Shown: positions 1 through 64,000 of the stretch, piece by piece
Position numbering within the stretch: the stretch's first letter is position 1
Layout of the letters: every line of letters begins with the position of its first letter
Source of the DNA: an uncultured Candidatus Saccharibacteria bacterium
GTDB lineage: Bacteria; Patescibacteriota; Minisyncoccia; Phycocordibacterales; Zambryskibacteraceae
Length of the DNA stretch: 64,000 bases
Direction of reading: 5' to 3'
Assembly (NCBI GenBank): GCA_964357635.1
Contig: CAYHLZ010000001.1
Coordinates: 44,917 to 108,916, forward strand
The notes under the pieces: model-generated
What the model saw: the letters and a program-made list of their open reading frames with translations, nothing else
The model's database searches: none
Told to the model about the DNA's origin: nothing
Program-made: the position numbers and the translations under genes

Positions 1-1157
1 GTGGTACCAAAGATGGCACGATGATTCTCAAAAAAACAGCCTCTGGAATAGAGATGCCACTCTCTAAAAATATTAAAGGCAGATTTCTTGCTACAGATCT
101 TTTGGATGGTGAGTCTGTGTTGTTTAAACGTGGACACCTTATTACCAACTCGGACGCGAAGGTAGTTGATAAAACCTCAATAGAATCTGTTAATGTCCGT
201 TCACCACTTACCTGTAAGTCTACGCGCGGGCTTTGTGTGAAGTGCTACGGCGTGGATCTTGGAAACAATAAGCCAGTTGAGCTTGGAGAAGCGGTGGGTA
301 CTGTGGCCGCTCAAGCTATTGGTGAACCAGGAACACAGCTTACGATGCGTACGTTCCACGCTGGTGGTGTTGCTTCAGCCGGAGGCGACATTACTGCGGG
401 TCTTCCACGTGTTGAAGAAATATTTGAAAAACGCAAACCAAAGAGTCCAGCAGTTATTAGTCATATGGACGGGGTGGTTACCGAGGTTAAAACCCTTGGT
501 CATGATAGGTTGATAGTGGTAACGCCAGAAGTCGGTGAGGTAAAGGCAAAAAAACTTGATAATGAATATACTGTTCAATCCTCCAGAACTCTTTTGGTGA
601 AAGTGGGTCAGTCTGTAAAGAAGGGTGATGTTATGACTGATGGTTCGGTAGACCTAGATGAACTTTTCCGATATGCAGGTAGAGAAAAAACCGAAAAATA
701 CATTATCCATGAGGTTTCAAAACTCTATGAACTTCAGGGTGCTGCCGTATCCCACAAACACATTGAGTTAATCGTGCGCCAAATGTTTGGTCGTCGCAAA
801 ATTAAAGTCTCTGGGGACACTCGCTTTACTCGTGGTGATGTGGTTGAGAACTCAAGATTTATAGAAAATAACAAGCAAATAAAAGAGAAAGACGGAGAGG
901 AAGCAACTGCTGATGCTGTTATTATGGGTATTACTGAAGTCTCGCTCTCCCGTGCTAGTTTCCTTTCGGCTGCATCATTTCAGCATACGCCTCGAGTACT
1001 CATTCAGGCCGCTATTCGAGGCGCAGAAGATACTCTTATCGGTCTGAAAGAGAATGTAATCATTGGTCGTCTTATTCCCGCTGGTACCGGTTTTAAAAAT
1101 GGGTACAAAGAAAAATTAATATGCGAGGCAATGTTGACACAATCAAAGAAAGATTAG
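1..1157 (+). CDS. rpoC: DNA-directed RNA polymerase subunit beta' (C-terminal part; gene continues upstream of window)
   Basis: ORF 21..1157 translation contains trigger-loop/bridge region GEAVGTVAAQAIGEPGTQLTMRTFHAGG and the C-terminal IIGRLIPAGTGF motif typical of RpoC. No upstream start in window, so partial. Confidence 0.9.
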   Translation, partial: GTKDGTMILKKTASGIEMPLSKNIKGRFLATDLLDGESVLFKRGHLITNSDAKVVDKTSIESVNVRSPLTCKSTRGLCVKCYGVDLGNNKPVELGEAVGTVAAQAIGEPGTQLTMRTFHAGGVASAGGDITAGLPRVEEIFEKRKPKSPAVISHMDGVVTEVKTLGHDRLIVVTPEVGEVKAKKLDNEYTVQSSRTLLVKVGQSVKKGDVMTDGSVDLDELFRYAGREKTEKYIIHEVSKLYELQGAAVSHKHIELIVRQMFGRRKIKVSGDTRFTRGDVVENSRFIENNKQIKEKDGEEATADAVIMGITEVSLSRASFLSAASFQHTPRVLIQAAIRGAEDTLIGLKENVIIGRLIPAGTGFKNGYKEKLICEAMLTQSKKD

Positions 1158-2740
1158 ATATCGCCGAAATCATTTCGGGATATGTCAAACTGCAAAAAGC
1201 AGGGAATAGTTTAAAAGCCTGTTGCCCTTTCCATAAGGAAAAAACTCCATCTTTCTTTGTTTCCCCAGTACGCCAAAGTTTTTATTGTTTTGGTTGTGGT
1301 GCTAAGGGTGATATTTTTTCTTTTGTAGAAGCGATGGAGGGTTTGGATTTTCGTGGCGCTCTTAAACTTCTAGCAGAAAAAGCTGGAGTGGAACTTGAAT
1401 ATGTAAGCCAAACTGAATCAAAGACGGAGAAAGACAAGATTTTCAGTGCCCTAGAAAGCGCAACAGAGTTCTTTGAAAAAAAATTAACAGAAAATAAATT
1501 AGCTAGAGAATATCTTAATTCTCGAGGCATAAGTAGTGAGACTGTCCGAGCTTTCCGTATCGGTTACGCTCCGGCCGAGTGGCGTCTACTCTTTGAGCAT
1601 CTTCAAAGCATTGGCCACGATAGAGCGATAATTCTCAAGGCTGGACTCGCTAAAACTAGCGAGGAAAGTACAACTAATACACCTTATGATGTTTTCCGAG
1701 ACCGTGTCGTTTTCCCCATGGCCGATGTGAACGGCAGGGTTATAGCCTTTTCTGGTCGAGCTCTATCCAAAGAAACAGAACCCAAATACCTAAACAGTCC
1801 AGACACCGTACTTTTCACCAAAAGCGAGGTACTCTACGGTCTAGATAAGGCCAAAGACTCTATACGCAAAAAGGACTATACGGTGCTCGTTGAAGGTCAG
1901 ATTGATTTGGTTTTATCCCATCAGGCGGGAGTTACAAATACTGTTGCCTCATCAGGTACCGCCTTTACCCGCATGCACTTGGAACGCCTCAAGCGGTTTT
2001 CTTCTAGGATAATACTTGCGTTTGACGGTGATCTTGCTGGAGAAAAGGCAGCAGAAAGAGCAAGTGAATTGGGTATTTCCTTAGGCATGGAGGTGAAAGT
2101 GGCAAATTTGCCGAGAAATAGTGATCCAGCAGAGGTTATAGAGAAAGATCCTAAAGCATGGAAGGACATCCTTAGAGAGTCCTTGCCGGCAATAGAATTT
2201 TTCTTTAATAAAGTCGCTGAAATGGAGAAGGATCCAAGAAAACTTGGCAAGCAAATTGAGAAAAAGATTTTACCAATGCTCAAGCTTATCGGGAGCTCAA
2301 TTGAGCAGTCACACTTTATTTCAATGCTTGCCAAGCGTACCGGCATAAAGGAGGAAATACTCTGGGAAGATCTAAAGAAAGTAAAAATAGCTGATATTGG
2401 GGCAACCATAAATTCTGTTTCAAGGTCAGAGAGCGTAACAGAAAAAATTCCATCTATTTCTCATAGAGAACAAATAGAAGAACGCTTGGCCGAAATAAAA
2501 CTTTGGCGCAAGGAGTTATCTGGTTCTGGAGAGGAGGCAGATCTTATCAAGAAAGAAGAGATTGAACTTGGAGATAATCTCTCAAGTTTAGTTTTAAGAG
2601 AAAGTTTAAATAAGTTATCTCTTGAGCTTAGAGAGGCAGAGAAAGCAAAAAGCATTAATTTGGTCGAGAATTTAACAGCTAAAATTCAGACAGTACACGG
2701 TCAAATGAGGGCTCTCGAGGAAAAGAAGAAAATATTGTAG
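1121..2740 (+). CDS. dnaG: DNA primase
   Basis: N-terminal zinc-ribbon [11 protein letters not shown]...[15 protein letters not shown] segment [10 protein letters not shown]...[11 protein letters not shown]. Overlaps rpoC stop by 37 nt. Gene order rpoC-dnaG-rpoD. Confidence 0.9.
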
Positions 2741-2801
2741 AATAAAGAACACTTTTGTGACCCTTCGACAAACTCAGGGTCATGGTGAGCTAAGTCGAAC
2801 C

Positions 2802-4025
2802 ATGAAAAAATCAAACAAAAAACACAATAAAAAAAAGACAGTTTCTAAAAAAAGGCGGGCTAAAAGCGCGTCAAAAAAGTCTCACAAAAAGGGTAAAAAA
2901 GTATCTTCGGCAAAAGGTAAGTCAAAACTGAAGTCAAAATTACTAATTAAAAAAAGGGTTAACGATGCTCTCAGGACGGAGCATCTCGTTACTCGTGGCA
3001 AAGAACGCGGTTTTGTTACCTACGACGAAATTTTAAAAGAATTTCCAAACATTGAGACAGATATTGTTTTTCTCGACGAACTTTACGATAAGCTCAACAC
3101 GCTTGGAGTAGATGTTCTTGAGGGTGGAGGATTACTAGAAATGCCAGAAGAAAAAACAGGTAAGCACTACGCCTATTCTAGAGGCGACTCATCTTATGAC
3201 TCAATTCAAATGTATCTTAGAGAAATTGGACAATATCCACTTATTGCGGGCTCAATGGAGAAGGAGTTAGCCAAAAGAATTGAGGCTGGAGATATGGACG
3301 CCAAGAACTTATTAATGAAGGCAAACTTGCGTCTAGTAGTCTCCATTGCCAAGAAATACGCCAACCGTAGCCCCGATCTTACCCTTCTTGATCTTATTCA
3401 AGAAGGAAATCTAGGGCTTCATAAGGCGGTAGAAAAGTTTGATTGGACCAAGGGATTTAAATTTTCAACCTACGCAACTTGGTGGATTAGACAAGCAATC
3501 ACTCGAGCTCTTGCTGACCAGTCTAGAACCATTCGTGTACCAGTGCATATGGTAGAGACTATCGCCAAATATAAACAAGTTGTCCGACGCCTAACCCAAG
3601 ACCTCGGTCGTGAACCCCTACAAGAAGAGATTGCCTTAGAAATGAACCTAGATGTGGAGAAAATATATCATATTGAAAAGATTGACCAATCAACAGTTTC
3701 TCTAGAAAGTCCCGTAGGAGATGACGGAGATGATGGTAAGAGCAAGCTCGGGGATTTTCTTGCCGATGACAAAATTCTTTCTCCGGACCAAGATTCTTCA
3801 AGAAGAATTGTCTCTGACCAAGTAAAAGAAATTTTAGGTGACCTCCCTCCAAAGGAAAGAAAAATTCTTGAAATGCGCCATGGACTTACCGATGGCTACA
3901 CCCACACCCTTGAAGAAGTTGGCAAGGTTTTTGGAGTTACTAGAGAGCGTATTAGACAGATTGAGGCTAAGGCACATGAGAAAATTCGTCAGCACGAGAA
4001 GATAAATAGACTGAGAGGTTACTAA
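2802..4025 (+). CDS. rpoD: RNA polymerase primary sigma factor (sigma-70 family) with lysine-rich N-terminal tail
   Basis: Regions 2-4 recognisable: [40 protein letters not shown] (2.x), [13 protein letters not shown] (3.0), C-terminal [29 protein letters not shown] at 2802 preceded by GGTGAG; alternative in-frame GTG start at 2757. Confidence 0.85.
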
Positions 4026-4040
4026 TAAACCAGAAAAACA

Positions 4041-5546
4041 ATGGTCATATCCAAATCAGAATTCATGCTTTTTCTGAAGCATCCTGCTTGGTTGTGGTTG
4101 AAAAAGTACGACAAAGATAAATTACCAGTGCCAGACGAAGCTCTGCAGGCGCTTTTTGACGAAGGTACTCTATTTGAGAAATATGCTGAAAAACTTTTTC
4201 CAAACGCAGTAAGACTTGGTTACAAAAAAGAAGATGGCGATTTTAGTGGCACCAAGTACTACGCCTTACCAGACCTGACAGCAAAAGAAATAGAGAAGGG
4301 AACTGAAGTGATACTCCAAGGTAGATTAGAGACAAACAATACCACAGCCATATTTGACGTTTTGGAGAGAGTGGATAAAAAGACTTTTGACTTGTATGAA
4401 ATAAAGTCCTCAACGAGTGTAAAACCAGAACACATTCCCGACCTAGCTTTCCAAACCACTGTGCTTGAGAAGTCAGGGTTTTCTGTACGAAACATGTTTG
4501 TTTTACATGTAAATAATAAGTATGTTCGAGATGGCGAAATTGACTCATCACTTATCACTCAAAAGACAGATGTAACCACCGAGGTGCGCGATAGTCTTCC
4601 AGAAACAGAAGAGAATATCCAGAAAGCCTTTAATATTCTTAAGGAAAAGAAAATGCCCGACCTTTCTCCACGTCACCTCAAACAGGTTGGAGGCACGCTG
4701 GAAGAGTGGCTCTCAATTATTCAAGCTGTAAAAGGAGAGTTGCCACATTACAGTATTTATAAACTCTCTGGTCTAGATCCAAAAACACTTGGTTGGCTTG
4801 AGGATAATGGTATTGAGCTACTTCATGACATTCCACTTGATGGTCCACTTACAGAAAAGCAGATGAGACAAGTTTTGGCTATGAAGTCCGGAACCCAACA
4901 CATTAATAGAGAAGAAATTAAAAATTTTATTGACGCCTTAGAGTATCCGCTCTATTTTCTGGATTACGAGACGCTCTCTGGAGTGATACCGGCTTTTGAC
5001 GGTTACCGTCCATACCAGCAAGTGCCGTTTCAATATTCTCTCCATATCTTAGATAAACCAGAAGGAAAATTGACTCACAAAGAATATTTACACATGGAAA
5101 ACAGTGATCCAGTACCAGAACTTCTTCAACATCTCCACAATGATTTTGGCGCTAAGGGTTCTGTAATATCGTGGTATATGACTTTTGAAAAAAGCAGAAA
5201 TACTGAAATGGGTAAGATGCATCCAAAATACGAAAAATTTCTATCGGGAATCAACGAGAGGATGGCTGATCTTATGGTACCTTTTTCTAAAGGTTGGTTT
5301 GTAGATAAAGATTTTTTCGGACGAGCTTCAATAAAGTCGGTTCTACCAGCCCTTCTGCCAGAGTTAAGCTATAAAGAATTAAACATTTCACATGGTGGTC
5401 AAGCCCAACGAGTGTGGATGCAAACTATTTTGGAAGCTAAAAATACGGAGAAAAAGCTCCAAATAATGGATGACCTCAGAAAGTACTGCACCTTAGACAC
5501 TCACGCCATGTACGCGATTCTCAAATATATTGAAGCGAAAGTTTGA
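4041..5546 (+). CDS. DUF2779-like protein: N-terminal PD-(D/E)xK-type nuclease motif plus C-terminal RNase H-like (DEDD-like) domain
   Basis: Motif FDLYEIKSS (D..E-x-K) in N-terminal half. C-terminal YFLDYETLSGVIPAF...YQQVPFQYSLHIL resembles the FLDFET block of DUF2779/3'-5' exonuclease-like folds. Assignment from memory of family signatures. Confidence 0.5.
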   Translation: MVISKSEFMLFLKHPAWLWLKKYDKDKLPVPDEALQALFDEGTLFEKYAEKLFPNAVRLGYKKEDGDFSGTKYYALPDLTAKEIEKGTEVILQGRLETNNTTAIFDVLERVDKKTFDLYEIKSSTSVKPEHIPDLAFQTTVLEKSGFSVRNMFVLHVNNKYVRDGEIDSSLITQKTDVTTEVRDSLPETEENIQKAFNILKEKKMPDLSPRHLKQVGGTLEEWLSIIQAVKGELPHYSIYKLSGLDPKTLGWLEDNGIELLHDIPLDGPLTEKQMRQVLAMKSGTQHINREEIKNFIDALEYPLYFLDYETLSGVIPAFDGYRPYQQVPFQYSLHILDKPEGKLTHKEYLHMENSDPVPELLQHLHNDFGAKGSVISWYMTFEKSRNTEMGKMHPKYEKFLSGINERMADLMVPFSKGWFVDKDFFGRASIKSVLPALLPELSYKELNISHGGQAQRVWMQTILEAKNTEKKLQIMDDLRKYCTLDTHAMYAILKYIEAKV

Positions 5547-5550
5547 AGAG

Positions 5551-6252
5551 TTACCTAAGAAGTGCGTCAATTTTACTTTTTACCATATCAATGGGTTCAG
5601 CTCCATTTATTACTGTTTTCTTACCATCGCGAGTGATAATGACAGAGTAAGGAGTTCCTCGTGCACCTGCTTTTACTGCTTCCTCCACACTCTTTGAGAT
5701 AAATTCAGCATGTCTGCCACTTGAGAGACAGGTATTAAATGCTGATTCATTGAGACCGATAGCTGTGGCAATCTTTGGCAACTCTTTTGCGTCAAGTGAG
5801 TCGTTGGAGTTTGTTGTTAAGAAAAGTTTGTCTATATACTTCCAGAAAGCTTGATTACCGCCGAGCTCATTAGCACATTCTGTGGCTTCTGCTTCTTTAG
5901 GTGCCTTAGCATGTAGTTGGACTATAGGAAAATGTCTGTAAACCCAAGAAACCTTACCGGCGTAGTCACGAACGACCTGCTGCATGGTTTGGTGGAAAAC
6001 CTTACAAAAAGGACATTCAGTATCTGAATATTCAACGATTACTAACTCTGCGCTACTACTGCCCAAGATGTGGTCTTTAGCAGTTACCGGAGCGACATCA
6101 ATTTCAGTTGTAGATGGATTTTCTGCCCTTTGGGTGAGTGTGCCAGTGCTGCTACCTCCAAAGTAAATTGCGGCTGCTATAAAGGCACCAGCTACCACAA
6201 TTGCGAGAGGTACGAGGTGTCTATTGAGAGGGCTTTGTTCCATGTTATCCAT
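5551..6252 (-). CDS. DsbA-family thiol:disulfide oxidoreductase, membrane-anchored
   Basis: N-terminal hydrophobic segment then thioredoxin-fold active site TECPFCKVFH (CxxC). Confidence 0.7.
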   Translation of the reverse strand: MDNMEQSPLNRHLVPLAIVVAGAFIAAAIYFGGSSTGTLTQRAENPSTTEIDVAPVTAKDHILGSSSAELVIVEYSDTECPFCKVFHQTMQQVVRDYAGKVSWVYRHFPIVQLHAKAPKEAEATECANELGGNQAFWKYIDKLFLTTNSNDSLDAKELPKIATAIGLNESAFNTCLSSGRHAEFISKSVEEAVKAGARGTPYSVIITRDGKKTVINGAEPIDMVKSKIDALLR

Positions 6253-6286
6253 AATTTTATTTTATTGTTATGTTTATATTATAGCA

Positions 6287-6862
6287 CTAAAAAGGGAGAG
6301 AGAAAGTAAGTTTGTGGTCCTTTGGTTTCTCCCAACCACTCACATCTAATTTAATCTCATTTAAAGCCCCACCTTCTTTAAAAACAAGTTTTTTATTAGT
6401 GAGCGCATATTCATAAAGTTCTTTGGTAAGTCTAACGTCTTCTATACAGTAAGTGCGTACCCTTTCAACGTCTCCCGCCTTCCACCAGTTTATCGCATCA
6501 GCGCCACCACCTAATTTATTTCTACCAAGAGTACCTTCGGCAAGTTGATCTAAGCGCATTCGGCGTCCATAAGAATCTTTTATTTCTTTCAAGATATCTA
6601 AGCTTCTTATTTTTGTTAAGTCTCCTGGGTAGTATTTGTTAAGTAGCGGGATGTCAAAATGGTCAGAATTGAATCCAATAAGCACATCCGCTCTCTCTAT
6701 AATTGGCCAAAGTTTTTTTAACTCCTCTTCTACATATGAAGAGTAAGAGTCTGTATCTGAATCATAGATAGCCACCAAGGCAATATCCAAGAGCGCGGGA
6801 TCATTTTTCCCTACATCAGAAAAAAAGTTCTTAGTCTCTATGTCAAAAACTATTTTACGCAT
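6287..6862 (-). CDS. RNase H-like DEDD-type 3'-5' exonuclease domain protein
   Basis: Motifs IVFDIETKNF (Exo I), FNSDHFDIPLL (Exo II), YCIEDVRLTKELY (Exo III, DEDDy type). Start overlaps stop of upstream hisS-like gene by 8 nt. Confidence 0.55.
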   Translation of the reverse strand: MRKIVFDIETKNFFSDVGKNDPALLDIALVAIYDSDTDSYSSYVEEELKKLWPIIERADVLIGFNSDHFDIPLLNKYYPGDLTKIRSLDILKEIKDSYGRRMRLDQLAEGTLGRNKLGGGADAINWWKAGDVERVRTYCIEDVRLTKELYEYALTNKKLVFKEGGALNEIKLDVSGWEKPKDHKLTFSLPF

Positions 6863-7619
6863 ATGGACCTAGTTTGTGTGTTTCAAGGAAGTCTCGAATA
6901 GTGACATCTCCCATACCAAAACCAACCGCACTTACTGCCGCCACGTCAAACATTTCCAGAAGATTGTCATATCTTCCACCCCCAGCAATAGCTCGGGTAT
7001 TTTCTTTGTTGGCATCAAATATTTCAAAGACCATTCCCGTGTAGTATGTCTGTCCTCTCGCTAGAGTTGAGTCAAAGACAAAATTAGGGCCTATTTCCTT
7101 GAAGTCATCTATGTTGGCATTGTTGATTCTTACTTCAAAATCTTCGTTTCTGGCTCCAAACCCTTTCATTACAGCGCAAGCAAGCGAAAGAATCTCTTTG
7201 TCTCCTTTTACCCCCTCTACACCCAAAAGGTCGCAATTTAGCTGCCAATGTTCTCGCCTTCTTCCTTTCTGCGGTCGTTCATAACGAAACAAATTTGGTA
7301 TAGAGTACCATCGTAATGGAAATTTTAGACTTTTTCTCCTGGCAGCTACCATACGGGCAAGGGTGGGGGTCATTTCTGGGCGTAATGTAACCGACCTGTC
7401 ACCTCTGTCAGTAAAGGTAAATGTTTGTTCGTTTATTATCTCCGCTCCTGATTTTTCAGAATAAATTTCGGTTGGCTCTAAAATTGAGGCGCCATATTCT
7501 ACGTATCCAAAGCTTTCCGAAACCTTTCTCCACGTGTTGAAGATATGGTTCTGGATAGCCATATCCTCAGGATATAAGTCCCTAACACCCTTGTAGGGTC
7601 CTGTATCAAGTTTTGACAT
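6855..7619 (-). CDS. Histidyl-tRNA synthetase-like minimal catalytic core (no anticodon-binding domain, shortened insertion region)
   Basis: Class II aaRS motif 2 FRYERPQKGRRREHWQ and HisRS motif 3 AIAGGGRYDNLLEMFD present. Protein is only 254 aa and ends right after the catalytic core. Confidence 0.7.
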   Translation of the reverse strand: MSKLDTGPYKGVRDLYPEDMAIQNHIFNTWRKVSESFGYVEYGASILEPTEIYSEKSGAEIINEQTFTFTDRGDRSVTLRPEMTPTLARMVAARRKSLKFPLRWYSIPNLFRYERPQKGRRREHWQLNCDLLGVEGVKGDKEILSLACAVMKGFGARNEDFEVRINNANIDDFKEIGPNFVFDSTLARGQTYYTGMVFEIFDANKENTRAIAGGGRYDNLLEMFDVAAVSAVGFGMGDVTIRDFLETHKLGPYA

Positions 7620-7626
7620 AGAAACA

Positions 7627-9435
7627 TTATACCGCCTTTCTCTGAGCTTTTGAACGTTCCTGCTGTGTCAAAAGAATTTTACGTAGACGCACAGCGGTTG
7701 GAGTGATTTCTATATATTCGTCCTCTCCCATAATCTCCATTGCCCGTTCAATATCAAGTTTGTATGCGGGAGTGAGATAAATACTTTCATCGGAGCCAGA
7801 GGCGCGCATATTGGAGAGTTGTTTTGCTTTTGTTGGGTTGACGTAAAGATCTTCACCCTTAGACGTATTACCTACAACTTGTCCGGCATAAATCTCATCG
7901 GCTGGTTCTATATACAAAACACCTCTATTCTGCAAATTATCAAGCGCAAATGCGAGTGCCTTACCGCTCTCCATAGATATCATTGAACCGCTCTTTTCAT
8001 GTTTCATTTCCCCCGCATACGGTTTGAACGCAATGAATCTGGATGAAAGAATACCAAGACCTTTAGTATCTATGACGAACTGATTACGATAGCCCAAAAG
8101 TCCTCTAGTCGGCGCCTCAAAAATAATACGGGTTTGTCCTTCAGTCGTTTTCATATCAACCATGATGGCTCTGCGCTCTGTTAGTTTTGAAATAACTGTA
8201 CTTGCCATATCTTCTGGCACGTCAACAGTAACTTCTTCAAATGGTTCTAGTCTTACGCCGTTTTCTTCTTTTTCCAAAACGTGAGGTTGTGAGACCTGGA
8301 GCTCAAATCCTTCTCGGCGCATATTTTCAAGGAGAATAGCTATGTGCAATTCACCTCTGCCATAAACTGTTAGAACCTCGCCAGCTGTAAAATTAACCTT
8401 GAGACCAACATTTACCTCAAGTTCTCTCTCTAGTCGCTCACGAATTTGGCGCCCTGTAACAAACTTGCCAACTCGTCCCGCGAAAGGTGAATCGTTAACA
8501 ACAAAGTTAAGAGAAATTGTGGGCTCATCTACAAGAATGGCGGGCATAGCCGGAATATTTTCACTACCCGTGATGGTATCTCCAATATAAATTTCAGGTA
8601 AACCGGCAAGCATACAGATATCTCCAGTGACTGCCTCACTTACTTCTTTTCTGGTTAACCCTTCAAAGGTGTAGAGCTTACTAACTTTACCCGCATAAGT
8701 TTCCCCATTTGGTTTTTTCACATAAACTTTTTGGCCATCCTTTAGGGTGCCTTCATAAATACGTGCGATAGCCAAACGTCCCAAGAAGTTATCGTAAGCT
8801 AAGTTAAAGGGTTGAGCACGAAGATTTTCAGGTTTACTTGTTTCCGCTTCTGTAAAAACTGGTGGCACGTGTTCTAAAATACAATCTAGTAGAGGGGTCA
8901 AATCTTTTGATTCATCAGTTAAGTTTTTCTTGGCGATACCTTCTCGACTTATGGAATAGACAGTGGGGAAGTCAATCTGCTCATTGTTGGCCCCAAGTTC
9001 TATAAAAAGTTCAAGCACTTCTTCATGTACCGCTTCCGGTCTGGCCGCTGGTTTATCAATTTTATTTATTACTACAATCGGTTTGAGGCCAAGCTCTAAA
9101 GATTTTTTCAAAACAAAACGAGTCTGTGGCATTGGACCCTCTTGGGCGTCTACCACTAGGAGCACTGTGTCTATAGAGCGTAAGACTCGTTCCACTTCGG
9201 AGCCGAAATCAGAGTGACCGGGCGTATCAACAATATTGATTTTAGTCTTTTTAAAGAAGACTGAAGTATTTTTTGCATAAATAGTAATACCGCGTTCTAG
9301 TTCAAGAGCGTTTGAGTCCATAGACACACCCTCGCTTGCAACCCCAGTTTGGCGCATAAGCGCATCTGTTAGTGTGGTCTTGCCGTGGTCAACGTGGGCG
9401 ATAATAGCTATGTTCCTTATTTCCATAAGGCGCAA
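7627..9435 (-). CDS. typA: Translational GTPase TypA/BipA
   Basis: G1 AHVDHGKTTL, DTPGHSDF, NKIDK; overall EF-G-like architecture of ~600 aa typical of BipA. Confidence 0.92.
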   Translation of the reverse strand: MRLMEIRNIAIIAHVDHGKTTLTDALMRQTGVASEGVSMDSNALELERGITIYAKNTSVFFKKTKINIVDTPGHSDFGSEVERVLRSIDTVLLVVDAQEGPMPQTRFVLKKSLELGLKPIVVINKIDKPAARPEAVHEEVLELFIELGANNEQIDFPTVYSISREGIAKKNLTDESKDLTPLLDCILEHVPPVFTEAETSKPENLRAQPFNLAYDNFLGRLAIARIYEGTLKDGQKVYVKKPNGETYAGKVSKLYTFEGLTRKEVSEAVTGDICMLAGLPEIYIGDTITGSENIPAMPAILVDEPTISLNFVVNDSPFAGRVGKFVTGRQIRERLERELEVNVGLKVNFTAGEVLTVYGRGELHIAILLENMRREGFELQVSQPHVLEKEENGVRLEPFEEVTVDVPEDMASTVISKLTERRAIMVDMKTTEGQTRIIFEAPTRGLLGYRNQFVIDTKGLGILSSRFIAFKPYAGEMKHEKSGSMISMESGKALAFALDNLQNRGVLYIEPADEIYAGQVVGNTSKGEDLYVNPTKAKQLSNMRASGSDESIYLTPAYKLDIERAMEIMGEDEYIEITPTAVRLRKILLTQQERSKAQRKAV

Positions 9436-9465
9436 TTAAAGCACAAAACTCGGCTTAAAACAAGA

Positions 9466-10020
9466 TTACCTCTCCTGAAACCCCCCATTTCTGTAGGTAA
9501 ATTGTTTGGAGGTTAGGACGGTTGGTTCTGCTGCTAGAGCCTCATCGGACTTACGGTCTAAGTATTTTACGGTTGCAGTGCTTCCGTTTACTGAGATAGA
9601 TTGGGGAGTAACTCTATCACCGATAAAAACAGCTTCTGTGCCACGGTAAGTCACTGGCCCAGAGACAACAGCTGCCAAATATATAAATGTTCCAGAGCCC
9701 GCACCATATCGAGCGAGAAGAAGTAAGGTATCTTCTTTACCGTCAGAGTTTATATCTCCATAAGCAAATTTATCCAACAAAAGAGTTTCTTCCATGACCG
9801 CACTACCAGGAACAACAGCCTCTTCGCTTTGTCCGTCTCTCAAGGTGACGGCTTCTCCGTCAAACGTAAAAGTTGCATTTGACGGATCTCTTCTAACTTC
9901 GCCATCCTCATTTAGCACAGGAACCCCAGTCTTGTTGACAGAGTTACCACGTACTAGGAAATAAACAGCTACCAAAACAACTATCACCAAAATAGCCAAA
10001 TAAAATTTTCTTTTTCTCAT
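9466..10020 (-). CDS. Hypothetical membrane-anchored protein
   Basis: N-terminal TM helix LAILVIVVLVAVYFLV. No recognisable catalytic motif. Confidence 0.4.
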   Translation of the reverse strand: MRKRKFYLAILVIVVLVAVYFLVRGNSVNKTGVPVLNEDGEVRRDPSNATFTFDGEAVTLRDGQSEEAVVPGSAVMEETLLLDKFAYGDINSDGKEDTLLLLARYGAGSGTFIYLAAVVSGPVTYRGTEAVFIGDRVTPQSISVNGSTATVKYLDRKSDEALAAEPTVLTSKQFTYRNGGFQER

Positions 10021-10168
10021 TGATTAAATTCTAACACACTAGAACAAAAAGGAGCCTAAAAATGTCAAATATGTGCTTATGACAAGTTCGGGGATATCCT
10101 GTTGAGTAAGTGTGTATAACAGCATGTTATAATCAAATAGTTATAACTTAATAAGCAATAGGGTAAAT

Positions 10169-10687
10169 ATGAAAACACATTACGGATATAAAAAGGTTTT
10201 ATTTTTAGGAATCTTGGTTATGGGGCTAATGGTGCTCGGTGCTTTGATGGTTTCAGCAAATACTTCTGAAGACTACAACGAACCAGTAAAGGTCAAGACC
10301 GAGGACAGCGTGGTCCACAAAGACAAGTCTTCTGAAGGATCAAGACTCGGACTCTCTATAAACCAATCAGGATCTGTTCAGTTCAGTGGAGCAAAATTTG
10401 TTTCTCTTTCTGGTTCCAGTGTTTCAGTTACAGTCTCTGGACTTCCTTTGACTATCAACACCAACTCAAATACTCAAATTGTGGGAGTTGCAGGTCTTAC
10501 CGATATTGCTTCTAGTGATATCATTTCTGGAAAAGGAACTATTGACTCATCAAACGGAGTTATTACCGCATCACTTCTTAGAGACGAATCCCAATCATCA
10601 GTAAGGATTGCTGATCTTGAGAAACAAATTCAATCTCTTCTTGAGCAGCTTCGTAAACTTCAAGCTCAATTCAACAGTATTAGGTAA
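10169..10687 (+). CDS. Hypothetical secreted protein with C-terminal coiled coil
   Basis: Signal-peptide-like N-terminus, Ser/Thr-rich body, C-terminal heptad-like LEKQIQSLLEQLRKLQAQF. Confidence 0.4.
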   Translation: MKTHYGYKKVLFLGILVMGLMVLGALMVSANTSEDYNEPVKVKTEDSVVHKDKSSEGSRLGLSINQSGSVQFSGAKFVSLSGSSVSVTVSGLPLTINTNSNTQIVGVAGLTDIASSDIISGKGTIDSSNGVITASLLRDESQSSVRIADLEKQIQSLLEQLRKLQAQFNSIR

Positions 10688-10692
10688 AAATA

Positions 10693-11172
10693 TTAAGGGA
10701 GGAGTTCGTAGAGGTAGTCTGCGATAGACTCTGGCTCGTCTGAAGAATCAATATTTAAAAAGGTTACTTCTTTTGGCTCAATCTTGTAAAGATAGAGCTG
10801 ATGCTTTTTAAGTTCATCAAGTCTTTTTATTGGCCAGTTAAGCATAGAATTGTTTTCTGCTTTGTCTTTTATCAAGGCAAGTCCTTTATCGTACTCATTT
10901 CCTTCTGCAAGTATCGCCTTTCCTCTAATAGTTACTGCAATATATTCCGGACCTGAGCCAACAGAGAAGGCAACTCTCTCGTTGTTCATAATGTTCTGCG
11001 ACTTGCGTGTTCCGCTAGTTGTCAGAAAGAAAATGCCGAAATTGGCTCCGGCTGCATAGTAGACCGGAGAAACAAATGGTTGACCTTCTGTGTCTATGGT
11101 TGCCACCACTCCCACATCGTGAGCACGTAAGTACTCAAGGGCGTTTTGTTTTGCAATTTGTTTGGTAAGCAT
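10693..11172 (-). CDS. Pyridoxamine 5'-phosphate oxidase-like FMN-binding protein (general stress protein 26-like)
   Basis: Split-barrel PNPOx-like pattern LRAHDVGVVATIDTEGQPFVSPVYY...FLTTSGTRK. Confidence 0.6.
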   Translation of the reverse strand: MLTKQIAKQNALEYLRAHDVGVVATIDTEGQPFVSPVYYAAGANFGIFFLTTSGTRKSQNIMNNERVAFSVGSGPEYIAVTIRGKAILAEGNEYDKGLALIKDKAENNSMLNWPIKRLDELKKHQLYLYKIEPKEVTFLNIDSSDEPESIADYLYELLP

Positions 11173-11211
11173 AACCCCATACTAGCACTTTAATTTAACA
11201 AGAGTAAGATT

Positions 11212-11577
11212 ATGTGCATGGGACATTACTACGGAGACCATGTGCGTTCTCTTCTGGTCGCGGCAGCGGTACTTATGACTGTCACGACACCCTTTTTTAT
11301 TGACCTGATTCACAAACCGATATTCTTTGCAATTCTCGCGATGCTTGTTTTGGTTATCCTTAGCGGTTTGATAAACCCAAAACAGAGAGGACTTGTAGCC
11401 GTGACGACCATTACCTCAGCAGTTTCCTTTCTTGTTTTTGAATATTATGCGATCACTTCTTTTAAAGAGTTTGGTCTAAAGAATTTATTTTTCTGGGTTA
11501 ACGAGACCATCGCCCTACTTTGTCTTCTGGCAACCTATTTTGGTACCAAAAGTGTGCGTGGTCTGTCACAACAGTAA
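11212..11577 (+). CDS. Small integral membrane protein
   Basis: Three to four hydrophobic helices; no motif. Confidence 0.35.
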   Translation: MCMGHYYGDHVRSLLVAAAVLMTVTTPFFIDLIHKPIFFAILAMLVLVILSGLINPKQRGLVAVTTITSAVSFLVFEYYAITSFKEFGLKNLFFWVNETIALLCLLATYFGTKSVRGLSQQ

Positions 11578-11669
11578 TTGGACCGGTAAAGGGCTGTTAT
11601 AAGTCTTGCTATTTTTGAGAAATATAGTACAGTTGCTCTTTAAGAAGAACTAGAGTTTAAGCTTTAAAT

Positions 11670-12887
11670 ATGCCCACCGCCAATACAGTAGAGAAAGAGC
11701 TTGCTCGTGGAACAGGGCTCTCAATTATCAGTCTTATAGACTGTCTTATTGAGCGCGCGCAAGAAGTTCGCGCATCAGATATTCACATAGACCCACTTGC
11801 TGACAAGGTTCGTGTTAGGTTTCGTATTGATGGAGTGTTGCAAGATGTGTATTCTTTTCCAAAAAGTATTCATGCAGAAATAATTTCTCGCATTAAAGTT
11901 TTGGCACGCCTTCGCACCGACGAACATAGCGCAACGCAGGATGGTCGTCTTCGCCACGACCTTTCTGATAAGAAATTTGTTGATATTCGGGTTTCTATAG
12001 TTCCAACCTATCATGGGGAAAATTCTGTTTTACGCTTACTTTCAGACAAGGCCGAAAATTTTGATCTTCAAAGTCTTGGATTTAGTGAGGCAGATAGAAA
12101 AAAACTTCTTTCCGCTCTTAAAAAGCCGAACGGTATGATTCTTTGCACCGGACCCACTGGATCGGGTAAAACCACTACTCTTTATACAATGATAAAAATA
12201 CTGAATTCTCCTGAAGTTTCTATTATCACCATAGAAGATCCGATTGAATATGCTGTTTCAGATGTTGAACAGATTCAAGTTAATCCAAGAACAGGGCTTA
12301 CTTTCGCCAACGGACTCCGCTCAATCCTTAGACAGGACCCAAATATTATTATGGTTGGAGAGATTAGGGATGCCGAAACTGCCAATATTGCCGTTAACAC
12401 CGCGCTCACGGGGCACCTCTTGCTTTCAACTCTGCACACCAATGATGCTGCCACCACACTTCCAAGGCTTTTGGATATGGGTATAGAAACATATCTCGTC
12501 GCCTCAACGGTAAATATTATTATTGGTCAAAGGCTTGTAAGAAAAATATGTGAACATTGCAGAAAAGAGGCACCAGTTTCAGAAGCCTTGAGGGAAGATC
12601 TAAAAAATCACGATCTATTACGCCTCTTTGATAAAGATAGTGCACTCTATCATGGTGTCGGATGTGGTAATTGTAACAATAGTGGATATGCTGGCAGAAT
12701 TTGTATTAACGAAGTCTTGGTGGCCGACGATGAGATAAGAGAAGCTATTCTTCGTAAAGCCTCGGCTGGAGAACTGAAGAAGATTGCAATTAAAAACGGC
12801 ATGACCACCATGCTTGAAGATGGTTTTAAAAAAGCACAAGTAGGGGAAACTACATTAGAAGAAATTCTTAGAGTAATAAACGAATAA
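11670..12887 (+). CDS. pilB: Type IV pilus assembly ATPase (PilB/GspE family, short form)
   Basis: Walker A GPTGSGKTTT, Asp box IITIEDPIEY, Walker B/His box IIMVGEIRDAETA...LLLSTLHTND, C-terminal tetracysteine CEHC...GCGNC typical of GspE/PilB. Confidence 0.85.
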   Translation: MPTANTVEKELARGTGLSIISLIDCLIERAQEVRASDIHIDPLADKVRVRFRIDGVLQDVYSFPKSIHAEIISRIKVLARLRTDEHSATQDGRLRHDLSDKKFVDIRVSIVPTYHGENSVLRLLSDKAENFDLQSLGFSEADRKKLLSALKKPNGMILCTGPTGSGKTTTLYTMIKILNSPEVSIITIEDPIEYAVSDVEQIQVNPRTGLTFANGLRSILRQDPNIIMVGEIRDAETANIAVNTALTGHLLLSTLHTNDAATTLPRLLDMGIETYLVASTVNIIIGQRLVRKICEHCRKEAPVSEALREDLKNHDLLRLFDKDSALYHGVGCGNCNNSGYAGRICINEVLVADDEIREAILRKASAGELKKIAIKNGMTTMLEDGFKKAQVGETTLEEILRVINE

Positions 12888-13999
12888 TGTCTGATAAGAA
12901 ACCCGAAGAAGAGAGCGGTCTGTTGAAAAACTTTTTAAAAAATTTCGGAGCTGGCAGACTTTCAATAACTGAACAGGCTTTTTTTGCCAAGCGGCTATCT
13001 TTCCTTACCAATGCAGGCATCTCACTTTTGGAGGCACTTCATATGATTCGTGAGCAAACTCTTTCTAAGAGTTACATCAGAGTGTTGGATGCCGTTATTG
13101 TGGATGTTTCAAGTGGTCGTTCACTTTCCGACAGTTTGGGTCGATTTGAAAATGCTTTCGGAGATTTTGCTAGAAGTATTATCTCTGTCGGAGAACAGAC
13201 CGGTGCTTTAAGCGAAAACCTTTCATACCTTGCTGAAGAACTTAAAAAAAGACAACTTTTAAGAAAAAAGATTGTGAGCGCTCTGGTTTACCCAATATTT
13301 ATAACTATTGCCACCATAGGCATTACCAGTCTTTTAATTGTTTTTATATTTCCAAAGATTATGCCAATCTTTTTGAGTCTGAATGTTGAACTACCATTCT
13401 CCACCAAGATTTTAATCCTTGCTTCAACCTTTTTAGGCAACTACGGACTTTGGCTTATCTTGGGAATAATTTTGTTTGTAATTGCTTTGCGAATTGTTTT
13501 TAAAAAGAGTGAAAAGTTTCACTTCTGGTACGACAAGGCATTTATGAAAGCACCGCTTATCGGTCCCATGATTCAGAACTATAACTTGGCGAATATTAGC
13601 CGAACCCTTAGCCTACTTTTAAACGGTGGCATGACTCTATCGGAGGCCTTGCCCATCACTTCCAAGTCAACAGCCAGTCTTGTTTACAAATATGAACTAG
13701 ACAAACTGACCCAAGTGGCCAACAGAGGAGAGAAAATCTCTTCTCACATGAAAAATTATAGAAAACTTTTTCCAGATATTCTTTCTCAAATCATATCGGT
13801 GGGAGAGAGAAGTGGCAATCTCTCGGAGACCTTAAGTTATCTTTCTGATATGTATGAGAGCGAAGTGGAGGAGTCAACAAAAAATCTATCAAACATGATA
13901 GAGCCGGTACTTATGGTGGTGATGGGGATTATGGTTGGATTTGTTGCAATTTCCATAATTACGCCAATATATAGTCTTACCCAAGGGCTTCAGAGGTAG
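12887..13999 (+). CDS. pilC: Type IV pilus inner-membrane platform protein (PilC/GspF family)
   Basis: Duplicated GspF-type domain architecture, three TM segments, immediately downstream of pilB with 1-nt overlap. Confidence 0.85.
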   Translation: MSDKKPEEESGLLKNFLKNFGAGRLSITEQAFFAKRLSFLTNAGISLLEALHMIREQTLSKSYIRVLDAVIVDVSSGRSLSDSLGRFENAFGDFARSIISVGEQTGALSENLSYLAEELKKRQLLRKKIVSALVYPIFITIATIGITSLLIVFIFPKIMPIFLSLNVELPFSTKILILASTFLGNYGLWLILGIILFVIALRIVFKKSEKFHFWYDKAFMKAPLIGPMIQNYNLANISRTLSLLLNGGMTLSEALPITSKSTASLVYKYELDKLTQVANRGEKISSHMKNYRKLFPDILSQIISVGERSGNLSETLSYLSDMYESEVEESTKNLSNMIEPVLMVVMGIMVGFVAISIITPIYSLTQGLQR

Positions 14000-14013
14000 T
14001 TCCAAGCTTAAAA

Positions 14014-14490
14014 ATGTTCTGCGACAACCAAACAAAGAAACAGGCCGGGATGACCCTTATTGAGATTCTGGTTGTTCTTGGTCTCTTATCTCTTGTTGGC
14101 GGATTCTCTATCGTCATGGGGGTGGATAGTTATAGGAGCCAAATTTTCCGTTCCGATCGCGACATTCTTGTGAGTGCTCTACACAGAGCTCGTGCTCTTG
14201 CCATGAGTAACGTCTGTTTCGGTGAATCTTGCACCGATGGCCTTCATCATGGGGTGCGCATTGAACCTGGGCGGTTCATCATTTTTCAAGGGAGAGACTT
14301 TAATAATTCAGATGAGCACAACGAAATTATAGAAATGGCTGGCGGAGCTCAAGTAAGCGGAATCACCGAAGTTGTATTTCATCCGCTTTCGGGCGAGCCG
14401 AGCACCACTGGCGATATTATTATTACCGATTCTATAAGCATTTCCACTACAACCATAGGAGCGGAAGGGCAAATTTTTTGGACTCGCTAA
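14014..14490 (+). CDS. Prepilin-type N-terminal cleavage/methylation domain protein (minor pilin)
   Basis: Class III signal QAG|MTLIEILVVLGLLSL with Glu at +5. Confidence 0.7.
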   Translation: MFCDNQTKKQAGMTLIEILVVLGLLSLVGGFSIVMGVDSYRSQIFRSDRDILVSALHRARALAMSNVCFGESCTDGLHHGVRIEPGRFIIFQGRDFNNSDEHNEIIEMAGGAQVSGITEVVFHPLSGEPSTTGDIIITDSISISTTTIGAEGQIFWTR

Positions 14491-14494
14491 TAAA

Positions 14495-16030
14495 ATGAAC
14501 AAAGGATTTTCCACTCTTGAGATAATAATAGCCATGGGTATCATGGTTGCCGTACTCGCATCCGTAGTTTTGGTATCTTTTGGTAGTCAGATGTCTCTTG
14601 TCGGAAGTGAGACAAGTGGTGAAGCACTTAAACGTGCTCAAGCAACTGTTGAGAGGGTACAAGCGCTTGCTCGTAAGGACTTTAACCTTGTAAATGCAAC
14701 CACCTCTGGAGATGGTTTTTACACCGATACTATTTCGGTTGAATTTATGCCGGATTTTCTGACCAAGCAGGTCACAGTTGGTGTTCTATGGCAAAGTGAG
14801 CGCGGACTGGCTCAAAAAGTGGAATTAAAAACTCTGGTAACTGATTTCTCAAGTTCGGTTGGCGGTTCAACTTGCAATTCCTCTCTTTCTGGTGACTGGG
14901 AGAATCCAAGTATCACCACTTACGCGATGAGTGCTGGTGAGCTTTTGCCGTCAAACATATCTGGCAATTTTCCAGTAACCGACGTTGATGCGTATAGAGG
15001 TCGGCTTTATGTTACTGCAGGCCCAACAAGTGCCCCTGCCGACAAAACTCTTTTTATTTTTGATATCTCCGACAGAAGAAGGGCACCTGTCTATATTGGT
15101 GGTACTGACAATGCGGGAAGTACTAGAAGCGGTCTAAATGCCGTAAAAGTGGCTGGAGACTATGCCTATGTTGCTAACGCCCATGATGCAAACTTTAATT
15201 CCTGTTCTGTTGGTCCGAGTTGTTCTCAACTTCAGATTATTGATGTCAACGCACCATCCGATTCGTGGAATCCGGCAATTGTAAATTTGAAATTTGCCAC
15301 ATCTAGCAGTCCGCGAGTGAATGCCTTCGGTGGCGGTGGTCAAGCGGTTGGCAAAAGTATTTTCTATAAAGACGGATATATTTATCTCGGTTTGTCGAAA
15401 ACAGGGAGCGGCCCAGAGTTTCATGTGGTGGATGTTCATAATCCTACAGCTCCGTTTTGGGTGGGTAGCTGGCCCGCTTCTGGCACAAGCTCGCTTCAGC
15501 CGATAAATGGTATTTTCGTCCGTAATGGTTACGCTTATTTAGCTCACCCCACAGACAGTTCAAATACTTTACGAGAACAACTTACAGTGCTAAATGTAGT
15601 AAACCCTCAAAGTTCAACTAGAGTAAGTGGCTTCCATGCTCCCGATAATGAAGGTAATGGGAAAAGTTTGGCTATTGTCGGTGACACAATGTACCTTGGT
15701 AGAACTGTTACAACTTTTTCGGGCAATCCAGAATTTTACGTACTTGATATATCTAATCCGACAGCCATCCCAACCACCTCAAGAGGCAACCATCTGTTAA
15801 ACAACAGCTCAAATGATCTCATTATTCGAGATTCTCTCGCATTTATTCTGACCAACAATAATATTGAGATTAGAAAAATAGATAACTTTCTAAACATCAC
15901 GCCATACTCGGTTCTTTCTTTGTCGGGGATTGGTGTTGGTAGGGCTCTCGACTGCGAAGGTAATCATATTTATGTAGGTTCGGCAGATTCTTCTGGAAAT
16001 GGTTTTATAAGTGTTGTAACCGCACCATGA
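14495..16030 (+). CDS. Modular type IV pilin with LVIVD-repeat (beta-propeller) module
   Basis: Prepilin signal KG|FSTLEIIIAMGIM. Body has repeated blocks ending in (I/V)(L/V)D(V/I)SNP-type motifs (IFDISDRRRAP, IIDVNAPSD, VVDVHNPTAP, VLNVVNPQSS, VLDISNPTA) matching LVIVD repeats. Confidence 0.6.
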   Translation: MNKGFSTLEIIIAMGIMVAVLASVVLVSFGSQMSLVGSETSGEALKRAQATVERVQALARKDFNLVNATTSGDGFYTDTISVEFMPDFLTKQVTVGVLWQSERGLAQKVELKTLVTDFSSSVGGSTCNSSLSGDWENPSITTYAMSAGELLPSNISGNFPVTDVDAYRGRLYVTAGPTSAPADKTLFIFDISDRRRAPVYIGGTDNAGSTRSGLNAVKVAGDYAYVANAHDANFNSCSVGPSCSQLQIIDVNAPSDSWNPAIVNLKFATSSSPRVNAFGGGGQAVGKSIFYKDGYIYLGLSKTGSGPEFHVVDVHNPTAPFWVGSWPASGTSSLQPINGIFVRNGYAYLAHPTDSSNTLREQLTVLNVVNPQSSTRVSGFHAPDNEGNGKSLAIVGDTMYLGRTVTTFSGNPEFYVLDISNPTAIPTTSRGNHLLNNSSNDLIIRDSLAFILTNNNIEIRKIDNFLNITPYSVLSLSGIGVGRALDCEGNHIYVGSADSSGNGFISVVTAP

Positions 16031-16515
16031 AAAAAAACGGCTTCACTCTCATTGAAACTGTTATTTATCTCGGCCTATTTGCCATTATTATGACCGGCGT
16101 TCTTACTGCAGTCTACAGCGTTAGTCAGACTGGCAGTCGGAATCAAGCAAGAGCGATGATTCAGGAAGAGGGGACATATCTTTTGGGGAAAATTGACTGG
16201 GTTCTCTCGGGTGTTAAAACTATAAATCTCCCAATTGGTTCTGGAGATGTCCTTCAAGTTAACACTTTCAATGGCAATGCTATTGAGGTGGGTCTGTCTG
16301 GCTTAAATATATATTTGTCACGCTTACCTAATTCTCCCGAGATACTTAACAATACAAACGTAGAAATAAGCGAGCTTGAATTTATTCACACCGAAGTTTC
16401 TGGTGATGGCATTAACCCAGAAAGCGTTGAGGTTAATATCATCATAACCACTAGGACACAAGATGGATTTCTTTTTTCTCAGAAGTTTTCTACGGTTAAG
16501 TATTTGCACAAATAA
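16027..16515 (+). CDS. Prepilin-type minor pilin
   Basis: NG|FTLIETVIYLGLFAI class III signal; 4-nt overlap with upstream gene. Confidence 0.7.
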   Translation: MKKNGFTLIETVIYLGLFAIIMTGVLTAVYSVSQTGSRNQARAMIQEEGTYLLGKIDWVLSGVKTINLPIGSGDVLQVNTFNGNAIEVGLSGLNIYLSRLPNSPEILNNTNVEISELEFIHTEVSGDGINPESVEVNIIITTRTQDGFLFSQKFSTVKYLHK

Positions 16516-16518
16516 AAA

Positions 16519-18495
16519 ATGCAAGACCTTTCTCCAATTTTAATAACCGGAAAAGATAGAGGCTTTATTGCCCTCATGTCTGTTTTAATTATATCTGCCG
16601 TTGTTCTCACCATCACTGTCACTGCTGGCGCCTCAAGTTTCTACGCCAGATCAAACATGCTTCAGAACGAATTCAAAAGGCAGTCCCTGTCGCTTGCTGA
16701 AGCATGTATTAACGCGGCACTTCTTAATTTGAAGGAAAATTATAATTATGACCCATCTGACGATCGCGTTCTTGTCGGCGACGATTCTTGTTATATTGAA
16801 AGCGTTTCTTCTCCTGATCAGGAATTTAAGAGGGAGATTAGAACTCGAGCCGAGGTGAACGGTTCATTTAGCAATGTCTTAACTGTCGCCGTCGTTGAGG
16901 ATCCAAACCAACCCCCACTAGCGCCACCGGCAGCTTGTTCACTCTCGGTTAACCCATCTCCCATTAATTCTGGCGCTTCTGCTTGGCTTTCTTGGGCAAC
17001 TTCCACGAATGCCACCTCTCTTTCTATAGACAATGGAATTGGTTCGGTTTCTCCATCTTCAAGTGGAGAAGAACTTGTTAGTCCACAAACAAGCATTACC
17101 TACACTGGCACCGCCGAAGGTCCCGGAGGTGCAAGCACTTGTTCCGTTTCTCTTGAGGTTACGCCACCCCCAGATTGTGCTGATTTAGTTATGATGCTTG
17201 ATCGCACGACGAATTTTTCTTCTTTAGATCTTGCTAATGAGCGATTAGCTACCAAGGGCATACTTGAAATGTATGAAGAGACCAACAGTCCTTATCCCAA
17301 GGTTGGTATTGGTCGTTTTGGGGACGGAAACGACGGGGGAGTTGAGGCCGAGATTACCGTCGCAACACTCTCAACCAGAAATATTGTTCCAACAAGTGTT
17401 GGCACAAATAACACGTGGCTTGTGGCTCCAATTGGTGCAACTAAGACAACAGTAGTTTCTCAAGTGGACAATGATACAAGTTACATCTATTCCTCCATAC
17501 AAAATGCTTCACAAACTTTTGTTTTTCCGGGAGCGAGAGTTCCGACAGACGCGGTAATTGAAGCAGTGGCACTAAGAGTTGTGGCACGAACGATAAGTGG
17601 CGAAGACGCAACAATAAAACTTGTGGCTGAGAATGGCACAGAACTTGACGAAGGAGCACCAGTTGCACTTTCAAGTATCTATAATACTTATCTTCGCCGC
17701 ATGACCACCAATCCATTCACCGGTCTACCGTGGACACTTTCTGATGTAAACAACTGGACCACTAGGTTTGGTGTTGTGAAAACCAGTTCAGAGGGCGTCG
17801 CCAGAGTTACCCACGCGTATCTCGTTGTTGAGTATAGGACTGAGATAGGACAACTCAGCAGTGTCTACGGAGATGACGATATTGGAAACGATGGTGACGG
17901 AGATCTCTACGATGCCGTTGAAGAGGCGACAAACCCCGAGCCGTTTGCTGTTGGATTAAGTCTTGCCGATATTATAAATACCGGAGCTTCGGAGCTTAAC
18001 GGGCCAAGACATAGTAGCGATAGAGGAAAGGTACTTCTTGTGGTCTCAAACGGAGATCCCAATGAGCCGACCATTGGTGCTGTTGAGGCAGCTCTAGATT
18101 CTGCCGATGCCGCAAAACTCGCGGGGGTAGAAATTTTCAGCATTTTCTTTGGTTCTGATCGTTCTGGTCTTTCTGGACAAGAACTTCTCGCCGCTCTTTC
18201 GGGTGGACAAGTATCTTCTGCAGATCTTCCGAGTCATTTCCATTTTGGACCCACACATCAGCCAGGCTCCGATGATAATTTTGAGAACACCCCAGATGGT
18301 TATCTTGCAGAAAATAATGATAGCGATCACTTCTTCATTGCCACTAGCTCTCTAAACTTACTAGGTATTTTTGAGACAGTTGGGAAGGTTGCTTGCCCAG
18401 CGGCCGGCACTCCGCCCCCACCTCCACCGCCCCCACCTCCACCGCCCCCATCACCTGTACCCAACATATCTATTACCTCTTGGGATGAAGTTTAG
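16519..18495 (+). CDS. Large GspK-like pilin-family protein with vWA-like module and C-terminal poly-proline tract
   Basis: N-terminal RG|FIALMSVLIISAVVL (pilin-like hydrophobic segment lacking Glu5, as in GspK-type tip pseudopilins). vWA-like strands DLVMMLDRTTNFS, VLLVVSNGDPNE, EIFSIFFGSD. PPPPPPPPPPPPPPSPVP near C-terminus. Confidence 0.55.
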   Translation: MQDLSPILITGKDRGFIALMSVLIISAVVLTITVTAGASSFYARSNMLQNEFKRQSLSLAEACINAALLNLKENYNYDPSDDRVLVGDDSCYIESVSSPDQEFKREIRTRAEVNGSFSNVLTVAVVEDPNQPPLAPPAACSLSVNPSPINSGASAWLSWATSTNATSLSIDNGIGSVSPSSSGEELVSPQTSITYTGTAEGPGGASTCSVSLEVTPPPDCADLVMMLDRTTNFSSLDLANERLATKGILEMYEETNSPYPKVGIGRFGDGNDGGVEAEITVATLSTRNIVPTSVGTNNTWLVAPIGATKTTVVSQVDNDTSYIYSSIQNASQTFVFPGARVPTDAVIEAVALRVVARTISGEDATIKLVAENGTELDEGAPVALSSIYNTYLRRMTTNPFTGLPWTLSDVNNWTTRFGVVKTSSEGVARVTHAYLVVEYRTEIGQLSSVYGDDDIGNDGDGDLYDAVEEATNPEPFAVGLSLADIINTGASELNGPRHSSDRGKVLLVVSNGDPNEPTIGAVEAALDSADAAKLAGVEIFSIFFGSDRSGLSGQELLAALSGGQVSSADLPSHFHFGPTHQPGSDDNFENTPDGYLAENNDSDHFFIATSSLNLLGIFETVGKVACPAAGTPPPPPPPPPPPPPSPVPNISITSWDEV

Positions 18496-18540
18496 AAGCG
18501 TTGCGAAGGCGACGATTAGGTGATAACCTGATAAATATCT

Positions 18541-19047
18541 GTGAACTATTTTCGCGCTGAGACGAATAGAGGTTTTACTCTGATAGAAATACTTATTGTT
18601 ATAGGAATTATTGCGGTTCTCGCCGCTATTGTCATCGTTGCTATTAATCCAGCCAAGCAGTTTGCTCAAGCCAGAAACACTCAACGCACTTCAAATGTTA
18701 ACGCTATCTTAAACGCCATCGGTCAGCGCATTGCCGACAATAAAGGAGTCTTTGCCGGAACATTTTCTATCGGTGGTACGACTTATGATTGCGGACAAAT
18801 TCCCACTGCCACCACTTCCATCACATCAAGGATGGCATCAAGCACTTCAGACACAACTGGCGATATGGGCTGTCTTGCGCCCACATACTTACCTCAACTA
18901 CCAATTGACCCCGCCGAAACTTCCAGCGCAGATGATACCGGTTATGAAGTACAACTGAACAACAGCGGGAGGGTAACGATTTGCGCCCCGAATGCCGCTT
19001 CTGAAAATTCTATTCCCGATCCCGAACCAATCTGCGTAACACGTTAA
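18541..19047 (+). CDS. Type IV pilin (candidate major pilin)
   Basis: Leader MNYFRAETNRG|FTLIEILIVIGIIAVLAAIVIVAINP; four Cys in C-terminal half for disulfide-bonded D-region. Confidence 0.75.
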   Translation: MNYFRAETNRGFTLIEILIVIGIIAVLAAIVIVAINPAKQFAQARNTQRTSNVNAILNAIGQRIADNKGVFAGTFSIGGTTYDCGQIPTATTSITSRMASSTSDTTGDMGCLAPTYLPQLPIDPAETSSADDTGYEVQLNNSGRVTICAPNAASENSIPDPEPICVTR

Positions 19048-19090
19048 TAAAAAAGAAAGACCCGGAGCAGAAGTACTCCAGGCCTTTTAG

Positions 19091-20065
19091 TCACTTCTCA
19101 AATCGGTAAATCCCGAGGTCAATGACGGTTACGCTTGATGCATTTTTGGCCTTGCCGTCCTTTATGTAGACATCGCGGAAGTACGCGTCAATGTTGTACT
19201 CATTTTCCGACATCTCTGTTATGACGATGTCGACAAGGTACGGATTGACCTGATTGTAGTAGCGAAGAGAGTTTGTGTCACCGTCGTTATGTTCGTGGTA
19301 GTCGCGTGACCATCCACTTGGTCCAGACACAGACTCTACCGCCTCACCGTCTTCGGCAGGGTGGGTGTGTACTCCTCCCACACAAGGAACGTAACCGATA
19401 AGAAGAGGGGTTGCGTAACTGTACCTTAGGTCTCTCGAGTCTTCTCTTTCGTTGGGAAACGACACAAAGCGGTACGAGTTTCCTTCGAAAAAGAATAGAC
19501 CACCCTGTTCATCACTTGAATCTTCGGGAAAAAGTGCGGCCACTTCTTTCATAGCTTTTGTGCTTTCGAAGTAATCAACATACCCTTTGAGCAAAAACAA
19601 GATGTGCTGGTTTTCGACTCTATCCAGTTGCTCCGCTCCCTCTTCGTAGTCTGTGCTGGTTCTTGAGACATGTTTACGTTTAGAAAGCTTCTTCTTGATG
19701 TATTTGCGCACAAACTTCACGCCACGGGCAAAGTCAGAGTTCCGTTCCGCACCTCGCTTTGAGCCGTCCATGAGCTCGTCCTCATGACTAAGAAGTGGTA
19801 TGTAGGTGAGGGGCACCGTACCATCTTCAAACATTCGTTTGAGCGGAATGAGATGATAGAGGTAAACCTCATCGAGGAATTCAGGTCGAGCGCCACCCTC
19901 TAGAAGATAGCGATATTCGGGAAGGTATTGCGGCTCAACAGTTTTACCTTTTTCGGCCCGAAGCTTTTCCAACTCACGTAGCCCGGCTTCTTCCTCGGCA
20001 AGGACGCCCCCGGTGGTCAACATCAATACCAACATAAAGAGAGAGAACAGGTTTTTTATTCTCAC
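19091..20065 (-). CDS. Hypothetical secreted protein
   Basis: Signal peptide MRIKNLFSLFMLVLMLTTGGVLA; conserved-looking GGVHTHP segment, no confident family assignment. Confidence 0.4.
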   Translation of the reverse strand: MRIKNLFSLFMLVLMLTTGGVLAEEEAGLRELEKLRAEKGKTVEPQYLPEYRYLLEGGARPEFLDEVYLYHLIPLKRMFEDGTVPLTYIPLLSHEDELMDGSKRGAERNSDFARGVKFVRKYIKKKLSKRKHVSRTSTDYEEGAEQLDRVENQHILFLLKGYVDYFESTKAMKEVAALFPEDSSDEQGGLFFFEGNSYRFVSFPNEREDSRDLRYSYATPLLIGYVPCVGGVHTHPAEDGEAVESVSGPSGWSRDYHEHNDGDTNSLRYYNQVNPYLVDIVITEMSENEYNIDAYFRDVYIKDGKAKNASSVTVIDLGIYRFEK

Positions 20066-20191
20066 AAGATTCTCCTCGTTTTTAGATGTAGGACTATGTT
20101 TACTATGCTCTCAAAGAGCGAAACTTACCTCGTTATACACCACATGCGTTGAATTGTTAAGTAAACCCAGCCTTATTAATAATTTAATGGC

Positions 20192-20209
20192 TGTAAAGTT
20201 GTCTTTACA
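20192..20209. promoter_or_regulatory. Palindromic operator-like site TGTAAAG-N4-CTTTACA upstream of XRE regulator
   Basis: Perfect 7-bp inverted arms 34 bp upstream of the 20243 start; second copy at 20827..20844. Confidence 0.45.
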
Positions 20210-20242
20210 TTAAGCTTTGTTTTTTCTATACTGAAGAGAGTC

Positions 20243-20449
20243 ATGAGCGAAAAGATTAAAAACGAAGTAAACAGACTTAGGACGGAAGCTGGAGTTACTC
20301 AAGAAGAATTAGCCGGGAAAGTGTGCGTTAGTAGACAAACAATTATTGCCCTTGAGAAAGGGAACTACACACCCTCTGTTTTACTGGCTATTAGGATAGC
20401 AAGCTTTTTCAAGATGCCAGTAGAGAAAATTTTTAAAATATCAATATGA
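20243..20449 (+). CDS. XRE-family helix-turn-helix transcriptional regulator
   Basis: Cro/C1-type HTH TQEELAGKVCVSRQTIIALEKGNYTPSVLLAIRIA. Confidence 0.75.
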   Translation: MSEKIKNEVNRLRTEAGVTQEELAGKVCVSRQTIIALEKGNYTPSVLLAIRIASFFKMPVEKIFKISI

Positions 20450-20808
20450 AAAATAATCTAACACACATCATTCTAGCTATAGTGCTTATAGTTTTACTCG
20501 TCCTACTTTCTGATGCTTTCATGTTTTGGATGCCACCACTTTTTGCGATGCTCATAATCCTAATGGTTGCCGTGGTTATGTGCGTCTGGGCCGGGTTTGT
20601 CATGAAGGAGGGGGCGGGGGACGAACGAGAAAAAATTCATCGCATGGATGCCGGCAGGATTGCTTATCTTTCTGGGAGTGCTGTGCTCACCATAGCATTG
20701 GTAGTTCAAGGCATAAGACATGAAATAGACCCATGGATTACTCTGGCTCTTGGCGTGATGGTGGTGTCCAAGCTTGTTGCACGTATCTATTTTGAAAAAT
20801 ATAGATAA
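20446..20808 (+). CDS. Small membrane protein co-transcribed with XRE regulator
   Basis: 4-nt start/stop overlap with the HTH gene; three TM helices. Confidence 0.45.
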   Translation: MKNNLTHIILAIVLIVLLVLLSDAFMFWMPPLFAMLIILMVAVVMCVWAGFVMKEGAGDEREKIHRMDAGRIAYLSGSAVLTIALVVQGIRHEIDPWITLALGVMVVSKLVARIYFEKYR

Positions 20809-20826
20809 CAGATATCCACAGGCTTA

Positions 20827-20844
20827 TGTAAAGTCTACTTTACA
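20827..20844. promoter_or_regulatory. Second TGTAAAG-N4-CTTTACA palindrome, upstream of thioredoxin-like/DsbD-like genes
   Basis: Identical 7-bp arms as the site at 20192..20209. Confidence 0.45.
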
Positions 20845-20899
20845 TTACATTCTATTTTTTATATAATCAAAATGTTAAGCATTACTAACATAACTAATT

Positions 20900-21373
20900 A
20901 TGAATAACACCAAACCAATTTTTATTATTCTGGCAATCCTTGTTGTTGCGGGCCTTGGTATTTATGGTTTATCAAAACCAGCCACAGAGGAAAAAGATGT
21001 TGCCATGGAAAAAGAAAAGTTGAGTGAGGTAGCAGCAACAGAAGAGCCAGAGACAATAATGAAGAAAGGCTCTTACGAGACATACAGTTCTGAGAAATTG
21101 TCTCTAGCTTCTACCAATAAGGTTGTCTTATTTTTTAGAGCCTCTTGGTGTCCAACGTGTCGAGCTCTTGATTCAGATATCCGCTCCAATCTTGAAAGTA
21201 TTCCCGAGAACCTAATAATCCTTGACGTTGATTACGATAACTCCACCGCCTTAAAACAGAAATATGGGATTACTCGCCAACACACACTAGTTCAGGTAGA
21301 TGCCTCTGGAGTGGCACTTAACAAATGGACTGGTTCGCCCACACTCTTAAATCTTATTTCAAAAGTAAAATAG
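20900..21373 (+). CDS. Membrane-anchored thioredoxin-like protein
   Basis: N-terminal TM then WCPTC active-site motif. Confidence 0.65.
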   Translation: MNNTKPIFIILAILVVAGLGIYGLSKPATEEKDVAMEKEKLSEVAATEEPETIMKKGSYETYSSEKLSLASTNKVVLFFRASWCPTCRALDSDIRSNLESIPENLIILDVDYDNSTALKQKYGITRQHTLVQVDASGVALNKWTGSPTLLNLISKVK

Positions 21374-21374
21374 G

Positions 21375-23156
21375 ATGACGCTTCTTGCCATATCTTTTTT
21401 CGCCGGAATTTTGACGGTTCTTGCGCCTTGTATTCTGCCGCTCTTGCCGGTAGTAGTTGGTTCTTCTGCTTCTGGGAGAAGTAGGAGCACTCCTTACATT
21501 GTGGTTGGCTCACTCGCCATATCTATAATTCTTTTTACCTATCTTCTTAAGGCTTCCACTGCTTTTATTATGGTACCGCCAGAAGTTTGGACCTATCTTT
21601 CCGGTGGCATACTACTACTCTTTGGTTTAACACTCCTTTTTCCGGGTCTCTGGGAAAGATTGCCAGGTATAAACAAACTCTCGGCTGGTTCAAATAAACT
21701 TCTGGGCGAAGGATATCAGAAGAAAAGTTTCTGGGGAGACGTGATAGTAGGAGCATCTCTTGGTCCAATTTTTTCCACTTGTTCGCCGACCTATTTTGTT
21801 ATCCTTGCTTCCGTTTTGCCCGCTAGCTTTCTTCTCGGTACAGCATATCTGCTTTCATACACCCTTGGACTTTCACTCATCCTCCTCTTTATTGCACTTC
21901 TTGGTGAACGCTTCGCTAGTCGTCTTTCGGGATTCTCCGACCCTCAAAGTAAGTTTAAACGAAGCATTGGGGCTCTCTTTATTGTCCTTGGGCTCCTTAT
22001 TGCTCTCGGGTACGAAAAAAAACTTGAAACAGCTATTCTTGATAGTGGCTTTTTAGACATCACTAAGCTTGAAAACAAACTTCTAAACCGCCTTGATATG
22101 CCAGAAGAAAGCTATTTGCCAGATACCGGATCCGAAGTCATTTCGGAAGAACTAGTAGCCTCGAGTCCAGAGACTACCTCGCCCGCAAAACCCGTGCCGA
22201 AAGTGAAAGGTGTTCCATACAAAGAGATAGTGAAGCCGGCTGGGTTTGTTAATACGAATGACCTTCCTATAAAACTTTCTGATTATGTTGGTAAATCGGT
22301 GATTCTTCTTGATGTCATGACCTATTCATGCATCAACTGCCAGAGAACCTTCCCATACCTAGTTTCTTGGTACGAGAAATATAAAGACGACGGGTTTATT
22401 ATCGTCGGTATCCATACACCCGAGTTTGCATTTGAAAAAGACAAAGAAAATGTAGAAAAAGCGATGAAAGAGTTCGGCATCACATTCCCCATAGTCTTGG
22501 ACAATGACTTTGGCACTTGGAACGCTTATGGCAACCGTTACTGGCCGAGGAAATATCTTATTGATATCTACGGCAACATCGTCTACGACCACATTGGCGA
22601 GGGCGCCTATGAGGAAATTGAAATGAAGATAAAGGAGTTACTTAAAGAACGCGTCAAGGTTCTTGGGGAAGGAGAGATGCCGACTAACGGTGAACTTGTT
22701 TCAAAAACTATATCGCCCCAAGTAACCACTTCCCAAAGTCCCGAAACCTACTTTGGCTCGCTTAGAAACGAATATTTACGAAACGGCATGGTTGGTAGAA
22801 CAGGGGAACAGACTCTTACGGTACCGGCACAAATTTCTCTAAACGGACTGTATCTCGGTGGCACTTGGAACTTTAATGGTGAATACGCCAAGTCGGTTAA
22901 AAATTCAAAAGTAGTTTACCGATACAATGCAAAAGAAGTTTATATCGTAGCCAGTGCTGACAGCGCTCTTGAAATGGAGGTCTGGCAAGATGGCAAACTT
23001 GTGACGGCCGAGGCGGGGGCAGACGTAGTCAATGGCACTGTCACGATTAAAGAAAGTAAACTCTACAAACTTATAAAAAACATTACACCCGGCGAACACA
23101 CCCTAGAACTCCGCGCCGAAGACGGAATACTCCTCTTTGCCTTCACTTTCGGTTAA
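21375..23156 (+). CDS. CcdA/DsbD-like transmembrane thiol-disulfide transporter fused to TlpA/redoxin-like domain
   Basis: N-terminal multi-TM region with conserved Cys (LAPCILPLLP, STCSPTYF) typical of CcdA/DsbD. C-terminal thioredoxin-like YSCINC. Begins 2 nt after upstream trx-like gene. Confidence 0.7.
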   Translation: MTLLAISFFAGILTVLAPCILPLLPVVVGSSASGRSRSTPYIVVGSLAISIILFTYLLKASTAFIMVPPEVWTYLSGGILLLFGLTLLFPGLWERLPGINKLSAGSNKLLGEGYQKKSFWGDVIVGASLGPIFSTCSPTYFVILASVLPASFLLGTAYLLSYTLGLSLILLFIALLGERFASRLSGFSDPQSKFKRSIGALFIVLGLLIALGYEKKLETAILDSGFLDITKLENKLLNRLDMPEESYLPDTGSEVISEELVASSPETTSPAKPVPKVKGVPYKEIVKPAGFVNTNDLPIKLSDYVGKSVILLDVMTYSCINCQRTFPYLVSWYEKYKDDGFIIVGIHTPEFAFEKDKENVEKAMKEFGITFPIVLDNDFGTWNAYGNRYWPRKYLIDIYGNIVYDHIGEGAYEEIEMKIKELLKERVKVLGEGEMPTNGELVSKTISPQVTTSQSPETYFGSLRNEYLRNGMVGRTGEQTLTVPAQISLNGLYLGGTWNFNGEYAKSVKNSKVVYRYNAKEVYIVASADSALEMEVWQDGKLVTAEAGADVVNGTVTIKESKLYKLIKNITPGEHTLELRAEDGILLFAFTFG

Positions 23157-23210
23157 TCCAATTTATCTTTAAAGAAAAAACCACTTCACATTTTGACACA
23201 TGAAATGGTT

Positions 23211-23945
23211 TCAAAGTTTTTTCTGTCGCTCCCGCCATTCCGAGATTTGCTTCCTTGATCCCGATAGTACCGTTACCAAGAGTCTCGGCTCTGTGATGTT
23301 GGGCTCGGAGTGGAGCACAGCATCTGCGTCACCGACAAGGTAAATAGTCGCCCCGCCAGCGCCCCCCATCGCTAACGGTTCGACAACTTCCGCAAGCTTC
23401 TTTCTTATGCGCAGGTCTTCTTCGTCAAACTTATCCGGGTTGGATAAATTTTCCATGTAATTTTTACTGGCTTCCTCAATTAACCTGTCTGCCAGTGCCT
23501 CATCTCTTGCTACACCGAAAAGAGTTTGCGGACCCTTCAACGTAGTTGCAAGTTTGTAGCACTTTTTTTCTGAAGCAAAGTACTTGCCATCAGGATGCCA
23601 GCGCGGAACAACAAACTCATTTGCGGGAAGTTGTGCTCGCACCATGGTCCAGACGGCCTCTCCGCCGAAGCCTTGGCACATTTCCTGCGAAAGCCGGAGA
23701 ACGATGCCAGCCACAGAAGAGAGGGTATCGGGGCTGTTATCACCGAGCCCGGCAAGGTGCCTTTCGAGCTGACTCTTGAGTAGCTTTGTGGGTAGTCCGA
23801 AAAAGTCAAACTGGTCCAACCTCCTATCAATAACGAGGTCATTGAGGTGACTTCTCTCACCAGACGGGAGGAACATGTCAATGTTAAGCAGTCTTTCCGA
23901 ATCGAGTTTTCCCAAAGAGTCACGAAGTATTTCCTTAATGAACAC
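23211..23945 (-). CDS. Hypothetical protein
   Basis: Long ORF in GC-rich islet; no motif recognised. Confidence 0.35.
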   Translation of the reverse strand: MFIKEILRDSLGKLDSERLLNIDMFLPSGERSHLNDLVIDRRLDQFDFFGLPTKLLKSQLERHLAGLGDNSPDTLSSVAGIVLRLSQEMCQGFGGEAVWTMVRAQLPANEFVVPRWHPDGKYFASEKKCYKLATTLKGPQTLFGVARDEALADRLIEEASKNYMENLSNPDKFDEEDLRIRKKLAEVVEPLAMGGAGGATIYLVGDADAVLHSEPNITEPRLLVTVLSGSRKQISEWRERQKKL

Positions 23946-24030
23946 GGGTTACTCCTGTGTAGCTTTTCCGCGTGCACATTATAATAAAATTTTCACTCTG
24001 TCAAGTTTTATAAAAAGAAGGACCCACACT

Positions 24031-24534
24031 TCATATGGGTCCCCCAAGGGTCTTTCTGAGTTCCGACAATTCATATTCTATGGTGTGTTCGAGTTCTCCT
24101 TTCGTCGGGTGAATCAGATTGATGTTTGAAACTCCGAGATTGACCTTGAAAAGCGAAAAGCTTGAATCTGGAACAAGAAGCAGAGCATGCTTTGACGTGG
24201 GTGTGAACCCCATGACATTACACGAGTAAAGGACTATCAATCCGTATTCAAAGTCACGCTTGTCAATCCAGGACTGAACGTAGCCAATGCGTCCTCGATC
24301 AGCGTAGAGCCAACTTCCCCTGCCAACACAACCGTGAGCCATGAGGCAGGCAGTACGTGTCTTTCCCACGCTCTTCTTGTAGGTTTCAATGTACTCTTTC
24401 TCAAAAACATCCAGTTCGGAGAGCAAAATATCAGGTTGACGGTAGATTATCTCCTCGTCACCCTCGTACTGACTGTAATGCTCTGCTGATACCCAGATAT
24501 CCATGTTGTGCTGGTCAAACGAAATCTTCCTCAC
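24031..24534 (-). CDS. Hypothetical protein
   Basis: ORF in islet; no motif recognised. Confidence 0.35.
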   Translation of the reverse strand: MRKISFDQHNMDIWVSAEHYSQYEGDEEIIYRQPDILLSELDVFEKEYIETYKKSVGKTRTACLMAHGCVGRGSWLYADRGRIGYVQSWIDKRDFEYGLIVLYSCNVMGFTPTSKHALLLVPDSSFSLFKVNLGVSNINLIHPTKGELEHTIEYELSELRKTLGGPI

Positions 24535-24582
24535 GCTTACCTCCTTTGCCTTGGTACAAACTACTCCTTTGGAAAACTGGAG

Positions 24583-24885
24583 TCAAACTTGTATTTCTAT
24601 AGAAAAACTTACCTTATCTTTGGCAAAGATTCCTTCCTTTTTACGAACAAGAGCTTTGAGGGGTAGGAGATAAGTGTCGGAGCGTTTATCAAAAAAGATT
24701 GATGTTCTCCAACTTGTTTTGCCGAGTGTCACCAAGACTGGGAGCGACCCCCAGCCACGATGTATAGAAGCAAATTGTTTCCTTATAATGGCCGCTTCTT
24801 TTTTCGGCAGATAAATAAAGTGCCAGCCCGCCATACCGGGGTAGAGAAGTACTTCTGACTTCAGTTTGTATGTGTTTGATTTCAT
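24583..24885 (-). CDS. DUF1905-like small protein
   Basis: ~100 aa with GMAGWHFIYLPK pattern resembling the DUF1905 (YdeI N-terminal) family; from memory. Confidence 0.45.
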   Translation of the reverse strand: MKSNTYKLKSEVLLYPGMAGWHFIYLPKKEAAIIRKQFASIHRGWGSLPVLVTLGKTSWRTSIFFDKRSDTYLLPLKALVRKKEGIFAKDKVSFSIEIQV

Positions 24886-24937
24886 CTCATCTATTCTAGC
24901 AAAAAGAAAAAGCCGGAGAGTTAGTCCGGCTTTCAGG

Positions 24938-25660
24938 CTAGGAGCATTTTTTCCTGCTAAGTTTTTTCAGAGCTACACGCTGATATTCCAGAGCAGCTGT
25001 CCTGACATCGTCATTCTGGAAGCGCAGAGGATGCTTGATGAGATAGACTATGCCCTGCTCCCCACATTTATTGATAATCGGGGCAACCAACCAATGACCG
25101 CCGTGGTACAGGAAGTCTCTATTTCGCCAGAGGAAGTCGCCGAAACTCTGAGGCAACCACCCCTCTCCACCTTTCGCATCCTTGGGGTAATATAGGTCGT
25201 CTTTGTACTGGAAATACGACGCCATACCCTCAGAGACAAGGGCTCTCCCAACTAACATGTCAAACTCAAGTTGAGAGTTTTTAGAAACATCTGGCAACAT
25301 TCCATTACCAATCCGCCGACTGATCTGGTCTACCAAGGCGTGCACAAGCTCATGTTTGACCACGAGTTGATCCACTGCCGCTTTCTTGGCGGGTGAGATA
25401 ATGAACGACTGTGTTTCCGGGTAGTACTGGGCGACGAAATCTCCCCGTAACTGTGGCGCGATGTCGTCGGGTATTTTGAAAACTACTAGTGGCTTCCAGT
25501 CTGGATCAAACTTGACCCCATACCTTTTTTCCATAGCTATCGCTTCATTGGCAAATGCCTTTTGCCAGTTGAGTTGGTCTACATCAAACACTTCTTGGCT
25601 GAAGTTTTGTGGTGCCAACAGTGTCAGTACCAGTAACAGTACAAGCCTGGACTTATTCAT
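24938..25660 (-). CDS. Secreted putative zinc metallopeptidase (HExxH)
   Basis: Signal peptide MNKSRLVLLLVLTLLAPQNFS; HELVHALVDQ motif. Confidence 0.4.
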   Translation of the reverse strand: MNKSRLVLLLVLTLLAPQNFSQEVFDVDQLNWQKAFANEAIAMEKRYGVKFDPDWKPLVVFKIPDDIAPQLRGDFVAQYYPETQSFIISPAKKAAVDQLVVKHELVHALVDQISRRIGNGMLPDVSKNSQLEFDMLVGRALVSEGMASYFQYKDDLYYPKDAKGGEGWLPQSFGDFLWRNRDFLYHGGHWLVAPIINKCGEQGIVYLIKHPLRFQNDDVRTAALEYQRVALKKLSRKKCS

Positions 25661-25782
25661 TTCGCTTCCTCTTTTCTATAAGGGTACGTTTCTAGTTGAG
25701 AACGATACTCGGGATATACACAAAATCAAGTTGACAAAGTATCCAGTATATTTACTCTCCGAATGACGCTTTTTATAAAAGA

Positions 25783-25827
25783 AGACCGCCTTTTCCAAAT
25801 TGGATTAGGCGGTTTTTAATGCATCAC
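25783..25827. terminator. Hairpin plus T-run (GACCGCC...GGCGGTTTTT)
   Basis: Seen directly; preceded by TTTTATAAAAG boundary motif. Confidence 0.5.
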
Positions 25828-25958
25828 TCTCTTCGAGGTTTATCTTCGACCACCTCCGGCCACATAGGATATCATCAAGAAAATTCCGATGATTCACGAG
25901 CTTCAAAAGGAGGAGAACCGTATTAGGGTTCTCCTGAGGACTGGTGAGTGAAGGAGGG

Positions 25959-26759
25959 TCACGATACAAACACTTCTACCCTGATGTTTTTACGAAGGAC
26001 GGCGATCATGCGCTGTCTACGTTCAGTGTTTTTTTTCGTGATTCGAAGGGTCGATGTTTTGCCATCGTAGACCTTGTCGACAAAACCCCACCGTTTTGCC
26101 TCGTCGGCCGAGAGCCAACAGTCGATTTTTTTTCTTGTGTTTTCATCGAGCATTTCGCGGATTGCTTTTTCCGAACGTCTGCTGAACATTCCTTGTTCTT
26201 TCAGGCGCGCGACGTAGATACGAAACATCCGCTCGGTTGCCCTGCGTCGCTCGATGTCGACTGTATCCGCCACTTCGTCAAGACCATCGAACGCGTATGT
26301 TCCTCGATGGTACATGTATTGGGCCGGTGGGCGAATGACGAAACGGTCAGCCGCAAGCGGAATCAGGGATGTCATGGAGCGAGCCCATTTCGTTGCCAAT
26401 ACGGTAATCGGGTTTGGTGCATGAAGTATTGCTCCGAACATCTGCATGCCTTCTTCCCAATTGCCACCGCAACTTGCCATTTTGACAAGAATTGGTCGCT
26501 CAGGATCCAGGTTACCGAGGATACTAAGGTTGAGCTCAAAACGATCTGCCATGTTGTGCTCAACCCCCGGCTCATCACCGTTGTCAGAATTGTCGGTATT
26601 ACCTGTTTGTTGCGGGTCTCCGCCAACGTAGATAACAAAGTCATGTCTGTCCAGGCGATAGAGATGAATGTCTTCAGGAAAGAAGTCACCCATCATTGCC
26701 TGCCTGAGATAGGCCTCGTGCCCTTTATGACGGGCCGATTTTTTTGCTCGGGAACGCAT
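25959..26759 (-). CDS. ClpP-like (S14 family) serine peptidase homologue
   Basis: C-terminal LSADEAKRWGFVDKV resembles the ClpP C-terminal helix; central MASCGG and YMYHRG segments as candidate Ser/His positions. In GC-rich islet. Confidence 0.5.
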   Translation of the reverse strand: MRSRAKKSARHKGHEAYLRQAMMGDFFPEDIHLYRLDRHDFVIYVGGDPQQTGNTDNSDNGDEPGVEHNMADRFELNLSILGNLDPERPILVKMASCGGNWEEGMQMFGAILHAPNPITVLATKWARSMTSLIPLAADRFVIRPPAQYMYHRGTYAFDGLDEVADTVDIERRRATERMFRIYVARLKEQGMFSRRSEKAIREMLDENTRKKIDCWLSADEAKRWGFVDKVYDGKTSTLRITKKNTERRQRMIAVLRKNIRVEVFVS

Positions 26760-26959
26760 TACTGAGCCTCCTTTTTTTCAGAAGACCTTGTTTGTCTAGC
26801 GACCGTGTTTCTCGTTGTCATGGTCGGCTCCTTGGTGGTTCTGTAAAAAAGCTTAAAGTCCGTCGTGCATACTACTCCATCAAGAATAAATAAGCAAAAG
26901 AAAAGCCCCCGAGAAATCCCGGGGGCCTTTGAGGTTCGTGAGTTAGAGAAAACTCGTCT

Positions 26960-27409
26960 CTAACTCACGGCGCAGGAGAAGCGCTTCGGTGCCCTGCGAG
27001 GGACTCCAAGCTTCTCCTTGAGGAACCACTTGTGCTGGTCGAGATCATAGTACCCACGAAGGTCCTTCTTGATCTCGCGGATCTTCTGGACGAGCTCCTG
27101 ACCACCCCTTTCGTTCTTGAAGAGGCAGGAGGCGTTTGCGACCTCCTCAATTGCTTCAGGGCACACAAGGAGGATGCCGAGTGCCACCTTGCGGAATTCG
27201 TAAGGCGACGTGGCAGGGATGAGGAGCTCGATGATGGACTGGCGCCAACCCTTCGCCCGTCGCGCCTGCTCTTCATTCAGACGATCGAGGAGTTTCTTGC
27301 GAGGGTCCTCTACCCTTGCAATCTTGTTTGCTCGTCCTCTCTGAACGATCTCTGCGGTGATGAAAGCATCACGGAGCGAGTTAATGCTCATGCCAATTCT
27401 CCAATTCAT
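26960..27409 (-). CDS. Hypothetical protein
   Basis: ORF with 13-bp inverted repeat hairpin overlapping its stop codon (26927..26962). Confidence 0.35.
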   Translation of the reverse strand: MNWRIGMSINSLRDAFITAEIVQRGRANKIARVEDPRKKLLDRLNEEQARRAKGWRQSIIELLIPATSPYEFRKVALGILLVCPEAIEEVANASCLFKNERGGQELVQKIREIKKDLRGYYDLDQHKWFLKEKLGVPRRAPKRFSCAVS

Positions 27410-27511
27410 GTAACGAACACGCGGAACCGCCGCGCACGTTTTATCCTTATCAATTATAGCACGTTCAAATCATTTGTCAAGTATTAACTATATAATAAAC
27501 TTTTACTTAAA

Positions 27512-27727
27512 CTAAGATTCTCTCAAATATTTAAATCGAGAAACCTTCTCACCCTTGACCACAACCTCTTCTTCAAACATAGATCTAGGTCTTGCCCATA
27601 GTTTAGAAATACCATTGTCATACAAGGGTTCGTAAATCACCAAATCTTCAAGCGTCTCACTATGCTTGGCAATACCTATAACCCGATACTCCTTTCCTTT
27701 GTAGTGTTTGTATATTCCCAACTTCAT
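27512..27727 (-). CDS. DUF1653-family small protein
   Basis: YKHYKGKEYRVIGIAKHSETLEDLVIYEPLY matches the DUF1653 signature (from memory). Confidence 0.55.
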   Translation of the reverse strand: MKLGIYKHYKGKEYRVIGIAKHSETLEDLVIYEPLYDNGISKLWARPRSMFEEEVVVKGEKVSRFKYLRES

Positions 27728-27731
27728 TGTT

Positions 27732-27983
27732 TCAACGATGAGGACAACCGGCCCAACAACACGGGCGACGTATTCCAGCCATTAACTCGTCGCGCACCCT
27801 TTCAACATGGTTTCTTCTTGTTTCCGCTTTTTTCACCGAGATAGTCCAGCAGATCCATTCGTTTCTTGCGAGCGGGGTAATATCTTCCCACGCTTTTTTT
27901 GCCTTTGGGTTAGAAGTAAGAGCTTTTCGCAAATCTGCAGGAAGTTTATGTGCCGTACCAAAAGAGGGTTCGTTTTTACTCAT
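27732..27983 (-). CDS. YdeI/OmpD-associated family-like small protein
   Basis: PADLRKALTSNPKAKKAWEDITPLARNEWICWTISVKKAETRRNHVERV resembles PF13376. Confidence 0.45.
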   Translation of the reverse strand: MSKNEPSFGTAHKLPADLRKALTSNPKAKKAWEDITPLARNEWICWTISVKKAETRRNHVERVRDELMAGIRRPCCWAGCPHR

Positions 27984-28987
27984 AGTTAGAGTTTTGTTTG
28001 TTCTGGATTTTTCTTTCTGCTCTTTACGAGAAATACAATACCGGTAATAACCACTACCAGTCCGAGGAGTTGTCCTCCGGGGCTATCGTCGTATCCACCA
28101 TAAACAACCATAAACGCTCCAAACAATATTGCCAAAATTGAATACGCCATTTTTCTTTTATTCATATGAAGATTATACCGTTTATACAAAAGAAAACCGC
28201 CCTTTATCCCGGGGCGGCATCGGTCGACTCACTCACGTCACGAGTGATCAGTACTGCAAACTCCTCTACTTCTTGAGGGGGAATCCCCAGAGTTGAAGCA
28301 GCACGATCCAACTGTTCCTTGAAAGGGCCGTTGAGGAGTAGCCCGTCTCTTCGTAGTTGTTGCTTGAGAAGAAGATAGCCGATCTCACACTTACGCTCTT
28401 TATTCATTGCAGTCCTCGAGTGTAACGTTGGTCCAATACATATATACCAGCTACTCGTGATAAATGCAAAATTATTATTACTTCGTGTAGTACTAAAATA
28501 AAGAAAGAAGCTACTGGCTCCGCGACAGTTTTTATAAAAGGAAGACCGCCCGAAGGAGGTCTTCCTTGGGCGGTCACGTGTGGCGGAAATGTCCTTTTTC
28601 TTTGTACTTTCTTGCTTGTAGAAGAGCTTCTTCCAGTGGTAAGGATGGAACGAAATCAATCACTGTTTCATCCAACCCACATGTTGAAACTAGAACAATC
28701 TGAGAACAGAGGGTATAGGACGCCATGTGAATCTTGACGGCCATGGTAACACCCCCAGCTTGTTTCTTATCGAAAATTTCACGCAGTAGAGCGTTTATCA
28801 GTTCCATCAACATCTCCCATTGAGTTTGGACTTCTAGAGGACGGAAAGGTTCTAATCGCCATGTTTATCTATCTCTCAGCTTATGTCAAGTACGGGCTCC
28901 GCGACCGGTTTTATAAAAATAAACCGCTGTGCCTGATGGACACAACGGTTTTTTAACAGATACGAAGGCCTTACTCACATATCCTTC

Positions 28988-29170
28988 CTAGCGCCTCGGT
29001 CGGGACTGATCACACTTTTCAAGATATTGAGCAAGAGCCTCTCTTGTAATATCTGCTAGTGACTTCTTCTCGCGGAAAGCTATGTTCCGCAACAGGTCAT
29101 GTGTTCGTGACTCTATCGCCACAAACAGTTTAACGGGACATATCAACTTTGTCTTGTTGGCCACAGCCAC
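28988..29170 (-). CDS. Putative ribbon-helix-helix (CopG/Arc-like) DNA-binding protein
   Basis: 60 aa; C-terminal SLADITREALAQYLEK resembles RHH helix pair. Confidence 0.35.
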   Translation of the reverse strand: MAVANKTKLICPVKLFVAIESRTHDLLRNIAFREKKSLADITREALAQYLEKCDQSRPRR

Positions 29171-29397
29171 TCTCCCCTAGTTTATAGATCGTTGCCCGCG
29201 CCACAATAACAAGAAATTATAAGCCTTGTCAATTTGTCTCCGCGACAGGGATCTCTCGGCTTACAGCCGCAGTACACCTTTCGTATTTTCTCATCCTTCA
29301 ACAAATTCAGGACTCGAAAATATATTCAAGGTCTTCTCGCCCTGGACGCAAGCAGGTTCACTGCTTGCTTCGCGTCGCAAAATTGCAAACAATTTTG

Positions 29398-29470
29398 CTC
29401 CGCGACCAGGGCTCGAACCTGGGACATCCTCCTTAACAGGGAGGCGCTCTACCAACTGAGCTATCGCGGA
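29398..29470 (-). tRNA. tRNA-Asn (anticodon GTT)
   Basis: Reverse complement TCCGCGATAGCTCAGTTGGTAGAGCGCCTCCCTGTTAAGGAGGATGTCCCAGGTTCGAGCCCTGGTCGCGGAG; 7-bp acceptor stem, D-loop GG, anticodon loop CUGUUAA, T-loop GGTTCGAGCCC. No encoded CCA. Confidence 0.85.
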
Positions 29471-29736
29471 ATGGATGCTAGAATAATAATGGTAATTTAG
29501 ACATTAATCAATTAAGGATTAAATATGGACCAAAAAAGTTATTATTATGTCACGGGAACCGTTTTCCTTATTATTGCTGTTCTACATTTCTTGAGACTTA
29601 TCTACGGATGGCCAGCCAATATTGGTACTTTTGTGGTGCCGATGTGGTTAAGTTGGGCTGCCCTGGTCTTTGCCGGATATCTCGCATACCAAGGATTAAA
29701 AATAAAAAGATAACCTAAAGATGCTAGAATAGCGCT

Positions 29737-30612
29737 GTGAATTTCAAGAACTTCAAACTAGATACCCAAACAGGTCTCCTTATCGCTATTATTCTGGCGT
29801 TGCCTCTGTCTGGCTATGTGGCTTACCAGTACCGCGCGCTTTATAACGAGTTTGAGTTGGCGAGCACAGCGAATGCAGAACTTTCTGCTGAACTTGAAGC
29901 AATAAAATCGGAGAAAGAACAATTACTTTCTAAAACAGGCGAACAGAAGACAATCATTGATTCTTTTAGCGGTCAGATAGAAAATATTTCTTCCACCGTC
30001 GGCACTCTTGATAAGCTTGCCAAAACAGACAAAGAACTTCTCCAGAAATATTCCAAAGTTTATTTTCTAAACGAACACTACGTTCCAGACGCTCTGACAG
30101 AGATAGAAGACGATTACGCCTTTGAACAGGGTGGTGGCAATCTTCTCATCCACGACAAAGTTTGGCCGTATCTTAAAGAAATAATTCTTGAAGCAAAAGA
30201 AGATGGTATTGATCTCTTGGCCGTCTCGGCCTTTCGTTCTTTTGAGGCCCAAGGCTCACTGAAGTCAGAATATCGCTTTACCTACGGAGCCGGCACTGCC
30301 AACCAATTTTCTGCCGATCAAGGATATTCTGAACATCAGCTTGGCACATCTTTAGACTTCACCACCAAGGCCTTAGGTGCCAATTTCACAAAATTTGGTT
30401 CAAGTACCGGCCTTGAATGGCTTGAAAATAATGCCCACAAATATGGCTTTATCCTTTCTTATCCGGCTGGCAATGGTTACTATACATACGAGCCGTGGCA
30501 CTGGAGATTTGTCGGAGTAGACCTAGCCACCAACCTTCATGAAATGGGCAAGCATTTCTACGACCTTGAACAGCGCGAGATAGACAAATATCTCGTAAAG
30601 CTTTTTGACTAG
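29737..30612 (+). CDS. D-alanyl-D-alanine carboxypeptidase (peptidase M15B/VanY family)
   Basis: SEHQLGTSLDFT zinc-binding His/Asp segment and YEPWHWRFVG C-terminal motif; N-terminal TM plus coiled coil. Confidence 0.75.
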   Translation: MNFKNFKLDTQTGLLIAIILALPLSGYVAYQYRALYNEFELASTANAELSAELEAIKSEKEQLLSKTGEQKTIIDSFSGQIENISSTVGTLDKLAKTDKELLQKYSKVYFLNEHYVPDALTEIEDDYAFEQGGGNLLIHDKVWPYLKEIILEAKEDGIDLLAVSAFRSFEAQGSLKSEYRFTYGAGTANQFSADQGYSEHQLGTSLDFTTKALGANFTKFGSSTGLEWLENNAHKYGFILSYPAGNGYYTYEPWHWRFVGVDLATNLHEMGKHFYDLEQREIDKYLVKLFD

Positions 30613-30637
30613 TTTCTTCTTCTGTTATACTGGAATT

Positions 30638-31066
30638 ATGAAGATAAACATAAAGGCGACGGGGATAGAGCTCACTCCCGCCATCTCAAGTTATGTGGAG
30701 AAAAAGATTTCAGCGATAGAAAAATTTATTGATAAAGCAACGAACGCCACAGCCCTAGTGGAGGTGGGGAAGAGCACACATCACCACAAGAGTGGAGATG
30801 TCTTCCGTGCCGAAGTGCATATTGTTGGTAACGGTCTTGATGTTTATGCCGCATCCGAAACAGGGGACCTGTATGCTGCGATAGACATGGTCAAGGATGA
30901 GGCAGTGCACAACATGTTACAATTGAAGGGTAAACGAGAGACTCTTGCCCGCAAAGGTGCGAGTGTGATGAAAAACATGATCAAGGGTTTCTCCGAGAAT
31001 ACAGCCAAGGGATTTTCTTGGGGCATGGAGCGATTAAAGTTTAAAAATTTTAAGAAAAGACAATGA
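30638..31066 (+). CDS. hpf: Ribosome hibernation promoting factor (RaiA/HPF family)
   Basis: MKINIKATGIELTPAISSYVEKKI...EVHIVGNGLDVYAASETGDLYAAIDMVKD matches YfiA/HPF fold. Confidence 0.8.
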   Translation: MKINIKATGIELTPAISSYVEKKISAIEKFIDKATNATALVEVGKSTHHHKSGDVFRAEVHIVGNGLDVYAASETGDLYAAIDMVKDEAVHNMLQLKGKRETLARKGASVMKNMIKGFSENTAKGFSWGMERLKFKNFKKRQ

Positions 31067-31193
31067 ATTATTTGAAACAAAAAGCGACACCATGGGTTTC
31101 CATCTCTGTTTTGGCTGGAGGATTGTTTACCGCCGTGGTTTTACTTTGGCTCGTTAGGATTGAAGCCGAGCTTCGGGTCACCATTACTAGTGT

Positions 31194-32522
31194 CTAGTTG
31201 CCTCGTAGGAAATCTTGCCAACCCATCTCTCGCTTACCAGCGGGGGTAACGCGGACTGGGACAAACTTACCATCTTTTATCTCGGCATCTTTGACTACTA
31301 ATCTAATTTCTTTCCCACTCTTGTTCCTGAAGAACATGTAGGCCGTTGGCCAAGTACTATACGCCAAGACTTTTCTCAAATTTTTCTCTGCAGATTCGTT
31401 TAGGTCAAGAAGTCCGTCTTCTTTTTTTATTAGTTTGGTAAAACTTACTTTCTTCTCATCCTGTGGTATCTCTTTCACTTCTCCCTCAATCCATTTTGGA
31501 AGTAGAACCCCGAGTATTCTACCGCCAGCACGAGCAAGCTTTTCTTCTACGACAGCATAGTGGTCTGGCCAAGGAGTTATTGGAACTCGTGCCTGCGCCA
31601 ATATTGGTCCGTGGTCCACTTTCTCATCCATTTTAATTATCGTTACCCCCGCTTCTTCTTCTGCAAGAATTGTTTCTTGAATAGGTGAGGCGCCCCGCAA
31701 CTTTGGCAGAAGTGAGGGGTGGACATTGAGCGCACCATATTTTGGAAGAGAGAGAATCTCTTTCGGCAAGATTTTACCGAATGATGCTACCACATAAACA
31801 TCTGCATCTAACTTTTTTAATTTATCTGGAGATGGAATATCTTTTATAGAACTTATATTAAGCACCGGAGAAAGACCAGCCACTTCAAGCTCCTCCAGAA
31901 CATATTTTGAAAATTGAGAACTACCGAAGAAGACAAACTTAACCACCGCTTTTAGCGGGGTCCCGCCAACGGCGGTGACCGCTTTCTTCGGTGGGACATC
32001 TTGGACATTTTCTGCATTATCAATGAAAAGAACGCCATTTAGATGGTCTATCTCGTGCTGGAAAATCTGTGCCAGAAGTTCTGATGCGCCTCGCTCAATA
32101 AGTTTCCCTGTTTCGTTGTAGGCTCTCAAAGTTACTTTATCAGCTCTTTTTACCTGCCCGTAGAGCCAACGTATTGAGAGACAGCCTTCTTCCAACTTCT
32201 CTTTTTTCCTAGAAGTTTTAATTATTTCTGGGTTGATAAATACCAAATCTTTCGTTGTCTGAGGCAGTTTTGGCACTGGTCCGACATTTAAGTTTCTTTT
32301 TTTTGTTAACATCAAAACATCGCCTCGGACGATAAAGAGTCTCAGACTCTCACCAATCTGTGGCGCAGCGAGCGCCACTCCGTCTTCTTCGGCATGGAGC
32401 GATGTGTGCATCTTCTCTAGAAGGCCTTTAATCTTTTTTCCACCAATTTCTTTTAGGGGCACACTCTTAGCCACCTTTCTCAATACAGGCGCATCTTTTT
32501 GTAATATTTCTGTTTTTGTCAT
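31194..32522 (-). CDS. Fused peptide deformylase / methionyl-tRNA formyltransferase
   Basis: N-terminal Def motifs GVALAAPQIG, EGCLSI, HEIDHLNG. C-terminal Fmt motifs VVASFGKILP, NVHPSLLPKLRG, GVTIIKMDEKVDHGPIL plus Fmt C-terminal domain. Confidence 0.8.
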   Translation of the reverse strand: MTKTEILQKDAPVLRKVAKSVPLKEIGGKKIKGLLEKMHTSLHAEEDGVALAAPQIGESLRLFIVRGDVLMLTKKRNLNVGPVPKLPQTTKDLVFINPEIIKTSRKKEKLEEGCLSIRWLYGQVKRADKVTLRAYNETGKLIERGASELLAQIFQHEIDHLNGVLFIDNAENVQDVPPKKAVTAVGGTPLKAVVKFVFFGSSQFSKYVLEELEVAGLSPVLNISSIKDIPSPDKLKKLDADVYVVASFGKILPKEILSLPKYGALNVHPSLLPKLRGASPIQETILAEEEAGVTIIKMDEKVDHGPILAQARVPITPWPDHYAVVEEKLARAGGRILGVLLPKWIEGEVKEIPQDEKKVSFTKLIKKEDGLLDLNESAEKNLRKVLAYSTWPTAYMFFRNKSGKEIRLVVKDAEIKDGKFVPVRVTPAGKREMGWQDFLRGN

Positions 32523-32776
32523 TTGACCTTAAGACTACCGAAGAAACAGCGTGAGAAATTTGCGCTTTGGGAACACTTCTTTAAAAGATATGCCATATCC
32601 TCAACCGAGAGGTGAGAAGTCTTTATGGCTATCACTTTTATAGGGAATTCCTTCATATCCGCCGCCCTTCTTTCTGCATTTATACGTGCATGGAACTCAT
32701 CAAGCATCTTTAGTCTTGGGTGCTTCAAAAGCTCCTTAAGATCATGACTTTTAAGAGCTTCACTAATAGATTTCAT
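32519..32776 (-). CDS. Hypothetical small protein
   Basis: 4-nt overlap with def-fmt start; no motif. Confidence 0.35.
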   Translation of the reverse strand: MKSISEALKSHDLKELLKHPRLKMLDEFHARINAERRAADMKEFPIKVIAIKTSHLSVEDMAYLLKKCSQSANFSRCFFGSLKVK

Positions 32777-32823
32777 GATTTATGGAACTATAGTATCATA
32801 AGTGCTCTCAATAGATTTTCCAT

Positions 32824-33825
32824 ATGGTAAAGAAACTCGGCATAGATCTTGGCACCACAAATATCCTAGTCTTCGTACCAGGTAAGGGTATTGTTTTGAA
32901 CGAACCATCAGTGGTGGCAGTTTCTGAAGATAACAAAATTTTAGCCATCGGCGCCGAGGCCAAAACAATGATTGGTCGCACTCCAGAAAGTATCATTGCT
33001 TACCGACCGATGAAGGACGGAGTCATCGCCGACTACCGCGTGACGGAGGCGATGCTTCGCTACTACATAGACAAGGCGCTTGGGCGTTGGAATTTTTTCA
33101 AACCAGACGTTTTAATCTCCGTGCCAGCAGGGGTCACTTCTACAGAAAGGCGCGCAGTAGTTGAGGCCGCGATAAAAGCTGGTGCCAAGAACGCCTATGT
33201 CGTTAAGGAACCAATCCTTGCTGCCATCGGTGCAGGTATTCCCATTCAAGAAGCAGCAGGACACATGATTGTGGATATCGGTGGCGGGACTACAGACGTA
33301 GCCGTCATCTCTCTTGGTGGTATTGTGGCCTCTACTTCTGTCAAAGTGGCTGGCAACAAGATGGACACTGCCATCACTGACTATATAAAGAAAAATTTTA
33401 ATTTAATAATTGGAGACAAAACAGCGGAGGATATAAAAATTGCCGTGGGCTCTGCTATTCCACTTGAAGAAGAAGTAGCGATCTCTGTGAAGGGAAGAGA
33501 CTCTCTTCTAGGACTCCCACGCACTATTGAAATTAAGACCAACGAAATAGTAAAAGCAATTTCTAAAGAACTGCGTGAGATGGTGCGAGCGGTCAAAGAA
33601 GTTCTTCAAGAGACCCCACCAGAACTTTCTTCTGACATCATAGACCGAGGCATTATCATGACCGGTGGTTCTTCGCAGTTACGCAATTTTCCTGAACTAA
33701 TGTTTCGTCGTACTGGGGTAAAAGCAGTTTTGGCCAAAGATGCCTACTTCTGCGTTGCCAAGGGTACAGGTGTGGCACTAGAACACTTGAATATGTATAA
33801 AAAGTCTATTATCGCCAAGAGATAA
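32824..33825 (+). CDS. mreB: Rod shape-determining protein MreB
   Basis: Actin-fold phosphate 1/2 LGIDLGTTNILVFV, MIVDIGGGTTDVAVI; adenosine motif GIIMTGGSSQL. Confidence 0.9.
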   Translation: MVKKLGIDLGTTNILVFVPGKGIVLNEPSVVAVSEDNKILAIGAEAKTMIGRTPESIIAYRPMKDGVIADYRVTEAMLRYYIDKALGRWNFFKPDVLISVPAGVTSTERRAVVEAAIKAGAKNAYVVKEPILAAIGAGIPIQEAAGHMIVDIGGGTTDVAVISLGGIVASTSVKVAGNKMDTAITDYIKKNFNLIIGDKTAEDIKIAVGSAIPLEEEVAISVKGRDSLLGLPRTIEIKTNEIVKAISKELREMVRAVKEVLQETPPELSSDIIDRGIIMTGGSSQLRNFPELMFRRTGVKAVLAKDAYFCVAKGTGVALEHLNMYKKSIIAKR

Positions 33826-33889
33826 GCCATTTTTTGAGACTCTTTTCACACTATTGACAAAAACTAGTAGTCTGCTATGCTTAATAGTG

Positions 33890-34090
33890 GGCTGTAAAGG
33901 AGGGTGATCCCGCACGGCGACTGCGTTAGAGCACCAAAATGCGCCTGATAAACAGGGGGTGTCCCACGAAAAGTCCGAGTTTCTTAAGACTCGGATTCGT
34001 TAACAAACGAACACGACCGCACCAGCACGCATTATCAAAGCGACGACAACGGGCCCGGGAGAGACTTCTAATCTCCCGGGCTTTTACTAT
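33890..34090 (+). ncRNA. Candidate structured ~200-nt RNA with own promoter and intrinsic terminator (family unassigned)
   Basis: TTGACA (33855-60) +16 nt + TATGCT; GC-rich body with several hairpins in an AT-rich genome; terminator CCCGGGAGA-loop-TCTCCCGGG+CTTTT at 34051..34090 just 20 nt before the tgt start. Confidence 0.35.
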
Positions 34091-34106
34091 TTATATGTTA
34101 ATCTAG

Positions 34107-35309
<1,203 letters not shown>

Positions 35310-35386
35310 AGGTTGCAAACTTTTTGTTCAGTTGATAATATGTTTTTTGGTTTGTAATTGTACCTGTTGAAAAAAAGGGAGAGGGT

Positions 35387-35758
35387 ATGCCTATCTATCG
35401 CAGGAAGAAGCCCGAGAAACAAAATGGGAACGAGATTGTTTCCAAGAGCGAGTGCACCTGGGGCATGATTGTCTGGGTGGGTACCGAAAACCAGACAGTG
35501 GAGCGTCTGGAGCGCGTCTGCACCGGCAATATGTTGGATAATAAGCCGGAACTGGTCACGATGGACGAATTCAGAATCCTCAGGAAACCGAATCTGAGGA
35601 ACAAGCGCCACGAGCGCCGCGAGCGTCGTAAGGGTCGCGAGCCTCGCGAACCCCTGTACTCGAGGACTGGCATTTTCGCAAGCAAGGTCCCCGAGGAGCA
35701 GCATTCTCCGGACGAAGTCACACCTTTTCCTCAGTCCGCCATGGGCGCCACAGCCTAA
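35387..35758 (+). CDS. Hypothetical basic protein in GC-rich islet
   Basis: 123-aa ORF with Arg/Lys-rich segment. Region 35.38-35.81 kb is markedly GC-rich and ends in a strong terminator. Confidence 0.35.
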   Translation: MPIYRRKKPEKQNGNEIVSKSECTWGMIVWVGTENQTVERLERVCTGNMLDNKPELVTMDEFRILRKPNLRNKRHERRERRKGREPREPLYSRTGIFASKVPEEQHSPDEVTPFPQSAMGATA

Positions 35759-35774
35759 ACGCCGGACTCGCCTT

Positions 35775-35808
35775 CGACCCGCACCACCAAGTGGTGCGGG
35801 TTTTTTCT
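35775..35808 (+). terminator. Rho-independent terminator (CCCGCACC-ACCAAGT-GGTGCGGG-TTTTTT)
   Basis: 8-bp perfect stem, 7-nt loop, 6 T. Confidence 0.7.
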
Positions 35809-35838
35809 TTATCATAATCCTGTTATATTGGTGTTTCC

Positions 35839-37857
35839 ATGAATTCTTTCAAAATAAGTAAAGAGTTTGAACCAGCTGGTGACCAACCCAAGGCGATAAA
35901 AGAACTCCTGGATGGTCTTAAGAAAGGTCTGCGTTACCAGACCCTTTTAGGTGTGACGGGCTCTGGTAAAACTTTTACCGCTGCCAATGTGATAGAGCAA
36001 ATTGGCAAACCAACTTTAGTAATTGCCCACAACAAAACTTTGGCGGCCCAGCTGGCGCAAGAGTATAGAGAATTTTTCCCCGACAATGCGGTGCACTACT
36101 TCGTTTCTTACTACGACTACTACCAGCCGGAAGCATACCTGCCAGTAACCGATACTTATATTGAGAAAGAAGCGATGATAAATGAGGAGATTGAACGCCT
36201 GCGCCACGCTTCTACTCAAGCACTCTTAACAAGAAAAGACGTTATCATTGTGGCATCCGTTTCTTGTATATACGGTCTAGGTGACCCAGAAGAATACGAG
36301 AAAGTTAATCTCAAAATTGAGAAGGGGCAAGCGATAACTCGTGCGGACTTCATCCGCTCTCTTATAGATATTCACTATTCTCGTACCAATTCTGATATAA
36401 AGCCTGGCAATTTCCGCGCGTTGGGAAATGTTGTAGAGATTATGCCAGTCTCTGAGCGTCTTATATATAGAATTGAGATTGATGGAAACAAAGTTTCTTC
36501 CATAAAGAGGATAGACGCAGTTTCTCGCGCAATAGTTTCAGAGCCCAAAGTCTTTTTTCTCTTTCCTGCCAAACACTTTATCACTGGGGATGAGGCCCAG
36601 AAGAAGGCGCTTGTAAGTATTAAGAGAGAACTTGAAGAACGCCTGAAAGAACTCAAAAAGTCTGGCAAAATGCTTGAAGCCGAGCGTCTCAAGCGTCGCA
36701 CTAGTTATGACTTGGCGCTTATCCGAGAGGTTGGTTATACCAACGGTATAGAAAATTATTCAAGACACCTCTCTGGCAAGAGTGCTGGCGAAGCACCTTT
36801 CACTCTTCTTGATTACTTTCCGAAGAAGCCCGATGGAACTCCAGATTTTTTGACAATTATAGATGAGTCACACGTCACCATCCCGCAGATAGGTGGTATG
36901 TACGCAGGAGACAAGTCTCGTAAAGACACTTTAGTTGAACATGGTTTCAGACTACCTTCTGCTCGTGACAACAGACCATTGAAATTTGATGAATTTGAAA
37001 AGAGGGTTGGTCAAGTTATTTTCACCTCTGCCACCCCATCAAGATTTGAGAAAGAACACGGAGAGAAAATTGTGGAACAAGTAATTAGGCCCACAGGTCT
37101 TATTGACCCAGAAGTCTCTGTTAAGCCAATTCAGCCCAAAGCCAAGTACAAGGGTCAGATTTATGACTTTATTGAAGAAGCAGAGAAAGCGATTGAAAAG
37201 GGTGGACGGGTTATTGCCACCACTCTAACCAAGAAAATGGCGGAGGACCTATCAGAATTTCTGAAAGAGAAGAAGATTAAGGCAGAATATCTTCACAGCG
37301 AGATAAAAACAATTGAGCGCATTGAGATCTTGACCTCATTTCGCCATGGTAAGTTTGACTGTCTAGTTGGGGTAAATCTTTTGAGAGAGGGTCTAGACTT
37401 GCCAGAAGTGACCTTAATAGGAATCTTGGATGCAGACAAAGAGGGGTTCCTGCGTTCTGAAACATCACTTATCCAGATTATCGGGAGGGCAGCAAGAAAT
37501 GTCTTCGGTAGAGTTATTCTCTATGCTGACACTATCACAGGCTCTATGGAGACAGCTATAAACGAGACCGCCAGACGTCGAAGCATCCAGGTTGCCTACA
37601 ACACCAAGCACGGCATTACACCGAAAACCATTATTAAGAAAATAAAAGATATTACCGATACCCTAGAACGAGAGCATAACAGCGCAGTGAATCTCCTGCT
37701 TGAAACGGACGAAAAAGTTTTTGCCAAGAGTCCGAAGAAGTTGATTAAAGAAAAGAAGAAAGAAATGGAAGAAGCAGTACGAATCTTGGACTTTGAAACA
37801 GCCGCGATTCTTCGCGACGAGATACTGCTTTTGGAAAAGAGGCTTGAGAAGAAATAA
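35839..37857 (+). CDS. uvrB: Excinuclease ABC subunit B
   Basis: Helicase motifs LLGVTGSGKTFT, DESHVT, C-terminal UVR domain ETAAILRDEILLLEKRL. Confidence 0.95.
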   Translation: MNSFKISKEFEPAGDQPKAIKELLDGLKKGLRYQTLLGVTGSGKTFTAANVIEQIGKPTLVIAHNKTLAAQLAQEYREFFPDNAVHYFVSYYDYYQPEAYLPVTDTYIEKEAMINEEIERLRHASTQALLTRKDVIIVASVSCIYGLGDPEEYEKVNLKIEKGQAITRADFIRSLIDIHYSRTNSDIKPGNFRALGNVVEIMPVSERLIYRIEIDGNKVSSIKRIDAVSRAIVSEPKVFFLFPAKHFITGDEAQKKALVSIKRELEERLKELKKSGKMLEAERLKRRTSYDLALIREVGYTNGIENYSRHLSGKSAGEAPFTLLDYFPKKPDGTPDFLTIIDESHVTIPQIGGMYAGDKSRKDTLVEHGFRLPSARDNRPLKFDEFEKRVGQVIFTSATPSRFEKEHGEKIVEQVIRPTGLIDPEVSVKPIQPKAKYKGQIYDFIEEAEKAIEKGGRVIATTLTKKMAEDLSEFLKEKKIKAEYLHSEIKTIERIEILTSFRHGKFDCLVGVNLLREGLDLPEVTLIGILDADKEGFLRSETSLIQIIGRAARNVFGRVILYADTITGSMETAINETARRRSIQVAYNTKHGITPKTIIKKIKDITDTLEREHNSAVNLLLETDEKVFAKSPKKLIKEKKKEMEEAVRILDFETAAILRDEILLLEKRLEKK

Positions 37858-37928
37858 ACAAACCACTGTGTTATACTCATCTTGTTCTATATACCCCCTA
37901 GGCGTCCGCCTCGGGGGGATAAGCTATT

Positions 37929-40490
37929 ATGAAAGATAAAAACAGCGAAAAAATTGTGGTGAAGGGTGCCCGTACCCACAATCTCAAAAACATTACTTTA
38001 GAGATGCCAAGGAATGCCATGGTGGTTTTCACCGGACTTTCTGGTTCTGGTAAGTCTTCGCTTGCCTTTGACACCATCTTTGCCGAGGGACAGAGGCGTT
38101 ACGTAGAAAGTCTTTCAAGTTACGCGCGACAGTTCTTGCGACAAATGCAGAAACCTGATGTTGACGAGATTACAGGTCTTTCTCCCGCTATCTCCATAGA
38201 CCAGAAAAGTCGTTCCAACAACCCACGCTCAACCGTCGCCACTATCACAGAGATTTATGATTACTTGCGTATTCTTTACGCCCGTATTGGCAGACCGCAT
38301 TGTCTAGTTTGTGGCAATGAGATAAAAAAGCTTTCCAACGAAGAGATAAAAACATTTGTGTTAGAAAAAATTACCGAAAAGACCGGCACTTCCAAACAGG
38401 TAGAAATTTTTTCCCCTATAGTGCGTGGTAGAAAGGGGGAGTACTACCAACTTCTCTACGATCTTCTAGGCAGGGGCTATAGCGAAGTGCTTGTGGACGG
38501 TGTTAGAAAGTCGCTTCGCGAAAGAGTTGTTTTAACCAAGACCCAGAAACATGAAATATCTGTCTTGGTAGACTCTATCGGTATCAATGAGTTTAAACTT
38601 GATGAAAAGAATGCTCTAGAGCGCCTGTCAGAAGCGATAGAAAAGGCGATTCTTGAGTCAGACGGACTCTTGGTGGCAAAGTTTAAGGATGAAGAATTCC
38701 TAATGTCTGCAAAATGGGCTTGTCCCAAGGACGGATTCTCGTTTCCAGAAATAGAGCCAAGACTTTTTTCCTTCAACTCTCCATATGGAGCATGCCCCAC
38801 TTGTAACGGTTTGGGTACCAAGTACCTTTTCGGTAGTGAACCGTGTGAGGATTGTCTCGGTAACCGTCTTCGTAAAGAAGCTCTCCATGTCTTGGTGGGG
38901 AACAAAAATATTGTTGAACTCACCGCGCTCTCTATAAAGGATGCTGATGAATTTTTCAAAAAACTGAAACTAACCTTGCGCGAAAAAAATGTCTCAAAAG
39001 TAGTGACAAAAGAAATTGAAACCAGACTCTCGTTTATGCTAGACATCGGTATTGAGTACTTAACTCTTGACCGTCGGGCCCATACTCTCTCGGGCGGGGA
39101 AGCGCAGAGAATCAGACTTGCAAGTCAGCTTGGCTCGGGACTCGTAGGCGCTCTCTATGTGCTAGACGAGCCGACCATTGGCCTACACTCCAGAGACAAT
39201 AATCGTCTTATAAAAACTCTTTTAAATCTTCGCGACCTTGGCAACACCATTATTGTCGTAGAACACGATGAAGAAACTATTTTTGCTTCTGACTATTTGG
39301 TTGATATTGGTCCGGGGGCAGGGGTGCATGGAGGTAAGGTGGTAGCTAGCGGGTATCTTGAGGATCTTCTTTTTGGTTCACCCCGCCACGGCGGGGCAGG
39401 GAAAAATGACAGCAAGTCCCTTACACTTTCATATCTTCGTGGTGAGAAAAAGATTGAAATACCGGAAGAACGCAGAGACAAGGAGAAGGGCAAAATCTCT
39501 ATTCGCGCGGGCAAAATTTTCAACATAAAGCATCTCAATGTAGACATTCCTCTTGGAAGGCTTATCGCAGTTACAGGTGTCTCGGGTTCTGGTAAATCTT
39601 CTTTTATCTATGAGATATTACACAAAAATCTTCAGGCAAGACTTGATAGGCGCTACAGGAATGCCCAAACTTATAACTGCCAATCTTTCAGCGGTTCTGA
39701 ATACTTGGGACGCGCTGTATTGATAGACCAGTCTCCCATTGGTCGCACCCCACGCTCAAACCCAGCAACTTATACTGGCGCCTTCACCTTCATTCGCGAA
39801 CTCTTTGCCGAAACTTCCGAGGCCAGGGCTCGTGGTTGGAAGGCCAATAGATTTTCTTTCAATGTTAAGGGTGGTAGGTGCGAGACTTGTCAGGGTAACG
39901 GTACTATAGAAGTGGAAATGCATTTCCTGCCCACTGTCTATGTTCCTTGTGATGTCTGTGGCAGTAAAAGATTTATGAAAGAGACTCTGGAGGTAAAATA
40001 TAAAAAGAAAAGTATTTTTGATGTGCTTGAGATGACTGTTGAGGAGGCACTCAAATTTTTTGAAGACATTCCGGCGATATATGACAGACTGAAGAGCATG
40101 AACGATGTTGGTTTGGGTTATCTTGCTTTGGGGCAGTCAGCCACCACGCTTTCTGGTGGAGAAGCACAGAGGGTTAAAATTGCTTCAGAACTCTATCGTC
40201 CGCACTTGGAGAAAACTATCTACCTCTTGGATGAGCCAACCATCGGGCTTCACTACGAAGATGTTAAAAAGTTGATTGAGATTCTCCAGAAATTGGTAGA
40301 CAAGGGTAACACGGTAGTGGTTATTGAACACAATCTAGATTTTGTAAAAAGTACCGACTATATCCTAGACATTGGTCCTGATGCAGGAGAGCGTGGTGGC
40401 GAGCTTGTCGCCAAAGGCACTCCAGAAGAGGTTGCCAACAGCGATACTCACACAGGCAAGTATCTCCGCAAAGTTCTGCGTAAGAAATAA
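37929..40490 (+). CDS. uvrA: Excinuclease ABC subunit A
   Basis: Two ABC ATPase modules ([12 protein letters not shown]; [12 protein letters not shown]), two LSGGEAQR signature motifs, zinc fingers. Confidence 0.95.
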
Positions 40491-40491
40491 A

Positions 40492-41688
40492 ATGAAAAAA
40501 TCAGATTTAGGCAAATTTAATCTTCCAGAAAATCCTGGTGTTTATTTTTTCCGAGGTAAAAAAGGGAAAATTCTCTATATCGGCAAGGCAACCAGTCTCA
40601 AGGATAGGGTCAAAAGTTATTTTGCTCGCGACATCTTGATGACGAGAAGTCCTTTGATAGCCAAAATGCTTGAAGAGGCAGAGAAAATCACTTTTACCAA
40701 GACAGATTCAGTTATTGAGGCGCTACTTCTTGAGGCAGGTGAGATAAAGAAGCATCAACCACCATATAATTCTAAAGAAAAAGATGACAAGAGTTACAAC
40801 TATGTTGTTATTACCAAAGAAGCGTTTCCTCGGGTACTTCTCGAGCGAGGACGAAACCTAGAAGCAGATGACCGAAAATTTAAGGCCATCTTTGGTCCAT
40901 TTCCCCATGGCAGTGAATTGAAAGAAGCGTTAAAGATTGTCCGCAAACTTTTTCCATATAGAGATAAATGTAAAATCGGACAACCAAGGCCATGTTTCAA
41001 TGCACAAATCGGTCTCTGTCCCGGAGTCTGTAGCGGAAATATTTCAAAAACAGATTATGGAAAGATTATCCGCCACCTCATCTTGTTTTTTGACGGCAAG
41101 AAAAAGGCGCTTGTAAGCGCTCTTCGTCGTGAGATGAAAATACTTGCCAAGAGTCAGAAGTTTGAATCTGCGGAGATGGTTAAAAGGCAAATCTTTGCTT
41201 TAGAACACATTCAAGACATCGCACTTATAAAGAAAGGAATTTCTAGAGACCAAAATTCTTTCAGAATTGAAGCCTATGATGTCGCCCACACCTCAGGCAC
41301 TGATGTAGTTTCTGTAATGACCGTAGTGGAAGACGGTGAGCTTGCCAAAAATGAGTATAGGAAATTTAAAATCCACACGGATAAAAATGACGATGTGGCA
41401 AATCTTAAGGAGACACTTACGAGAAGGTTTAAACACTTGGAGTGGCGAAGGCCAAACCTCATAGTTGTTGATGGTGGAGCGGGGCAGATAAATGCTGCCA
41501 AGAGAATTATAAAATCTCTAGGGCACGATATCGCTGTTGCTTCAGTAGTTAAAGACGAGAGACACAGGGCTCGAGAGATTCTTGGGGAAAAAGAATACCA
41601 TAGAGAAATACTTCTAGCCAACTCGGAGGCGCATCGCTTCGCCATCGGCTACCACAGGCGTCTACGTGGAAAAAGCTTCAAAATATAA
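40492..41688 (+). CDS. uvrC: Excinuclease ABC subunit C (short form lacking C-terminal HhH)
   Basis: GIY-YIG PGVYFFRGKKGKILYIGKATSLKDRVKSYF, UVR-like segment, RNase H-like endonuclease region IEAYDVAHTSGTD. ~400 aa. Confidence 0.85.
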   Translation: MKKSDLGKFNLPENPGVYFFRGKKGKILYIGKATSLKDRVKSYFARDILMTRSPLIAKMLEEAEKITFTKTDSVIEALLLEAGEIKKHQPPYNSKEKDDKSYNYVVITKEAFPRVLLERGRNLEADDRKFKAIFGPFPHGSELKEALKIVRKLFPYRDKCKIGQPRPCFNAQIGLCPGVCSGNISKTDYGKIIRHLILFFDGKKKALVSALRREMKILAKSQKFESAEMVKRQIFALEHIQDIALIKKGISRDQNSFRIEAYDVAHTSGTDVVSVMTVVEDGELAKNEYRKFKIHTDKNDDVANLKETLTRRFKHLEWRRPNLIVVDGGAGQINAAKRIIKSLGHDIAVASVVKDERHRAREILGEKEYHREILLANSEAHRFAIGYHRRLRGKSFKI

Positions 41689-41700
41689 TATAATTCAGGC

Positions 41701-42672
41701 ATGATTCTTTCCTCAAGAAAGAGAGTAGCAGTGCTTCGCGGAGGCCCGTCTGACGAGTATAACGTTTCTTTAAAAAGCGGTGGTAATGTCCTCTCGCTCT
41801 TAAGAGAATTGTCTGATATTTATGACCCGATAGATATCTTCATTTCCAAGGACGGAGAGTGGCATCGCGAAGGATTGGTGTATGAACCACATCAGGCGCT
41901 CGGGCACGTGGACGTGGTTTGGAACGCACTCCACGGTTCGTATGGTGAAGATGGTCAGGTACAAAGAGTCTTAGAGGGTCTAAAGATTCCTTTTACGGGT
42001 TCGGGAGCATTGAGTTCTGCTTTTGCTATGAACAAGGTTTTGGCCAAAGATTTTTATAAGAAGCATGGCTTGCTCTCGCCTCGCCACGAGCTGGTAGAAA
42101 AAGGGGATAACCACGACCAGCTAATTCATATTTTCCGGAACTATCTTCTGCCAGTCATTATTAAGCCTACGAGTGGCGGTTCTTCAATAGGCATAATGAT
42201 GGCAGAAACTTTCAAAGAACTTGAAAATGCTATTAGAAGTTCACTCAATACTTACAAACAGGTTTTAGTAGAAGAGTTTATCAAGGGCAAGGAGGCGACC
42301 TGTGCTGTAGTAGAAAACTTTGCTGAAGAAAAGCTTTATGCCTTGCCTCCAGTGGAGATAAAGGTTAAGGGTAAAAGTTTCTTTGACTTTGAATCAAAGT
42401 ATTCTGGCAAAACGAAAGAAATCTGTCCTGGCAAATTTACATCAGCAGAGAAAGCGATGATTGAGGACATGTCCAAGAAAGCTCATGAGATCTTGGGACT
42501 AAGGCACTACTCACGTTCGGACTTTATCATTACTCCAAAAGGCAATGTTTATATCCTTGAGACAAACTCACTACCAGGATTGACAGAGGAATCTCTTTTA
42601 CCAAAATCTTTAAAGGCGATCAACTGGCACCCACGTGACTTTGTAGACCACGTACTTAAACTGACAATCTAG
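41701..42672 (+). CDS. ddl: D-alanine--D-alanine ligase
   Basis: VLRGGPSDEYNVSL, ALHGSYGEDGQVQ, ATP-grasp C-terminal half. Confidence 0.85.
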   Translation: MILSSRKRVAVLRGGPSDEYNVSLKSGGNVLSLLRELSDIYDPIDIFISKDGEWHREGLVYEPHQALGHVDVVWNALHGSYGEDGQVQRVLEGLKIPFTGSGALSSAFAMNKVLAKDFYKKHGLLSPRHELVEKGDNHDQLIHIFRNYLLPVIIKPTSGGSSIGIMMAETFKELENAIRSSLNTYKQVLVEEFIKGKEATCAVVENFAEEKLYALPPVEIKVKGKSFFDFESKYSGKTKEICPGKFTSAEKAMIEDMSKKAHEILGLRHYSRSDFIITPKGNVYILETNSLPGLTEESLLPKSLKAINWHPRDFVDHVLKLTI

Positions 42673-42675
42673 CCG

Positions 42676-42948
42676 ATGAGAGAAATAAAATGCATTGTCA
42701 GTGGCATTGTGCAGATTGTGATGTATCGCAGTTTCGCGCGCAGTAAAGCACATGCACTCGGGCTTGTGGGTACAGCTCGCAATCTTCCCGATGGTACGGT
42801 AGAGATCATCGCTCAAGGGGAGAAAGAGAAGTTGGAGAAGTTTATAGTGCATCTCCAAGAAGGTTCAATTTTCTCAAGGGTTGATAATGTTGAAGTTCTC
42901 TGGCGAGAGCCAAGTGCAGATTTTGAGGATTTCCGTATACTACTTTAA
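42676..42948 (+). CDS. acyP: Acylphosphatase
   Basis: VSGIVQIVMYRSF and GTARNLPDGTVEI signature motifs. Confidence 0.8.
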   Translation: MREIKCIVSGIVQIVMYRSFARSKAHALGLVGTARNLPDGTVEIIAQGEKEKLEKFIVHLQEGSIFSRVDNVEVLWREPSADFEDFRILL

Positions 42949-42954
42949 TTCAAT

Positions 42955-43635
42955 ATGAATACAGAAAAGAAACCACAATGCATTGGCATAATCTTAGACG
43001 GTAATCGTCGTTGGGCGAAAAAGAACGGACTGCCCTCGCTTGAAGGACACCGACGCGGGGTGGAGAAGTTGAAAGAGACTGCGCGCCAGGTTCGCGACCG
43101 AGGGATAAAGCATTTAGCAGTTTTTGCTTTTTCAACCGAGAATTGGAATCGGAGTAAAGAGGAGGTGGGCTACCTCTTGAAACTTTTCCGTTCCGCAATG
43201 GATGAATTTTTCGAAGAACTCTCAAAAGAAAATATCAGAGTGAAGTTTGCGGGAGAGCGTGAACGCCTTGACCCCGATACGCAAGCTGCCATGACTCGCA
43301 TGGAAGAGGCAAGTCAAGAAAATACTGGACTAACCTTGTGGGTATGTTTCTCCTACGGCGGGCGTGCCGAGATTGTCGCAGCGGCAAATAATGCCAAAAA
43401 AGAAGGCGAGATTACAGAAGAGTCACTCAATAAAAATCTATGGACCAGAGATATGCCTGACCCAGATATTATTATTCGCACAGGTGGGGAGAAACGTCTC
43501 TCTGGCTTCCTCACTTGGCAGAGTATCTACTCAGAACTTTTCTTAATTAACGAATACTGGCCCGACTTTAGCGAAAAAATCTTGGACTCTGTCCTATCAG
43601 AATTCAGCGAACGCACGAGAAGAATGGGGAAATAA
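42955..43635 (+). CDS. uppS: Undecaprenyl diphosphate synthase (cis-prenyltransferase)
   Basis: IGIILDGNRRWAKK, AFSTENWNR, RTGGEKRLSGF. Confidence 0.9.
   Translation: MNTEKKPQCIGIILDGNRRWAKKNGLPSLEGHRRGVEKLKETARQVRDRGIKHLAVFAFSTENWNRSKEEVGYLLKLFRSAMDEFFEELSKENIRVKFAGERERLDPDTQAAMTRMEEASQENTGLTLWVCFSYGGRAEIVAAANNAKKEGEITEESLNKNLWTRDMPDPDIIIRTGGEKRLSGFLTWQSIYSELFLINEYWPDFSEKILDSVLSEFSERTRRMGK
43566..43635 (+). repeat. Direct repeat copy 1: native 3' end of uppS
   Basis: Aligns at ~85% identity with 44830..44899; both in frame, encoding FSEKILDSV..FSERTRRMGK*. Confidence 0.8.
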
Positions 43636-43678
43636 AAACTGGCCGCCCCTGTTGGGAAGCGGCCAGTAAACGAACACA

Positions 43679-44416
43679 TCAAATCATCTTGAAGGACTGG
43701 TCCTTGGCACCGGTCTTTTCGGCAAGCAACCTCGCCCTTTCCCGAAGTTGGTTTACTTCGGTTTTATTCTTGCTGATACGGTCAAGGAATCGAGCCGAGT
43801 GCCAGAAGATACGTGCTGCTTGCCGAGGCTCTTCCTTCTCGGCTTCCTTGGCGGCATTAATTGCTGCCTGCACCTCCCTTATCACTAAGTTCCGGCGTCT
43901 ACACCTGCCACTAAACCTGCTACCTTCGTGCCAGTAAATATCTGCTCGCCCGACGTGGAGGTGTCCCCGCGTGTGGGCTTCCACCAAGCGCTTGTTGAGC
44001 GCCTCGGTAATACACCTCTTCGCCTCGGCATACTTGAAGTGACTGCGCAGGACGCTCTGGCGAATGTTGCACATGCCTGCTGTCATCTTTCCGTAGCCGC
44101 CCATGAGCTTAACAGCGCGATTTGAGCAGGGAAGCGCGCGTGAGTAGCAAACCACGGCAAGTGGAAGCCATGTGAAGCACCACGCTACGGTTCTCGCCGG
44201 GGCACGCCATCCCGATTGAAACGCTGCCTTGAGTTGCGCAAGCGCCGTGCGGTAAATTGAGTAGTAGGTACTCGAGAGCGCGGAGTAACCCTTCGCCCGC
44301 ACCCACCTGTCCGTTGAACTGAGGTTCAACTCGTTGTCCTTCCGTGATTTGGAAAAGAGCTCAAGCTTGGCGCGAAACGATGTCTCGCTCCAGCTCAGGT
44401 CGCTGATTGATGTCAT
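43679..44416 (-). CDS. Hypothetical protein (islet cargo)
   Basis: 245-aa ORF, GC-rich, no motif. Confidence 0.35.
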   Translation of the reverse strand: MTSISDLSWSETSFRAKLELFSKSRKDNELNLSSTDRWVRAKGYSALSSTYYSIYRTALAQLKAAFQSGWRAPARTVAWCFTWLPLAVVCYSRALPCSNRAVKLMGGYGKMTAGMCNIRQSVLRSHFKYAEAKRCITEALNKRLVEAHTRGHLHVGRADIYWHEGSRFSGRCRRRNLVIREVQAAINAAKEAEKEEPRQAARIFWHSARFLDRISKNKTEVNQLRERARLLAEKTGAKDQSFKMI

Positions 44417-44534
44417 CGCAATCTCCCTTTTTGGGGTGTTTCTAAGCCTATCCCTATAATAACATATATTTTGCCTTTATGCAAGTAAAAGAGCTTTGGG
44501 CATACACCCAAAGCTCTCTGGCTTCGAAACAAGG

Positions 44535-44768
44535 TCAGTGTTCGAGTGGGGCGCAGTCATACGAGTCCCAAGAACCATCGTATGTTCCGCGTACCGAGAT
44601 GGCTCGGCCGTCTTTCGTTCTGCACTCGGCTTCGAACTCAACATCCTGTCCGTTCTGGGACATTTTGAGCTCGAGAAGCTCACCAAGCTCGCCCCTGTTT
44701 GCTGCGGCAAGGGCGCCGGCGACAAACTTCTTCTCATCTTCAGTGAAAGGTTTAATAGGTGTCAACAT
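44535..44768 (-). CDS. Hypothetical small protein (islet cargo)
   Basis: 77-aa ORF, GC-rich. Confidence 0.3.
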   Translation of the reverse strand: MLTPIKPFTEDEKKFVAGALAAANRGELGELLELKMSQNGQDVEFEAECRTKDGRAISVRGTYDGSWDSYDCAPLEH

Positions 44769-44829
44769 GAGCCCTCCTTCATTTCTGGGTGCACTGTAAC
44801 TGTTTGCAGAAAAAAGTCAATTTTTACAG

Positions 44830-44899
44830 GCTTCAGCGAAAAAATACTTGACTCTGTTATCTACGGATTCAGCGAACGCACTAGAAGAATGGGGAAGTA
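44830..44899 (+). repeat. Direct repeat copy 2: diverged duplicate of uppS 3' end (encodes ...FSEKILDSVIYGFSERTRRMGK*)
   Basis: See copy 1. Substitutions are mostly synonymous/conservative, suggesting an element-borne copy from a related genome. Confidence 0.8.
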
Positions 44900-45019
44900 A
44901 TTTGTGGACTACAGTGTAAAATCTTTTTACTAGATAGGGGTATTGACTGAGTCCTTTTTTTGTTGTTGATTGTGTGTAGTGTTGTTGCAACGCGCAGGCA
45001 TGAGTGATATTCTATAGAA

Positions 45020-45370
45020 ATGGAAAAAAATAAAGAATTAGGACAGCTCCTAAAGGAGCTGCGCGAGAAAGCTTTTTACGGAATGGGGCTAAGACGGGTG
45101 GCCGATAAAGTTGGTATTGATTATGCTCACATTTTCCGAATTGAAGTTGGTCAATATATACCTTCAGACGAAAACCTTATTAAACTACTCGATGCTTATA
45201 AGGCAAATCATCAGGAGAAAATGACTGCTTTTAAGTTAGCGCGCCTTACTCCTGGTTTCCATAAAGTTATTGAGCAGGCACGAAAGTACTTGGGAAGTGA
45301 TAAAGCTCTTGCTGGAGCTTTTTTCCGTAAAGAAAAAGGAAATAAGAGAAGCGAAAAAGATGAAAAATAA
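45020..45370 (+). CDS. XRE-family HTH transcriptional regulator
   Basis: HTH GMGLRRVADKVGIDYAHIFRIEVGQYIPS; paired with ImmA/IrrE gene 3 nt downstream. Confidence 0.7.
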   Translation: MEKNKELGQLLKELREKAFYGMGLRRVADKVGIDYAHIFRIEVGQYIPSDENLIKLLDAYKANHQEKMTAFKLARLTPGFHKVIEQARKYLGSDKALAGAFFRKEKGNKRSEKDEK

Positions 45371-45372
45371 AT

Positions 45373-46071
45373 ATGAGGCAATCCGAACCAAATGAATACT
45401 TTCCTTTTTTGACCAACGAGATGGTCGAGGAACAGGCACGAACAGACTTTCTGAAGTATCAGAGAGCAACAGGTCGAGAACTAACCTTTCCTATTTATCC
45501 AGATGAAATCCTTCAAGGGTTGTGGGGTGTTACTGTGGAGTATTTAGATGAGGTTTTTTCATCTGACAATGAGGAGGTACTAGCCTGTTTTATTCCTGAG
45601 AAGCAAGTTGTTTATCTAAACAACTCAATGCGGGGATTAGAGGGTCGTGTTTCTTTCAGTCTTGCTCATGAAGCTGGACACGTGTCTCTTCACAGTTTTC
45701 TCGCAAAAGTTGGATATAAGGAGGCGTTGTGTCGTGGGAAACTATCCGTGGGTGACAAGGAGAAAATGATAGAGAGACAAGCTGATAGGTATGCTTCGGC
45801 GCTTCTTATGCCGAAGAATGTTTTGCTCGTTAAGTTAGGACAACTTGAGCATACTCCAACTGGGGTTTTTGACTTAACCATTTACGGTAAAAAGCTCAGT
45901 GATTTTTTTGGAGTTTCTCATCAAGCACTTGAAAGAAGGCTGGCTGATCTTGGTATCAGTTCCATTGGTGGTTACTATGGTGTTAAAACCAAGAAAGTGT
46001 CAGAAAAGTTCTTTGAAGATATGGAAGCAGAGAGGACAACTTGGTCAGCCCACAAAAAAGGTCGAGTATAA
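45373..46071 (+). CDS. ImmA/IrrE-family metallopeptidase (DUF955)
   Basis: HEAGHVSLH zinc motif and downstream ADRYASALLMPKNVL typical of ImmA/IrrE. Confidence 0.75.
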   Translation: MRQSEPNEYFPFLTNEMVEEQARTDFLKYQRATGRELTFPIYPDEILQGLWGVTVEYLDEVFSSDNEEVLACFIPEKQVVYLNNSMRGLEGRVSFSLAHEAGHVSLHSFLAKVGYKEALCRGKLSVGDKEKMIERQADRYASALLMPKNVLLVKLGQLEHTPTGVFDLTIYGKKLSDFFGVSHQALERRLADLGISSIGGYYGVKTKKVSEKFFEDMEAERTTWSAHKKGRV

Positions 46072-46218
46072 CAAAGAGCGCCCCAGTTGTAGCTGGGACG
46101 CTCTTCGAATACTTGTACCTGTGGTAGTCGCTTTCGAGTAGAAATAACTATTCCAAGCACAAAATTACTAACAAATTAATACTACCACAAGGGGTGTATT
46201 CGGCAAGCAAAAGCACAT

Positions 46219-46683
46219 ATGTCGTTATACATTCTCAGGGCTAAGCCAAATCCTTCCGGTAAGGACAAATATGGTCAGTATGCCCCCAATTCTCAGCAAA
46301 ATGCAGAGTGGATTGATATTCAAAACACTAGCGGTAAGGCTCTGAATATGACCGGTGTAAAAGTCTACGATCACAAGTTTGATGTTTACGGAAGAGATGA
46401 AGGTCGTAGGGAGGTTTACAAGTTTGGTAGTTGGGATATGCCTGTTAATACGGTAGTCCGTATTCATTCGGGTGATCGTGTAGAGATTAGCTCACTACCT
46501 TCCATTGATAGAGATGGTGCTAACTACCACTTTTTCACATGGCAACCTTACGTTTGGAATAACGTATGGGGTGACACTGCAGAAGTGCGTAATTCTACCG
46601 ACCTATTAATCGACAAGGCATCTTACGGACGTAATCCAACTGAGGGCGCAATACTTAAGCGCTACGGAGACCATCTGATCTAA
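46219..46683 (+). CDS. Lamin-tail-domain (LTD)-like protein
   Basis: YILRAKPNPSGKDKYG...AEWIDIQNTSGKALNMTGVKV...VVRIHSG resembles the LTD consensus (NP.G.D...EWIEL.N.s...vdLsGw). Confidence 0.5.
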   Translation: MSLYILRAKPNPSGKDKYGQYAPNSQQNAEWIDIQNTSGKALNMTGVKVYDHKFDVYGRDEGRREVYKFGSWDMPVNTVVRIHSGDRVEISSLPSIDRDGANYHFFTWQPYVWNNVWGDTAEVRNSTDLLIDKASYGRNPTEGAILKRYGDHLI

Positions 46684-46763
46684 AGAAGCTTGTTTATAGT
46701 TCAAAAGACCTCACTTCTGTTGGGGTTTTTTGATTTGTCGTAATCCAACTAAAACTTCAATTT

Positions 46764-46839
46764 TGGTGGACCCTACCGGATTCGAACCGGTGACCTCCTC
46801 ATTGCAAATGAGGCGCTCTACCAACTAAGCTAAGGGCCC
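46764..46839 (-). tRNA. tRNA-Ala (anticodon TGC) with encoded CCA
   Basis: Reverse complement GGGCCCTTAGCTTAGTTGGTAGAGCGCCTCATTTGCAATGAGGAGGTCACCGGTTCGAATCCGGTAGGGTCCACCA; G3:U70 pair, canonical D- and T-loops. Confidence 0.85.
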
Positions 46840-46921
46840 TTCGATGGACTCAGGACAAGCCCAATAAGGCAAAAGTATAGTGGACAAAGACCGAAAAATC
46901 AATTAAAAATAATCAATAAAA

Positions 46922-46995
46922 GGGCCTATAGTATAGTAGTAACACGCGTCCATGGCATGGACGAGTCGCGAGTGCGATTCTCGCTAGGTCCACCA
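46922..46995 (+). tRNA. Atypical tRNA-like element (Ala-like acceptor with G3:U70, anticodon-loop GGC, degenerate D- and T-loops; possible pseudo-tRNA)
   Basis: GGGCCTA...TAGGTCCACCA acceptor with G3:U70; anticodon arm CGTCC-ATGGCAT-GGACG; T-arm GCGAG-TGCGATT-CTCGC lacks TTC; D-arm lacks GG. CCA abuts the ATG of the next ORF. Confidence 0.35.
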
Positions 46996-47456
46996 TGTTT
47001 CAAGAAATTTTTTACATCTTCATAATAGCAATGTCTCCTGTGGTGGAGATTAGCGGAGCGATACCTCTTGCTATTCTCACCTTTGACTTCAGTCCGCTTC
47101 AGGCGTACTCGGTGGCGCTTCTTGGAAACCTCATCCCGCCACTCTTTCTCATACCGTTTCTCGGCAGGGTAGACGCCTTTCTTTCTGCTCGCTCTGAACT
47201 CTGGCAAAGGGTCTTTGGTAAGTTTCTCGCAAGGACTAAGGATAACCACATAAAGAAATTTGAAGTTATGAAGGAGCTTGTCCTATTTGTCCTTCTAGTT
47301 ATTCCAACTCCTCTCACTGGCGTCTGGACTGCCTCACTTCTCTCGCACATCTTTGGTATCTCTCTTAGAAAAGCGTATCCTCTCATCGTCTTCGGCCAGC
47401 TTATAGCGGGAATAGTTGTTATTGGAGCAACTCTTGGAATCAGTGCGATTTTTTAG
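46995..47456 (+). CDS. Small polytopic membrane protein (small multidrug-export-like family?)
   Basis: Four hydrophobic helices; loose resemblance to the Sm_multidrug_ex family; immediately upstream of the TasA-like cluster. Confidence 0.4.
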   Translation: MFQEIFYIFIIAMSPVVEISGAIPLAILTFDFSPLQAYSVALLGNLIPPLFLIPFLGRVDAFLSARSELWQRVFGKFLARTKDNHIKKFEVMKELVLFVLLVIPTPLTGVWTASLLSHIFGISLRKAYPLIVFGQLIAGIVVIGATLGISAIF

Positions 47457-47758
47457 TATATGTTACGACACGGTTTTATTTGGTTTACTAGTTGTTGACA
47501 ATTTAATCTCGGGAGTAAACTGCCTTGATGTTCTACCCTTGTTTCTAAACGAGGTGTGGGACATAACGATTAAGCGGGCTTACCGTCGGTCGCTCCGGCA
47601 CCCCTAGACAGAGGTGTGGTCGCGACGACTCAAGTGCTTATTCTTGATTGGTCGCTAGCGCACCTATGTGGTGCTGCAGTCGACCGAGGGCCTAGCCGCA
47701 CTGTGTTGTAAGACACAGAGTGCTATTAAAAGAAATTAGAAATAATTAATAATAAAAT

Positions 47759-48670
47759 ATGCAAAAAGTTCTTAGTATTCAGAGGATCCTCCTCGCTCTT
47801 GGAATCTTGGTATTCCTCGGAGCCGCTATCGTCGGTGCCACAGGCGCCTTCTTCAGCGACACGGAGACCTCAACAGGTAACACGTTTGCCGCAGGTGAAC
47901 TCGATCTCACGATTGACAACTCAAGCTACGGCTTCGATTACAATGACCCAAACAACCGCGAACCAATAGGCAATTGGGGTTTAAACGCGTCTAACTCATG
48001 GACTCTTCGAAATCTCAATGAATGTGGTCCGCTGGATCAGAATGGTGCCACGACTACTGGCCCATGTCTCTTCTTCAACTTCGACGACTTGAAGCCGGGA
48101 GATTACGGTGAGGATACCATCTCGCTCCATGTGCAGAACGACGCCTACGCATGTATGGCGCTTAAACTCACAGCAACACCTGAAAATGATGTAAATGAGG
48201 CAGAAGCTGAGGGTCTTCCTGTAGATACAACGCTCGGAAGTGATGAGGGTGAACTTCAGAATTATCTCAACTTCGCCTTCTGGCGTGACGACGGAGACAA
48301 TGTCTTCGAATGTACCAGTGTCGGAGAGGACCAAACAACATGTCTCGCCACGGAACAAATTCTCTTCCAAGATTCAGCAACGAATCTTAGCCAAGTTCCA
48401 AACACAATTGCGGACCCCGGGAACGGACAGGTGTTGAAAGCCGACGATACGTACTATGTCGGCAAGTCATGGTGCTTCGGCAAAATGAGTCAAAATCCAG
48501 TTCAGAACAACGGCAATGCCGCTCCTACTGAAACTACCACAGGATTCACCTGCGACGGTGTAGGCAATCACAATGATGCCCAGACAGATGGTATTGTTGT
48601 GAACGTTGAATTCTCTGCGGTACAGGCAAGGAACAATGCAGGCTTCCTTTGCTCACCGCTACTACAATAA
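47759..48670 (+). CDS. TasA/CalY (camelysin)-like secreted protein with SipW-cognate signal region, paralogue 1
   Basis: Signal peptide then ATGAFFSDTETSTGNTFAAGELDLTIDN (compare Bacillus CalY ...FAFFSDKEVSNNTFAAGTLDL). Shared paralogue block FDDLKPGDYGEDTISLHVQNDAYACM. C-terminal FSAVQARNN. Confidence 0.65.
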   Translation: MQKVLSIQRILLALGILVFLGAAIVGATGAFFSDTETSTGNTFAAGELDLTIDNSSYGFDYNDPNNREPIGNWGLNASNSWTLRNLNECGPLDQNGATTTGPCLFFNFDDLKPGDYGEDTISLHVQNDAYACMALKLTATPENDVNEAEAEGLPVDTTLGSDEGELQNYLNFAFWRDDGDNVFECTSVGEDQTTCLATEQILFQDSATNLSQVPNTIADPGNGQVLKADDTYYVGKSWCFGKMSQNPVQNNGNAAPTETTTGFTCDGVGNHNDAQTDGIVVNVEFSAVQARNNAGFLCSPLLQ

Positions 48671-48831
48671 GTTTATCTCTAGCCCTTCGACAAGCTCAGG
48701 GTAAACCAACCCTGACTCGCGAATAGCCGAATCCGCCCCGATACAGCATCGGAGCGGAGGGGCTGTTCATGAGAACAGCGAGCACAATCGGATTAACAGC
48801 GAATCAGACATTATTAAAATTAAAAATATTT

Positions 48832-50064
48832 ATGTTAAGCATATTCTCTAACGTGCGCGTACTCTTCGGCTCGCTCATCATAGTGGGCGCCGTGGCGGCT
48901 CTCGCGACGGGACTCACTGGCGCATTTTTCTCCGACACAGAAACGTCAACCAACAACCGCTTCACCGCAGGCGCCATAGACCTGAAGGTTGATAACGAAT
49001 CTTGGTACAACGGAAATGAGTGTGTGCAGAGCGAAGAAGGTTGGGTCTGGCAGGGTCCTAACCCTTACCCAGTTTCCGGTACGCCATGCACGACCTCATT
49101 CCTACCTTCTGACCTTGACGCTGGCTACCTCTTTTTTGATTTCCTAGACCTTAAACCAGATGACGAAGGTGAAGACACCATCTCTCTTCATGTTCAAAAC
49201 GATGCATGGGCATGTATGGACCTGACACTCACATCAAATGACGACAACTCAACATCAGAGCCAGAGAGTTTGGTAGACCAAGCAGAAGATCCGCTTAACT
49301 TCTGGGACGGCGAGCTTGCGCAAAATCTTCAGTTCCTATGGTGGGCTGACGATGGCGACAATGTTCACGAGGTGGGAGAGAAGGTGCTCTCTGACGGTGT
49401 TGAAACTCTCTACAACCTTGCCACCTCTACTGGCGCCTTCTCGATAGTGCTCGCTGATTCTACGCAGAACGCTTGGGGCCTCCCCGCGGGCACCCCACTT
49501 CCTGCAAACGAAACTGTTTATATTGCCAAAGCATGGTGTCTAGGCACTCTTACCGATGATCCTGTACCAGACAATGGCGGCGTAAACCCCGGAGTTGACC
49601 CTGGCGTAAACTGTGATGGCACACTTCTTAATAACCTCACACAAACAGATGGAGTGGAGCTGACACTTGCCTTCAGCGCAGTACAGGCTAGAAACAACGA
49701 ATCTTTCCGCTGTAACCCGCCAGATACCAGAACCGCAACACTTACCGTCAATAAAGCAACCCTAACCTCAACCGCAGGTATTGAAGTTGGCGACTTTACT
49801 CTCCACATTGTTGGTCCGAATGGAGATCAAGTTGTCTCGGATGAAATTCCAACCGCCGGTCTGCCCGCTGGGTCGTACACGACATATGAAGTTGTCACGG
49901 GTGATGTTTTAGGAAAGACGTTTATTACAACGTTCAGTGGTGTTTGTTCAAATGTTGGAAACAGCATGACATCATTACCATTCGCAGTGAATCCTAATGA
50001 CAACGTTACCTGCGTTATTCTAAACGATGAGGTAGGCGATTTCATTCCTCCTACCTTCAACTAG
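48832..50064 (+). CDS. TasA/CalY-like secreted protein, paralogue 2
   Basis: LTGAFFSDTETSTNNRFTAGAIDLKVDN; FLDLKPDDEGEDTISLHVQNDAWACMDL; FSAVQARNN. Start taken at internal ATG giving a typical signal peptide (ORF track starts 48769). Confidence 0.65.
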   Translation: MLSIFSNVRVLFGSLIIVGAVAALATGLTGAFFSDTETSTNNRFTAGAIDLKVDNESWYNGNECVQSEEGWVWQGPNPYPVSGTPCTTSFLPSDLDAGYLFFDFLDLKPDDEGEDTISLHVQNDAWACMDLTLTSNDDNSTSEPESLVDQAEDPLNFWDGELAQNLQFLWWADDGDNVHEVGEKVLSDGVETLYNLATSTGAFSIVLADSTQNAWGLPAGTPLPANETVYIAKAWCLGTLTDDPVPDNGGVNPGVDPGVNCDGTLLNNLTQTDGVELTLAFSAVQARNNESFRCNPPDTRTATLTVNKATLTSTAGIEVGDFTLHIVGPNGDQVVSDEIPTAGLPAGSYTTYEVVTGDVLGKTFITTFSGVCSNVGNSMTSLPFAVNPNDNVTCVILNDEVGDFIPPTFN

Positions 50065-50123
50065 TTTGCCTTCGTGCTTGTGAGCAGTTTGTTCTTCTTG
50101 GTTTCTGATGACCAGCATAAAAT

Positions 50124-51200
50124 ATGAAAACCCTATCCACGAACCTAGCGATGAGATTAGCGATTATCTTCGCGGTCTCTATGGTGGCTGGCACGGCGTT
50201 TTATGCGCGCGGATTGGAGCCGGGCACTACCTTCGCGCCTGGCAACTTTGACTTCAAGATTGATAGCGAAGCAAGTTACAACGGTAACTTTGTGCCCTCC
50301 GGCACCTGGAGTCTCAAGAATTTGGTACCCGGCGTTGACAGGTTCTTTAACTTCGACGACATCAAACCCGGCGACCAAGGGGAGAACACCATCTCACTCC
50401 ACGCCAACAAAAACGCGTGGATGTGTCTTGACTTCATAAATCTTCAAGAAAACGAGAACGGTATAAACGAACCAGAAAGTGAGCTTGATATCACAGGAAG
50501 TGGTGGGGAACTTGCCGACGGCATGGAATTCTTCTCTTGGAATGACGATGGAGACAACATTTTTGAGCTGGGAGAAAAACCTATCTTTGGAACCTCAACA
50601 CAATCTGCTTCAATCGTTCTTGCTTCCACGACCTATGCCGTGGCTGATGCTTTGGGTGGCCAGGCATGTAAGGCAGACAAGACTTGCTACATCGGCATTT
50701 ACTGGTGTGCTGGAAATCTCGAGGTCAACTTAAATACCGCAGAGATTACTTGTGACCATACGACCCTCGGCAACGAGGCGCAGACCGACATCATGACTGT
50801 TGATGTGCGCTTCCGTGCCTATCCGTCGGAAGAGAACCCCGGGCTTCGCTGCGATGGAAAGAAGATTTCTGGTTGTAGTCCCGGCTACTGGAAGAAATCT
50901 AGCCACTTTGACGAATGGACGGCACCCTACACTCCTAACACTCTTTTCTCTTCTGTCTTTGATAACGCCTTCCCCGGCAAGAACCTGAAGCAGGTCTTGA
51001 CGATAACCGGTGGCGGTCTTAATGCCTTAGGCCGACAGACAGTCGCAGCACTTCTCAATGCGGCAAATCCTGAGGTTGGTTATGCCTACAGCGTCGCGGA
51101 GGTAATATCTATGTTTAACGCTGTCTACCCCGGTGGCGACTACGAGACGCTGAAAAACCTCTTTGAAAAACACAACACTAAGTTTTGTCCTCTGAATTAA
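50124..51200 (+). CDS. TasA/CalY-like secreted protein, paralogue 3 (more divergent)
   Basis: Signal peptide; FDDIKPGDQGENTISLHANKNAWMCLDF block shared with paralogues 1-2. N-terminal motif degenerate (TTFAPGNFDFKIDSE). Confidence 0.6.
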   Translation: MKTLSTNLAMRLAIIFAVSMVAGTAFYARGLEPGTTFAPGNFDFKIDSEASYNGNFVPSGTWSLKNLVPGVDRFFNFDDIKPGDQGENTISLHANKNAWMCLDFINLQENENGINEPESELDITGSGGELADGMEFFSWNDDGDNIFELGEKPIFGTSTQSASIVLASTTYAVADALGGQACKADKTCYIGIYWCAGNLEVNLNTAEITCDHTTLGNEAQTDIMTVDVRFRAYPSEENPGLRCDGKKISGCSPGYWKKSSHFDEWTAPYTPNTLFSSVFDNAFPGKNLKQVLTITGGGLNALGRQTVAALLNAANPEVGYAYSVAEVISMFNAVYPGGDYETLKNLFEKHNTKFCPLN

Positions 51201-51202
51201 TT

Positions 51203-51766
51203 ATGAAAACTCTGCGTAAAACATTTTACGGCCTCTTTATCCTTCTCATAGTTGGAGCAGCAGGACTCTTCCTTGCCACTCTGCTTCCCATTCCAGGGAA
51301 CGTTGAGGTAAAAATTGTGAAATCTGGTTCCATGGAGCCGACGATACCTACAGGCTCTCTCGTCTTCGTCAAACCTAAGGCAGAGTACTCGGTGGGCGAT
51401 ATTATCACCTTCGGTCAAGATACAAAATCAGAAATACCGACGACGCATAGAATAACGGAGGTTCAGGTTGGGGAGGGTGGAACAGTTTTTATGACCAAGG
51501 GTGACGCAAACGAAGAAGGTGACCCACAGCCCGTGCCAGCAAGCGAAGTTATCGGTCTAGTTTGGTTCCACGTGCCTTATGCGGGCTACATCATAGATCT
51601 TGCGAGACAGCCGTGGGGCTTCACTTTCCTTATCGGTATTCCCGCAGCACTCATCATTATGGACGAGGCCTTGCGCATCATTTCGGAGGTGAGGGAGATG
51701 CGTCGTCGAAGACGCGAGGGTACGATCGGACTTGTTAACGAAACAAACAACAATGAAATGCGTTAG
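51203..51766 (+). CDS. SipW-like (ER/archaeal-type, S26B) signal peptidase I
   Basis: N-terminal TM, then VKSGSMEPTIPTGSLVFVK (Ser box), PTTHRITEV (His box), TKGDANEEGD; C-terminal TM. Starts 3 nt after paralogue 3. Confidence 0.75.
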   Translation: MKTLRKTFYGLFILLIVGAAGLFLATLLPIPGNVEVKIVKSGSMEPTIPTGSLVFVKPKAEYSVGDIITFGQDTKSEIPTTHRITEVQVGEGGTVFMTKGDANEEGDPQPVPASEVIGLVWFHVPYAGYIIDLARQPWGFTFLIGIPAALIIMDEALRIISEVREMRRRRREGTIGLVNETNNNEMR

Positions 51767-52706
51767 ACAAAAAATTCTTGTCCGTAGGCATAAATTTGAC
51801 GACGTAGTCTTCGTACATGAAGTTGTCTCCTATATACCTGAACCCAAACTTGGAAGAGGGCGCCTTTTTACACCGAGACGCATGATCACGACGGCCTTAG
51901 CTGCCCTTTTTCTAGTCTTTATCGGAGCAAATTATGGCGAAGTGACAGATACGGGCGCCTTCTTCAGCGACACAGAAACTTCGGCGGGTAACAGGTTTGT
52001 CGCCAGTCTTCTTGACTTTGTTGCAAGTGGTGGAGCCTTGGGCAAGGTCACACCTCAAGGTCCGGCTATAGAAATACCTTTCACAGTGACTCCTGAAGCC
52101 GGCTCGGTTGTTACAAAGTATCGCATTACTATTGAAAACATTGTTGGCACCCTGTCCCTCTGTGACGCACTTTCCGTGACGGTTAAAGACGGAACGCCAT
52201 TTGCATATACAGGACCCATCGCAGGTCTTAATGGTACAGCGGAGAGCTCTGTCTCTATGGTGCTTGAAGCTTCTCTACCCTCCGACCCAGGTGTTTCGCC
52301 CGAAGACGAGTGTACCTTTGATATAGTTGCGCGTGGTTGGAACCAGCTCGTACCAGAGAACACCGGTTATCTTGATGAAGAGCGCGCACAGGTGGTAATA
52401 AACGACCCGCCAGCCGAGACGACCACTGAACCAAGTCCTTCGCCGGACTCAGGACTTCCGGCTCCTGAACTCCTTCAGGAAACTACAGTTGTTATTGAAC
52501 AACCAAGTGATGAAATCTTGCCGGAAGAAATCCCTGTAGAGAAGGAAGTCCCACAGGAGGAGGCTATAACAGAGGGATCAGTAGAGGAGAACTCTAGTAC
52601 GGAAGAGACCACGCCTGAACCTCCGCCTAGTAACGAAATTTTGCCAGAGCCAGAGGTAGTGTCTGAACCGGTCTTAGAAATGCCCCCAGAGCCAGTTGTG
52701 GAATAA
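51732..52706 (+). CDS. SipW-cognate-type secreted protein, paralogue 4, with C-terminal Pro/Glu-rich repeats
   Basis: TGAFFSDTETSAGNRFVASLLDF after a hydrophobic segment; true start probably the internal Met near 51882 (MITTALAALFLVFIG). C-terminal ~110 aa are PE/EV/EP-rich low complexity. Confidence 0.55.
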   Translation: MLTKQTTMKCVRQKILVRRHKFDDVVFVHEVVSYIPEPKLGRGRLFTPRRMITTALAALFLVFIGANYGEVTDTGAFFSDTETSAGNRFVASLLDFVASGGALGKVTPQGPAIEIPFTVTPEAGSVVTKYRITIENIVGTLSLCDALSVTVKDGTPFAYTGPIAGLNGTAESSVSMVLEASLPSDPGVSPEDECTFDIVARGWNQLVPENTGYLDEERAQVVINDPPAETTTEPSPSPDSGLPAPELLQETTVVIEQPSDEILPEEIPVEKEVPQEEAITEGSVEENSSTEETTPEPPPSNEILPEPEVVSEPVLEMPPEPVVE

Positions 52707-52797
52707 CAAAAAGGCTCGTCCACAGGGGGGTTTCTAGAGGGGCTCGAGCGTGCTATAATGGGGAAGTTACATTATTTAACCATTAGAATCATAAAAT

Positions 52798-52956
52798 ATG
52801 GATGAAAAAGTAGTTGGATATTGCGTAAAGTGCAAAACTAAGCGCGAAATGAAGGATGTAAAGAAGGTGGAGATCAAGCCAGGTCGTCCAGCTGCTAAGG
52901 GCACCTGCCCAGTCTGCGGCACCGGTATGTACCGAATCCTTTCTAACAAGAAGAAG
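52798..52956 (+). CDS. Small zinc-ribbon protein (52 aa), not in supplied ORF track
   Basis: MDEKVVGYCVKCKTKREMKDVKKVEIKPGRPAAKGTCPVCGTGMYRILSNKKK*; CxxC...CxxC; AGGA-like RBS context. Confidence 0.4.
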
Positions 52957-52972
52957 TAAGCTACTCTCAAGC

Positions 52973-53590
52973 TTGATGAGTAAGAGAACCAGCCCTCGCC
53001 CTAGAGTCTCTAGAGTGGGGGCTTGTTCGTGGCCAGGTTCTGACCCTCTGATGAGGCTCTACCACGACAGAGAGTGGGGCAAACCCGAGAGGGGCGATGT
53101 CAAAATTTTTCGGGCGATACTTCTAGATACATTTCAGGCTGGGCTTTCTTGGCAGATTATCTTACACAAGAGAAAAAACTTTGCTAGAGCTTTTGATAAT
53201 TTTAATTATGAAAAAATTGCCAAATATGCGCCAGTCAAAAAGGCCAGGCTTCTAAAAGATTCGGGGATTATAAGAAATCGTTTGAAAATAGCGGGAACAA
53301 TAGAAAATGCTAAGGCTTTTATAAAAGTCAGAAATGAATTTGGAACATTTTCTAAGTACATCTGGAGTTTTATTGAAAATAGGCCCATTACAAATAAACA
53401 CAAAGATTCTAGTAACATTGCTTCAAGTACAGAACTTTCTGATAAAATTAGTAAAAATCTAAAATCTCGTGGTTTTAAATTCTGTGGTACTACGGTAACC
53501 TACGCCTTTATGCAAGGTATTGGTATGGTCAATGACCACGTGCAAACCTGTTTCCGCTACCAAGAGTTGAGGAGGTTTGGTAAAAGCTAA
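52973..53590 (+). CDS. tag: DNA-3-methyladenine glycosylase I
   Basis: CSWPGSDPLMRLYHDREWGKP (Tag N-terminal Zn/Cys + YHDxEWG), HhH-GPD-like core. Confidence 0.8.
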   Translation: MMSKRTSPRPRVSRVGACSWPGSDPLMRLYHDREWGKPERGDVKIFRAILLDTFQAGLSWQIILHKRKNFARAFDNFNYEKIAKYAPVKKARLLKDSGIIRNRLKIAGTIENAKAFIKVRNEFGTFSKYIWSFIENRPITNKHKDSSNIASSTELSDKISKNLKSRGFKFCGTTVTYAFMQGIGMVNDHVQTCFRYQELRRFGKS

Positions 53591-53606
53591 ATGTTATAAT
53601 TAAAAA

Positions 53607-54518
53607 ATGACAGAGAAAATTCTTGCGGGTGCGCTATTTTTGGTTTCCGGTTTTCTTGTTTGGCACAACACAGCTTTTTTAAGATTGCCCAAGCCTTGCG
53701 AGGAACCCATTACTTACAACATTGGCTCGTTTGACAATAGATTTAACATAACAGAGAAAGATTTTCTCTCCGCACTGTCTCAAGCAGAAGCGATATGGGA
53801 GAAACCTTTTGGCAAAGAACTTTTTGCCTTTGCTCAAGTGGATGCGACTCTTCCGGTAAATCTTATTTACGATTATCGCCAAGAAACAACAAGCACTTTG
53901 TCTAACTTAGAGGGTGTCTTGGAGCAAAGTGAAGATACTTATAAGGTACTTGAAAGTAAGTACAGCGTACTGAAGTCAGAATATGAAAAAGCAAAGAGTA
54001 TTTATGAAGCCCGTGTTAGGACGTTTAACGAAGCCAATAGAGCCTACGAGAAACAGGTGGATGCTTGGAATAACGGACCAAGAACTTCTAAACAACAGTT
54101 TAACGAATTGGCAAAGGCAAAAGGGGCCCTAGAAGAAGAAACAAGAACAATAAGAAACATGGAAAATTTGTTAAACGGTCGAGTTAAGGAGATTAACGAG
54201 CTTGTCGGCCGTCTCAATTATGCTGCCGAAGCTCTTAACCTCGGAGTAAAGACATATAACACTATTGGTGGTTCTAGAGGAGAGTCATTTACTGGCGGTG
54301 TCTATTACAGCTCCGAGGGTACACAAGGTATAGATATTTATGAATTTAGTAGTCATGAAAAATTGGTAAGAATATTGGCGCATGAACTGGGGCACGCCTT
54401 GGGACTTGAGCACAATGATGACCCTGAAGCCATCATGTTTCATTTAAACAAGGGCGATGCCGAGGCAGTCTCTCCGGCCGACCTTGCAAGTCTTAAAATT
54501 CTTTGTGGGGCAGAATAG
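53607..54518 (+). CDS. Membrane-anchored metzincin-type zinc metalloprotease with coiled-coil linker
   Basis: N-terminal TM; central heptad-rich region; C-terminal HELGHALGLEHNDDPEAIMF (HExxHxxGxxH + Met-turn). Confidence 0.6.
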   Translation: MTEKILAGALFLVSGFLVWHNTAFLRLPKPCEEPITYNIGSFDNRFNITEKDFLSALSQAEAIWEKPFGKELFAFAQVDATLPVNLIYDYRQETTSTLSNLEGVLEQSEDTYKVLESKYSVLKSEYEKAKSIYEARVRTFNEANRAYEKQVDAWNNGPRTSKQQFNELAKAKGALEEETRTIRNMENLLNGRVKEINELVGRLNYAAEALNLGVKTYNTIGGSRGESFTGGVYYSSEGTQGIDIYEFSSHEKLVRILAHELGHALGLEHNDDPEAIMFHLNKGDAEAVSPADLASLKILCGAE

Positions 54519-54629
54519 ATTTTTTTGTTATACTTAACGAATTAGAAATAAATAAAAACATATGGCAAAAGGTAATTACAAAGAAAGAAAAGAAAAGAAG
54601 AAACCAAAAAAGAATAAGAAATAAGAACA

Positions 54630-54863
54630 ATGGGAGCGATTAAAGATTTCTTTCTTAGACAAGCGCTTAAGGCGAAAATGAAGGACATGCCAGAAGCACA
54701 GCGTGATCAAATGCTTGTGCTTATGGAAAAGAATCCTGAATTCTTTAAAAAGATTGGCGAGGAGGTGAAAAAGAGGGTAAAGAGTGGGCAGAGCGAGATG
54801 GCTGCTACTATGGTAGTAATGCGTGAGCATCAGGCAGAATTCCAGAGACTAAACCGACAGTAA
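54630..54863 (+). CDS. Hypothetical small protein
   Basis: 77-aa ORF ending 1 nt before the next gene; no motif. Confidence 0.3.
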   Translation: MGAIKDFFLRQALKAKMKDMPEAQRDQMLVLMEKNPEFFKKIGEEVKKRVKSGQSEMAATMVVMREHQAEFQRLNRQ

Positions 54864-55454
54864 ATGTTTTCCACGAAGATCAAAAAAATTTTTATTTTGC
54901 TCGGCAACCCAGATCCGGATAGCTTCAACTGCACTCTGGCCAACGAGTATCAGAGGGGAGCAGAGCATGCAGGGCACGAAGTGCGCCGTATGAACATCGG
55001 CGACCTTAAGTTTGACCCTATTCTCCGTCACGGTTATCGGCTGAAGCAGGACCTTGAGCCAGACCTCGTTTCTTTTCAAGAGAACGTCCGTTGGTGCGAA
55101 CATTTTGTCATTGTTTACCCATCATGGTGGTCTACTATGCCAGCCCTTCTCAAAGGTCTTATTGACCGCGCCTGGCTCTCTGGATTTGCTTTTAAGTTCT
55201 ACCCGAACGGGAATATGTGGAAGAGACTTCTGAAGGGCAGGAGCGCTTCTATGATTGTCACTTCCGATACGGAACCTCTCGTTCAGCGCATTGTTTTCGG
55301 CGACACGACAAATGAGTTGAGAAAGGGGGTCCTGTGGTTCTCCGGACTCTCTCCCATACGAGTGCATAAATTCGGCTATCTTAAACACTTCGGTCTCTGG
55401 AGGAGGGAGATGGTAAAACGCAAAGTCTACGACCTGGGTCGTAAGGCAAAATAA
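54864..55454 (+). CDS. Flavodoxin-like NAD(P)H dehydrogenase (quinone) family protein
   Basis: IFILLGNPDPDSFNCTLANEY...YPSWWSTMPALLKGLIDRAW matches Flavodoxin_2/KefF-MdaB-like fold. Confidence 0.65.
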   Translation: MFSTKIKKIFILLGNPDPDSFNCTLANEYQRGAEHAGHEVRRMNIGDLKFDPILRHGYRLKQDLEPDLVSFQENVRWCEHFVIVYPSWWSTMPALLKGLIDRAWLSGFAFKFYPNGNMWKRLLKGRSASMIVTSDTEPLVQRIVFGDTTNELRKGVLWFSGLSPIRVHKFGYLKHFGLWRREMVKRKVYDLGRKAK

Positions 55455-55480
55455 AAACCCGCCGAGTGGCGGGTTTTTAT
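55455..55480. terminator. Bidirectional rho-independent terminator (CCCGCC-GAGTG-GCGGG-TTTTT)
   Basis: Between convergent genes. Confidence 0.75.
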
Positions 55481-55498
55481 TCTTTGCACTAATGATAC

Positions 55499-56503
55499 TT
55501 AGTTTGAAGTTGTTGCGCTGAAGACTGGAGTAACGGTTCTATTACCGCTTCCATCTCTAGATTCTGCTGCGAAGTAGTAGAGAGTTGAAGTTGCAAGACC
55601 ACTTACTGTAATTAGGTGGTTTTGTTTTAGAGTGGAATTCTCTACAAAGCTTGTTGTGCTTGCGTTCACATCTAGACCCGAGGAAGTTCCATAGTAGACC
55701 CTTGAGGTCGCATTTTCGTTAGTGTGCCAACCAATGTTTGCGGTTGATGTAGACATTAGAAGTGTCACAGACGAGATTACTGGTGCGGAACTATCTGTAG
55801 AAACTGGTTTGGTGGTAAACGAACTCTCTGTTGAGGTGCTTGTATTACCGTTCCCGTCTTTTGAACGGACTACGAAGTAGTAGGTGGTACTGGCGCTAAG
55901 ACCCTCTATAACTAGTTTGTGTTCCTTAACTTTCTCACTTCTTGTTGTAGAAGCTGTTGAAGAGCTGTTTACATTCACGTTAGCAGAGTTTGACCAGAAG
56001 ACAGTACTATCTGACTTCTCATTAGTATTCCAAGTAATTGTCGCTTTTATCGTATTTGGTTTGGCCAAGAGGTTACTAATAACTGGTGCGGTAACATCAG
56101 TAGACGGAGTGGTGGAAGAAGTGGTGCCGTTGAATTTCTTAGCTATACCGAAGGGCACGAAACAATTCCAGAAGAACTCTCGCTCTTCTGCGCCCCAGTT
56201 ATTGACGAACCCAGGAGCGAAGAGGCGTCCAAAGGCTGTGCGACATAGTTCCTTTCTTTCACTATTTTTTCTGCCCTTTTCTTTTTTCTCACTCTTTCTG
56301 TCCTCGTCTCTATCCTCATCCCCGTCGTCATCTTCGTCGCGATCGTTATCTCGATCGTCGTGTTTTTCTACTCGTTCTGACCGATTGTTCTGTCTATTCT
56401 TTTTCTTACCGTTATCATTATCGGCATAAGAGAATGCTGGCATAAGGCCGAGCATCAAGATAAGCGAGAAAACGGTCATTTTCTTATAAAGCGTGTTTGT
56501 CAT
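55499..56503 (-). CDS. Secreted protein with charged low-complexity N-region and two FN3-like domains
   Basis: Signal peptide; D/E/R/K-rich stretch; two ~90-aa Ser/Thr-rich beta-sandwich-like repeats (…TTYYFVVRSKDGNGN… / …TLYYFAAESRDGSGN…). Confidence 0.45.
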   Translation of the reverse strand: MTNTLYKKMTVFSLILMLGLMPAFSYADNDNGKKKNRQNNRSERVEKHDDRDNDRDEDDDGDEDRDEDRKSEKKEKGRKNSERKELCRTAFGRLFAPGFVNNWGAEEREFFWNCFVPFGIAKKFNGTTSSTTPSTDVTAPVISNLLAKPNTIKATITWNTNEKSDSTVFWSNSANVNVNSSSTASTTRSEKVKEHKLVIEGLSASTTYYFVVRSKDGNGNTSTSTESSFTTKPVSTDSSAPVISSVTLLMSTSTANIGWHTNENATSRVYYGTSSGLDVNASTTSFVENSTLKQNHLITVSGLATSTLYYFAAESRDGSGNRTVTPVFSATTSN

Positions 56504-56660
56504 AACGTATATTGTATTTTTAGGTTAATGTACAAGACACGAGTGCCTTGCTCTTCCGATGACGAATGAAAATATAACTTCTTTCGTAGACATCTTTATC
56601 TTTATATCGTATTGTTTTTAGGCGGGGTTAACCCCGAAAGAGAATGGGCTCATATCCGTC

Positions 56661-57194
56661 ATGTCTATCAGTGATGATAAAAAGCGATTTAGCGATATTT
56701 ACAACAAAGAGTCAGACGCTCTGTTTCGCTTTTGCTTGCTTAGGGTATCAGACAGGGAAAAGGCAATTGATATAACCCAAGAAGCCTTCACTCGTCTCTG
56801 GAGTTCTATCTCTTCAGGTAAGCCAGTTGAGAACCCAAGGGCACTGGTCTTTGTAATAGCGCGTAATCTTATCATTGACTGGTATCGGAGGACAAAATCA
56901 GTATCTCTTGAAGGACTCAATGGTGGCGATGAGGAAAGAGAGTTTGACCCACCAGACGAGAAAGCTACTCTTGAGATAGAAACAAGTGTTGATGCTAAGC
57001 GTGCTTTAGAAATGATTGAATCTCTTGAATCGCAGTACAGAGAAGTAATCTATTTCCGGTTTGTGGAGGATCTCCAGCCTAGAGAGATTGCCGAGATTTT
57101 AGAAATCAACGTAAACACCGTTTCGGTACGCCTAACTCGGGGACTTGAAGCGCTTCGCAAACTCATGGGAATCTCAAGAAATAAATATGAATGA
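56661..57194 (+). CDS. ECF-family RNA polymerase sigma factor
   Basis: Region 2 AIDITQEAFTRLW...IARNLIIDWYRR; region 4 REVIYFRFVEDLQPREIAEILEINVNTVSVRLTRGLEALRK. Confidence 0.8.
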   Translation: MSISDDKKRFSDIYNKESDALFRFCLLRVSDREKAIDITQEAFTRLWSSISSGKPVENPRALVFVIARNLIIDWYRRTKSVSLEGLNGGDEEREFDPPDEKATLEIETSVDAKRALEMIESLESQYREVIYFRFVEDLQPREIAEILEINVNTVSVRLTRGLEALRKLMGISRNKYE

Positions 57195-58095
57195 AGAAAA
57201 TTTTAAAAAAGGAATAAAGGAACTCAAAAATATCCGCATGACGAGTGCGGAGAAGAGGGCTGTGCTTGAAAAAGTCTTCTCTTCACCCGTTGAGTCTCCT
57301 TATATGGAACGTATCCCAGTGTTTGCCGTTGTAACCTCTCATCATGCCAGAATTATTCTTACTGGCTGTTTGGTGGCGGCACTTTCTTTTAGTGGTGTGG
57401 TATATGGCTCTGACAGGTCTCTACCTGGTGACCTTTTGTACCCAGTTAAGACCAACTTCGTCGAGCCAGTACTTGACGCGGTAAACCATTCTCCAGAGAG
57501 AAAAATAGTCTGGGAAGAGGAAAAGATTGATAGGCGCATAGTGGAGGCAGAAAAACTGATAGAAAAGGACGAACTTGATGATGAAAAGCTTGAGAAACTT
57601 GAGAAAAGTATAGAAAAAAGTTCTTTTGCCTTTACCAAAGCAGCAGATAGCGTCGCTTCTTCTACAGGCACCTCCACCTTGTCTAGAAAAAAGAAGGCAG
57701 AGGATTTAAAGCGAGAATTCCGCGGAAGAATAAGTGACCGCAGAGGGGCCTTTGACATAAAAGATGATGAAGAAAAAGTTGAATCTAGTGATGAGGCTTC
57801 TTTTGGAGTAAGGGTTAGAGTAGAAGACGCCGAGAAGATACTTAACGAATTAGACGATGACCGAAATTCTAAAAAAGAAAGGATAAACAGGCTTAAAAAC
57901 GCTGCCATAAAAGTGATAGATGAGGACGATGATAGTGACGAGGACGAAGATAATTCAGACGATGATTTCGTGGATGGAGTAAAGTTACGGGGTGATGGAA
58001 GCGTGGATGACGATAACAGCTCCTCAACTGACGACGACGATGACAACGAGCTGGAGGTAGAAATAGAAGTAGAAACCGAGGACATTAGTATATAA
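57187..58095 (+). CDS. Putative anti-sigma factor: single-pass membrane protein with acidic C-terminus
   Basis: 8-nt overlap with ECF sigma gene; one TM (ARIILTGCLVAALSFSGVVYG); coiled-coil and D/E-rich tail. Confidence 0.45.
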   Translation: MNEENFKKGIKELKNIRMTSAEKRAVLEKVFSSPVESPYMERIPVFAVVTSHHARIILTGCLVAALSFSGVVYGSDRSLPGDLLYPVKTNFVEPVLDAVNHSPERKIVWEEEKIDRRIVEAEKLIEKDELDDEKLEKLEKSIEKSSFAFTKAADSVASSTGTSTLSRKKKAEDLKREFRGRISDRRGAFDIKDDEEKVESSDEASFGVRVRVEDAEKILNELDDDRNSKKERINRLKNAAIKVIDEDDDSDEDEDNSDDDFVDGVKLRGDGSVDDDNSSSTDDDDDNELEVEIEVETEDISI

Positions 58096-58148
58096 AAGAA
58101 AAGAGCAGCCATCCTTGGTTGCTCTTTGAATCTCTTGTGTTCGTAGCA

Positions 58149-58604
58149 CTATCCGGAACCTACCCTTCTCCTCCGCCACAACACTGAAATTACGACGATT
58201 CCAATGGCTAACACGAGTAGGGCCATGACAATCCGCTCGGTAAAGCTAAAACCACCCTCAACGTATGTTCCAGGTATTGACAGGAAGCTCTCCGGCACCG
58301 CTATCGGCGAGTGTTCTCCATCTTTTGATTCGCCGACGATACAGAGGTCGGAAAACTCGAGGTCATCTGTTTTCTTGATATAGCTCTCGACCATCTCGCG
58401 GTCGGCGACGGAGAGCGATTCCGCGTGGAAGCAAAGAGCTCCGGGAACCACCACTCTCGGCTCGTCTGTAGTGTCGGCGGCATGCTCTTCGTCATCTTTG
58501 GTGGGGATAGAAGAGATGGAAACCGGCGGGTTAGGTATGTACTCCGCATTCACGGAAGCTGCCGAGAAAAGAAGCAGAGTGATAAGCAAAATCTTCGTAA
58601 GCAT
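58149..58604 (-). CDS. Hypothetical secreted protein with C-terminal TM anchor and RRRR tail
   Basis: Signal peptide and C-terminal hydrophobic helix followed by basic residues. Confidence 0.3.
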   Translation of the reverse strand: MLTKILLITLLLFSAASVNAEYIPNPPVSISSIPTKDDEEHAADTTDEPRVVVPGALCFHAESLSVADREMVESYIKKTDDLEFSDLCIVGESKDGEHSPIAVPESFLSIPGTYVEGGFSFTERIVMALLVLAIGIVVISVLWRRRRVGSG

Positions 58605-58734
58605 GTAAAGGACTCCCTCTAAGTTAGTTTTGTCTCGAGAATTAACCCGAAACGCCTGGCGCCATTAAATCAGATTTTTAACATTTGTCAATAATATAAA
58701 CATTAAACGTTTTTCTCGTGTTATTATTATTTGG

Positions 58735-60060
58735 ATGCCTCCTGCTAAATCCTTTTTTAAGAACCTCCTGTACTCTTTTATCGTTTTAATTCTTCTTCTC
58801 GGAATTCTTTTTTTATCTAGAAGTTTTATAGAAAAAGTAGTTTCCAACCCGCTAGATTACTTCAAGAGCCCATTATCAGCGACAGACATATATTTCTCGG
58901 CAGTATTTATAGCTCTTATCGTTATCGCTGTTTTATTTTCCTACATTGTTTACTTGTTACTCGGCTACAAGACACGCTTTGATCTTGAAATATGGAGTGC
59001 CACCAAGGATACCGCCCTGTCTAAAGAACAATTTAAAAAACTTTATGAGAGCGCCCCAGTGCCATATATCCTTTTGGACAAAGAAGCAACAATTCATAAC
59101 CCAAACAAGGCTGCCCTTCGGTTCTTTGGCGTTCTTCCAGAGGAGATTGAGGGTAAAAATATCTTTTCCTACATCGCAGGCGAGGACAGGGGACCAGCAG
59201 AAAAAATGTTTCAGTATTACAAGTCCAGCATGCCTATCAATAGAAAAGAAATGGATATGGTGACGAAAAGTGGAGAGGTGCGTTCGGTACAACTCTCTAT
59301 CTTTGAGATGAAGAATCCTGGTAGTTTCTCCACCACAGGTCTCGCCATGATTTTTGATATCACCGAACAGAAGATGCTTGATAAGGCCAAGACCGAATTC
59401 GTCTCACTCGCATCTCACCAGTTGAGAACTCCCTTGGCCACCACAAAGTGGCTTACAGAAATGCTTGTCTCGGGAGATATCGGTGAACTTTCTCCCAAAC
59501 AAAGTGAGTATCTGGACAAATTGCATACTGCCAACGAAGACATGGTGGATCTAGTTGACGTGCTTCTAAATGTTTCAAGAATTGAGATGGGCTCACTCTC
59601 CGTTGATTTGAAGCCGACCAACGTAGAAGAACTAACAGAGAGTATTTTAAACGAATTGGCCTTTCTCGTAGATAAAAAGAAGATACAAGTGAAGAAAGAG
59701 TATAACGGACTTTTGAAAGATATAAAAAGTGACCCAAAGCTTTTGCGAATCGTGATACAAAACTTGGTTTCCAACGCTCTCAAGTACACCCCAATTGGCG
59801 GGACAGTTACAATCTCCTTTGAAGAAAGAGGGAACGAGAAAAGGATCAAGGTTTCTGATACTGGGTTTGGTATACCCAAGAGTCAGCAGTCCAAGATTTT
59901 CACAAAATTGTTCAGAGCAGACAATGTTCGCCAGCTGACTGACAGCCAAGGCACTGGTTTGGGTCTCTATCTGGTAAAATCGGTGGTAGCCTCTATTGGA
60001 GGGAGTATCAACTTTGTATCGGAGGAAAACAAAGGTAGCACGTTTACTATAACGCTATAA
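58735..60060 (+). CDS. Sensor histidine kinase (TM + PAS-like + HisKA + HATPase)
   Basis: Two N-terminal TMs; H-box FVSLASHQLRTPL; N, G1, G2 boxes (NLVSNALKYT, DTGFGIP, GTGLGL). Confidence 0.8.
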   Translation: MPPAKSFFKNLLYSFIVLILLLGILFLSRSFIEKVVSNPLDYFKSPLSATDIYFSAVFIALIVIAVLFSYIVYLLLGYKTRFDLEIWSATKDTALSKEQFKKLYESAPVPYILLDKEATIHNPNKAALRFFGVLPEEIEGKNIFSYIAGEDRGPAEKMFQYYKSSMPINRKEMDMVTKSGEVRSVQLSIFEMKNPGSFSTTGLAMIFDITEQKMLDKAKTEFVSLASHQLRTPLATTKWLTEMLVSGDIGELSPKQSEYLDKLHTANEDMVDLVDVLLNVSRIEMGSLSVDLKPTNVEELTESILNELAFLVDKKKIQVKKEYNGLLKDIKSDPKLLRIVIQNLVSNALKYTPIGGTVTISFEERGNEKRIKVSDTGFGIPKSQQSKIFTKLFRADNVRQLTDSQGTGLGLYLVKSVVASIGGSINFVSEENKGSTFTITL

Positions 60061-60084
60061 ATAAAGTATAATTAATCTACCAAT

Positions 60085-60468
60085 ATGGATAATGAAAAAA
60101 AGAAAATTTTAATAGTTGACGACAATGAGAATCTGGTAACGGTCTTGGTAGACAAATTTAGTAAGTCCGGCTTTGAGACACTTGGAGCTGTTAATGGCGA
60201 AGACGGTCTTAAAAAGGCATTAGAATTTCATCCAGATATAATTTTGCTTGACCTTGTTATGCCAGTGATGGACGGACTTGGGATGTTGAAACAGTTGAGA
60301 GAAGATGTGTGGGGCAAGACTGCTAAGGTCATGATTCTCACTCTTCTTGATGATGCGGGTTATGTGGCAAATGCCATGGATGCAAACGTGCTTGGTTATA
60401 TTGTAAAGACCGATTTGAGTCTAGACGGCATAGTCAAACAAATAAAAACTGTACTGAAGATCATCTAA
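60085..60468 (+). CDS. Single-domain response regulator (CheY-like receiver)
   Basis: ILIVDDNENL, phospho-acceptor DIILLDLVMPVMDG, KVMILT. Confidence 0.8.
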   Translation: MDNEKKKILIVDDNENLVTVLVDKFSKSGFETLGAVNGEDGLKKALEFHPDIILLDLVMPVMDGLGMLKQLREDVWGKTAKVMILTLLDDAGYVANAMDANVLGYIVKTDLSLDGIVKQIKTVLKII

Positions 60469-60583
60469 GGATGTCACTTAAGTAGCAGAGGAAGTATATT
60501 TTTGTGTGTAGTATAATTGTAATGTTGCACAATCTCGTGATGTAAATCACAGAACCGATAGTCATTACTATTAACTTAACAAA

Positions 60584-61000
60584 ATGATAAATAAGAAACT
60601 CATGTTTCTTTGTAGTGTTTTGGTGTGCGCTGTTTTCGCATTTAGTATTGTCGTGTCAAATGTTAGGTCGGCCGCTAGCGTAACCTCATCCGAAATCCTA
60701 AATCCAGTTGGGTTGCTTTGGATAGACATTCTTACAGGTGACGCAACCATGTATCTGGTAGATGCAGATGGCATGACTGAGGATGAGAATTACACTCTCC
60801 CCGATGTTGATCAGCACGACGGAGATATTTTGCTATTTAAGCTAACCGGAGGAGTGTCGGAGTACATCTTCAATATACTCCCAGCAAGTGGGGATAAAAT
60901 TGATGACAACACAAGCATCAATATATCCAGTCCAAGTGATTTTTACATGTTATTGGGTGACTCAGATAATGCCACATGGTGGATTATTGGTCGCAACTAA
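60584..61000 (+). CDS. Hypothetical secreted protein
   Basis: Signal peptide; no motif. Confidence 0.35.
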   Translation: MINKKLMFLCSVLVCAVFAFSIVVSNVRSAASVTSSEILNPVGLLWIDILTGDATMYLVDADGMTEDENYTLPDVDQHDGDILLFKLTGGVSEYIFNILPASGDKIDDNTSINISSPSDFYMLLGDSDNATWWIIGRN

Positions 61001-61244
61001 TAAACAATTCTCTTCTGGTATCGGGCTAGGTATGTGCAACACCAGATCCTTTTAGGGGCTCGGGTATTACCTAGCCCGGTATCGGCAGATAATTCTGAGT
61101 TTTTCTTGTTAAAAATAAGATAAGCAACTTGTATTCTTATCCTTTTAAATCTCTTTTGTAAAGTGGCCACCACTCTCATAAATTCTCACGAGGCAAAAAA
61201 CATATGGACTTTGAAAATGATGCAAGGTAAGTTATTCTGATTCC

Positions 61245-62066
61245 ATGTCCAAACTTCAGATAGGTATTGTTGGTCTGCCAAATGTTGGGAAGTCTACGCT
61301 CTTTAATGCACTTACAAAAAAATCTGTACCAGCAGAGAACTATCCCTTCTGCACCATAGACCCTTCCGTTGGTATTGTGCCTGTACCTGACGAAAGGCTA
61401 GAAAAACTTTCTAAGTTATCAAAATCTAAAAAAACTATTCCAGCGGTGGTAGAATTTGTTGATATTGCTGGACTTGTGAAGGGCGCATCGGAGGGGGAAG
61501 GGCTCGGTAACAAATTTCTTTCCCACATTCGCGAGGTGGATGCCATTATTGAAGTGGTTAGAACCTTTGAGGATTCAGACATTATCCATGTGCACGAAAA
61601 GGTTGATCCAATCTTTGACATTGAGATTATTAATATGGAACTTGAGGCAGCGGGGATAAAGAAGCCAACTCTTTATGTTTTAAATATTTCAGAGGTTTCT
61701 GGGCAGATATCGGCAGAATTCAAGTCAAAAATTCCTGGACCGTATCTAGAAGTTGACCCAATTTTCGGCACAGGGCTTGATAAACTTATCATTGAAGCCT
61801 ACAAACTTCTTGATCTAATCACTTTTCTGACTACAGGAGAAGACGAGACAAGAGCCTGGACAACTCGTCGAGGCTCTACTGCACCAGAGGCAGGCAAGTC
61901 AATACACAGTGATTTTCAAGAAAAATTTATACGCGCAGAAGTAATCCACTACGACAAACTTATGGAAGCAGGTTCCTATGCCTTGGCACGCGAGAAGGGT
62001 TGGCTCCGAACGGAGGGGAAGGAGTACATCGTCCAAGATGGTGATGTCATTGAGTTTTTAATCTGA
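61245..62066 (+). CDS. ychF: Ribosome-binding ATPase YchF (short form)
   Basis: G1 GIVGLPNVGKSTLFNAL, G3, C-terminal TGS domain ending QDGDVIEFLI; shorter than canonical. Confidence 0.85.
   Translation: MSKLQIGIVGLPNVGKSTLFNALTKKSVPAENYPFCTIDPSVGIVPVPDERLEKLSKLSKSKKTIPAVVEFVDIAGLVKGASEGEGLGNKFLSHIREVDAIIEVVRTFEDSDIIHVHEKVDPIFDIEIINMELEAAGIKKPTLYVLNISEVSGQISAEFKSKIPGPYLEVDPIFGTGLDKLIIEAYKLLDLITFLTTGEDETRAWTTRRGSTAPEAGKSIHSDFQEKFIRAEVIHYDKLMEAGSYALAREKGWLRTEGKEYIVQDGDVIEFLI
62036..62064 (+). repeat. Direct repeat A1: 3' end of ychF (AGATGGTGATGTCATTGAGTTTTTAATCT)
   Basis: 27/29 identical to 62663..62691; both encode DGDVIEFLI* in frame. Confidence 0.75.
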
Positions 62067-62494
62067 TGAAAATTATTAAACGAAAAGCGAATCTTATACC
62101 TTATCGTTTTGTAGAAAACCACTTCGAATTCCATTTATCTCATCGCTCAAAAACTGCCAAGCAGTATCCTGACAATTGGAGTTTTTGGGGAGGTGGAATA
62201 GAGGGGGATGAAACACCTGAACAGGCATTGATTCGAGAGGTTCAAGAAGAGCTTAATTGGAAACTAAATAAATTTGAATTTCTTGGAACTTATTATGATT
62301 CAATGCCAAATGAAAAATTTATTTTCTTTACCAAGGTCAGTGATGACTTTGAGAAGCAAATAGAAATCCGCGAAAGTCAGGGTGGAAGATTTTTTACAAG
62401 AGAAAATGTTGAGAAGGACGCAAAAATAATTTCCGAAGATAAAAAACCGCTTTTTGACCTAGCTGATCTTCTTACGAAGATGGTAGTGTCGTAG
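62066..62494 (+). CDS. Nudix hydrolase (cargo of ychF-adjacent islet)
   Basis: Nudix box GGGIEGDETPEQALIREVQEELNW. Confidence 0.65.
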   Translation: MKIIKRKANLIPYRFVENHFEFHLSHRSKTAKQYPDNWSFWGGGIEGDETPEQALIREVQEELNWKLNKFEFLGTYYDSMPNEKFIFFTKVSDDFEKQIEIRESQGGRFFTRENVEKDAKIISEDKKPLFDLADLLTKMVVS

Positions 62495-62504
62495 AGTTTA
62501 AGAT
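62478..62504 (+). repeat. Direct repeat B1: 3' end of Nudix gene (AGATGGTAGTGTCGTAGAGTTTAAGAT)
   Basis: Resembles 62863..62889 (first 11 nt identical, ~80% overall). Confidence 0.5.
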
Positions 62505-62519
62505 TTAGGTAAATAAATT

Positions 62520-62693
62520 ATGAAGAAAAAACAAAAAATCACTAAAAAACCAACAAGATCACTTGAAACCATCGCCCACTTCCGTTGCGGGAATTGCGGT
62601 AAATGGTGGTCTATAGGTGATGCACCAATATTAAGGAAAAAATGGTGGTGTCCATGGTGTGGAAAGATGGTGACGTTATTGAGTTTTTAATCT
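62520..62693 (+). CDS. Small zinc-ribbon protein whose last 9 codons duplicate the YchF C-terminus
   Basis: MKKKQKITKKPTRSLETIAHFRCGNCGKWWSIGDAPILRKKWWCPWCGKDGDVIEFLI*; CxxC...CxxC; 3' end equals repeat A2. Confidence 0.35.
62663..62691 (+). repeat. Direct repeat A2: second copy of ychF 3' end
   Basis: See A1. Confidence 0.75.
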
Positions 62694-62862
62694 AGGCAAT
62701 AAAAAAGGTCGCGATGTCATGGAAACGTATGTTGTCCATGACATCCGACCAGGTGAGTTGCAAGACCAGCACCATCACAGGGTAAACCTGATAGTTTGAT
62801 ATCGGCCGTAGGGTCGGGTATCTAATCCGACCTTTCGCAACTTGTCAAAGTATAACATCTAG

Positions 62863-62889
62863 AGATGGTAGTGCGATAGAGCTTAGGAT
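62863..62889 (+). repeat. Direct repeat B2: second copy of Nudix 3'-end sequence
   Basis: See B1; lies just upstream of the 62901 gene. Confidence 0.5.
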
Positions 62890-62900
62890 ATAATATAAAT

Positions 62901-63818
62901 ATGAATACTAAAACAACAGCCAAAGATTTCCTTTTACACCTTGCCACCGTTGCCCTGCTTTATGCCGGTACGGTTGCACTTCTCAACATTCTTTTCAGGG
63001 TTATAAACACCGCCTTCCCCGAAGTTAATCAGTATGGTTACTACGGCTCGTCTTCTATAAGCTTTCCTGTCGCCACTCTCATTGTAGTCTTTCCACTATT
63101 TCTATTTCTCGCCAATCTCTTACGTAAGGGCTATGCCGAAGACCCATCTCGCAAAGAGTACGCAGTTCGTAAGTGGCTTATCTATATAACTCTTTTTGTC
63201 GCAGGTGCGGTGCTTGCGGGGGATCTCATTACCCTTATCTATCGCTTTCTTGACGGACAAGAACTCACCACTGCTTTTCTTTTGAAAGTCCTTGCTGTCT
63301 TTGTTGTCACCGGCTCAATTTTCGGTTACTACCTAGACGACCTCAAAGACAGACTAAGTGGTTTTAGGAGAACCTTGTGGAGAGTTGTCGCAGTGATTCT
63401 CGTCGTTGGTTCAATAGTCGCCGGCTTCTCTGTTCTCGGTACTCCGCAGAGTCAACGTATGCTCCGATATGATTCGCAAAAACTTTCTGACTTACAGAGC
63501 ATCCAGTCACAAGTACTAAATTATTGGCAACAGAAAGGTGCTGTGCCCGCCTCACTTGAAGAACTCAAGGACCCGCTATCTTATTTTGATATTCCTTTGG
63601 ACCCTGAAAGCAAAGCGAATTACGAATACAAAAAGACTGGAGCACTCTCCTTTGAGCTCTGTGCCGAATTCAACAAAGAAAGCACCAAAGATTCCATGTC
63701 TCGCGTAGCTTATATAGAACTGGTAGGCAAAACTTCAGAAAATTGGCAGCATGGCGCTGGACGGCACTGCTTCTCTCGCACTATTGACCCACAACTCTAT
63801 CCAGTAAGACCTAAGTAA
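62901..63818 (+). CDS. Polytopic membrane protein, unknown function
   Basis: Five to six TM helices followed by a soluble C-terminal domain; no motif recognised. Confidence 0.4.
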   Translation: MNTKTTAKDFLLHLATVALLYAGTVALLNILFRVINTAFPEVNQYGYYGSSSISFPVATLIVVFPLFLFLANLLRKGYAEDPSRKEYAVRKWLIYITLFVAGAVLAGDLITLIYRFLDGQELTTAFLLKVLAVFVVTGSIFGYYLDDLKDRLSGFRRTLWRVVAVILVVGSIVAGFSVLGTPQSQRMLRYDSQKLSDLQSIQSQVLNYWQQKGAVPASLEELKDPLSYFDIPLDPESKANYEYKKTGALSFELCAEFNKESTKDSMSRVAYIELVGKTSENWQHGAGRHCFSRTIDPQLYPVRPK

Positions 63819-63838
63819 TCTTTTGTTATACTAGCCAT

Positions 63839-64000
63839 ATGGCTAGAGAGTACGACCCAAAAGAAATTGAAAGCAAGTGGCAGAAAGAGTGGCAGAAGTC
63901 AGGCATCTATGAAGTCGCAAACTCTTCAAAAAAACCCAAGTATTACGCACTAGTAGAATTTCCTTATCCTTCCGGCGACGGTCTTCATGTCGGGCATGCT
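63839..64000 (+). CDS. leuS: Leucyl-tRNA synthetase (N-terminal fragment; continues beyond window)
   Basis: MAREYDPKEIESKWQKEWQKSGIYEV...KYYALVEFPYPSGDGLHVGHA matches the LeuRS N-terminus with HIGH-type motif HVGH. Confidence 0.75.
   Translation, partial: MAREYDPKEIESKWQKEWQKSGIYEVANSSKKPKYYALVEFPYPSGDGLHVGHA

Follow-up and report, generated by a model that had tools for sequence, protein, structure and literature searches.

The hisS gene analysed here encodes a protein of 254 aa and is located, within the window (the whole stretch of 64,000 nt of DNA that was studied), between a bipA/typA gene and a gene for a DEDD-like exonuclease (Table 1). The bipA/typA gene ends 7 nt upstream of hisS, and the two genes are probably in one operon. 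At the other end, hisS shares its last 8 nt with the beginning of the exonuclease gene, an overlap noticed in the original prediction; this class of overlap is the commonest hisS/exonuclease arrangement among the loci that carry a minimal form. Besides PF13482, the exonuclease ORF gave weaker matches to the PolB-exo and PolA-exo families, and a sequence search of the PDB returned no convincing solved relative for it. Here hisS ends in TAA, the stop codon also seen for 17 of 25 minimal forms; UGA recoding is therefore not involved, and recoding or readthrough was rejected.

Table 1. Position of the genes and protein motifs at the hisS locus (coordinates of the window; aa, residues of the 254-aa protein)
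Feature	Coordinates	Strand	Remarks
Exonuclease gene, RNase_H_2/DEDD-like, 191 aa	6287..6862	(-)	PF13482, 2.6e-9
hisS stop/exonuclease start overlap, 8 nt, ATGCGTAA	6855..6862	(-)	ATG of exonuclease inside
Minimal hisS	6855..7619	(-)	ORF, 254 aa, ATG start, TAA stop
C-terminal truncation point, FLETHKLGPYA then stop	6858..6890	(-)	Full-length orthologues run on into linker and ABD
Class II motif 3, AVGFGMGDVTIRDFL, aa 231-245	6885..6929	(-)	G233, G237 invariant
HisB motif, GGGRYDNL, aa 213-220	6960..6983	(-)	Aligns to E. coli G285-D289
HisA motif, LARGQTYYTG, aa 186-195	7035..7064	(-)	Alignment to E. coli
Deletion junction, INNANIDDFKEIGPNFVFD, aa 165-183	7071..7127	(-)	Alignment with full-length orthologues and E. 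coli
Class II motif 2 and loop, FRYERPQKGRRREHWQ, aa 111-126	7242..7289	(-)	Alignment to E. coli
G-1 pocket region, FTDRGDRSVTLRPEMT, aa 69-84	7368..7415	(-)	DRGD equivalent to cross-subunit G-1 pocket tripeptide
ASILEPTEIY, aa 44-53, taken to be class II motif 1/dimer-interface region	7461..7490	(-)	A44, S45, L47, E48, Y53 invariant in 79/79
bipA/typA translational GTPase	7627..9435	(-)	PF00009, PF21018 and others

The 254-aa protein matched the Pfam family PF13393 (tRNA-synt_His) over two stretches (2.3e-38). With the NCBIfam hisS model (TIGR00442) it scored 245.6 bits, over profile positions 3-164 and a second stretch; this score is under the cutoff of 286.75 because domains are missing. 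Motifs 2 and 3, HisA, HisB and the catalytic residues are common to the protein and to canonical HisRS, the class IIa enzyme that TIGR00442 describes, whereas canonical HisRS also has an anticodon-binding domain (ABD, PF03129), a helical insertion domain and a helix preceding HisA, all three of which are lacking here. The nearest solved structures are those of the T. brucei and T. cruzi (3hri, 3hrk) and Thermoplasma acidophilum (1wu7) HisRS. Alignment with the T. brucei enzyme (3hri, E 5e-61) was split in two, residues 1-170 corresponding to chain residues 24-192 and residues 176-252 to chain residues 280-356, and therefore about 87 residues of the insertion domain are missing; the C-terminus coincides with the expected start of the linker that leads to the C-terminal domain. 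Compared with full-length orthologues of about 410-425 aa, the insertion region is 43-76 aa shorter, and the insertion domain has been lost at the deletion junction together with the helix that precedes the HisA strand. These alignments place the helical domain between motif 2 and HisA and show that it is absent from the 254-aa protein. Thus, the original prediction of a HisRS-like core devoid of the ABD and of most of the insertion domain proved correct, the latter domain being absent as a whole. All of the 15 ABD-less proteins displayed end 4-12 residues past the FLETHxL block (5 here), and full-length forms continue with 'LLPEY(K/R)STT...' into PF03129.

No Pfam match to PF03129 was obtained with the 254-aa protein. 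A custom HMM that recognized the ABD of every ABD-containing gene at E <= 1e-22 detected nothing in the window, in extensions of about 19 kb or in the flanks of any locus that has lost both domains, and downstream of hisS no ABD-like coding sequence was present in any frame. Since the exonuclease gene starts inside the hisS stop, there is no room for an ABD in the window. A database search with an ABD profile yielded short proteins only, and the four of them that were inspected map either to the hisS locus or to the end of a contig.

Invariance was scored over 79 Paceibacteria sequences that belong to four architecture classes (see below), and 57 of the 254 columns were invariant in all of them. 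Aligning the protein with E. coli HisRS, the active-site check suggested by the original prediction, showed that all catalytic residues are kept; every class retains these and nearly all acceptor-end-contacting residues. The invariant set includes E82 and T84 (E. coli E83 and T85), R112, E114, Q117, R120, R122 and Q126 of the motif 2 region (E. coli R113, E115, Q118, R121, R123 and Q127), and R188, G189, Y192 and Y193 of HisA (E. coli R259, G260, Y263 and Y264). Among the sequences displayed, the HisA motif reads RGQT/A in insertion-less forms and RGFD in most insertion-containing forms. The octapeptide GGGRYDNL is 86 residues from motif 2, as against the estimate of about 90 in the original prediction, which was right about their closeness and wrong in calling the octapeptide motif 3. 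It is the HisRS-specific 'HisB' histidine-binding motif. No class shows a change at G214, G215, R216 or D218, the equivalents of E. coli G285, G286, R287 and D289; Y217 (E. coli Y288) is F in a single sequence of the 79. Motif 3 proper is AVGFGMGDVTIRDFL, where R242, the equivalent of E. coli R311, is R or K in most sequences.

Several of the conserved residues have equivalents in other HisRS that contact tRNA. In the G-1 pocket region, where the assignment of DRGD was based on the pocket residues given in PMC4357726, D71, G73, R75 and R80 are invariant and position 74 is D, E or G in every class. The motif 2 loop, ERPQKGR, is the same as in E. coli; the corresponding sequence is EAITRGR in T. 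brucei, and trypanosomal HisRS is G-1-independent (PMC9976931). In T. thermophilus, Glu114 contacts A76 and is essential for aminoacylation, and the R122A mutant has 15% of its activity left (PMC4357726); the equivalents of both residues are invariant here. At the position of the G1-contacting Arg115 of T. thermophilus the residue varies: minimal forms have R, K or Q, and of the 11 forms that lack the insertion domain and keep the ABD, 8 have A.

The locus was then compared across Paceibacteria, using the 80 best loci, from 80 species-representative assemblies with one copy per locus. In 77 of them the HisRS-family gene was immediately followed by the same RNase_H_2 exonuclease gene; for the remaining 3 the available sequence gave no match to the exonuclease. 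DsbA is usually encoded further downstream, and in many related loci a BipA match occurs upstream within the flank. At this one locus the HisRS gene was found in four architectures: full length (36 loci), without the insertion domain (11), without the ABD (11) and without both (22). Tested representatives of the ABD-containing classes had PF03129, and those of the ABD-less classes did not. In a tree of full-length HisRS sequences the 254-aa gene was nested among them, and by position it is orthologous to full-length hisS. Neighbour-joining (NJ) bootstraps, in which all insertion-less forms came together in 0 of 200 replicates, support several independent losses of the insertion domain. The ABD was probably lost once, in one clade; this single loss was recovered in 94 of 200 replicates, a weak value, so that the number of ABD losses is deduced mainly from the shared truncation point.

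The short form is conserved in relatives, a point that the original prediction had raised. At least 120 homologues with 74-92% identity were found, of 253-261 aa except for one of 288 aa and with more than 100 in the range 253-258 aa, and the same 254-aa ORF was present in three independently assembled contigs; with three identical contigs and at least 120 homologues of conserved length, the minimal architecture is far beyond chance. Values of dN were 0.07-0.19, dS was saturated in most pairs, and ω was 0.03-0.09 in the few pairs for which it could be computed; the minimal clade was only about 12-15% more diverged than its full-length relatives. The minimal hisS is under strong purifying selection. 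An AF2 model (pTM 0.74) matched HisRS catalytic domains at TMq 0.70-0.74; it is a monomer built from a shallow alignment, with low confidence at residues 1-18, 44-83 and 111-122.

Searches for other relevant genes covered about 83 kb of this genome, which may total about 0.7 Mb, judging from one related chromosome of 682 kb. Neither a second HisRS, nor a stand-alone ABD, nor a histidine biosynthesis gene was found in these 83 kb or in the 1.4 Mb of loci from relatives, and no genome of the 80 was represented twice among the 80 best loci. In tblastn searches of 1.42 Mb (the window and the loci of relatives) with E. coli HisG, D, C, B, H, A, F and I, no match was obtained at E <= 0.01. No tRNA-His gene was detected in the window, in 87 loci or in two extensions. 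No short HisRS from CPR bacteria is described in the literature consulted, a partial sample of what is published.

Judged from the sequence, the 254-aa protein is more probably than otherwise (about 0.6) a working, probably sole HisRS that recognizes only the acceptor end of tRNA-His. Among the three functions put forward in the original prediction, that of a sole HisRS acting without anticodon recognition is the best supported, no second copy having been found in the 83 kb covered. A more general proposal, for which we see the chances as even, is that in a whole clade of Paceibacteria a homodimeric HisRS with a chain of 254-264 aa would be the only histidine-charging enzyme and would use an acceptor-stem 'operational code', without anticodon reading and without the clamp provided by the insertion domain. 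If this is true, it would be, to our knowledge, the smallest natural stand-alone aminoacyl-tRNA synthetase.

On the reading as a working HisRS, the ordinary hisS of Paceibacteria (Parcubacteria, CPR) has been reduced by domain loss to a gene for a 254-aa class II core, which would still dimerize, activate histidine with ATP and then transfer it to A76 of tRNA-His. The tRNA would be chosen only via its acceptor end, where the motif 2 loop and the G-1 pocket formed across subunits would recognize G-1:C73, G1 and CCA; the anticodon would not be contacted, and the core would probably be the only HisRS of the cell. HisRS is known to charge mini- and microhelices that carry G-1:C73, and its dependence on the anticodon is weak in E. 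coli and absent in A. pernix (PMC9976931; PMC4357726). An engineered N-terminal fragment of E. coli HisRS, also devoid of the ABD, can still charge tRNA-His via the acceptor end (PMC4357726; PMC7308279). This fragment is man-made and keeps the insertion domain. Its poor activity speaks against the reading given here: the isolated catalytic domain has about 0.6% of the full-length aminoacylation efficiency (Augustine & Francklyn 1997, cited in PMC4357726), and PMC7308279 reports background activity only for the catalytic domain alone. In contrast, the 254-aa protein is natural, present in many species, under purifying selection and also without the insertion domain. In the T. thermophilus complex this domain helps to clamp the acceptor stem (PMC4357726), so that a protein without either domain is left with little of the tRNA-binding surface that is known; this point and the variation at the position of Arg115 also count against the reading. 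The lower affinity to be expected may be tolerated in a slow-growing organism with a reduced genome, or may be offset by other changes.

Other explanations were considered. The core may have been retained in a new or auxiliary role, such as histidine activation or sensing, synthesis of His-AMP or Ap4A, aminoacylation of a substrate other than tRNA, or regulation, an unrelated full-length HisRS acquired laterally being present elsewhere in the ABD-less genomes. There are precedents for non-canonical roles of synthetase paralogues without an ABD: EpmA/PoxA (from LysRS) and GluQRS/YadB (from GluRS) are extra copies present beside the canonical enzyme that act on new substrates, and HisZ, a HisRS paralogue present in genomes that have hisG, does not function in aminoacylation. 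The very poor tRNA charging by the E. coli core (PMC4357726; PMC7308279) is also in favour of such a role. These paralogues and the 254-aa protein share a core without an anticodon module, but here it is the orthologue itself that is reduced, with no canonical or extra copy found in the sequence covered and no second member among the 80 best loci; a stand-alone catalytic paralogue, the second function originally proposed, is not supported since the gene lies at the very locus of hisS. Duplicated synthetases are rare in CPR genomes, and the gene shows no marked rate acceleration. Furthermore, the ABD-less clade has kept without change the residues equivalent to Glu114 and Arg122 of T. thermophilus and to Q118 of E. 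coli. This argues against an auxiliary role, as amino-acid activation alone would not need contacts with A76 and the acceptor stem. We consider this explanation unlikely. It is more improbable still that the enzyme is split, with the ABD or another tRNA-binding module encoded separately and working in trans. In two relatives a single lesion parts an intact ABD from the core, an in-frame TAA in L047 and a frameshift in L085 that leaves an intact ABD of about 95 aa in the +1 frame, which shows that the two parts may come to be encoded by different ORFs. However, the ABD HMM detected nothing in the window, the extensions or the both-lost flanks, the ABD-profile matches inspected were never free-standing away from the hisS locus or a contig end, and the exonuclease gene leaves no room for an ABD.

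The remaining function originally envisaged, that of a HisZ-like regulator, would make the protein the regulatory subunit of the short-form ATP phosphoribosyltransferase (HisG). HisZ has a HisRS-like core without an ABD, as found here; the TIGR00443 (hisZ) model scores 162.1 bits on the 254-aa protein, and 'ATP phosphoribosyltransferase regulatory subunit' is the name that NCBI currently gives to many members of the family. That score nevertheless falls far short of the model's cutoff (271.65) and does not reach the score with the hisS model, and a HisZ structure ranked only 50th in a fold search with the AF2 model. As far as is known, HisZ proteins retain the insertion domain, which is absent here. 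The 254-aa protein has kept all aminoacylation residues, its catalytic and tRNA-end residues being invariant, and is nested within hisS orthologues at the hisS locus; no histidine biosynthesis gene was found by tblastn in the 1.42 Mb searched. The HisZ assignment was therefore discarded as very improbable. Finally, the cases of L047 and L085 show that single lesions do occur, and the ORF might be an artefact or a decaying pseudogene, due to a frameshift, an assembly error or a recent truncation. The ORF is identical in three assemblies, homologue lengths are conserved, the both-lost architecture is present in 22 species representatives, ω is low and no ABD-like coding sequence lies downstream; a frameshift or sequencing error, which the original prediction had named as a possible refutation, is excluded by the identical assemblies and homologue lengths, and we regard any such artefact as having a negligible probability. 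The acceptor-end-only HisRS thus remains the preferred reading.

Deletion experiments and work on 'urzymes' have led to the argument that synthetase cores reading only the acceptor stem are older than anticodon recognition. If the preferred reading is true, a natural, long-lived HisRS core under selection would be a living and directly testable example of such acceptor-stem-only ancestors. The four architectures present at one orthologous locus form a ready series in which the contribution of each tRNA-binding domain can be measured, and a compact, anticodon-blind HisRS might be of use in genetic-code engineering. For genome annotation, databases mislabel the minimal HisRS as HisZ, a name that would wrongly imply a capacity for histidine biosynthesis in CPR genomes, and scores under the cutoff of the hisS model could bias marker-based estimates of completeness, or marker sets, that use TIGR00442.

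The 254-aa product of the minimal hisS gene matches PF13393 (tRNA-synt_His, 2.3e-38) in two separate stretches; it scores 245.6 bits against the NCBIfam hisS model TIGR00442, under the 286.75 cutoff, and only 162.1 bits against the hisZ model TIGR00443. Among solved structures, the best sequence matches are with HisRS of trypanosomes and of Thermoplasma (E of about 1e-58 to 1e-61). In the alignment with 3hri, residues 1-170 correspond to residues 24-192 and residues 176-252 to residues 280-356; therefore, about 87 residues of the insertion domain (the helical domain between motif 2 and HisA) are missing, and the protein ends at the expected start of the linker to the C-terminal domain. It is thus a catalytic core devoid of the anticodon-binding domain (ABD, PF03129) and of the insertion; the lack of the former and of most of the latter had originally been predicted. 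The GGGRYDNL sequence, previously assigned to motif 3, aligns instead with E. coli G285-D289 and is HisB, a histidine-binding motif specific to HisRS; AVGFGMGDVTIRDFL is the class II motif 3.

Coordinates of the minimal hisS gene, its neighbours and other features (nt of the window unless stated otherwise)
Feature	Position	Strand	Remarks
Minimal hisS ORF	6855-7619	-	254 aa; ATG start, TAA stop
Class II motif 3 of its product	aa 231-245		R242 aligned to E. coli R311
RNase_H_2/DEDD-like exonuclease ORF	6287-6862	-	PF13482 (Pfam match)
Type IV pilus/T2SS-like cluster	11670-18495	+	
def-fmt ORF	31194-32522	-	442 aa; PF01327 at aa 5-173
Tgt	34113-35309	+	PF01702, 1.7e-139
UvrA	37929-40490	+	853 aa
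UvrC	40372-41688	+	438 aa
tRNA-Ala	46764-46839	-	
tRNA-Ala	46922-46995	+	
YchF	61245-62066	+	273 aa
LeuRS	L090 (just right of the window) 10939-13089		716 aa
AlaRS	L090 20090-20918		541 aa
Locus of severed ABD, relative L047	1400-1713		
Locus of severed ABD, relative L085	3120-4192		

The short ORF is not an artefact. Three groundwater metagenome assemblies each contain a contig with the identical ORF and identical neighbours. Among 5.8 billion proteins searched there are at least 120 homologues (74-92% identity), and those listed are 253-261 aa long with a single exception. A frameshift or a sequencing error is therefore hardly conceivable, recoding is excluded by the TAA stop codon, and the truncated form is conserved in relatives. 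The named homologues among those listed all come from Patescibacteria, Parcubacteria or Zambryskibacteria MAGs; many are labelled 'ATP phosphoribosyltransferase regulatory subunit' by NCBI, and elsewhere 'histidyl-tRNA synthetase'.

Upstream, the end of bipA lies 7 nt before the hisS start, and the hisS stop overlaps the ATG of the exonuclease ORF by 8 nt (ATGCGTAA), in agreement with the overlap originally described. One genome per GTDB species was scanned and the best 80 loci, from 80 different assemblies, were retained. The same exonuclease gene lies directly downstream of the HisRS-family ORF in 77 of them; in the remaining three no exonuclease match was found within the locus sequence available. 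A DsbA gene usually follows further downstream, and BipA is often encoded upstream. The HisRS-family genes at these loci are positional orthologues, synteny being the decisive evidence. In the window as in L005-L084 (hisS loci of Paceibacteria relatives), hisS and the exonuclease gene mostly overlap or abut, which suggests a functional link, possibly in tRNA end processing. No convincing solved relative of the exonuclease was found by sequence.

Four architectures were observed: full-length HisRS (about 410-425 aa, 36 loci), insertion lost and ABD present (about 355-365 aa, 11 loci), ABD lost and insertion present (about 300-317 aa, 11 loci) and both lost (253-270 aa, 22 species and the window's own three contigs). 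Of the representatives tested with Pfam, those from both ABD-containing classes have PF03129 and those from both ABD-less classes do not. The nearest 50%-identity cluster representatives, among 1.84 billion proteins, are mostly HisRS of 410-440 aa (55-62% identity). Neighbour joining on the shared core places the ABD-less proteins in a single clade inside full-length HisRS, with a bootstrap of only 94/200; support was found for the main clade of both-lost proteins (171/200) and for the 254-aa subclade (182/200), and two more both-lost sequences join the ABD-less proteins that keep the insertion (167/200). Insertion-less proteins grouped together in 0/200 bootstraps. In the ABD-less proteins displayed, the sequence stops 4-12 residues past the conserved FLETHxL block, and the C-terminus of L021, which is ABD-less with an insertion, is HKLGPYA, exactly as in the window protein. 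We infer that the ABD would have been lost once, or at most a few times, and the insertion domain at least three times. The form of the HisA motif goes with the insertion in the proteins displayed: RGFD in most that have it and RGQT/A in those without it. In two relatives, L047 and L085, a single lesion severs an intact ABD from the core, an in-frame TAA in the former and a frameshift in the latter; such lesions may be real or assembly errors and, if genuine, may represent early stages of domain loss or a split enzyme. P0203, a 322-aa insertion-less HisRS with an ABD, is apparently Ala/Arg/Gly-rich, unlike the Paceibacteria proteins, and may reflect an independent insertion-domain loss outside their clade.

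The active-site residues are kept. Across all 79 Paceibacteria sequences analysed, 57 of the 254 columns are invariant regardless of architecture, among them the counterparts of E. coli E83, T85, R113, E115, Q118, R121, R123, Q127, R259, Y263/Y264 and G285-G286-R287-D289 (one sequence has F in place of Y288). In the complex of T. thermophilus HisRS with tRNA, the essential Glu114 touches A76, and only 15% of the activity is left in R122A (PMC4357726); the equivalents of both residues are invariant among these sequences. The Arg115 equivalent, which contacts G1, is more variable: minimal forms have R, K or Q, and 8 of the 11 proteins that lost the insertion but kept the ABD have A. The motif 2 loop, ERPQKGR, is that of E. 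coli, unlike EAITRGR in the G-1-independent T. brucei enzyme, and therefore suggests that the identity set is the canonical G-1:C73 one. In the G-1 pocket the dipeptide reads G73-D74; position 74 is D, E or G in every class, so this variation is not peculiar to minimal forms.

Among the 254-aa orthologues non-synonymous divergence was 0.07-0.19 with saturated dS (ω = 0.03-0.09 where computable), and the distance to deep full-length relatives was only about 12-15% above that of other classes. The AlphaFold2 model (mean pLDDT 70.5, pTM 0.74) has a confident β-sheet core and low confidence at residues 1-18 and 44-83 and in the motif 2 loop; a fold search with it retrieved HisRS catalytic domains (TMq 0.70-0.74), and a HisZ structure at rank 50.

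We consider, with a probability of about 0.6, that the protein is a functional, probably sole, acceptor-only HisRS. This reading is favoured by the efficient charging of G-1:C73 mini- and microhelices by HisRS; the anticodon counts for little as a determinant in E. coli, and the A. pernix enzyme does not recognize it at all (PMC9976931). Against it, the isolated E. coli catalytic domain has only ~0.6% of the full-length aminoacylation efficiency, a value cited in PMC4357726, and showed background activity in another study (PMC7308279); furthermore, the lost insertion domain contributes to clamping the acceptor stem (PMC4357726). About 83 kb of the genome were covered, and a second, unrelated HisRS could be encoded elsewhere, in which case the core would have an auxiliary role; we regard this as unlikely.

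A split enzyme, or a partner acting in trans, is quite improbable: an ABD HMM that detects every ABD-containing gene (E <= 1e-22) gave no match over the window and its ~19 kb of extensions, nor in the sequence flanking any locus that has lost both domains. The short ABD proteins inspected from a database profile search were all at a hisS locus or a contig end. The proposal of a HisZ-like regulator fails on model score, on the catalytic residues kept and on orthology with hisS, as well as on his genes: tblastn with eight E. coli His enzymes, among them the suggested partner HisG, gave no match in 1.42 Mb of the window and related loci. We hold it to be very improbable.

This is a known enzyme in a new architecture rather than a system of a new kind. 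HisRS of CPR bacteria without the ABD or the insertion were not described in the literature searched, the coverage of which was incomplete. If it is the sole HisRS, it would be, to our knowledge, the smallest natural stand-alone synthetase, and a natural counterpart of the engineered catalytic fragments behind the acceptor-stem 'operational code' argument; like it, these are ABD-less cores, but man-made.

Several other short proteins and fusions are encoded in the window and its flanks. The LeuRS and AlaRS of the same genome are much shorter than typical bacterial enzymes (about 860 and 875 aa respectively), and synthetase domain trimming may therefore be genome-wide. YchF, UvrC and UvrA also look shorter than usual in bacteria, in line with general domain reduction. 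A single ORF combines peptide deformylase with methionyl-tRNA formyltransferase; its C-terminal Fmt domain matches profile positions 2-49 of 100 only, so that the ORF appears to be a def-fmt fusion in which Fmt is shortened. Because the queuine tRNA-ribosyltransferase Tgt acts on G34 of tRNA-His, Asn, Asp and Tyr, the presence of its gene indicates that the tRNA-His anticodon, no longer readable by this HisRS, is probably still modified. The two tRNA-Ala genes (anticodons TGC and GGC) are divergent and 82 nt apart. According to the precomputed annotation of L002, a locus identical to the window, the pilus cluster encodes a T2SSE ATPase, a T2SSF platform protein, an N_methyl pilin-like protein and large proteins without Pfam match.

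Follow-up and report, generated by a model that had tools for sequence, protein, structure and literature searches.

Seven co-directional genes, all on the plus strand, encode a PilB/GspE-type ATPase, a PilC platform protein, four minor pilins of 158, 511, 162 and 658 aa, and a major-type pilin of 168 aa at positions 11670-19047 of the 64-kb window (the whole stretch of DNA analysed). Taken with the mechanism proposed below as a whole, the locus probably represents the core operon for a type IV pilus (T4P) of monoderm type in an ultra-small groundwater CPR bacterium of the class Parcubacteria/Paceibacteria. Two of the minor pilins carry large modules and are candidate tip adhesins. The compact monoderm-style T4P locus and the two modular minor pilins as candidate adhesins were both proposed in the preliminary description and are backed by profile matches, structure predictions, synteny kept across related loci and analogues in the literature; its ORF positions match the ORF listing of the window. 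By analogy with known systems, the modular pilins may adhere to host cells and may serve episymbiotic attachment.

Operon and pilus machinery

The genes of the operon overlap or stand at most 45 nt apart. Genes and the adjoining hairpin are as follows.

11670-12887, +, assembly ATPase of the PilB/GspE family, 405 aa; Pfam T2SSE 421 bits
12887-13999, +, platform protein PilC/GspF, 370 aa; Pfam T2SSF 183 bits, in two stretches
14014-14490, +, minor pilin 1, 158 aa; signal KKQAG/MTLIE; N_methyl 26.1 against a cut-off of 21.2
14495-16030, +, propeller pilin, 511 aa; signal MNKG/FSTLE
16027-16515, +, minor pilin 3, 162 aa; signal KKNG/FTLIE; N_methyl 26.3 bits
16519-18495, +, pilin without Glu5, 658 aa; signal KDRG/FIALM
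18541-19047, +, major-type pilin, 168 aa, GTG start; signal TNRG/FTLIE; N_methyl 30 bits
19056-19087, no strand assigned, GC-rich hairpin of 14 pairs, from a pattern scan

Three constituents of a type IV filament, namely an assembly ATPase, a platform protein and subunits with class III signals, are present. The 405-aa ATPase is without long N-terminal domains; it has a tetracysteine motif (CEHC...CGNC) as well as Walker A, and is matched by the C-terminal ~380 residues of NCBIfam GspE and PilB. Its nearest relatives of solved structure are PilF and PilB, both assembly ATPases (E ~1e-101). The 370-aa platform protein matches NCBIfam GspF with 284 bits. Direct reading of the letters shows class III signals in the products of five adjacent genes, one product being without Glu5. 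No further pilin genes are present in the 64-kb window. N_methyl lies above the Pfam threshold in the 158-, 162- and 168-aa proteins and is undetected by Pfam (N_methyl/IPR012902) in the 511- and 658-aa proteins. The 158-aa pilin is weakly GspH-like (TIGR01708 GspH, E 1.4e-4, under the cut-off); the 162-aa pilin has weak N-terminal matches to ComGE and GspI; the slots of both are kept in related loci. Assignment of the 158-, 511- and 162-aa pilins as GspH, GspI and GspJ is rejected, their matches being N-terminal and sub-threshold only. The N-terminus of the 168-aa pilin matches T4a major pilins (Geobacter PilA-N, PAK, PilE), and its gene is the final one of the operon in related loci too. The hairpin lies between the operon and a convergent gene (19091-20065) and is a possible bidirectional terminator. 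Total hairpin sites in the pattern scan are not above shuffle expectation, and promoter and terminator counts are no higher than in shuffles; the hairpin after the last gene alone is noteworthy.

Other pilus machinery was searched for in 79 ORFs of the window against profiles, including 67 of the 76 ORFs with 110 aa or more; those left out are TypA and eight that overlap identified genes. Among the 79 ORFs no match is observed for pilD (Peptidase_A24), efp or a secretin (PilQ). PilT or another retraction ATPase is found neither in the 64-kb window nor within 10 kb in five annotated related loci, and the same holds for profile matches to PilM, PilN, PilO and PilQ. The earlier statement that PilMNOQ are missing is correct for the 64-kb window and is confined to it (79 ORFs scanned).

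Unlikely, but the strongest of the alternatives, is a pilus of the competence type or a short pseudopilus, serving mainly in the uptake of DNA or nutrients or in secretion through the cell wall; its bulky modules would act in capture or wall penetration and not in adhesion to host cells. CPR bacteria depend on imported nucleotides, which counts in its favour. So do the best NCBIfam matches of the two machinery proteins (GspE and GspF), the weak GspH, GspI and ComGE matches of the small pilins, and the absence of a PilT-type ATPase from the window and from within 10 kb in the five annotated loci. Nanosynbacter lyticus TM7x, moreover, has two T4P systems, one of them essential and tentatively tied to DNA uptake (PMC11623550). 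The NCBIfam scores are, however, all under equivalog cut-offs, the nearest solved ATPases are T4P assembly ATPases, the N-terminus of the 168-aa pilin is T4a-like, and vWA and propeller modules of pilus tips act as adhesins wherever tested. For a type II secretion system an outer-membrane secretin is required; no such protein is seen here, nor would one be expected in a monoderm-like CPR cell.

The two modular minor pilins

The 511- and 658-aa proteins both join a pilin fold to further modules, as in the definition of modular type IV pilins (Raynaud 2021). The 511-aa protein consists of two parts.

14495-14854, +, pilin module, aa 1-120; AF2 helix 3-61 and four-strand sheet 69-116, pLDDT >90
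14909-16027, +, seven-bladed LVIVD beta-propeller, aa 139-511; Pfam and AF2

An LVIVD-type propeller fused to a pilin N-terminus, as first described, is confirmed. LVIVD (PF08309) gives 32.8 bits against a cut-off of 20.2, one stretch alone passing. All seven blades bear the signature G-x-YaYva ... l-x-i-iDvsnP in a tandem repeat of ~42 residues. The AF2 model (pLDDT 93.6, pTM 0.89) has 28 strands, forming the seven blades, at aa 139-509. Structure matches of the propeller are generic WD40/YVTN propellers only, with no lectin or PilY1 among the top 60, and the protein falls outside the PilY1-type propellers (IPR008707). The conserved residue E9 (mature Glu5) is kept in at least 90% of 104 relatives. 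Full-length homologues of 509-511 aa share 93, 66 and 63% identity. The family comprises more than 580 matches or protein clusters, hundreds of them full-length at 470-560 aa, and PF08309 is carried by most homologues. A literature search for LVIVD together with pilin returned no relevant paper.

The 658-aa protein, which is without Glu5 in positions +1 to +5 of its signal, has the following parts.

16519-16908, +, pilin module, aa 1-130; AF2 helix 14-73, strands 82-126
16921-17163, +, Ig-like stalk, aa 135-215; AF2 strands 140-212, pLDDT 85-95
17176-17328, +, vWA N-terminal part, aa 220-270, with degenerate MIDAS loop DRTTN; AF2 and structure match
17476-17844, +, beta-sandwich inside the vWA, aa 320-442; AF2
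17896-18396, +, vWA C-terminal part, aa 460-626, ending at the conserved Cys626
18412-18450, +, run of 13 prolines, aa 632-644; DNA read directly
18460-18492, +, C-terminal strand NISITSWDEV, aa 648-658, last strand of the pilin fold

The AF2 model (pLDDT 80.8) contains a Rossmann-like alpha/beta vWA fold. Its best structural matches are SpaC, Mfa5, RrgA, GBS104, PitA and the T4P pilin PilB, which are pilus-tip adhesins from three other pilus classes. The vWA module announced by the preliminary description stands as a fold, supported by AF2 and by these matches; as a profile assignment it fails in the protein itself and succeeds in relatives. PF00092 finds no match in the intact protein and reaches 15.4 bits against a threshold of 23.8 when the insert is removed, and the relatives P0121, P0124, P0161, P0173 and P0225 pass at 26-42 bits. 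The beta-sandwich inserted in the vWA is flanked by low-confidence linkers in the AF2 model (aa 281-320 and 443-457); a homologous module is present in the relative P0125. Large, unrelated surface proteins contain as many as 47 copies of the Ig-like stalk domain. Pfam finds nothing significant in the isolated Ig-like domain or the isolated beta-sandwich. Conserved cysteine pairs are C63/C91 and C220/C626. The MIDAS reads DRTTN / GLS / SNG, versus DRTGS / GTN / SDG in the family; with D228-x-T230-x-N232, Leu at the Thr position and N511, two of the five residues are kept. A metal-dependent mode of binding like that of PilB or integrins is therefore doubtful in this protein, and these residues suggest that canonical metal-dependent ligand binding may have been lost.

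As in GspK, the additional domains interrupt the pilin fold ahead of its final strand and are not grafted to the C-terminus. Short K-like pilins (123-170 aa) align to aa 1-135 and 640-658, the SWxE strand included, and the C-terminal strand of the 658-aa pilin is homologous to their C-terminus. W655 and E657 are at least 90% conserved; the AF2 strand at 650-657 has a pLDDT of ~91. Homology to the short forms and the confident DSSP strand suggest that this last strand docks onto the pilin sheet. The missing Glu5, the position as last of the four minor pilin genes and the domain inserted into the pilin sheet are all features of GspK/PilX, the capping subunits of T2SS and T4aP. No Pfam or NCBIfam match to T2SSK/GspK or PilX is observed in the protein at E up to 1.

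The proline tract, first given as 14 residues, comprises 13 consecutive prolines. It lies in a linker of 28 residues that connects Cys626 to Trp655. This linker is kept across the family, in length classes of ~18, ~29 and ~120 residues, and its length follows the number of stalk domains (Spearman 0.69, p = 2e-8, n=52, with kinship of the sequences uncorrected). As judged from the family's sequences, the tract is a conserved structural element and not an oddity.

Conservation across related loci

At least 80 genomes of Patescibacteria/Parcubacteria contain this operon, and it is present in at least 122 species-level genomes. Gene order is kept in the ~80 loci examined (Kaiser-, Adler-, Doudna-, Nomura-, Wolfebacteria and others), all of which were retrieved through the propeller pilin by an alignment of 13 close sequences. 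The locus is a standard operon of a large Parcubacteria clade. The propeller pilin has the same operon position in 80 of 80 loci, all found through the propeller pilin itself. The slot without Glu5 usually holds a pilin of 123-170 aa (about four fifths of the loci). It is enlarged in about one fifth by modules inserted before the last strand, as in GspK; the expanded pilins have 657-1408 aa, and their module content varies between genomes. Identity between orthologues is 81-83% for the ATPase, 66-70% for the propeller pilin and 52-60% for the K-like pilin. Orthologues of the 658-aa pilin, of 672 and 657 aa, have the same module order and the same C-terminal strand. On a related chromosome, L078, these genes are split into several ORFs.

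The bare pilin of about four fifths of the loci implies that cargo in the capping slot is dispensable for pilus assembly. This bears on a second alternative, held to be rather less probable than the uptake pilus: the vWA/Ig module would be structural or regulatory, a mechanosensor as proposed for the vWA of PilY1 or an assembly plug, and the propeller alone would bind. It is favoured by the bare pilins, by a MIDAS that is degenerate here and kept in most relatives (DRTGS...SDG), and by a propeller pilin in the same slot at every locus retrieved through it. Against it, the 658-aa gene is the fastest-evolving of the operon, the free variation of modules fits a host- or ligand-specific surface module, and tip adhesins are the best structural matches.

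That faulty assembly or annotation joined pilin genes to adjacent genes for surface proteins is hardly credible for the two large ORFs, and no support for it was found beyond the split genes of L078: identical protein is encoded on four independent contigs, the propeller pilin has its hundreds of homologues of 470-560 aa, the 672- and 657-aa orthologues carry the same modules, and the models are confident single chains. The frameshift fusions named as a possible refutation in the preliminary description are likewise rejected for both proteins by the identical copies and by the full-length relatives (509-511, 672 and 657 aa).

Proposed tip architecture and relation to known systems

According to the mechanism proposed here, the 168-aa major pilin would be polymerised by the PilB-like ATPase together with the PilC platform. 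The 158-, 511-, 162- and 658-aa pilins would prime assembly as a complex, comparable to GspH-I-J-K or FimU-PilV-W-X, and would finally occupy the pilus tip. Two observations point to the tip location and to an I-J-K-like complex, namely the order of the genes and the absence of Glu5. Cargo is borne by two of the four minor pilins. The 511-aa pilin would present its C-terminal seven-bladed LVIVD propeller, and the 658-aa pilin would be the capping, GspK/PilX-like subunit. About 500 residues of the latter, an Ig-like stalk and a vWA holding the inserted beta-sandwich, are inserted between the fourth sheet strand and the last strand. A rigid proline tract would lead the chain back beside the stalk, allowing the final strand ISITSWDEV to complete the pilin fold. 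The tip would thus display the propeller and the vWA, both putatively binding surface ligands of a host or partner cell.

A more general reading is tentative and stands slightly short of an even chance: the T4P tip of Parcubacteria/Paceibacteria would be a two-part, pilin-encoded analogue of PilY1, in which the LVIVD-propeller pilin is the constant host-recognition element and the capping pilin an evolvable cargo slot, with modules of Ig, vWA, beta-sandwich or other kinds inserted before the last strand and a poly-Pro strut of matching length leading back to the pilin fold. The PilY1/PilC tip adhesin has an N-terminal vWA and a C-terminal seven-bladed propeller and stands at a T4P tip with four minor pilins. 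The same two module types are built here into two pilins, whereas PilY1 is a non-pilin.

Among modular pilins of Streptococcus sanguinis, the vWA pilin PilB binds host proteins and PilC bears a lectin module (PMC8179133). In PilB, Glu5 is present, the MIDAS is functional and the vWA is grafted onto the C-terminus; the 658-aa pilin is without Glu5, its vWA is inserted before the last strand, its MIDAS is degenerate, and it adds an Ig stalk, the beta-sandwich insert and the poly-Pro return linker. In GspK the extra domain is likewise inserted within the pilin beta-sheet and not appended (PMC8179133). The insert of GspK is an alpha-domain; in pilins of the 658-aa type it is an Ig/vWA/beta-sandwich array of 500-1250 residues, absent in most relatives. 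The minor pilins of TM7x are PilX2, with a seven-blade RCC1 propeller, and PilX1, with a jelly roll; PilX2 is needed for efficient host binding and not for filament extrusion (PMC11623550). Both systems are CPR T4P with large minor pilins bearing a heptabladed propeller or a beta-sandwich, a likeness by description. They differ in the propeller (LVIVD here, RCC1 in PilX2), in the signal (canonical G/FSTLE with Glu5 in the 511-aa pilin; PilX2 is reported without a predicted PilD signal, PMC11623550) and in the CPR class (Parcubacteria/Paceibacteria here, Saccharibacteria for TM7x). The vWA tip adhesins SpaC, RrgA, GBS104 and PitA of sortase pili and Mfa5 of type V pili belong to unrelated assembly systems and have no pilin helix.

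All three kinds of protein, modular pilins, propeller pilins of CPR bacteria and tip adhesins with a vWA, are established; the operon is typical of its lineage, subunit designs of this sort had been catalogued before, and it is only moderately new. Nothing is overturned by it, and the function of the modules here is putative. In a paper on parasitism of Parcubacteria on methanogens, T4P are named only generically, and the literature search found no description of a host-attachment factor of Parcubacteria/Paceibacteria. For this class, the largest of CPR bacteria, the operon supplies two concrete surface-exposed candidates for host recognition. Module content of the capping slot is a simple comparative readout that could be matched to host range. 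The insertion and proline-strut topology suggests a way to engineer bulky modules onto pilus tips. If true, the two-part tip would amount to a design rule, undescribed until now, by which exchangeable adhesins are presented on a pilus within the largest radiation of uncultivated bacteria.

Gene content of the pilus operon

Seven closely spaced genes, all on the + strand, are located in window 11670-19047.

Gene 1 (+): 405 aa, PilB/GspE-family ATPase; Pfam T2SSE, 421 bits; NCBIfam match.
Gene 2 (+): 370 aa, polytopic membrane protein, PilC/GspF platform; Pfam T2SSF, 183 bits; NCBIfam match.
Genes 3-7 (+): 158, 511, 162, 658 and 168 aa, class III signal at the start of each.

The ATPase is a short form that aligns with the last ~380 residues of GspE and PilB and includes CxxC...CxxC, a motif of assembly ATPases. 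Among solved structures it is closest to PilF and PilB, ATPases of pilus assembly (E about 1e-101). The signals, read directly, are G/MTLIE (158 aa), G/FSTLE (511 aa), G/FTLIE (162 and 168 aa) and G/FIALM (658 aa, without Glu5). A pilB-like ATPase and pilC followed by five class III signal proteins, as in the preliminary description, are thus present. N_methyl is above the Pfam cut-off in the 158-, 162- and 168-aa proteins. The N-terminus of the last is similar to T4a major pilins. No other pilin genes are found in the window by motif scan of all six frames.

The reported absence of PilMNOQ holds for the 64-kb window. No prepilin peptidase, PilT-type ATPase, PilM/N/O or secretin turned up among 79 ORFs compared with Pfam, a set that takes in the window's 76 ORFs of 110 aa or longer except for nine (TypA and eight ORFs overlapping identified genes). 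In five related loci with annotation these genes are likewise not found out to 10 kb. Other window features are as follows.

5551-6252 (-): DsbA-like thioredoxin, upstream of the operon.
6855-7619 (-): histidyl-tRNA synthetase-like ORF, only 254 aa, without anticodon-binding domain.
19091-20065 (-): convergent 324-aa gene with signal peptide, without Pfam match.
20900-21373 (+), 21375-23156 (+): thioredoxin and DsbD-like/redoxin fusion, downstream of the operon.
31194-32522 (-): one 442-aa ORF with peptide deformylase (5-173) and methionyl-tRNA formyltransferase (233-412) domains, an apparent def-fmt gene fusion.
47759-52706: 303- and 431-aa proteins with N-terminal Peptidase_M73/camelysin (TasA-like) matches, 358- and 324-aa ORFs without Pfam match, 193-aa S24/S26 signal-peptidase-like ORF.

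The convergent 324-aa gene is not part of the operon, since it is missing from the orthologous position in the related locus L003, where a DUF2177 gene is found instead. The redox-gene arrangement is syntenic in L003; the DsbA-like gene also occurs in L004. Because the pilins have conserved cysteine pairs, these genes may supply extracytoplasmic disulfide formation. The histidyl-tRNA synthetase-like ORF has 413 aa with HGTP_anticodon in L004 and is short in L001 and L003. A secreted-fibre locus of TasA/SipW type seems to occupy window 47759-52706 and may be another surface filament system.

Two modular pilins

The 511-aa protein combines a pilin N-terminus with an LVIVD beta-propeller, as first proposed. 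Its score for LVIVD (PF08309) is 32.8 bits, above the gathering score of 20.2. The AlphaFold2 (AF2) model (104 homologues as input; pLDDT 93.6, pTM 0.89) has an alpha1 helix at 3-61, a four-strand pilin sheet at 69-116 and 28 strands at 139-509, forming seven four-stranded blades. A two-strand signature, 'G-x-Y-a-Y-v-a ... l-x-i-i-D-v-s-n-P', recurs in every blade. Cys127 and Cys487 are invariant, Cys237 and Cys243 near-invariant, which suggests disulfides.

The intact 658-aa sequence has no significant Pfam or NCBIfam match. Word-indexed search gives only three full-length relatives; in exhaustive search dozens of sequences match residues 10-290 and thousands the Ig-like domain alone (~132-220).

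Modules of the 658-aa protein in the AF2 model (pLDDT 80.8; 60 relatives as input)
14-73, 82-126: pilin module, helix and sheet.
140-212: Ig-like sandwich.
222-267 + 465-625: alpha/beta domain, split.
323-441: beta-sandwich within the alpha/beta domain, with disordered joints.
650-657: confident terminal strand, after the proline linker.

The claimed vWA domain is recognized in the family: its profile matches PDB vWA chains (E 5e-6) and relatives pass Pfam VWA (26-42 bits), but the 658-aa protein itself, with the insert removed, scores 15.4 bits, below the 23.8 cut-off. At the metal site (MIDAS) the family consensus is DRTGS...GTN...SDG and the protein has DRTTN...GLS...SNG, so that two of five metal ligands are kept; the DRTGS loop is intact in the L007 orthologue (60% identical). 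Conserved Cys220 and Cys626, at either side of the vWA, would clamp its termini. The Ig-like domain (window 16921-17163, aa 135-215), without Pfam match in this protein, is among the most repeated units of very large environmental surface proteins, with up to 47 copies in one 4314-aa protein.

The large proteins are not frameshift fusions. Four contigs carry the identical 511-aa sequence; one comes from an assembly of the 0.1-µm fraction of Hainich groundwater. Homologues of this protein, 509-511 aa long, are 93, 66 and 63% identical, and over 580 clusters are significant; the 658-aa orthologues (672 and 657 aa) keep the module order. In L078 (OY969803.1, 516,640-bp chromosome) the LVIVD pilin is split into consecutive ORFs of 100+164+202 aa and the K-like gene into 365+128+139+258 aa, either pseudogenes or indel errors of long-read assembly.

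Conservation and the Glu5-less slot

A relative of the propeller pilin is carried by 122 genomes (one per species). The 80 loci kept belong to Kaiser-, Adler-, Doudna-, Nomura-, Lloyd-, Veblen-, Wolfe-, Lipton-, Brenner- and Azambacteria, Paceibacterota and Minisyncoccia. ORF-level synteny gives a near-universal order: ATPase, PilC, ~145-190-aa pilin, 460-560-aa LVIVD pilin, ~130-195-aa pilin, Glu5-less pilin (GF[IV]AL[IM]), ~145-190-aa pilin. L010, L059, L086 and many TPA_asm loci have this Parcubacteria-type operon under titles like 'uncultured Gammaproteobacteria bacterium' or 'uncultured Candidatus Saccharibacteria bacterium', which look like generic or wrong labels of deposited MAGs. In L006, a Pacebacteria MAG, five consecutive T4SS_pilin (PF18895) genes (17738-20440) lie about 6 kb downstream, so that two filament systems are neighbours.

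The Glu5-less slot is bimodal, with about 62 ORFs of 92-233 aa (mostly 123-170 aa) and about 19 of 657-1408 aa. Short forms align to residues 1-135 and 640-658 of the 658-aa protein, C-terminal 'I-x-I-x-S-W-x-E' strand included. By this alignment the Ig-vWA-sandwich array is inserted after strand 4 of the pilin fold and before its last strand, in the manner described for GspK (PMC8179133).

Read from the DNA, the proline tract has 13 residues, not 14 as in the preliminary description (nt 18412-18450). Its codons are non-homopolymeric and repeat every 15 nt (ccg ccc cca cct cca; about 2.6 copies), which suggests growth by duplication of a 5-codon unit. Thirteen consecutive prolines are expected to need EF-P for translation; Pfam scans of ORFs give no efp gene within the 64-kb window. 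In 52 relatives the spacer from pilin domain to vWA is of three length classes: about 50 residues, about 130-168 and about 230-246. The Cys626-Trp655 return linker lengthens along with the spacer (Spearman 0.69, p = 2e-8, n=52, not phylogenetically corrected).

Return linker classes
17-19 residues: no poly-Pro.
28-29 residues, Pro-rich; or 56-68 with acidic Cys-flanked insert.
About 118-128 residues: extra Ig-like domain and poly-Pro.

Nearly every long form ends in '...PPPPPPP-N-I-x-I-G-S-W-x-E'. From this ending and the scaling, the tract is most plausibly a rigid polyproline-II spacer running back along the stalk, letting the last strand rejoin the pilin sheet. Within the return linker some relatives have a Cys-flanked acidic insert, 'C-S-N-x-x-D-D-D-G-D-G...C', which looks calcium-binding, and others an extra SpaA_2-type Ig-like domain (examples of additions: P0150, P0153, P0178, P0191, P0261; P0161, P0173, P0188).

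Identity between orthologous loci is 81-83% for the machinery, 66-70% for the propeller pilin and 52-60% for the capping pilin, a gradient as would be expected of surface recognition modules.

Proposed role of the filament tip

Modular pilins are an established class. Among the architectures in the InterPro survey of Raynaud et al. 2021 are pilin-LVIVD (IPR013211, confirmed as LVIVD) and pilin-vWA, several of them from CPR phyla (PMC8179133), and a Saccharibacteria propeller minor pilin has been functionally tested (PMC11623550). In the literature searched no description was found of an LVIVD pilin in a fixed slot of a Parcubacteria-wide seven-gene operon, of the capping pilin as a variable insertion slot, or of a poly-Pro return linker scaling with the stalk.

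Four minor pilins, the capping one Glu5-less, would correspond to the priming complexes GspH-I-J-K and FimU-PilV-W-X, which initiate the filament and finish at its tip (Treuner-Lange 2020, Nguyen 2015, as cited in PMC11623550 and PMC8179133). Sterically, only the tip would accommodate the 40-kDa propeller and 55-kDa Ig-vWA array, and it would display both. PilY1 has propeller and vWA modules; here the same two are present, but within two pilins. In S. sanguinis, PilB binds host proteins through its vWA (PMC8179133), and the propeller pilin PilX2 of TM7x (CPR) is needed for host binding, not for filament extrusion (PMC11623550). A pseudopilus for DNA uptake or secretion appears improbable, and a structural or sensory, non-adhesive role of the vWA array somewhat more so. 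Taken together, these precedents, the priming-complex likeness, the tip modules and the divergence gradient make adhesion to host or partner cells the most likely role, and a probable one.

Follow-up and report, generated by a model that had tools for sequence, protein, structure and literature searches.

Behind the tRNA-Asn gene of a Zambryskibacteria-like genome (Paceibacteria, CPR) from an ultra-small groundwater bacterium, short pieces of the tRNA 3′ end recur among small genes, which raises the question of whether DNA was inserted repeatedly at this gene and by what kind of system. The question is addressed for a 64,000-nt stretch of DNA, referred to as the window. The best explanation, which we consider somewhat probable, is that the 3′ end of tRNA-Asn is a hot spot for site-specific insertion, behind which three units would have been stacked by serial insertion.

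Copies of the tRNA-Asn 3′ end and the units behind the gene

The 3′ end of tRNA-Asn reads CCCTGGTCGCGGAGCAAAATTG in the tRNA sense, and its segment CTCCGCGAC is present four times on one strand within 900 bp (28518, 28897, 29238, and 29398). A fifth copy, at 51093, lies on the opposite strand within an ORF. Only 0.13 copies of this segment are expected in the whole 64 kb, and five copies were reached in 0 of 100 shuffles, which bears out the original prediction that fragments of the tRNA 3′ end recur in the same orientation. The matches also extend past the 10 to 11 nt first noted and, with their flanks included, comprise 12 to 16 nt of the tRNA 3′ end: CCCTG-TCGCGGAGACAAATTG in copy a (29238), CCGGTCGCGGAGCCCGTA in copy b1 (28897), and CTG-TCGCGGAGCCAGTA in copy b2 (28518), all in the tRNA sense. 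Such copies are shorter than the direct repeats typical of islands. Copies b1 and b2 share a 28-nt block with 89% identity, outside which the two cassettes that they close are unrelated. The b2 boundary carries CCA, as do the tRNA genes of the relatives L013 and L039.

With the 3′ end of tRNA-Asn (...CCCTGGTCGCGGAG-C) as the proposed insertion point, each of the three units ends in ...GTCGCGGAG. Unit 1 (29238 to 29396) is a gene-less element of about 160 nt in which a hairpin is followed by a structured tRNA-like module of 140 nt; unit 2 (28897 to 29237) contains a promoter, a 60-aa gene, and a terminator; and unit 3 (28518 to 28896) contains a promoter, a 79-aa orphan gene, and a terminator. 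A distal direct repeat of the tRNA 3′ part is present for each unit, at 29238, 28897, and 28518. At other loci the units open with a terminator hairpin, and the trailer hairpin of unit 1 stands in the corresponding place. The promoter of unit 2 begins 6 nt past copy a, and this order of copy and then promoter is found in at least 14 other units of related loci and metagenome contigs. TTGACA also comes next after boundary b1 (28884 to 28889) and was not found after b2. The 60-aa ORF has weak similarity to ribbon-helix-helix antitoxin-type proteins (Pfam PSK_trans_fac; E value of 0.009, under the curated cutoff). The 79-aa ORF has no Pfam match, and a search of 5.8 billion proteins returned itself alone. 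An exact look-up of the 67-aa protein gave no record. A degraded fourth boundary is possible at 25.77 kb, where a sequence with 68% identity to b2 over 28 nt may be an old scar.

Table 1. Positions of features at and behind the tRNA-Asn gene, numbered along the window
Feature	Position	Strand	Basis
TTTTATAAAA, not part of the feature	24006..24015	.	Directly precedes the promoter (TTGACA-17-TATAAT) of the 244-aa gene
Degenerate b-type boundary, TTTTATAAAA-AGCGTCATTCGGAGAGTA, between the ClpP-like and HExxH genes	25753..25780	minus	
Boundary b2, TTTTATAAAA-ACTG-TCGCGGAG-CCAGTA, right end of cassette 2	28512..28539	minus	
Hairpin and T-tract closing cassette 2	28540..28590	minus	Sequence, repeat family
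79-aa ORF, cargo of mini-cassette 2	28574..28813	minus	No homologue
Boundary b1, TTTTATAAAA-CCG-GTCGCGGAG-CCCGTA, right end of cassette 1	28891..28918	minus	
Intrinsic terminator of cassette 1	28921..28951	minus	Terminator scan: 13 pairs and T run
60-aa ORF, cargo of mini-cassette 1	28988..29170	minus	ORF list
Sigma-70-type promoter TTGACA-18-TATTGT, TG extension	29203..29232	minus	Promoter scan, 10/12 matches
Copy a of the tRNA 3′ end (CCCTG-TCGCGGAG, one-base deletion), right end of unit 1	29238..29250	minus	
Structured tRNA-like module	29238..29377	minus	Covariance model R1, alignment and covariation
Trailer, weak A/T hairpin CAAAATTG-TTTG-CAATTTTG	29378..29396	minus	Sequence, inverted repeat, unit comparison
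tRNA-Asn(GUU)	29397..29470	minus	ARAGORN; Rfam tRNA, 69.8 bits

The motif TTTTATAAAA occurs at 24006, 25771, 28530, 28909, and 53317, with 0.28 occurrences expected. At b1, b2, and 25771 it lies between a hairpin and a tRNA-like fragment, as had been proposed for the boundaries. It is largely explained as a terminator T-tract plus a promoter-upstream A/T tract. The occurrence at 24006 lies directly upstream of a −35 element, and since that promoter is conserved in the sister species L009 while the A/T tract differs there, it is not an att feature. Among the genomes searched, the exact boundary TTTTATAAAA-N3-GTCGCGGAG was not found outside the contigs of its own genome. One IMG/VR match to the b-type boundary lies within an unrelated phage gene and was taken as chance. 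It counts against serial insertion that b1 and b2 comprise just 12 to 16 nt and that their TTTTATAAAA boundary was seen in no other genome.

A structured module family next to tRNA-Asn

The module of unit 1 matches the covariance model R1 with 95.2 bits (E values of 2.6e-23 and 8.9e-24 in two successive searches). This model has 66 matches, with about 55 distinct sequences from 49 sources, which are mostly located straight 3′ of tRNA-Asn and often form arrays of 2 to 4. A strict motif scan of metagenomes found 52 loci, against fewer than one expected by our own estimate. The parts of the module follow one another as the 5′ strand of P1 (CGACGCGA), hairpin A (GCAAGCAG/CTGCTTGC), the T-stem 5′ strand with CGAGAA, the module helix P2, GTACTG, helix P3 with the loop CTGTAAG, AGAGAT, and the T-stem 3′ strand with the acceptor 3′ strand. 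Helix P1 pairs an inverse core with the terminal core, which is the tRNA tail (CCNNNGGAG). In 19 of 24 cases, the tail of the first module matches its own tRNA exactly over 13 nt or more; the tail of the window module matches exactly over its last 9 nt, or over 13 nt if one deletion is allowed. With its R1 match, its position 3′ of tRNA-Asn, and its tRNA-copying tail, the window module is a member of the family. Of the stack of attL-like scars proposed originally, the unit boundaries stacked behind the tRNA were recovered, but the copy at 29238 ends a conserved structured module. When window positions 22900 to 29700 and seven loci with modules were scanned against Rfam 15 by E value, the matches were limited to tRNA, group I intron, and others that scored far under the gathering thresholds; the family is widespread and apparently undescribed. 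In addition, the strict module motif had 0 matches in IMG/VR, and in a blastn search of the tRNA plus module against 50,697 phage records, the tRNA part alone matched.

Pairing in the family is conserved beyond sequence. Compensatory changes are present in 22 of 33 pairs and in 18 of the 24 RNAalifold pairs. In the five helices, 89.8% of the cells are paired, compared with 70% after shuffling and 36 to 50% when the partners are slid, and 201 cells are changed on both sides, compared with 70 in shuffles, with 0 of 500 shuffles reaching the observed value. The single-stranded motifs TTCGAA, TGTACTG, and CTGTAAG are kept. These features would also be expected if the module were a resident structured noncoding RNA, a tRNA mimic held by selection next to tRNA-Asn, a reading that we consider rather unlikely. 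Such an RNA would have an acceptor-like helix, a T-arm with the TTCGA T-loop motif, and two extra hairpins after it, and its tail would stem from mimicry or gene conversion and not be an integration scar. The helix layout resembles the acceptor/T-arm stack of tRNA, and G-U pairs outnumber A-C pairs (21 versus 9) on the tRNA-sense strand of the module helices. However, Watson-Crick pairs make up 95% of these helices and G-U pairs <2%, proportions that structured RNAs do not usually have, and the modules lie behind a terminator hairpin with no evident promoter of their own. The arrays of 2 to 4, in which some members carry tails unlike the host tRNA, also argue against a resident RNA, as does the presence of the same unit in different flanks. 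The breaks fall exactly at GGAG, with swaps at the left boundary (L128/L125, L088/L121, L091 a/b, and L100/L124) and at the right boundary (L089/L092 and L125/L128). A tRNA mimic is compatible with serial insertion if the mobile unit encodes the RNA.

It is unlikely, but conceivable, that the module is the attachment element of an unrecognized cassette-capture system in CPR, for which the tRNA-Asn 3′ end is the fixed primary site. Each insertion would then be marked or guided by a folded element of ~135 nt that mimics a tRNA, either as RNA or as single-stranded DNA, and a trans-acting recombinase would shuffle small cassettes that have their own promoters. The result would be an integron-like platform built on another recombinase and a tRNA-shaped site.

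Proposed insertion at the tRNA-Asn 3′ end and recombinases in relatives

Units like that of the window recur directly after tRNA-Asn in related genomes and metagenome contigs, singly or in arrays. Related loci provided 37 tRNAs, around which recurrences of a 12-mer of the 3′ end (≤1 mismatch) were counted: on the strand of the tRNA there are 10 downstream and none upstream, and in inverted orientation there are none downstream and one upstream. Under serial insertion, and with the order of insertion and position of crossover that we infer, units would have entered by recombination in or beside the GGAG of the tRNA end, the tRNA would have been restored, and older units would have been pushed outward. 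An excised circle would have a junction such as ...TTTTATAAAACCGGTCGCGGAG followed by ACAAATTGACA. In three samples, the assembly graph has a branch near 29399, at A72/G73 of the tRNA: at k=55, the contigs on the left stop at 29453 and those on the right begin at 29399, and at k=31, the left contig stops at 29431. This branch is indirect evidence, since neither an empty site nor an excised circle nor an alternative junction was observed. Simple cross-species repeats of the tRNA do not fit well as the cause of the contig breaks, considering that a 171-kb right-hand contig is unbroken through the 5′ side of the tRNA and that the breaks at k=31 and k=55 share the 29399 anchor.

Large serine recombinases are present at the same junction in related Paceibacteria. 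In L021, L059, and L077, ORFs of 522 to 576 aa with Resolvase, Recombinase, and Zn_ribbon_recom domains lie directly past the 3′ end of tRNA-Asn, on the other strand, and extend into the tRNA. Recombinase fragments adjoin the tRNA in L053, L073, and L030 and the 3′ copy of the module in L020, L044, and L126. The link between recombinase and module is one of adjacency in a handful of loci. A recombinase gene of L124, considered as another one abutting a module, is actually 4.4 kb away. Within 7 to 9 kb, the intact recombinase elements have no distal copy of the tRNA end, except for a chance 10-mer in the L021 ORF. For serine recombinases, a 2-bp crossover suffices, and long direct repeats are not made by the enzyme. 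Elements of this type have attL and attR sites of about 40 to 50 bp that share the 2-bp crossover; the boundaries described here map to GGAG. A literature search on serine recombinases, tRNA, and CPR found nothing relevant. Pfam gene tables for 1 to 61 kb of the window contain no recombinase or integrase of any kind, including in 23.2 to 29.4 kb, and tblastn (E value of ≤1e-3) over the window found no serine-recombinase remnant. Because the window has no recombinase, its units would be fossils or would need a recombinase encoded elsewhere, and we infer that enzymes of the type found in L021, L059, and L077 moved them.

It is improbable that b1 and b2, instead of being recombination products, represent a regulatory or spacer motif close to a promoter or arose when a terminator-promoter junction was duplicated locally. 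Both b1 and copy a are followed within 6 to 8 nt by TTGACA, the 28-nt block could be one duplicated intergenic junction, and the b-type motif is unique to this genome. However, the motif equals the tRNA 3′ end, down to three bases of the T-stem and a CCA or CCC; b2 lacks the TTGACA; the cassettes are otherwise unrelated; and the recurrence of the copy-then-promoter logic in many unrelated loci counts against such a motif.

The original prediction extended serial integration to the whole ~6 kb behind the tRNA. Its description of the genes was accurate: Pfam confirms the ClpP-like, DUF1905, DUF1653, and YdeI/OmdA families, a 240-aa protein has a visible HExxH motif and signal peptide, and every gene in 23.2 to 29.2 kb is on the minus strand. 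The region was also described as GC-rich, but its mean GC content of ~0.47 is not distinctive, with ~0.44 for the window and up to 0.50 in other stretches. In the sister species L009, synteny behind tRNA-Asn covers DUF1905, the 244-aa gene, and the ClpP leader, with 76 to 82% nucleotide identity, which is at least that of the flanking core genes. L009 lacks the proximal units, and its divergence is too great for clean breakpoints. No homologue of the HExxH gene was found at any related locus searched, including L009. The stack is therefore supported for the 0.9 kb beside the tRNA and not for the whole 6 kb, the distal genes of which are syntenic in L009. A stack of classical tRNA-gene islands made by tyrosine integrases since lost, with the repeats as attR cores, is highly improbable: the tRNA 3′ repeats and co-oriented variable genes resemble the asn tDNA island hot spots of Klebsiella (PMC4891358) and small integrase-less islands with direct repeats (PMC3191183), but the junction recombinases are serine enzymes, no tyrosine integrase was seen beside tRNA-Asn among the downstream ORFs inspected in related loci, and the distal synteny in L009 also argues against it. 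The recombinases found are large serine recombinases, none of them in the window, and not the tyrosine integrases implied by attL-like scars.

Comparison with known systems

CPR bacteria have tiny genomes, and their mobile DNA is little documented. The tRNA-Asn 3′ end would represent a site at which large serine recombinases have inserted DNA recurrently across the clade, with the structured module as a searchable marker for variable DNA in CPR genomes. If the module indeed functions as an RNA or as a folded site of recombination, integration sites would be specified in a new way. Recombinases with a short, universal tRNA target are also of interest as integration tools.

Islands at asn tDNA are known from Escherichia coli, and cis-mobilizable elements (CIMEs) of Streptococcus ICEs arise by site-specific accretion. 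As in tRNA-gene islands, insertion here would be at the tRNA-Asn 3′ end and would restore the tRNA, partial 3′ copies lie at the outer ends of the stacked units, and some units have no recombinase. However, the units measure 160 to 380 bp instead of kilobases, the repeats are 9 to 20 nt, the enzyme in relatives is a large serine and not a tyrosine recombinase, and one unit is gene-less, with the structured module only. By the standard of tyrosine-type islands, the window has the distal direct repeat and no integrase.

Elements with large serine recombinases include phiC31, Bxb1, and A118. The relatives of the window share with them a Resolvase/Recombinase/Zn_ribbon_recom ORF at one end of the insert that reads to the junction. 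Serine integrase elements are best known for protein-coding targets, whereas the target here is a tRNA 3′ end, with the ORF running into the antisense of the tRNA, and the window itself has no recombinase.

Integron arrays, with their structured attC sites, are also composed of small co-oriented cassettes at a fixed site, with elements of about 60 to 140 nt in which pairing is kept more than sequence and an inverse core pairs with a terminal core. In contrast to integrons, in which IntI has an adjacent attI and a common promoter, no IntI-type integrase was found here, the core is the tRNA tail and not GTTRRRY, each cassette has its own promoter and terminator, and the module has strongly conserved motifs and a tRNA-like layout. 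The tRNA-like domain of tmRNA and the bacterial Y-RNA-like YrlA share with the module an acceptor-like helix on a T-arm with the TTCGA T-loop motif. The module differs from them in having no D-arm, anticodon arm, or Rfam match, in its paired discriminator base, in the two hairpins after the T-loop motif, and in a tail that copies the neighboring tRNA.

Tail copies and stacked units behind tRNA-Asn in the window

The original prediction read about 6 kb behind tRNA-Asn as the product of repeated integration and decay at this gene, leaving attL-like scars. The recurrence of the tRNA 3' segment was borne out: the 9-mer CTCCGCGAC, complementary to the acceptor 3' strand and discriminator, is present at 28518, 28897, 29238, and 29398, all on one strand, against 0.13 expected in the whole window. 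When compared in tRNA sense with the 3' end of the gene, CCCTGGTCGCGGAGCAAAATTG, copies a, b1, and b2 (the repeats of this end) all exceed 9 nt. Copies b1 and b2 share a 28-nt block at 89% identity, and a third version of this block (68%) lies farther out. TTTTATAAAA has four occurrences in the region; the one at 24006 is directly upstream of a -35 box, and this promoter is conserved in the sister species (L009), where the A/T tract differs. The gene content also agreed with the earlier description, and the GC content, which had been called rich, was not notably high.

Features of the window and of related loci
Feature	Locus	Position	Strand	Sequence (tRNA sense)
tRNA-Asn(GUU)	window	29397-29470	minus	
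Copy a	window	29238		CCCTG-TCGCGGAGACAAATTG
Copy b1	window	28897		CCGGTCGCGGAGCCCGTA
Copy b2	window	28518		CTG-TCGCGGAGCCAGTA
Third version of b1/b2 block	window	25753-25780		
Structured module	window	29238-29377		
ClpP-like gene leader	window	26806-26899		
Deformylase-formyltransferase fusion gene	window	31194-32522	minus	
tRNA-Ala UGC and GGC genes	window	46764-46995	opposite strands	
tRNA-Asn 5'-part copies	L009	9340-9442		
tRNA-Asn 5'-part copies	L012	12884-12957		
tRNA-Asn 5'-part copies	L021	13750-13937		
tRNA-Asn 5'-part copies	L051	15460-15584		
tRNA-proximal end of recombinase ORF	L021	13971-14010		
Group I intron in tRNA-Asn	L107	3498-3738		
Group I intron in tRNA-Asn	L091	8889-9129		
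Module behind tRNA-Arg	L120	615-833		

The source of the window is the 0.1-μm fraction of Hainich groundwater well H41. Relatives of the def-fmt fusion gene, which lies 1.8 kb away, were found in 80 Paceibacteria/Zambryskibacteria genomes (up to 67% identity), many of which also keep tRNA-Asn in synteny with the fusion gene. The downstream region of L009 has DUF1905, the 244-aa gene, and the leader of the ClpP-like gene in common with the window at 76 to 82% nucleotide identity, and the VanY flanking region aligns at 73%. This sharing shows that the claimed island's distal 2 kb was inherited and not recently acquired. Serial accretion at tRNA-Asn is supported for the proximal 0.9 kb but not for the whole 6 kb, and 25.77 kb is possibly an old unit boundary.

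Identical or near-identical units, which are stretches stacked behind tRNA-Asn that each end in a tail copy, were found between unrelated flanks. Their left boundary falls at GGAG|C (pairs L128/L125, L088/L121, L091 a/b, and L100/L124), and their right boundary falls just after GGAG (L089/L092 and L125/L128). A consensus TTGACA-17-TATAAT promoter begins 5 to 10 nt past the tail copy in at least 14 units, including those at a and b1 in the window, and the usual pattern is that the tRNA tail closes one unit and the promoter opens the next. From the tRNA outward, the window would thus comprise the hairpin and module; a promoter, 60-aa gene, terminator, and b1; and a promoter, 79-aa orphan gene, terminator, and b2, followed by the next genes.

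The noncoding leader of the ClpP-like gene (~60 to 90 nt) is 81 to 82% conserved in L009 and L013, although the L009 protein shares only ~28% identity with the one in the window. The def-fmt gene joins peptide deformylase and methionyl-tRNA formyltransferase in one 442-aa protein, a fusion kept in 80/80 fetched related Paceibacteria loci. Elsewhere in the window, two tRNA-Ala genes are arranged back to back with 82 nt between them, adjoined by an HTH_3/Peptidase_M78 pair and then by a higher-GC stretch (48 to 53 kb) with an S24-peptidase-like gene; this neighborhood may be another variable region.

Directionality, recombinases, and assembly ends at the tRNA

The tail-repeat phenomenon is clade-wide and directional. 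The neighborhoods of 37 tRNAs from the fetched loci were searched with the tRNA 3'-end 12-mer (≤1 mismatch), which gave 10 same-strand recurrences downstream and 0 upstream, with 0 inverted ones downstream and 1 upstream. A copy of the tRNA's own tail stands 100 to 180 nt behind the tRNA in the window, with a one-base deletion, and as an exact 14-mer in L020, L025, L044, L057, and L065. In four loci, partial copies of the tRNA-Asn 5' part are found either upstream of the real gene or on their own, followed by hairpin-rich inserts, which in L021 and L051 match the module model weakly (28 to 41 bits); these copies may mirror, on the 5' side of the tRNA, what is seen at its 3' end. In several relatives, tRNA-Asn is interrupted in its anticodon loop by a group I intron (Rfam Intron_gpI, 82 to 87 bits; similar sequence in L101, L126, L134, L139, and L029), and these genes were therefore missed by ARAGORN.

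A large serine recombinase is the enzyme family implicated at the tRNA-Asn junction. L021, L059, and L077 have ORFs of 522 to 576 aa with Resolvase, Recombinase, and Zn_ribbon_recom domains, directly behind tRNA-Asn on the opposite strand, with reading frames entering the tRNA. No stop codon interrupts these frames ahead of the tRNA, and the antisense strand of its T-arm encodes the last residues (e.g., ...GSNLRPIA). Recombinase gene fragments adjoin the tRNA in L053, L073, and L030 and the terminal copy of the module in L020, L044, and L126. The 3.9-kb island of L053 has such a fragment at its tRNA side, seven cargo genes, and a 12-nt tail copy with one mismatch at its distal end. No recombinase was found in the window by tblastn or in the Pfam gene tables over 1 to 61 kb.

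In two SPAdes-type assemblies, left contigs stop at 29453 and right contigs begin at 29399, a 55-nt overlap; the public MAG GCA_038057835.1 splits the locus over JBBUCI010000006 and JBBUCI010000001, with a 55-nt overlap inside the tRNA. In another run, assembled with k=31, the contig end is at 29431. The anchor shared by both k values, ~29399 (A72/G73 of the tRNA), and the right contig, unbroken for 171 kb on the 5' side, suggest that the population may hold more than one sequence attached to the tRNA tail.

A structured module family behind tRNA genes

The copy at 29238, originally taken as a scar, proved instead to belong to a structured, tRNA-like module family (95 bits with the covariance model). 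The model gave 66 matches in 49 sources, and a strict motif built on four examples hit 52 metagenome contigs, with <1 chance match estimated; two matches inside coding sequence look like chance. After the tRNA end and a terminator hairpin, the module consists of P1, whose 5' strand is exactly complementary to the acceptor 3' strand and discriminator, and AG; hairpin A (8 to 9 bp) and CG; the T-stem 5' strand and TTCGAA(A/G)A; P2, a long hairpin, and TGTACTG; P3, with loop CTGTAAG, and (C/A)GA(A)AT; and the T-stem 3' strand, acceptor 3' strand, and G.

RNAalifold predicted 24 pairs from 30 module sequences, 18 of them with compensatory changes. With P1 included, 89.8% of module cells were paired, versus 70% in shuffles and 36 to 50% with partners slid, and 201 cells were changed on both sides, versus 70 in shuffles; 0/500 shuffles attained 201. 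In the helices, 95% of pairs are Watson-Crick; the tRNA-sense strand has 21 G-U pairs versus 9 A-C pairs, and folding as RNA is therefore plausible. The same pairing could instead form as a DNA-level hairpin.

Modules occur in arrays of four (L104), three (L091 and L029), or two (eight loci), with gaps of 37 to 125 nt, 0.5 to 1 kb, or 2.4 to 3.7 kb. In 19/24 cases, the first module has a tail identical to that of its own tRNA across 13 nt or more (classes of 14 and 19 to 20 nt), and outer modules can bear a different tRNA-type tail. In L120, a module lies behind tRNA-Arg instead of tRNA-Asn, with a direct repeat of at least 52 nt that includes the tRNA trailer hairpin.

Among phage records, only the tRNA itself matched. 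Since no Rfam family matched the module and a limited literature search found no description of such a family, this widespread, structured family appears to be undescribed. Its members may be mobile mini-elements, folded attachment sites, tRNA-mimic RNAs, or a combination of these.

Follow-up and report, generated by a model that had tools for sequence, protein, structure and literature searches.

A fused peptide deformylase–methionyl-tRNA formyltransferase gene in Zambryskibacteria-like Paceibacteria, with a formyltransferase half that lacks the Arg42 loop

Does a single open reading frame (ORF) that joins peptide deformylase (Def) to methionyl-tRNA formyltransferase (Fmt) encode one working enzyme of the formylmethionine (fMet) cycle? 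The question is raised by a groundwater ultra-small bacterium (Patescibacteria), in which such an ORF lies within the window, the 64,000-nucleotide stretch of DNA analyzed here. The def-fmt coding sequence (CDS) occupies positions 31194..32522 of the minus strand, with an ATG at 32520-32522, 442 codons, and a TAG stop at 31194-31196. A preliminary description had placed a 442-aa Def-Fmt fusion at these coordinates, leaving the strand unstated. We find that the ORF is indeed uninterrupted and ATG-initiated, that it carries Pfam domains of both families at E-values well beyond chance, and that it is conserved and under selection. Def is N-terminal and Fmt C-terminal, with no stop or start separating them. 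We put at roughly 80% the probability that this gene encodes a genuine bifunctional enzyme of the fMet cycle in Zambryskibacteria-like Paceibacteria (Parcubacteria, Patescibacteria/CPR), the two activities being suggested by conservation and selection.

The N-terminal half is a conserved deformylase. The domain spans residues 1-175 (31998..32522, minus strand), of which residues 5-173 match Pep_deformylase (Pfam PF01327; E 1e-42; profile positions 3-153 of 156) with 145.7 bits against a cutoff of 22.8. The scores also exceed the cutoffs of TIGR00079 (125.4 vs 103.95) and NF001159 (129.7 vs 125). AF2 models the domain at pLDDT >90 except for an insert at residues 72-89, and Foldseek matches it to peptide deformylases (PDFs) with target-normalised TM scores of 0.75-0.91.

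Two of the three Def motifs reported earlier are present as described. Motif II, EGCLS (E112-G-C114-L-S116; 32175..32189, minus strand), contains a Cys that is a metal ligand and is invariant in 120 homologs. Motif III, HEIDH (H156-E157-I-D-H160; 32043..32057, minus strand), which conforms to HExxH, supplies the catalytic Glu and, as metal ligands, two His; H156, E157, D159, and H160 are invariant in the same 120. The motif given as GxGxAAxQ instead reads GVALAAPQ (G48 to Q55; 32358..32381, minus strand). Its second Gly is replaced by Ala, and it fits neither G-Phi-G-Phi-A-A-x-Q nor the revised Phi-G-Phi-A-A-x-Q (PMC12690207), with the Gln and the A-A pair retained. Residues A50, A52, and P54 are invariant among the 120 fused homologs, and the same G-x-A-x-A-A-P-Q variant is seen in other Paceibacteria-like Defs. 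Deformylase activity does not depend on exact conservation of the PDF motifs (PMC12690207). E. coli PDF has a long C-terminal helix that the window Def lacks, and ~10 residues lie between LFID and the Fmt half. By the mechanism we propose, Cys114, His156, and His160 would hold the metal and Glu157 would serve as catalytic base, so that the formyl group is removed from nascent chains.

The C-terminal half is a shortened formyltransferase that keeps its catalytic residues. The Fmt ortholog covers residues ~195-442, about 250 aa compared with 314 in E. coli. Its N-terminal catalytic Rossmann-like domain (residues 195-345; 31488..31940, minus strand) is six-stranded and lacks strand b3; AF2 places the strands at 196-199, 221-223, 242-245, 264-268, 292-297, and 307-312. 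The C-terminal tRNA-binding beta-barrel domain (residues 365-442; 31197..31430, minus strand) covers 75 of 106 E. coli positions. Both Pfam domains are found as partial-length matches: Formyl_trans_N (PF00551) at residues 233-336 (E 7e-29; 101.2 bits vs a cutoff of 26.1; profile positions 73-176 of 181) and Formyl_trans_C (PF02911) at residues 365-412 (E 3e-7; 30.9 bits vs 21.1; profile positions 2-49 of 100). AF2 models the two-domain Fmt fold at pLDDT >90, with ~95 in the C-domain. By both sequence and structure, the best PDB matches of this half are the Fmt entries 4IQF, 1FMT, and 2FMT.

The SFGKILP and HPSLLPKLRG motifs noted previously are both found in the Fmt half. The catalytic N266-V-H268 (E. 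coli N108/H110; 31719..31727, minus strand), at the start of HPSLLPKLRG, and D303 (E. coli D146; 31614..31616, minus strand) align with their E. coli counterparts. These catalytic residues are invariant, as are S270, L272, P273, R276, and G277 of the SLLPxxRG folate site. In this module, the organism's own Fmt, Asn266, His268, and Asp303 would move the formyl group from 10-formyl-tetrahydrofolate to Met-tRNAfMet. The half had been called a complete Fmt, a label that does not hold: it carries a net deletion of 33 residues, its C-domain is short, and its TIGR00460 score of 174.9 bits falls below the cutoff of 201.5, with profile positions 73-245 of 315 aligned.

Strong purifying selection acts on all three domains. 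Against L084, at 89% identity, dN/dS lies at 0.06-0.11: 0.058 in the Def domain, 0.077 in the Fmt N-domain, and 0.112 in the Fmt C-domain. These values use L084 only; relatives at 58-68% identity are saturated, with dS undefined. Modelling of the domain arrangement, which the preliminary description had proposed, yields confidently folded Def and Fmt domains in the full fusion (pLDDT 88) and an undefined orientation between them (pTM 0.61-0.65 for the window protein and P0002). P0002 is a homolog with a short junction that AF2 models as ordered; its pTM is just 0.65, and a fixed interdomain arrangement is not supported.

The junction is variable in length and provides no conserved internal start. 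From AF2 and the spacing in homologs, it comprises residues 176-194 (VPPKKAVTAVGGTPLKAVV; 31941..31997, minus strand). This agrees with the earlier placement at around 31990-32010, as residue 175 falls at nt 32000, and the Pro/Lys linker reported between the halves is found here as PPKK. Within the junction, 12 residues, AVTAVGGTPLKA (residues 181-192; nt 31947-31982, minus strand), form a lineage-specific insert. The spacing is 12 residues shorter in 92/120 fused homologs, and residues 179-192 are predicted to be disordered (pLDDT <50). The relatives compared share no internal start codon at the junction, and L084, the closest of them, lacks any. Internal initiation at a GTG (codon 193 in the window) was rejected as a general mechanism, since no SD-like sequence precedes it and the start is not conserved. 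Because def has lost its stop and fmt its start, and the genes are in frame, Fmt can be produced only within the fused chain.

The Fmt half has lost much of the loop that reads the initiator tRNA, and this, rather than the fusion, is the more unusual point. In E. coli Fmt, a 16-residue insertion loop and its Arg42 dock on the acceptor stem of the initiator tRNA and are important for recognition (PMC13234167). Relative to E. coli A40-L80, the window protein has a net 33-residue deletion at residues 226-238 (IKDIPSPDKLKKL; 31809..31847, minus strand). AF2 secondary structure, together with MAFFT and HMM alignments that take the 1FMT sequence as anchor, puts the deletion between P39 and Q81 of E. 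coli; gone are the Arg42 part of loop 1, helix aB, and strand b3. We scored the presence of the loop across sequences by HMM alignment in E. coli numbering. No residues of the window protein align to positions 34-49, and its AF2 model is without aB and b3.

The deletion is kept in all 120 close homologs. Among related Fmts that retain the loop, 112/120 have Arg at the R42 column, which indicates that the loop is normally constrained and that its loss is a real change. Loss of the loop is also recurrent. It is absent from at least 7 of the 38 fused cluster representatives (among the best 150 at 50% identity) and from several standalone ones. The unfused relatives L033, L035, L055, and L058 share the same deletion, so compensation for the missing loop does not require the Def domain. 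We suggest that the Arg42 part of the loop, aB, and b3 were lost in the Fmt of this clade before the fusion, and independently of it.

With the loop and Arg42 gone, the substrate specificity of the Fmt half, and in principle its activity, is uncertain. The half might be active with a changed specificity, in that it may not tell initiator from elongator Met-tRNA by the 1:72 mismatch. We take this reading seriously, at somewhat less than an even chance: the deletion is large and constant in close homologs, it takes a part of the protein whose role in recognition has been described (PMC13234167) and which is constrained where present, and such losses have recurred. Against it, unfused relatives share the deletion, and the remaining determinants (the C-domain and the linker lysines) may suffice for normal specificity. 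We sought an initiator tRNA for its 1:72 pair and found none in the window, whose tRNAs are tRNA-Asn and two tRNA-Ala, nor in 24 scanned loci from the deletion clade and nearby lineages, where only tRNA-Asn or tRNA-Ala occurs.

On either reading of specificity, we propose that recognition of Met-tRNAfMet without the loop must use other means. More tentatively still, a large Paceibacteria clade and several other CPR-like lineages may independently run bacterial-type fMet initiation with an Fmt that lacks the Arg42 loop, considered a hallmark of initiator-tRNA recognition, and so have a different way of selecting Met-tRNAfMet. Possible routes are other protein determinants, an atypical acceptor stem of the initiator tRNA, or non-discriminating formylation as in animal mitochondria. 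If this is true, the selection in fused lineages works from a polypeptide that is also a deformylase. A naturally minimised Fmt, with no loop, aB, or b3 and with a short C-domain, offers a direct test of what Fmt needs for initiator-tRNA recognition, and could show whether CPR bacteria have relaxed or rewired it. It is also relevant to minimal translation systems and to engineered orthogonal initiation.

The def-fmt fusion occupies a housekeeping locus. The order mreB / def-fmt / hpf / vanY is kept with genomes that have separate def and fmt, and ~70 Paceibacteria genomes have split def/fmt loci syntenic with it, which places the Fmt half in the orthologous position directly downstream of def. 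No second def or fmt is present within the 64-kb window. An 85-aa ORF lies upstream (32519..32776, minus strand); its stop overlaps the start codon of def-fmt (ATGA), so the two are translationally coupled, and it is probably the first gene of the operon. It has no Pfam match. Copies 65-75% identical to it stand directly before the fused gene in L001 and L003-L007, and L084 has an 85-aa gene in the same position. A scan for promoters and terminators gave nothing above shuffle expectation.

The fusion arose more than once, its events being counted on an NJ tree without support values. Relatives were surveyed for the fusion, as had been recommended. The best 120 homologs, drawn from NCBI, JGI, ENA, and Logan, are all fused (120/120; 405-467 aa), and each has both Def and Formyl_trans_N domains; sister genomes are partly split. 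In same-clade sister genomes at 60-66% identity (L008, L019, L026, L027, L032, L033, L035, and L037), def and fmt are separate genes that abut or overlap. In the split relatives, the def stop is overlapped or directly followed by the fmt ATG, which aligns to fused residues 190-196; in L008, a single TAA separates def and fmt from an in-frame fusion. One subclade is fused throughout (the window, L001, and L003-L007), and its sister subclade is mixed. Fused groups differ in their junction sequence, and L018 is a separate fusion. More broadly, 38 of the best 150 cluster representatives at 50% identity are fused, including a Firmicutes (Fermentithermobacillaceae) cluster. The source is an ordinary, tightly coupled def-fmt operon, in which a small indel at the abutting ends took out the stop of def and the start of fmt, bringing the genes into one frame.

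The covalent link is most likely a near-neutral by-product of genome compaction, one that guarantees 1:1 synthesis without being mechanistically required, because close relatives stay unfused and other lineages have fused independently. An obligate stoichiometric coupling of formylation and deformylation had been proposed for this gene. Equimolar synthesis does follow, trivially, from the fusion. The obligate part does not survive, as split sisters, differing junctions, and independent fusions suggest that the link is evolutionarily labile and not evidently required. It is also unlikely that the fusion is adaptive, with the tether fixing a 1:1 ratio or co-localising formylation and deformylation, for example at the ribosome. 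The fused state is retained across one whole subclade and in the best 120 homologs, most members have a very short junction that is modelled as ordered, and the same fusion has evolved repeatedly, all of which would fit an advantage. Yet the sister subclade holds both states, operon overlap already couples translation in the split relatives, and AF2 gives no confident interdomain interface. Furthermore, each enzyme has its own substrate and step (Met-tRNA before initiation for Fmt, the nascent chain on the ribosome for Def), and channelling is thus not expected.

The Fmt half is very unlikely to be dead or repurposed, for example as an extension of Def that binds tRNA or ribosomes or as an enzyme for another acceptor, with the true Fmt absent or elsewhere. 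Such a fate could explain the score below the TIGR00460 cutoff, the missing tRNA-recognition loop, and the short C-domain; and the formyltransferase domain of ArnA is structurally only slightly less similar to this half than Fmt is. However, neither the N/H/D triad nor the SLLPxxRG folate motif varies, both Fmt domains are under strong purifying selection, and the gene sits in the syntenic place of a bona fide fmt, directly after def. TIGR00460 is also by far the best formyltransferase family, at 174.9 bits vs 95.8 for ArnA. That a conserved Def is retained implies that formylation still occurs, and just one fmt is present in 98.6% of bacterial reference genomes (PMC12690207).

An artefact, in which a sequencing or assembly error erased a stop or a frameshift between two genes, is now effectively excluded; a sequencing error of this sort had been named as what would refute the fusion. 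In favour of an artefact, def and fmt of close relatives are separate, and their stop and start fall precisely where the junction lies. But three assemblies made independently (ENA ERZ1292624, ENA ERZ1292619, and Logan ERR3858121) give the same CDS, nucleotide for nucleotide; fused homologs number more than 120 across unrelated projects; the reading frame continues through the junction; the closest relative has no start codon there; and the 12-codon in-frame insert is common to the window, P0007, P0010, and P0112.

No new chemistry is implied by the fusion as such. Known from a 2025 publication as a peculiarity of a single Bacillales genus, it proves to be common and recurrent in uncultivated ultra-small bacteria, and so provides a natural experiment in the gain, and possibly the loss, of a fusion. 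Public databases label the fused proteins only as “peptide deformylase” or only as “methionyl-tRNA formyltransferase”, so surveys of genomes will count these CPR members as having no fmt or no def. Beyond the Exiguobacterium report, we found no fusion in CPR and no naturally loop-less Fmt in the open-access literature, where absence is weak evidence.

The closest known system is Exiguobacterium's def-fmt fusion (Mol Biol Evol 2025), which complements a delta-def-fmt strain of E. coli (PMC12690207). This indicates that a def-fmt fusion can carry both activities. Within 5,042 RefSeq reference genomes it was called “an unusual case” (PMC12690207); CPR MAGs are essentially missing from that set. 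Like the window gene, it is a single CDS with Def N-terminal and Fmt C-terminal, and derives from a def-fmt operon. Exiguobacterium genomes also have a second PDF, in contrast to the 64 kb of the window. The window Fmt half is, moreover, truncated, its loop 1 having been compared with that of E. coli and relatives. The Patescibacteria fusion is probably independent of the Bacillales one, since the intervening Paceibacteria relatives are unfused.

The canonical E. coli def-fmt operon (Meinnel & Blanquet 1993, as cited in PMC12690207) has the same gene order, the same tight juxtaposition, and the same roles in the fMet cycle. Split Paceibacteria relatives show exactly this arrangement at the syntenic locus; in the window, both the stop of def and the start of fmt have disappeared and one polypeptide results. 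E. coli Fmt (1FMT/2FMT) shares the two-domain fold, the Asn108/His110/Asp146 triad, and SLLPxxRG with the window Fmt, which differs in lacking Arg42, the distal half of the 16-residue loop, aB, and b3, and in its smaller barrel. Standalone Paceibacteria Fmts (280-295 aa; for example L011, L013, and L047) are same-locus orthologs at 40-45% identity whose C-domain is also short. They are separate genes, however, and keep the PDKPxGR...PVK module of loop 1, aB, and b3. ArnA, a bifunctional formyltransferase-decarboxylase, is likewise a natural fusion of an Fmt-like module and is structurally similar to the Fmt half. It differs from the window protein in its partner domain, its substrate (UDP-Ara4N), and its domain order, and the 95.8-bit match lies far below the 777-bit ArnA cutoff and is much weaker than the match to Fmt.

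Def and Fmt are fused in a single gene. The ORF listing gives one unbroken ORF with an ATG start at 31194..32522 on the minus strand, encoding 442 aa. Pfam detects a full-length Pep_deformylase (residues 5-173, E 1e-42), followed by Formyl_trans_N (233-336, E 7e-29) and Formyl_trans_C (365-412, E 3e-7). PDB sequence matches fall into two clean groups, PDFs on residues ~4-175 and the Fmt chains 4IQF, 3TQQ and 1FMT on ~213-413, and the protein scores above the NCBIfam cutoff for peptide deformylase (TIGR00079; 125.4 against 103.95). Together with the homologs, these results bear out the core claim of a preliminary description, a Def-Fmt fusion in one ORF with its junction around 31990-32010. All the motifs quoted there are present save one: Def motif I reads GVALAAPQ, with Ala in place of the consensus second Gly. 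Among the best 120 of 3,930 homologs, EGCLS and HExDH (the Def metal and catalytic residues) are invariant, as are N266, H268, D303 and SLLPxxRG of Fmt. Comparison with L084, the closest relative at 89% identity, gives dN/dS values of 0.058 (Def), 0.077 (Fmt N-domain) and 0.112 (Fmt C-domain). A variable insert separates Def motifs I and II (residues 67-91, nt ~32250..32324, minus strand); it has 25 residues in the window and 5-26 across the 120 homologs, and disorder is predicted for 72-89 (AF2 pLDDT <50).

A sequencing or assembly artefact, such as a missed stop at the junction, is ruled out. The exact protein occurs on contigs of three independent samples/assemblies (ENA ERZ1292624 and ERZ1292619, both from the 0.1 µm fraction of Hainich H41 groundwater, and Logan ERR3858121), whose CDSs are nucleotide-identical to that of the window. 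A search over 5.8 billion proteins returned 3,930 matches, and the best 120 (59-100% identity; from NCBI, JGI, ENA and Logan) are all fused. These are all 405-467 aa long, and all have Def and Formyl_trans_N, with Formyl_trans_C in nearly all. They are named ‘peptide deformylase’ only and labeled Patescibacteria, Parcubacteria, Zambryskibacteria or Minisyncoccia. No start codon at the junction is conserved among homologs, and L084 has none at all. Thus, Fmt can be produced solely as part of the fusion.

The fusion is recurrent and evolutionarily labile. Among 80 GTDB species-representative loci, kept from 291 relatives found, the two halves share one ORF only in L001-L007, L009 and L010 (57-67% identity; L002 is interrupted by a contig end) and in L018, which is distant. 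Every other locus has two ORFs, among them L008, L019, L026, L027, L032, L033, L035 and L037 (60-66% identity). In split loci, the fmt ATG, aligned with window residues 190-196, either overlaps the def stop or directly adjoins it (ATGA in L032, TAATG in L033); L008 has TAA, one codon and then ATG in the same frame. The Def tail ...FIDKAENVQD(I/L)PP is kept everywhere. In fused genes it is followed by 2-5 residues and then directly by Fmt strand b1 (FVFFG), a minimal junction seen in 92 of the 120 best homologs. The window junction carries 12 extra residues (AVTAVGGTPLKA), common to the homologs P0007, P0010 and P0112. A rough NJ tree of the loci places the window within an all-fused subclade, whose sister subclade mixes fused and split members; the fused L009 and L010 of the latter have another junction (PPLSFVFFG and PPSSIVFFG). 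Tree and junction mark L018, with its Lys-rich linker, as a separate fusion. In L037 (Zambryskibacteria; 6486..6965), def and fmt lie ~480 bp apart rather than abutting, so there has been an insertion between them or a locus rearrangement. L006 has a 7-residue insertion (LSADKTG; ~6540..6580) straight after FFGS of Fmt b1, in a normally invariant turn.

An exhaustive HMMER survey covered 1.84 billion 50%-identity representatives, among which the window's clade is one (P0085). Def-Fmt fusions make up 38 of the best 150 examined (373-522 aa). One fused cluster, annotated ‘methionyl-tRNA formyltransferase’ only, is from Firmicutes (Candidatus Fermentithermobacillaceae; contigs up to 630 kb). The recurrence and lability of the fusion speak for its ready formation where genes overlap in compact genomes, and against a functional coupling that is obligatory. 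The obligate stoichiometric coupling initially proposed is therefore unsupported, given split relatives at 60-66% identity.

The Fmt half is reduced. We anchored residue numbering on the E. coli Fmt sequence of PDB 1FMT/2FMT. In MAFFT and HMM alignments, the C-terminal domain is shortened in all Paceibacteria Fmts (75/106 E. coli positions in the window), and the window's clade has a net 33-residue deletion between E. coli P39 and Q81. Gone with it are helix aB, strand b3 and, of the 16-residue insertion loop, the part that bears Arg42. The deletion is common to all of the best 120 homologs and is present in fused members and in the unfused L033, L035, L055 and L058. It is older than the fusion and independent of it. 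TIGR00460 (fmt) is the top formyltransferase family for this half, yet scores 174.9 against a cutoff of 201.5; the complete Fmt of the preliminary description is not supported. In the AF2 model (pLDDT 88), the Fmt N-domain is six-stranded (b1 196-199, aA 203-214, b2 221-223, a short helix 232-237, b4 242-245); disorder is confined to the Def insert (72-89) and the linker (179-192). In Foldseek, the top matches are still true Fmt structures (4IQF, 1FMT, 2FMT; target-normalised TM ~0.70).

The insertion loop of the E. coli enzyme contacts the tRNA acceptor stem where C1 and A72 are mismatched (C1·A72), with Arg42 as a conserved residue for recognition (PMC13234167). Arg occupies this column in 112/120 related Fmts that retain the loop, which is thus normally constrained in these lineages. 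The loop is absent in 7/38 fused representatives and in several standalone Fmts (P0122, P0132, P0164, P0191, P0212, P0253; also L060). Alignment thus suggests repeated independent loss of a tRNA-recognition module. The loop-1/aB/b3 region is missing outside the window's clade in L060 (fmt ~6407..7246), L055 and L058, and in further proteins, some Def-fused and some standalone (P0128, P0141, P0149, P0166, P0174, P0265, P0132, P0164, P0191, P0212, P0253).

We put at about 80% the probability that def-fmt is a bifunctional enzyme, with two domains that work independently of each other and are made 1:1. The Fmt domain would transfer formyl from 10-formyl-THF onto Met-tRNAfMet, and the Def domain would take the formyl group off nascent chains. 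The 1:1 ratio would arise because a small indel joined overlapping genes. We infer both activities from conservation, selection and the Exiguobacterium precedent. Modeling of the domain arrangement, suggested in the preliminary description, gave AF2 pTM values of 0.61 for the window protein and 0.65 for the short-junction homolog P0002, the junction of which is itself confidently modeled; neither model supports a defined interdomain interface.

The locus order is mreB (divergent), an 85-aa ORF, def-fmt, then convergent hpf, vanY and tRNA-Asn. Dozens of Paceibacteria genomes have these same neighbors on either side of def and fmt, which makes this the housekeeping def-fmt locus, and tblastn found no second def or fmt within the 64-kb window. 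The 85-aa ORF (32519..32776, minus strand), whose TGA stop overlaps the def-fmt ATG (ATGA), is without a Pfam match and may be the first gene of the operon. Copies 65-75% identical lie directly upstream of the fused gene in L001 and L003-L007; L038 and L062 give weak matches, and L084 has an 85-aa gene called at the same position. A 44-aa hydrophobic ORF (MNYLKQKATPWVSISVLAGGLFTAVVLLWLV...; 31063..31197, plus strand) is called in the independent assemblies, and a 44-aa gene is called at its position in L084. Its ATG overlaps the hpf stop (ATGA), and its TAG overlaps the opposite-strand def-fmt TAG in the palindrome CTAG (31194-31197), so that the two convergent genes have 4 bases in common. 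L056 (JBEBJM010000006.1) is labeled ‘Nitrospira sp.’, yet has a Paceibacteria-type def/fmt/hpf locus and the tree groups it within Paceibacteria; the contig was probably mis-binned. In the same way, many sequences with the TPA label ‘uncultured Candidatus Saccharibacteria’ sit among Paceibacteria.

A 2025 report described a def-fmt fusion, ‘an unusual case’ among 5,042 RefSeq reference genomes, in the four that represent Exiguobacterium, and showed that it complements E. coli delta-def-fmt; these genomes also have a second PDF, and Patescibacteria are not mentioned (PMC12690207). In the open-access literature, we found neither a report of the fusion in CPR nor one of Fmts that naturally lack the loop. 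The window protein is thus an independent evolutionary case of a published fusion type, distinguished by an almost linker-less junction in its clade, a variant Def motif I and a minimized Fmt. Compared with the Fmt family, its Fmt half retains the catalytic apparatus, fold and orthologous position, but lacks one defining feature, the insertion loop, and falls below the equivalog threshold. The fusion itself is of modest novelty; the recurrent loss of the Fmt insertion module is more novel.
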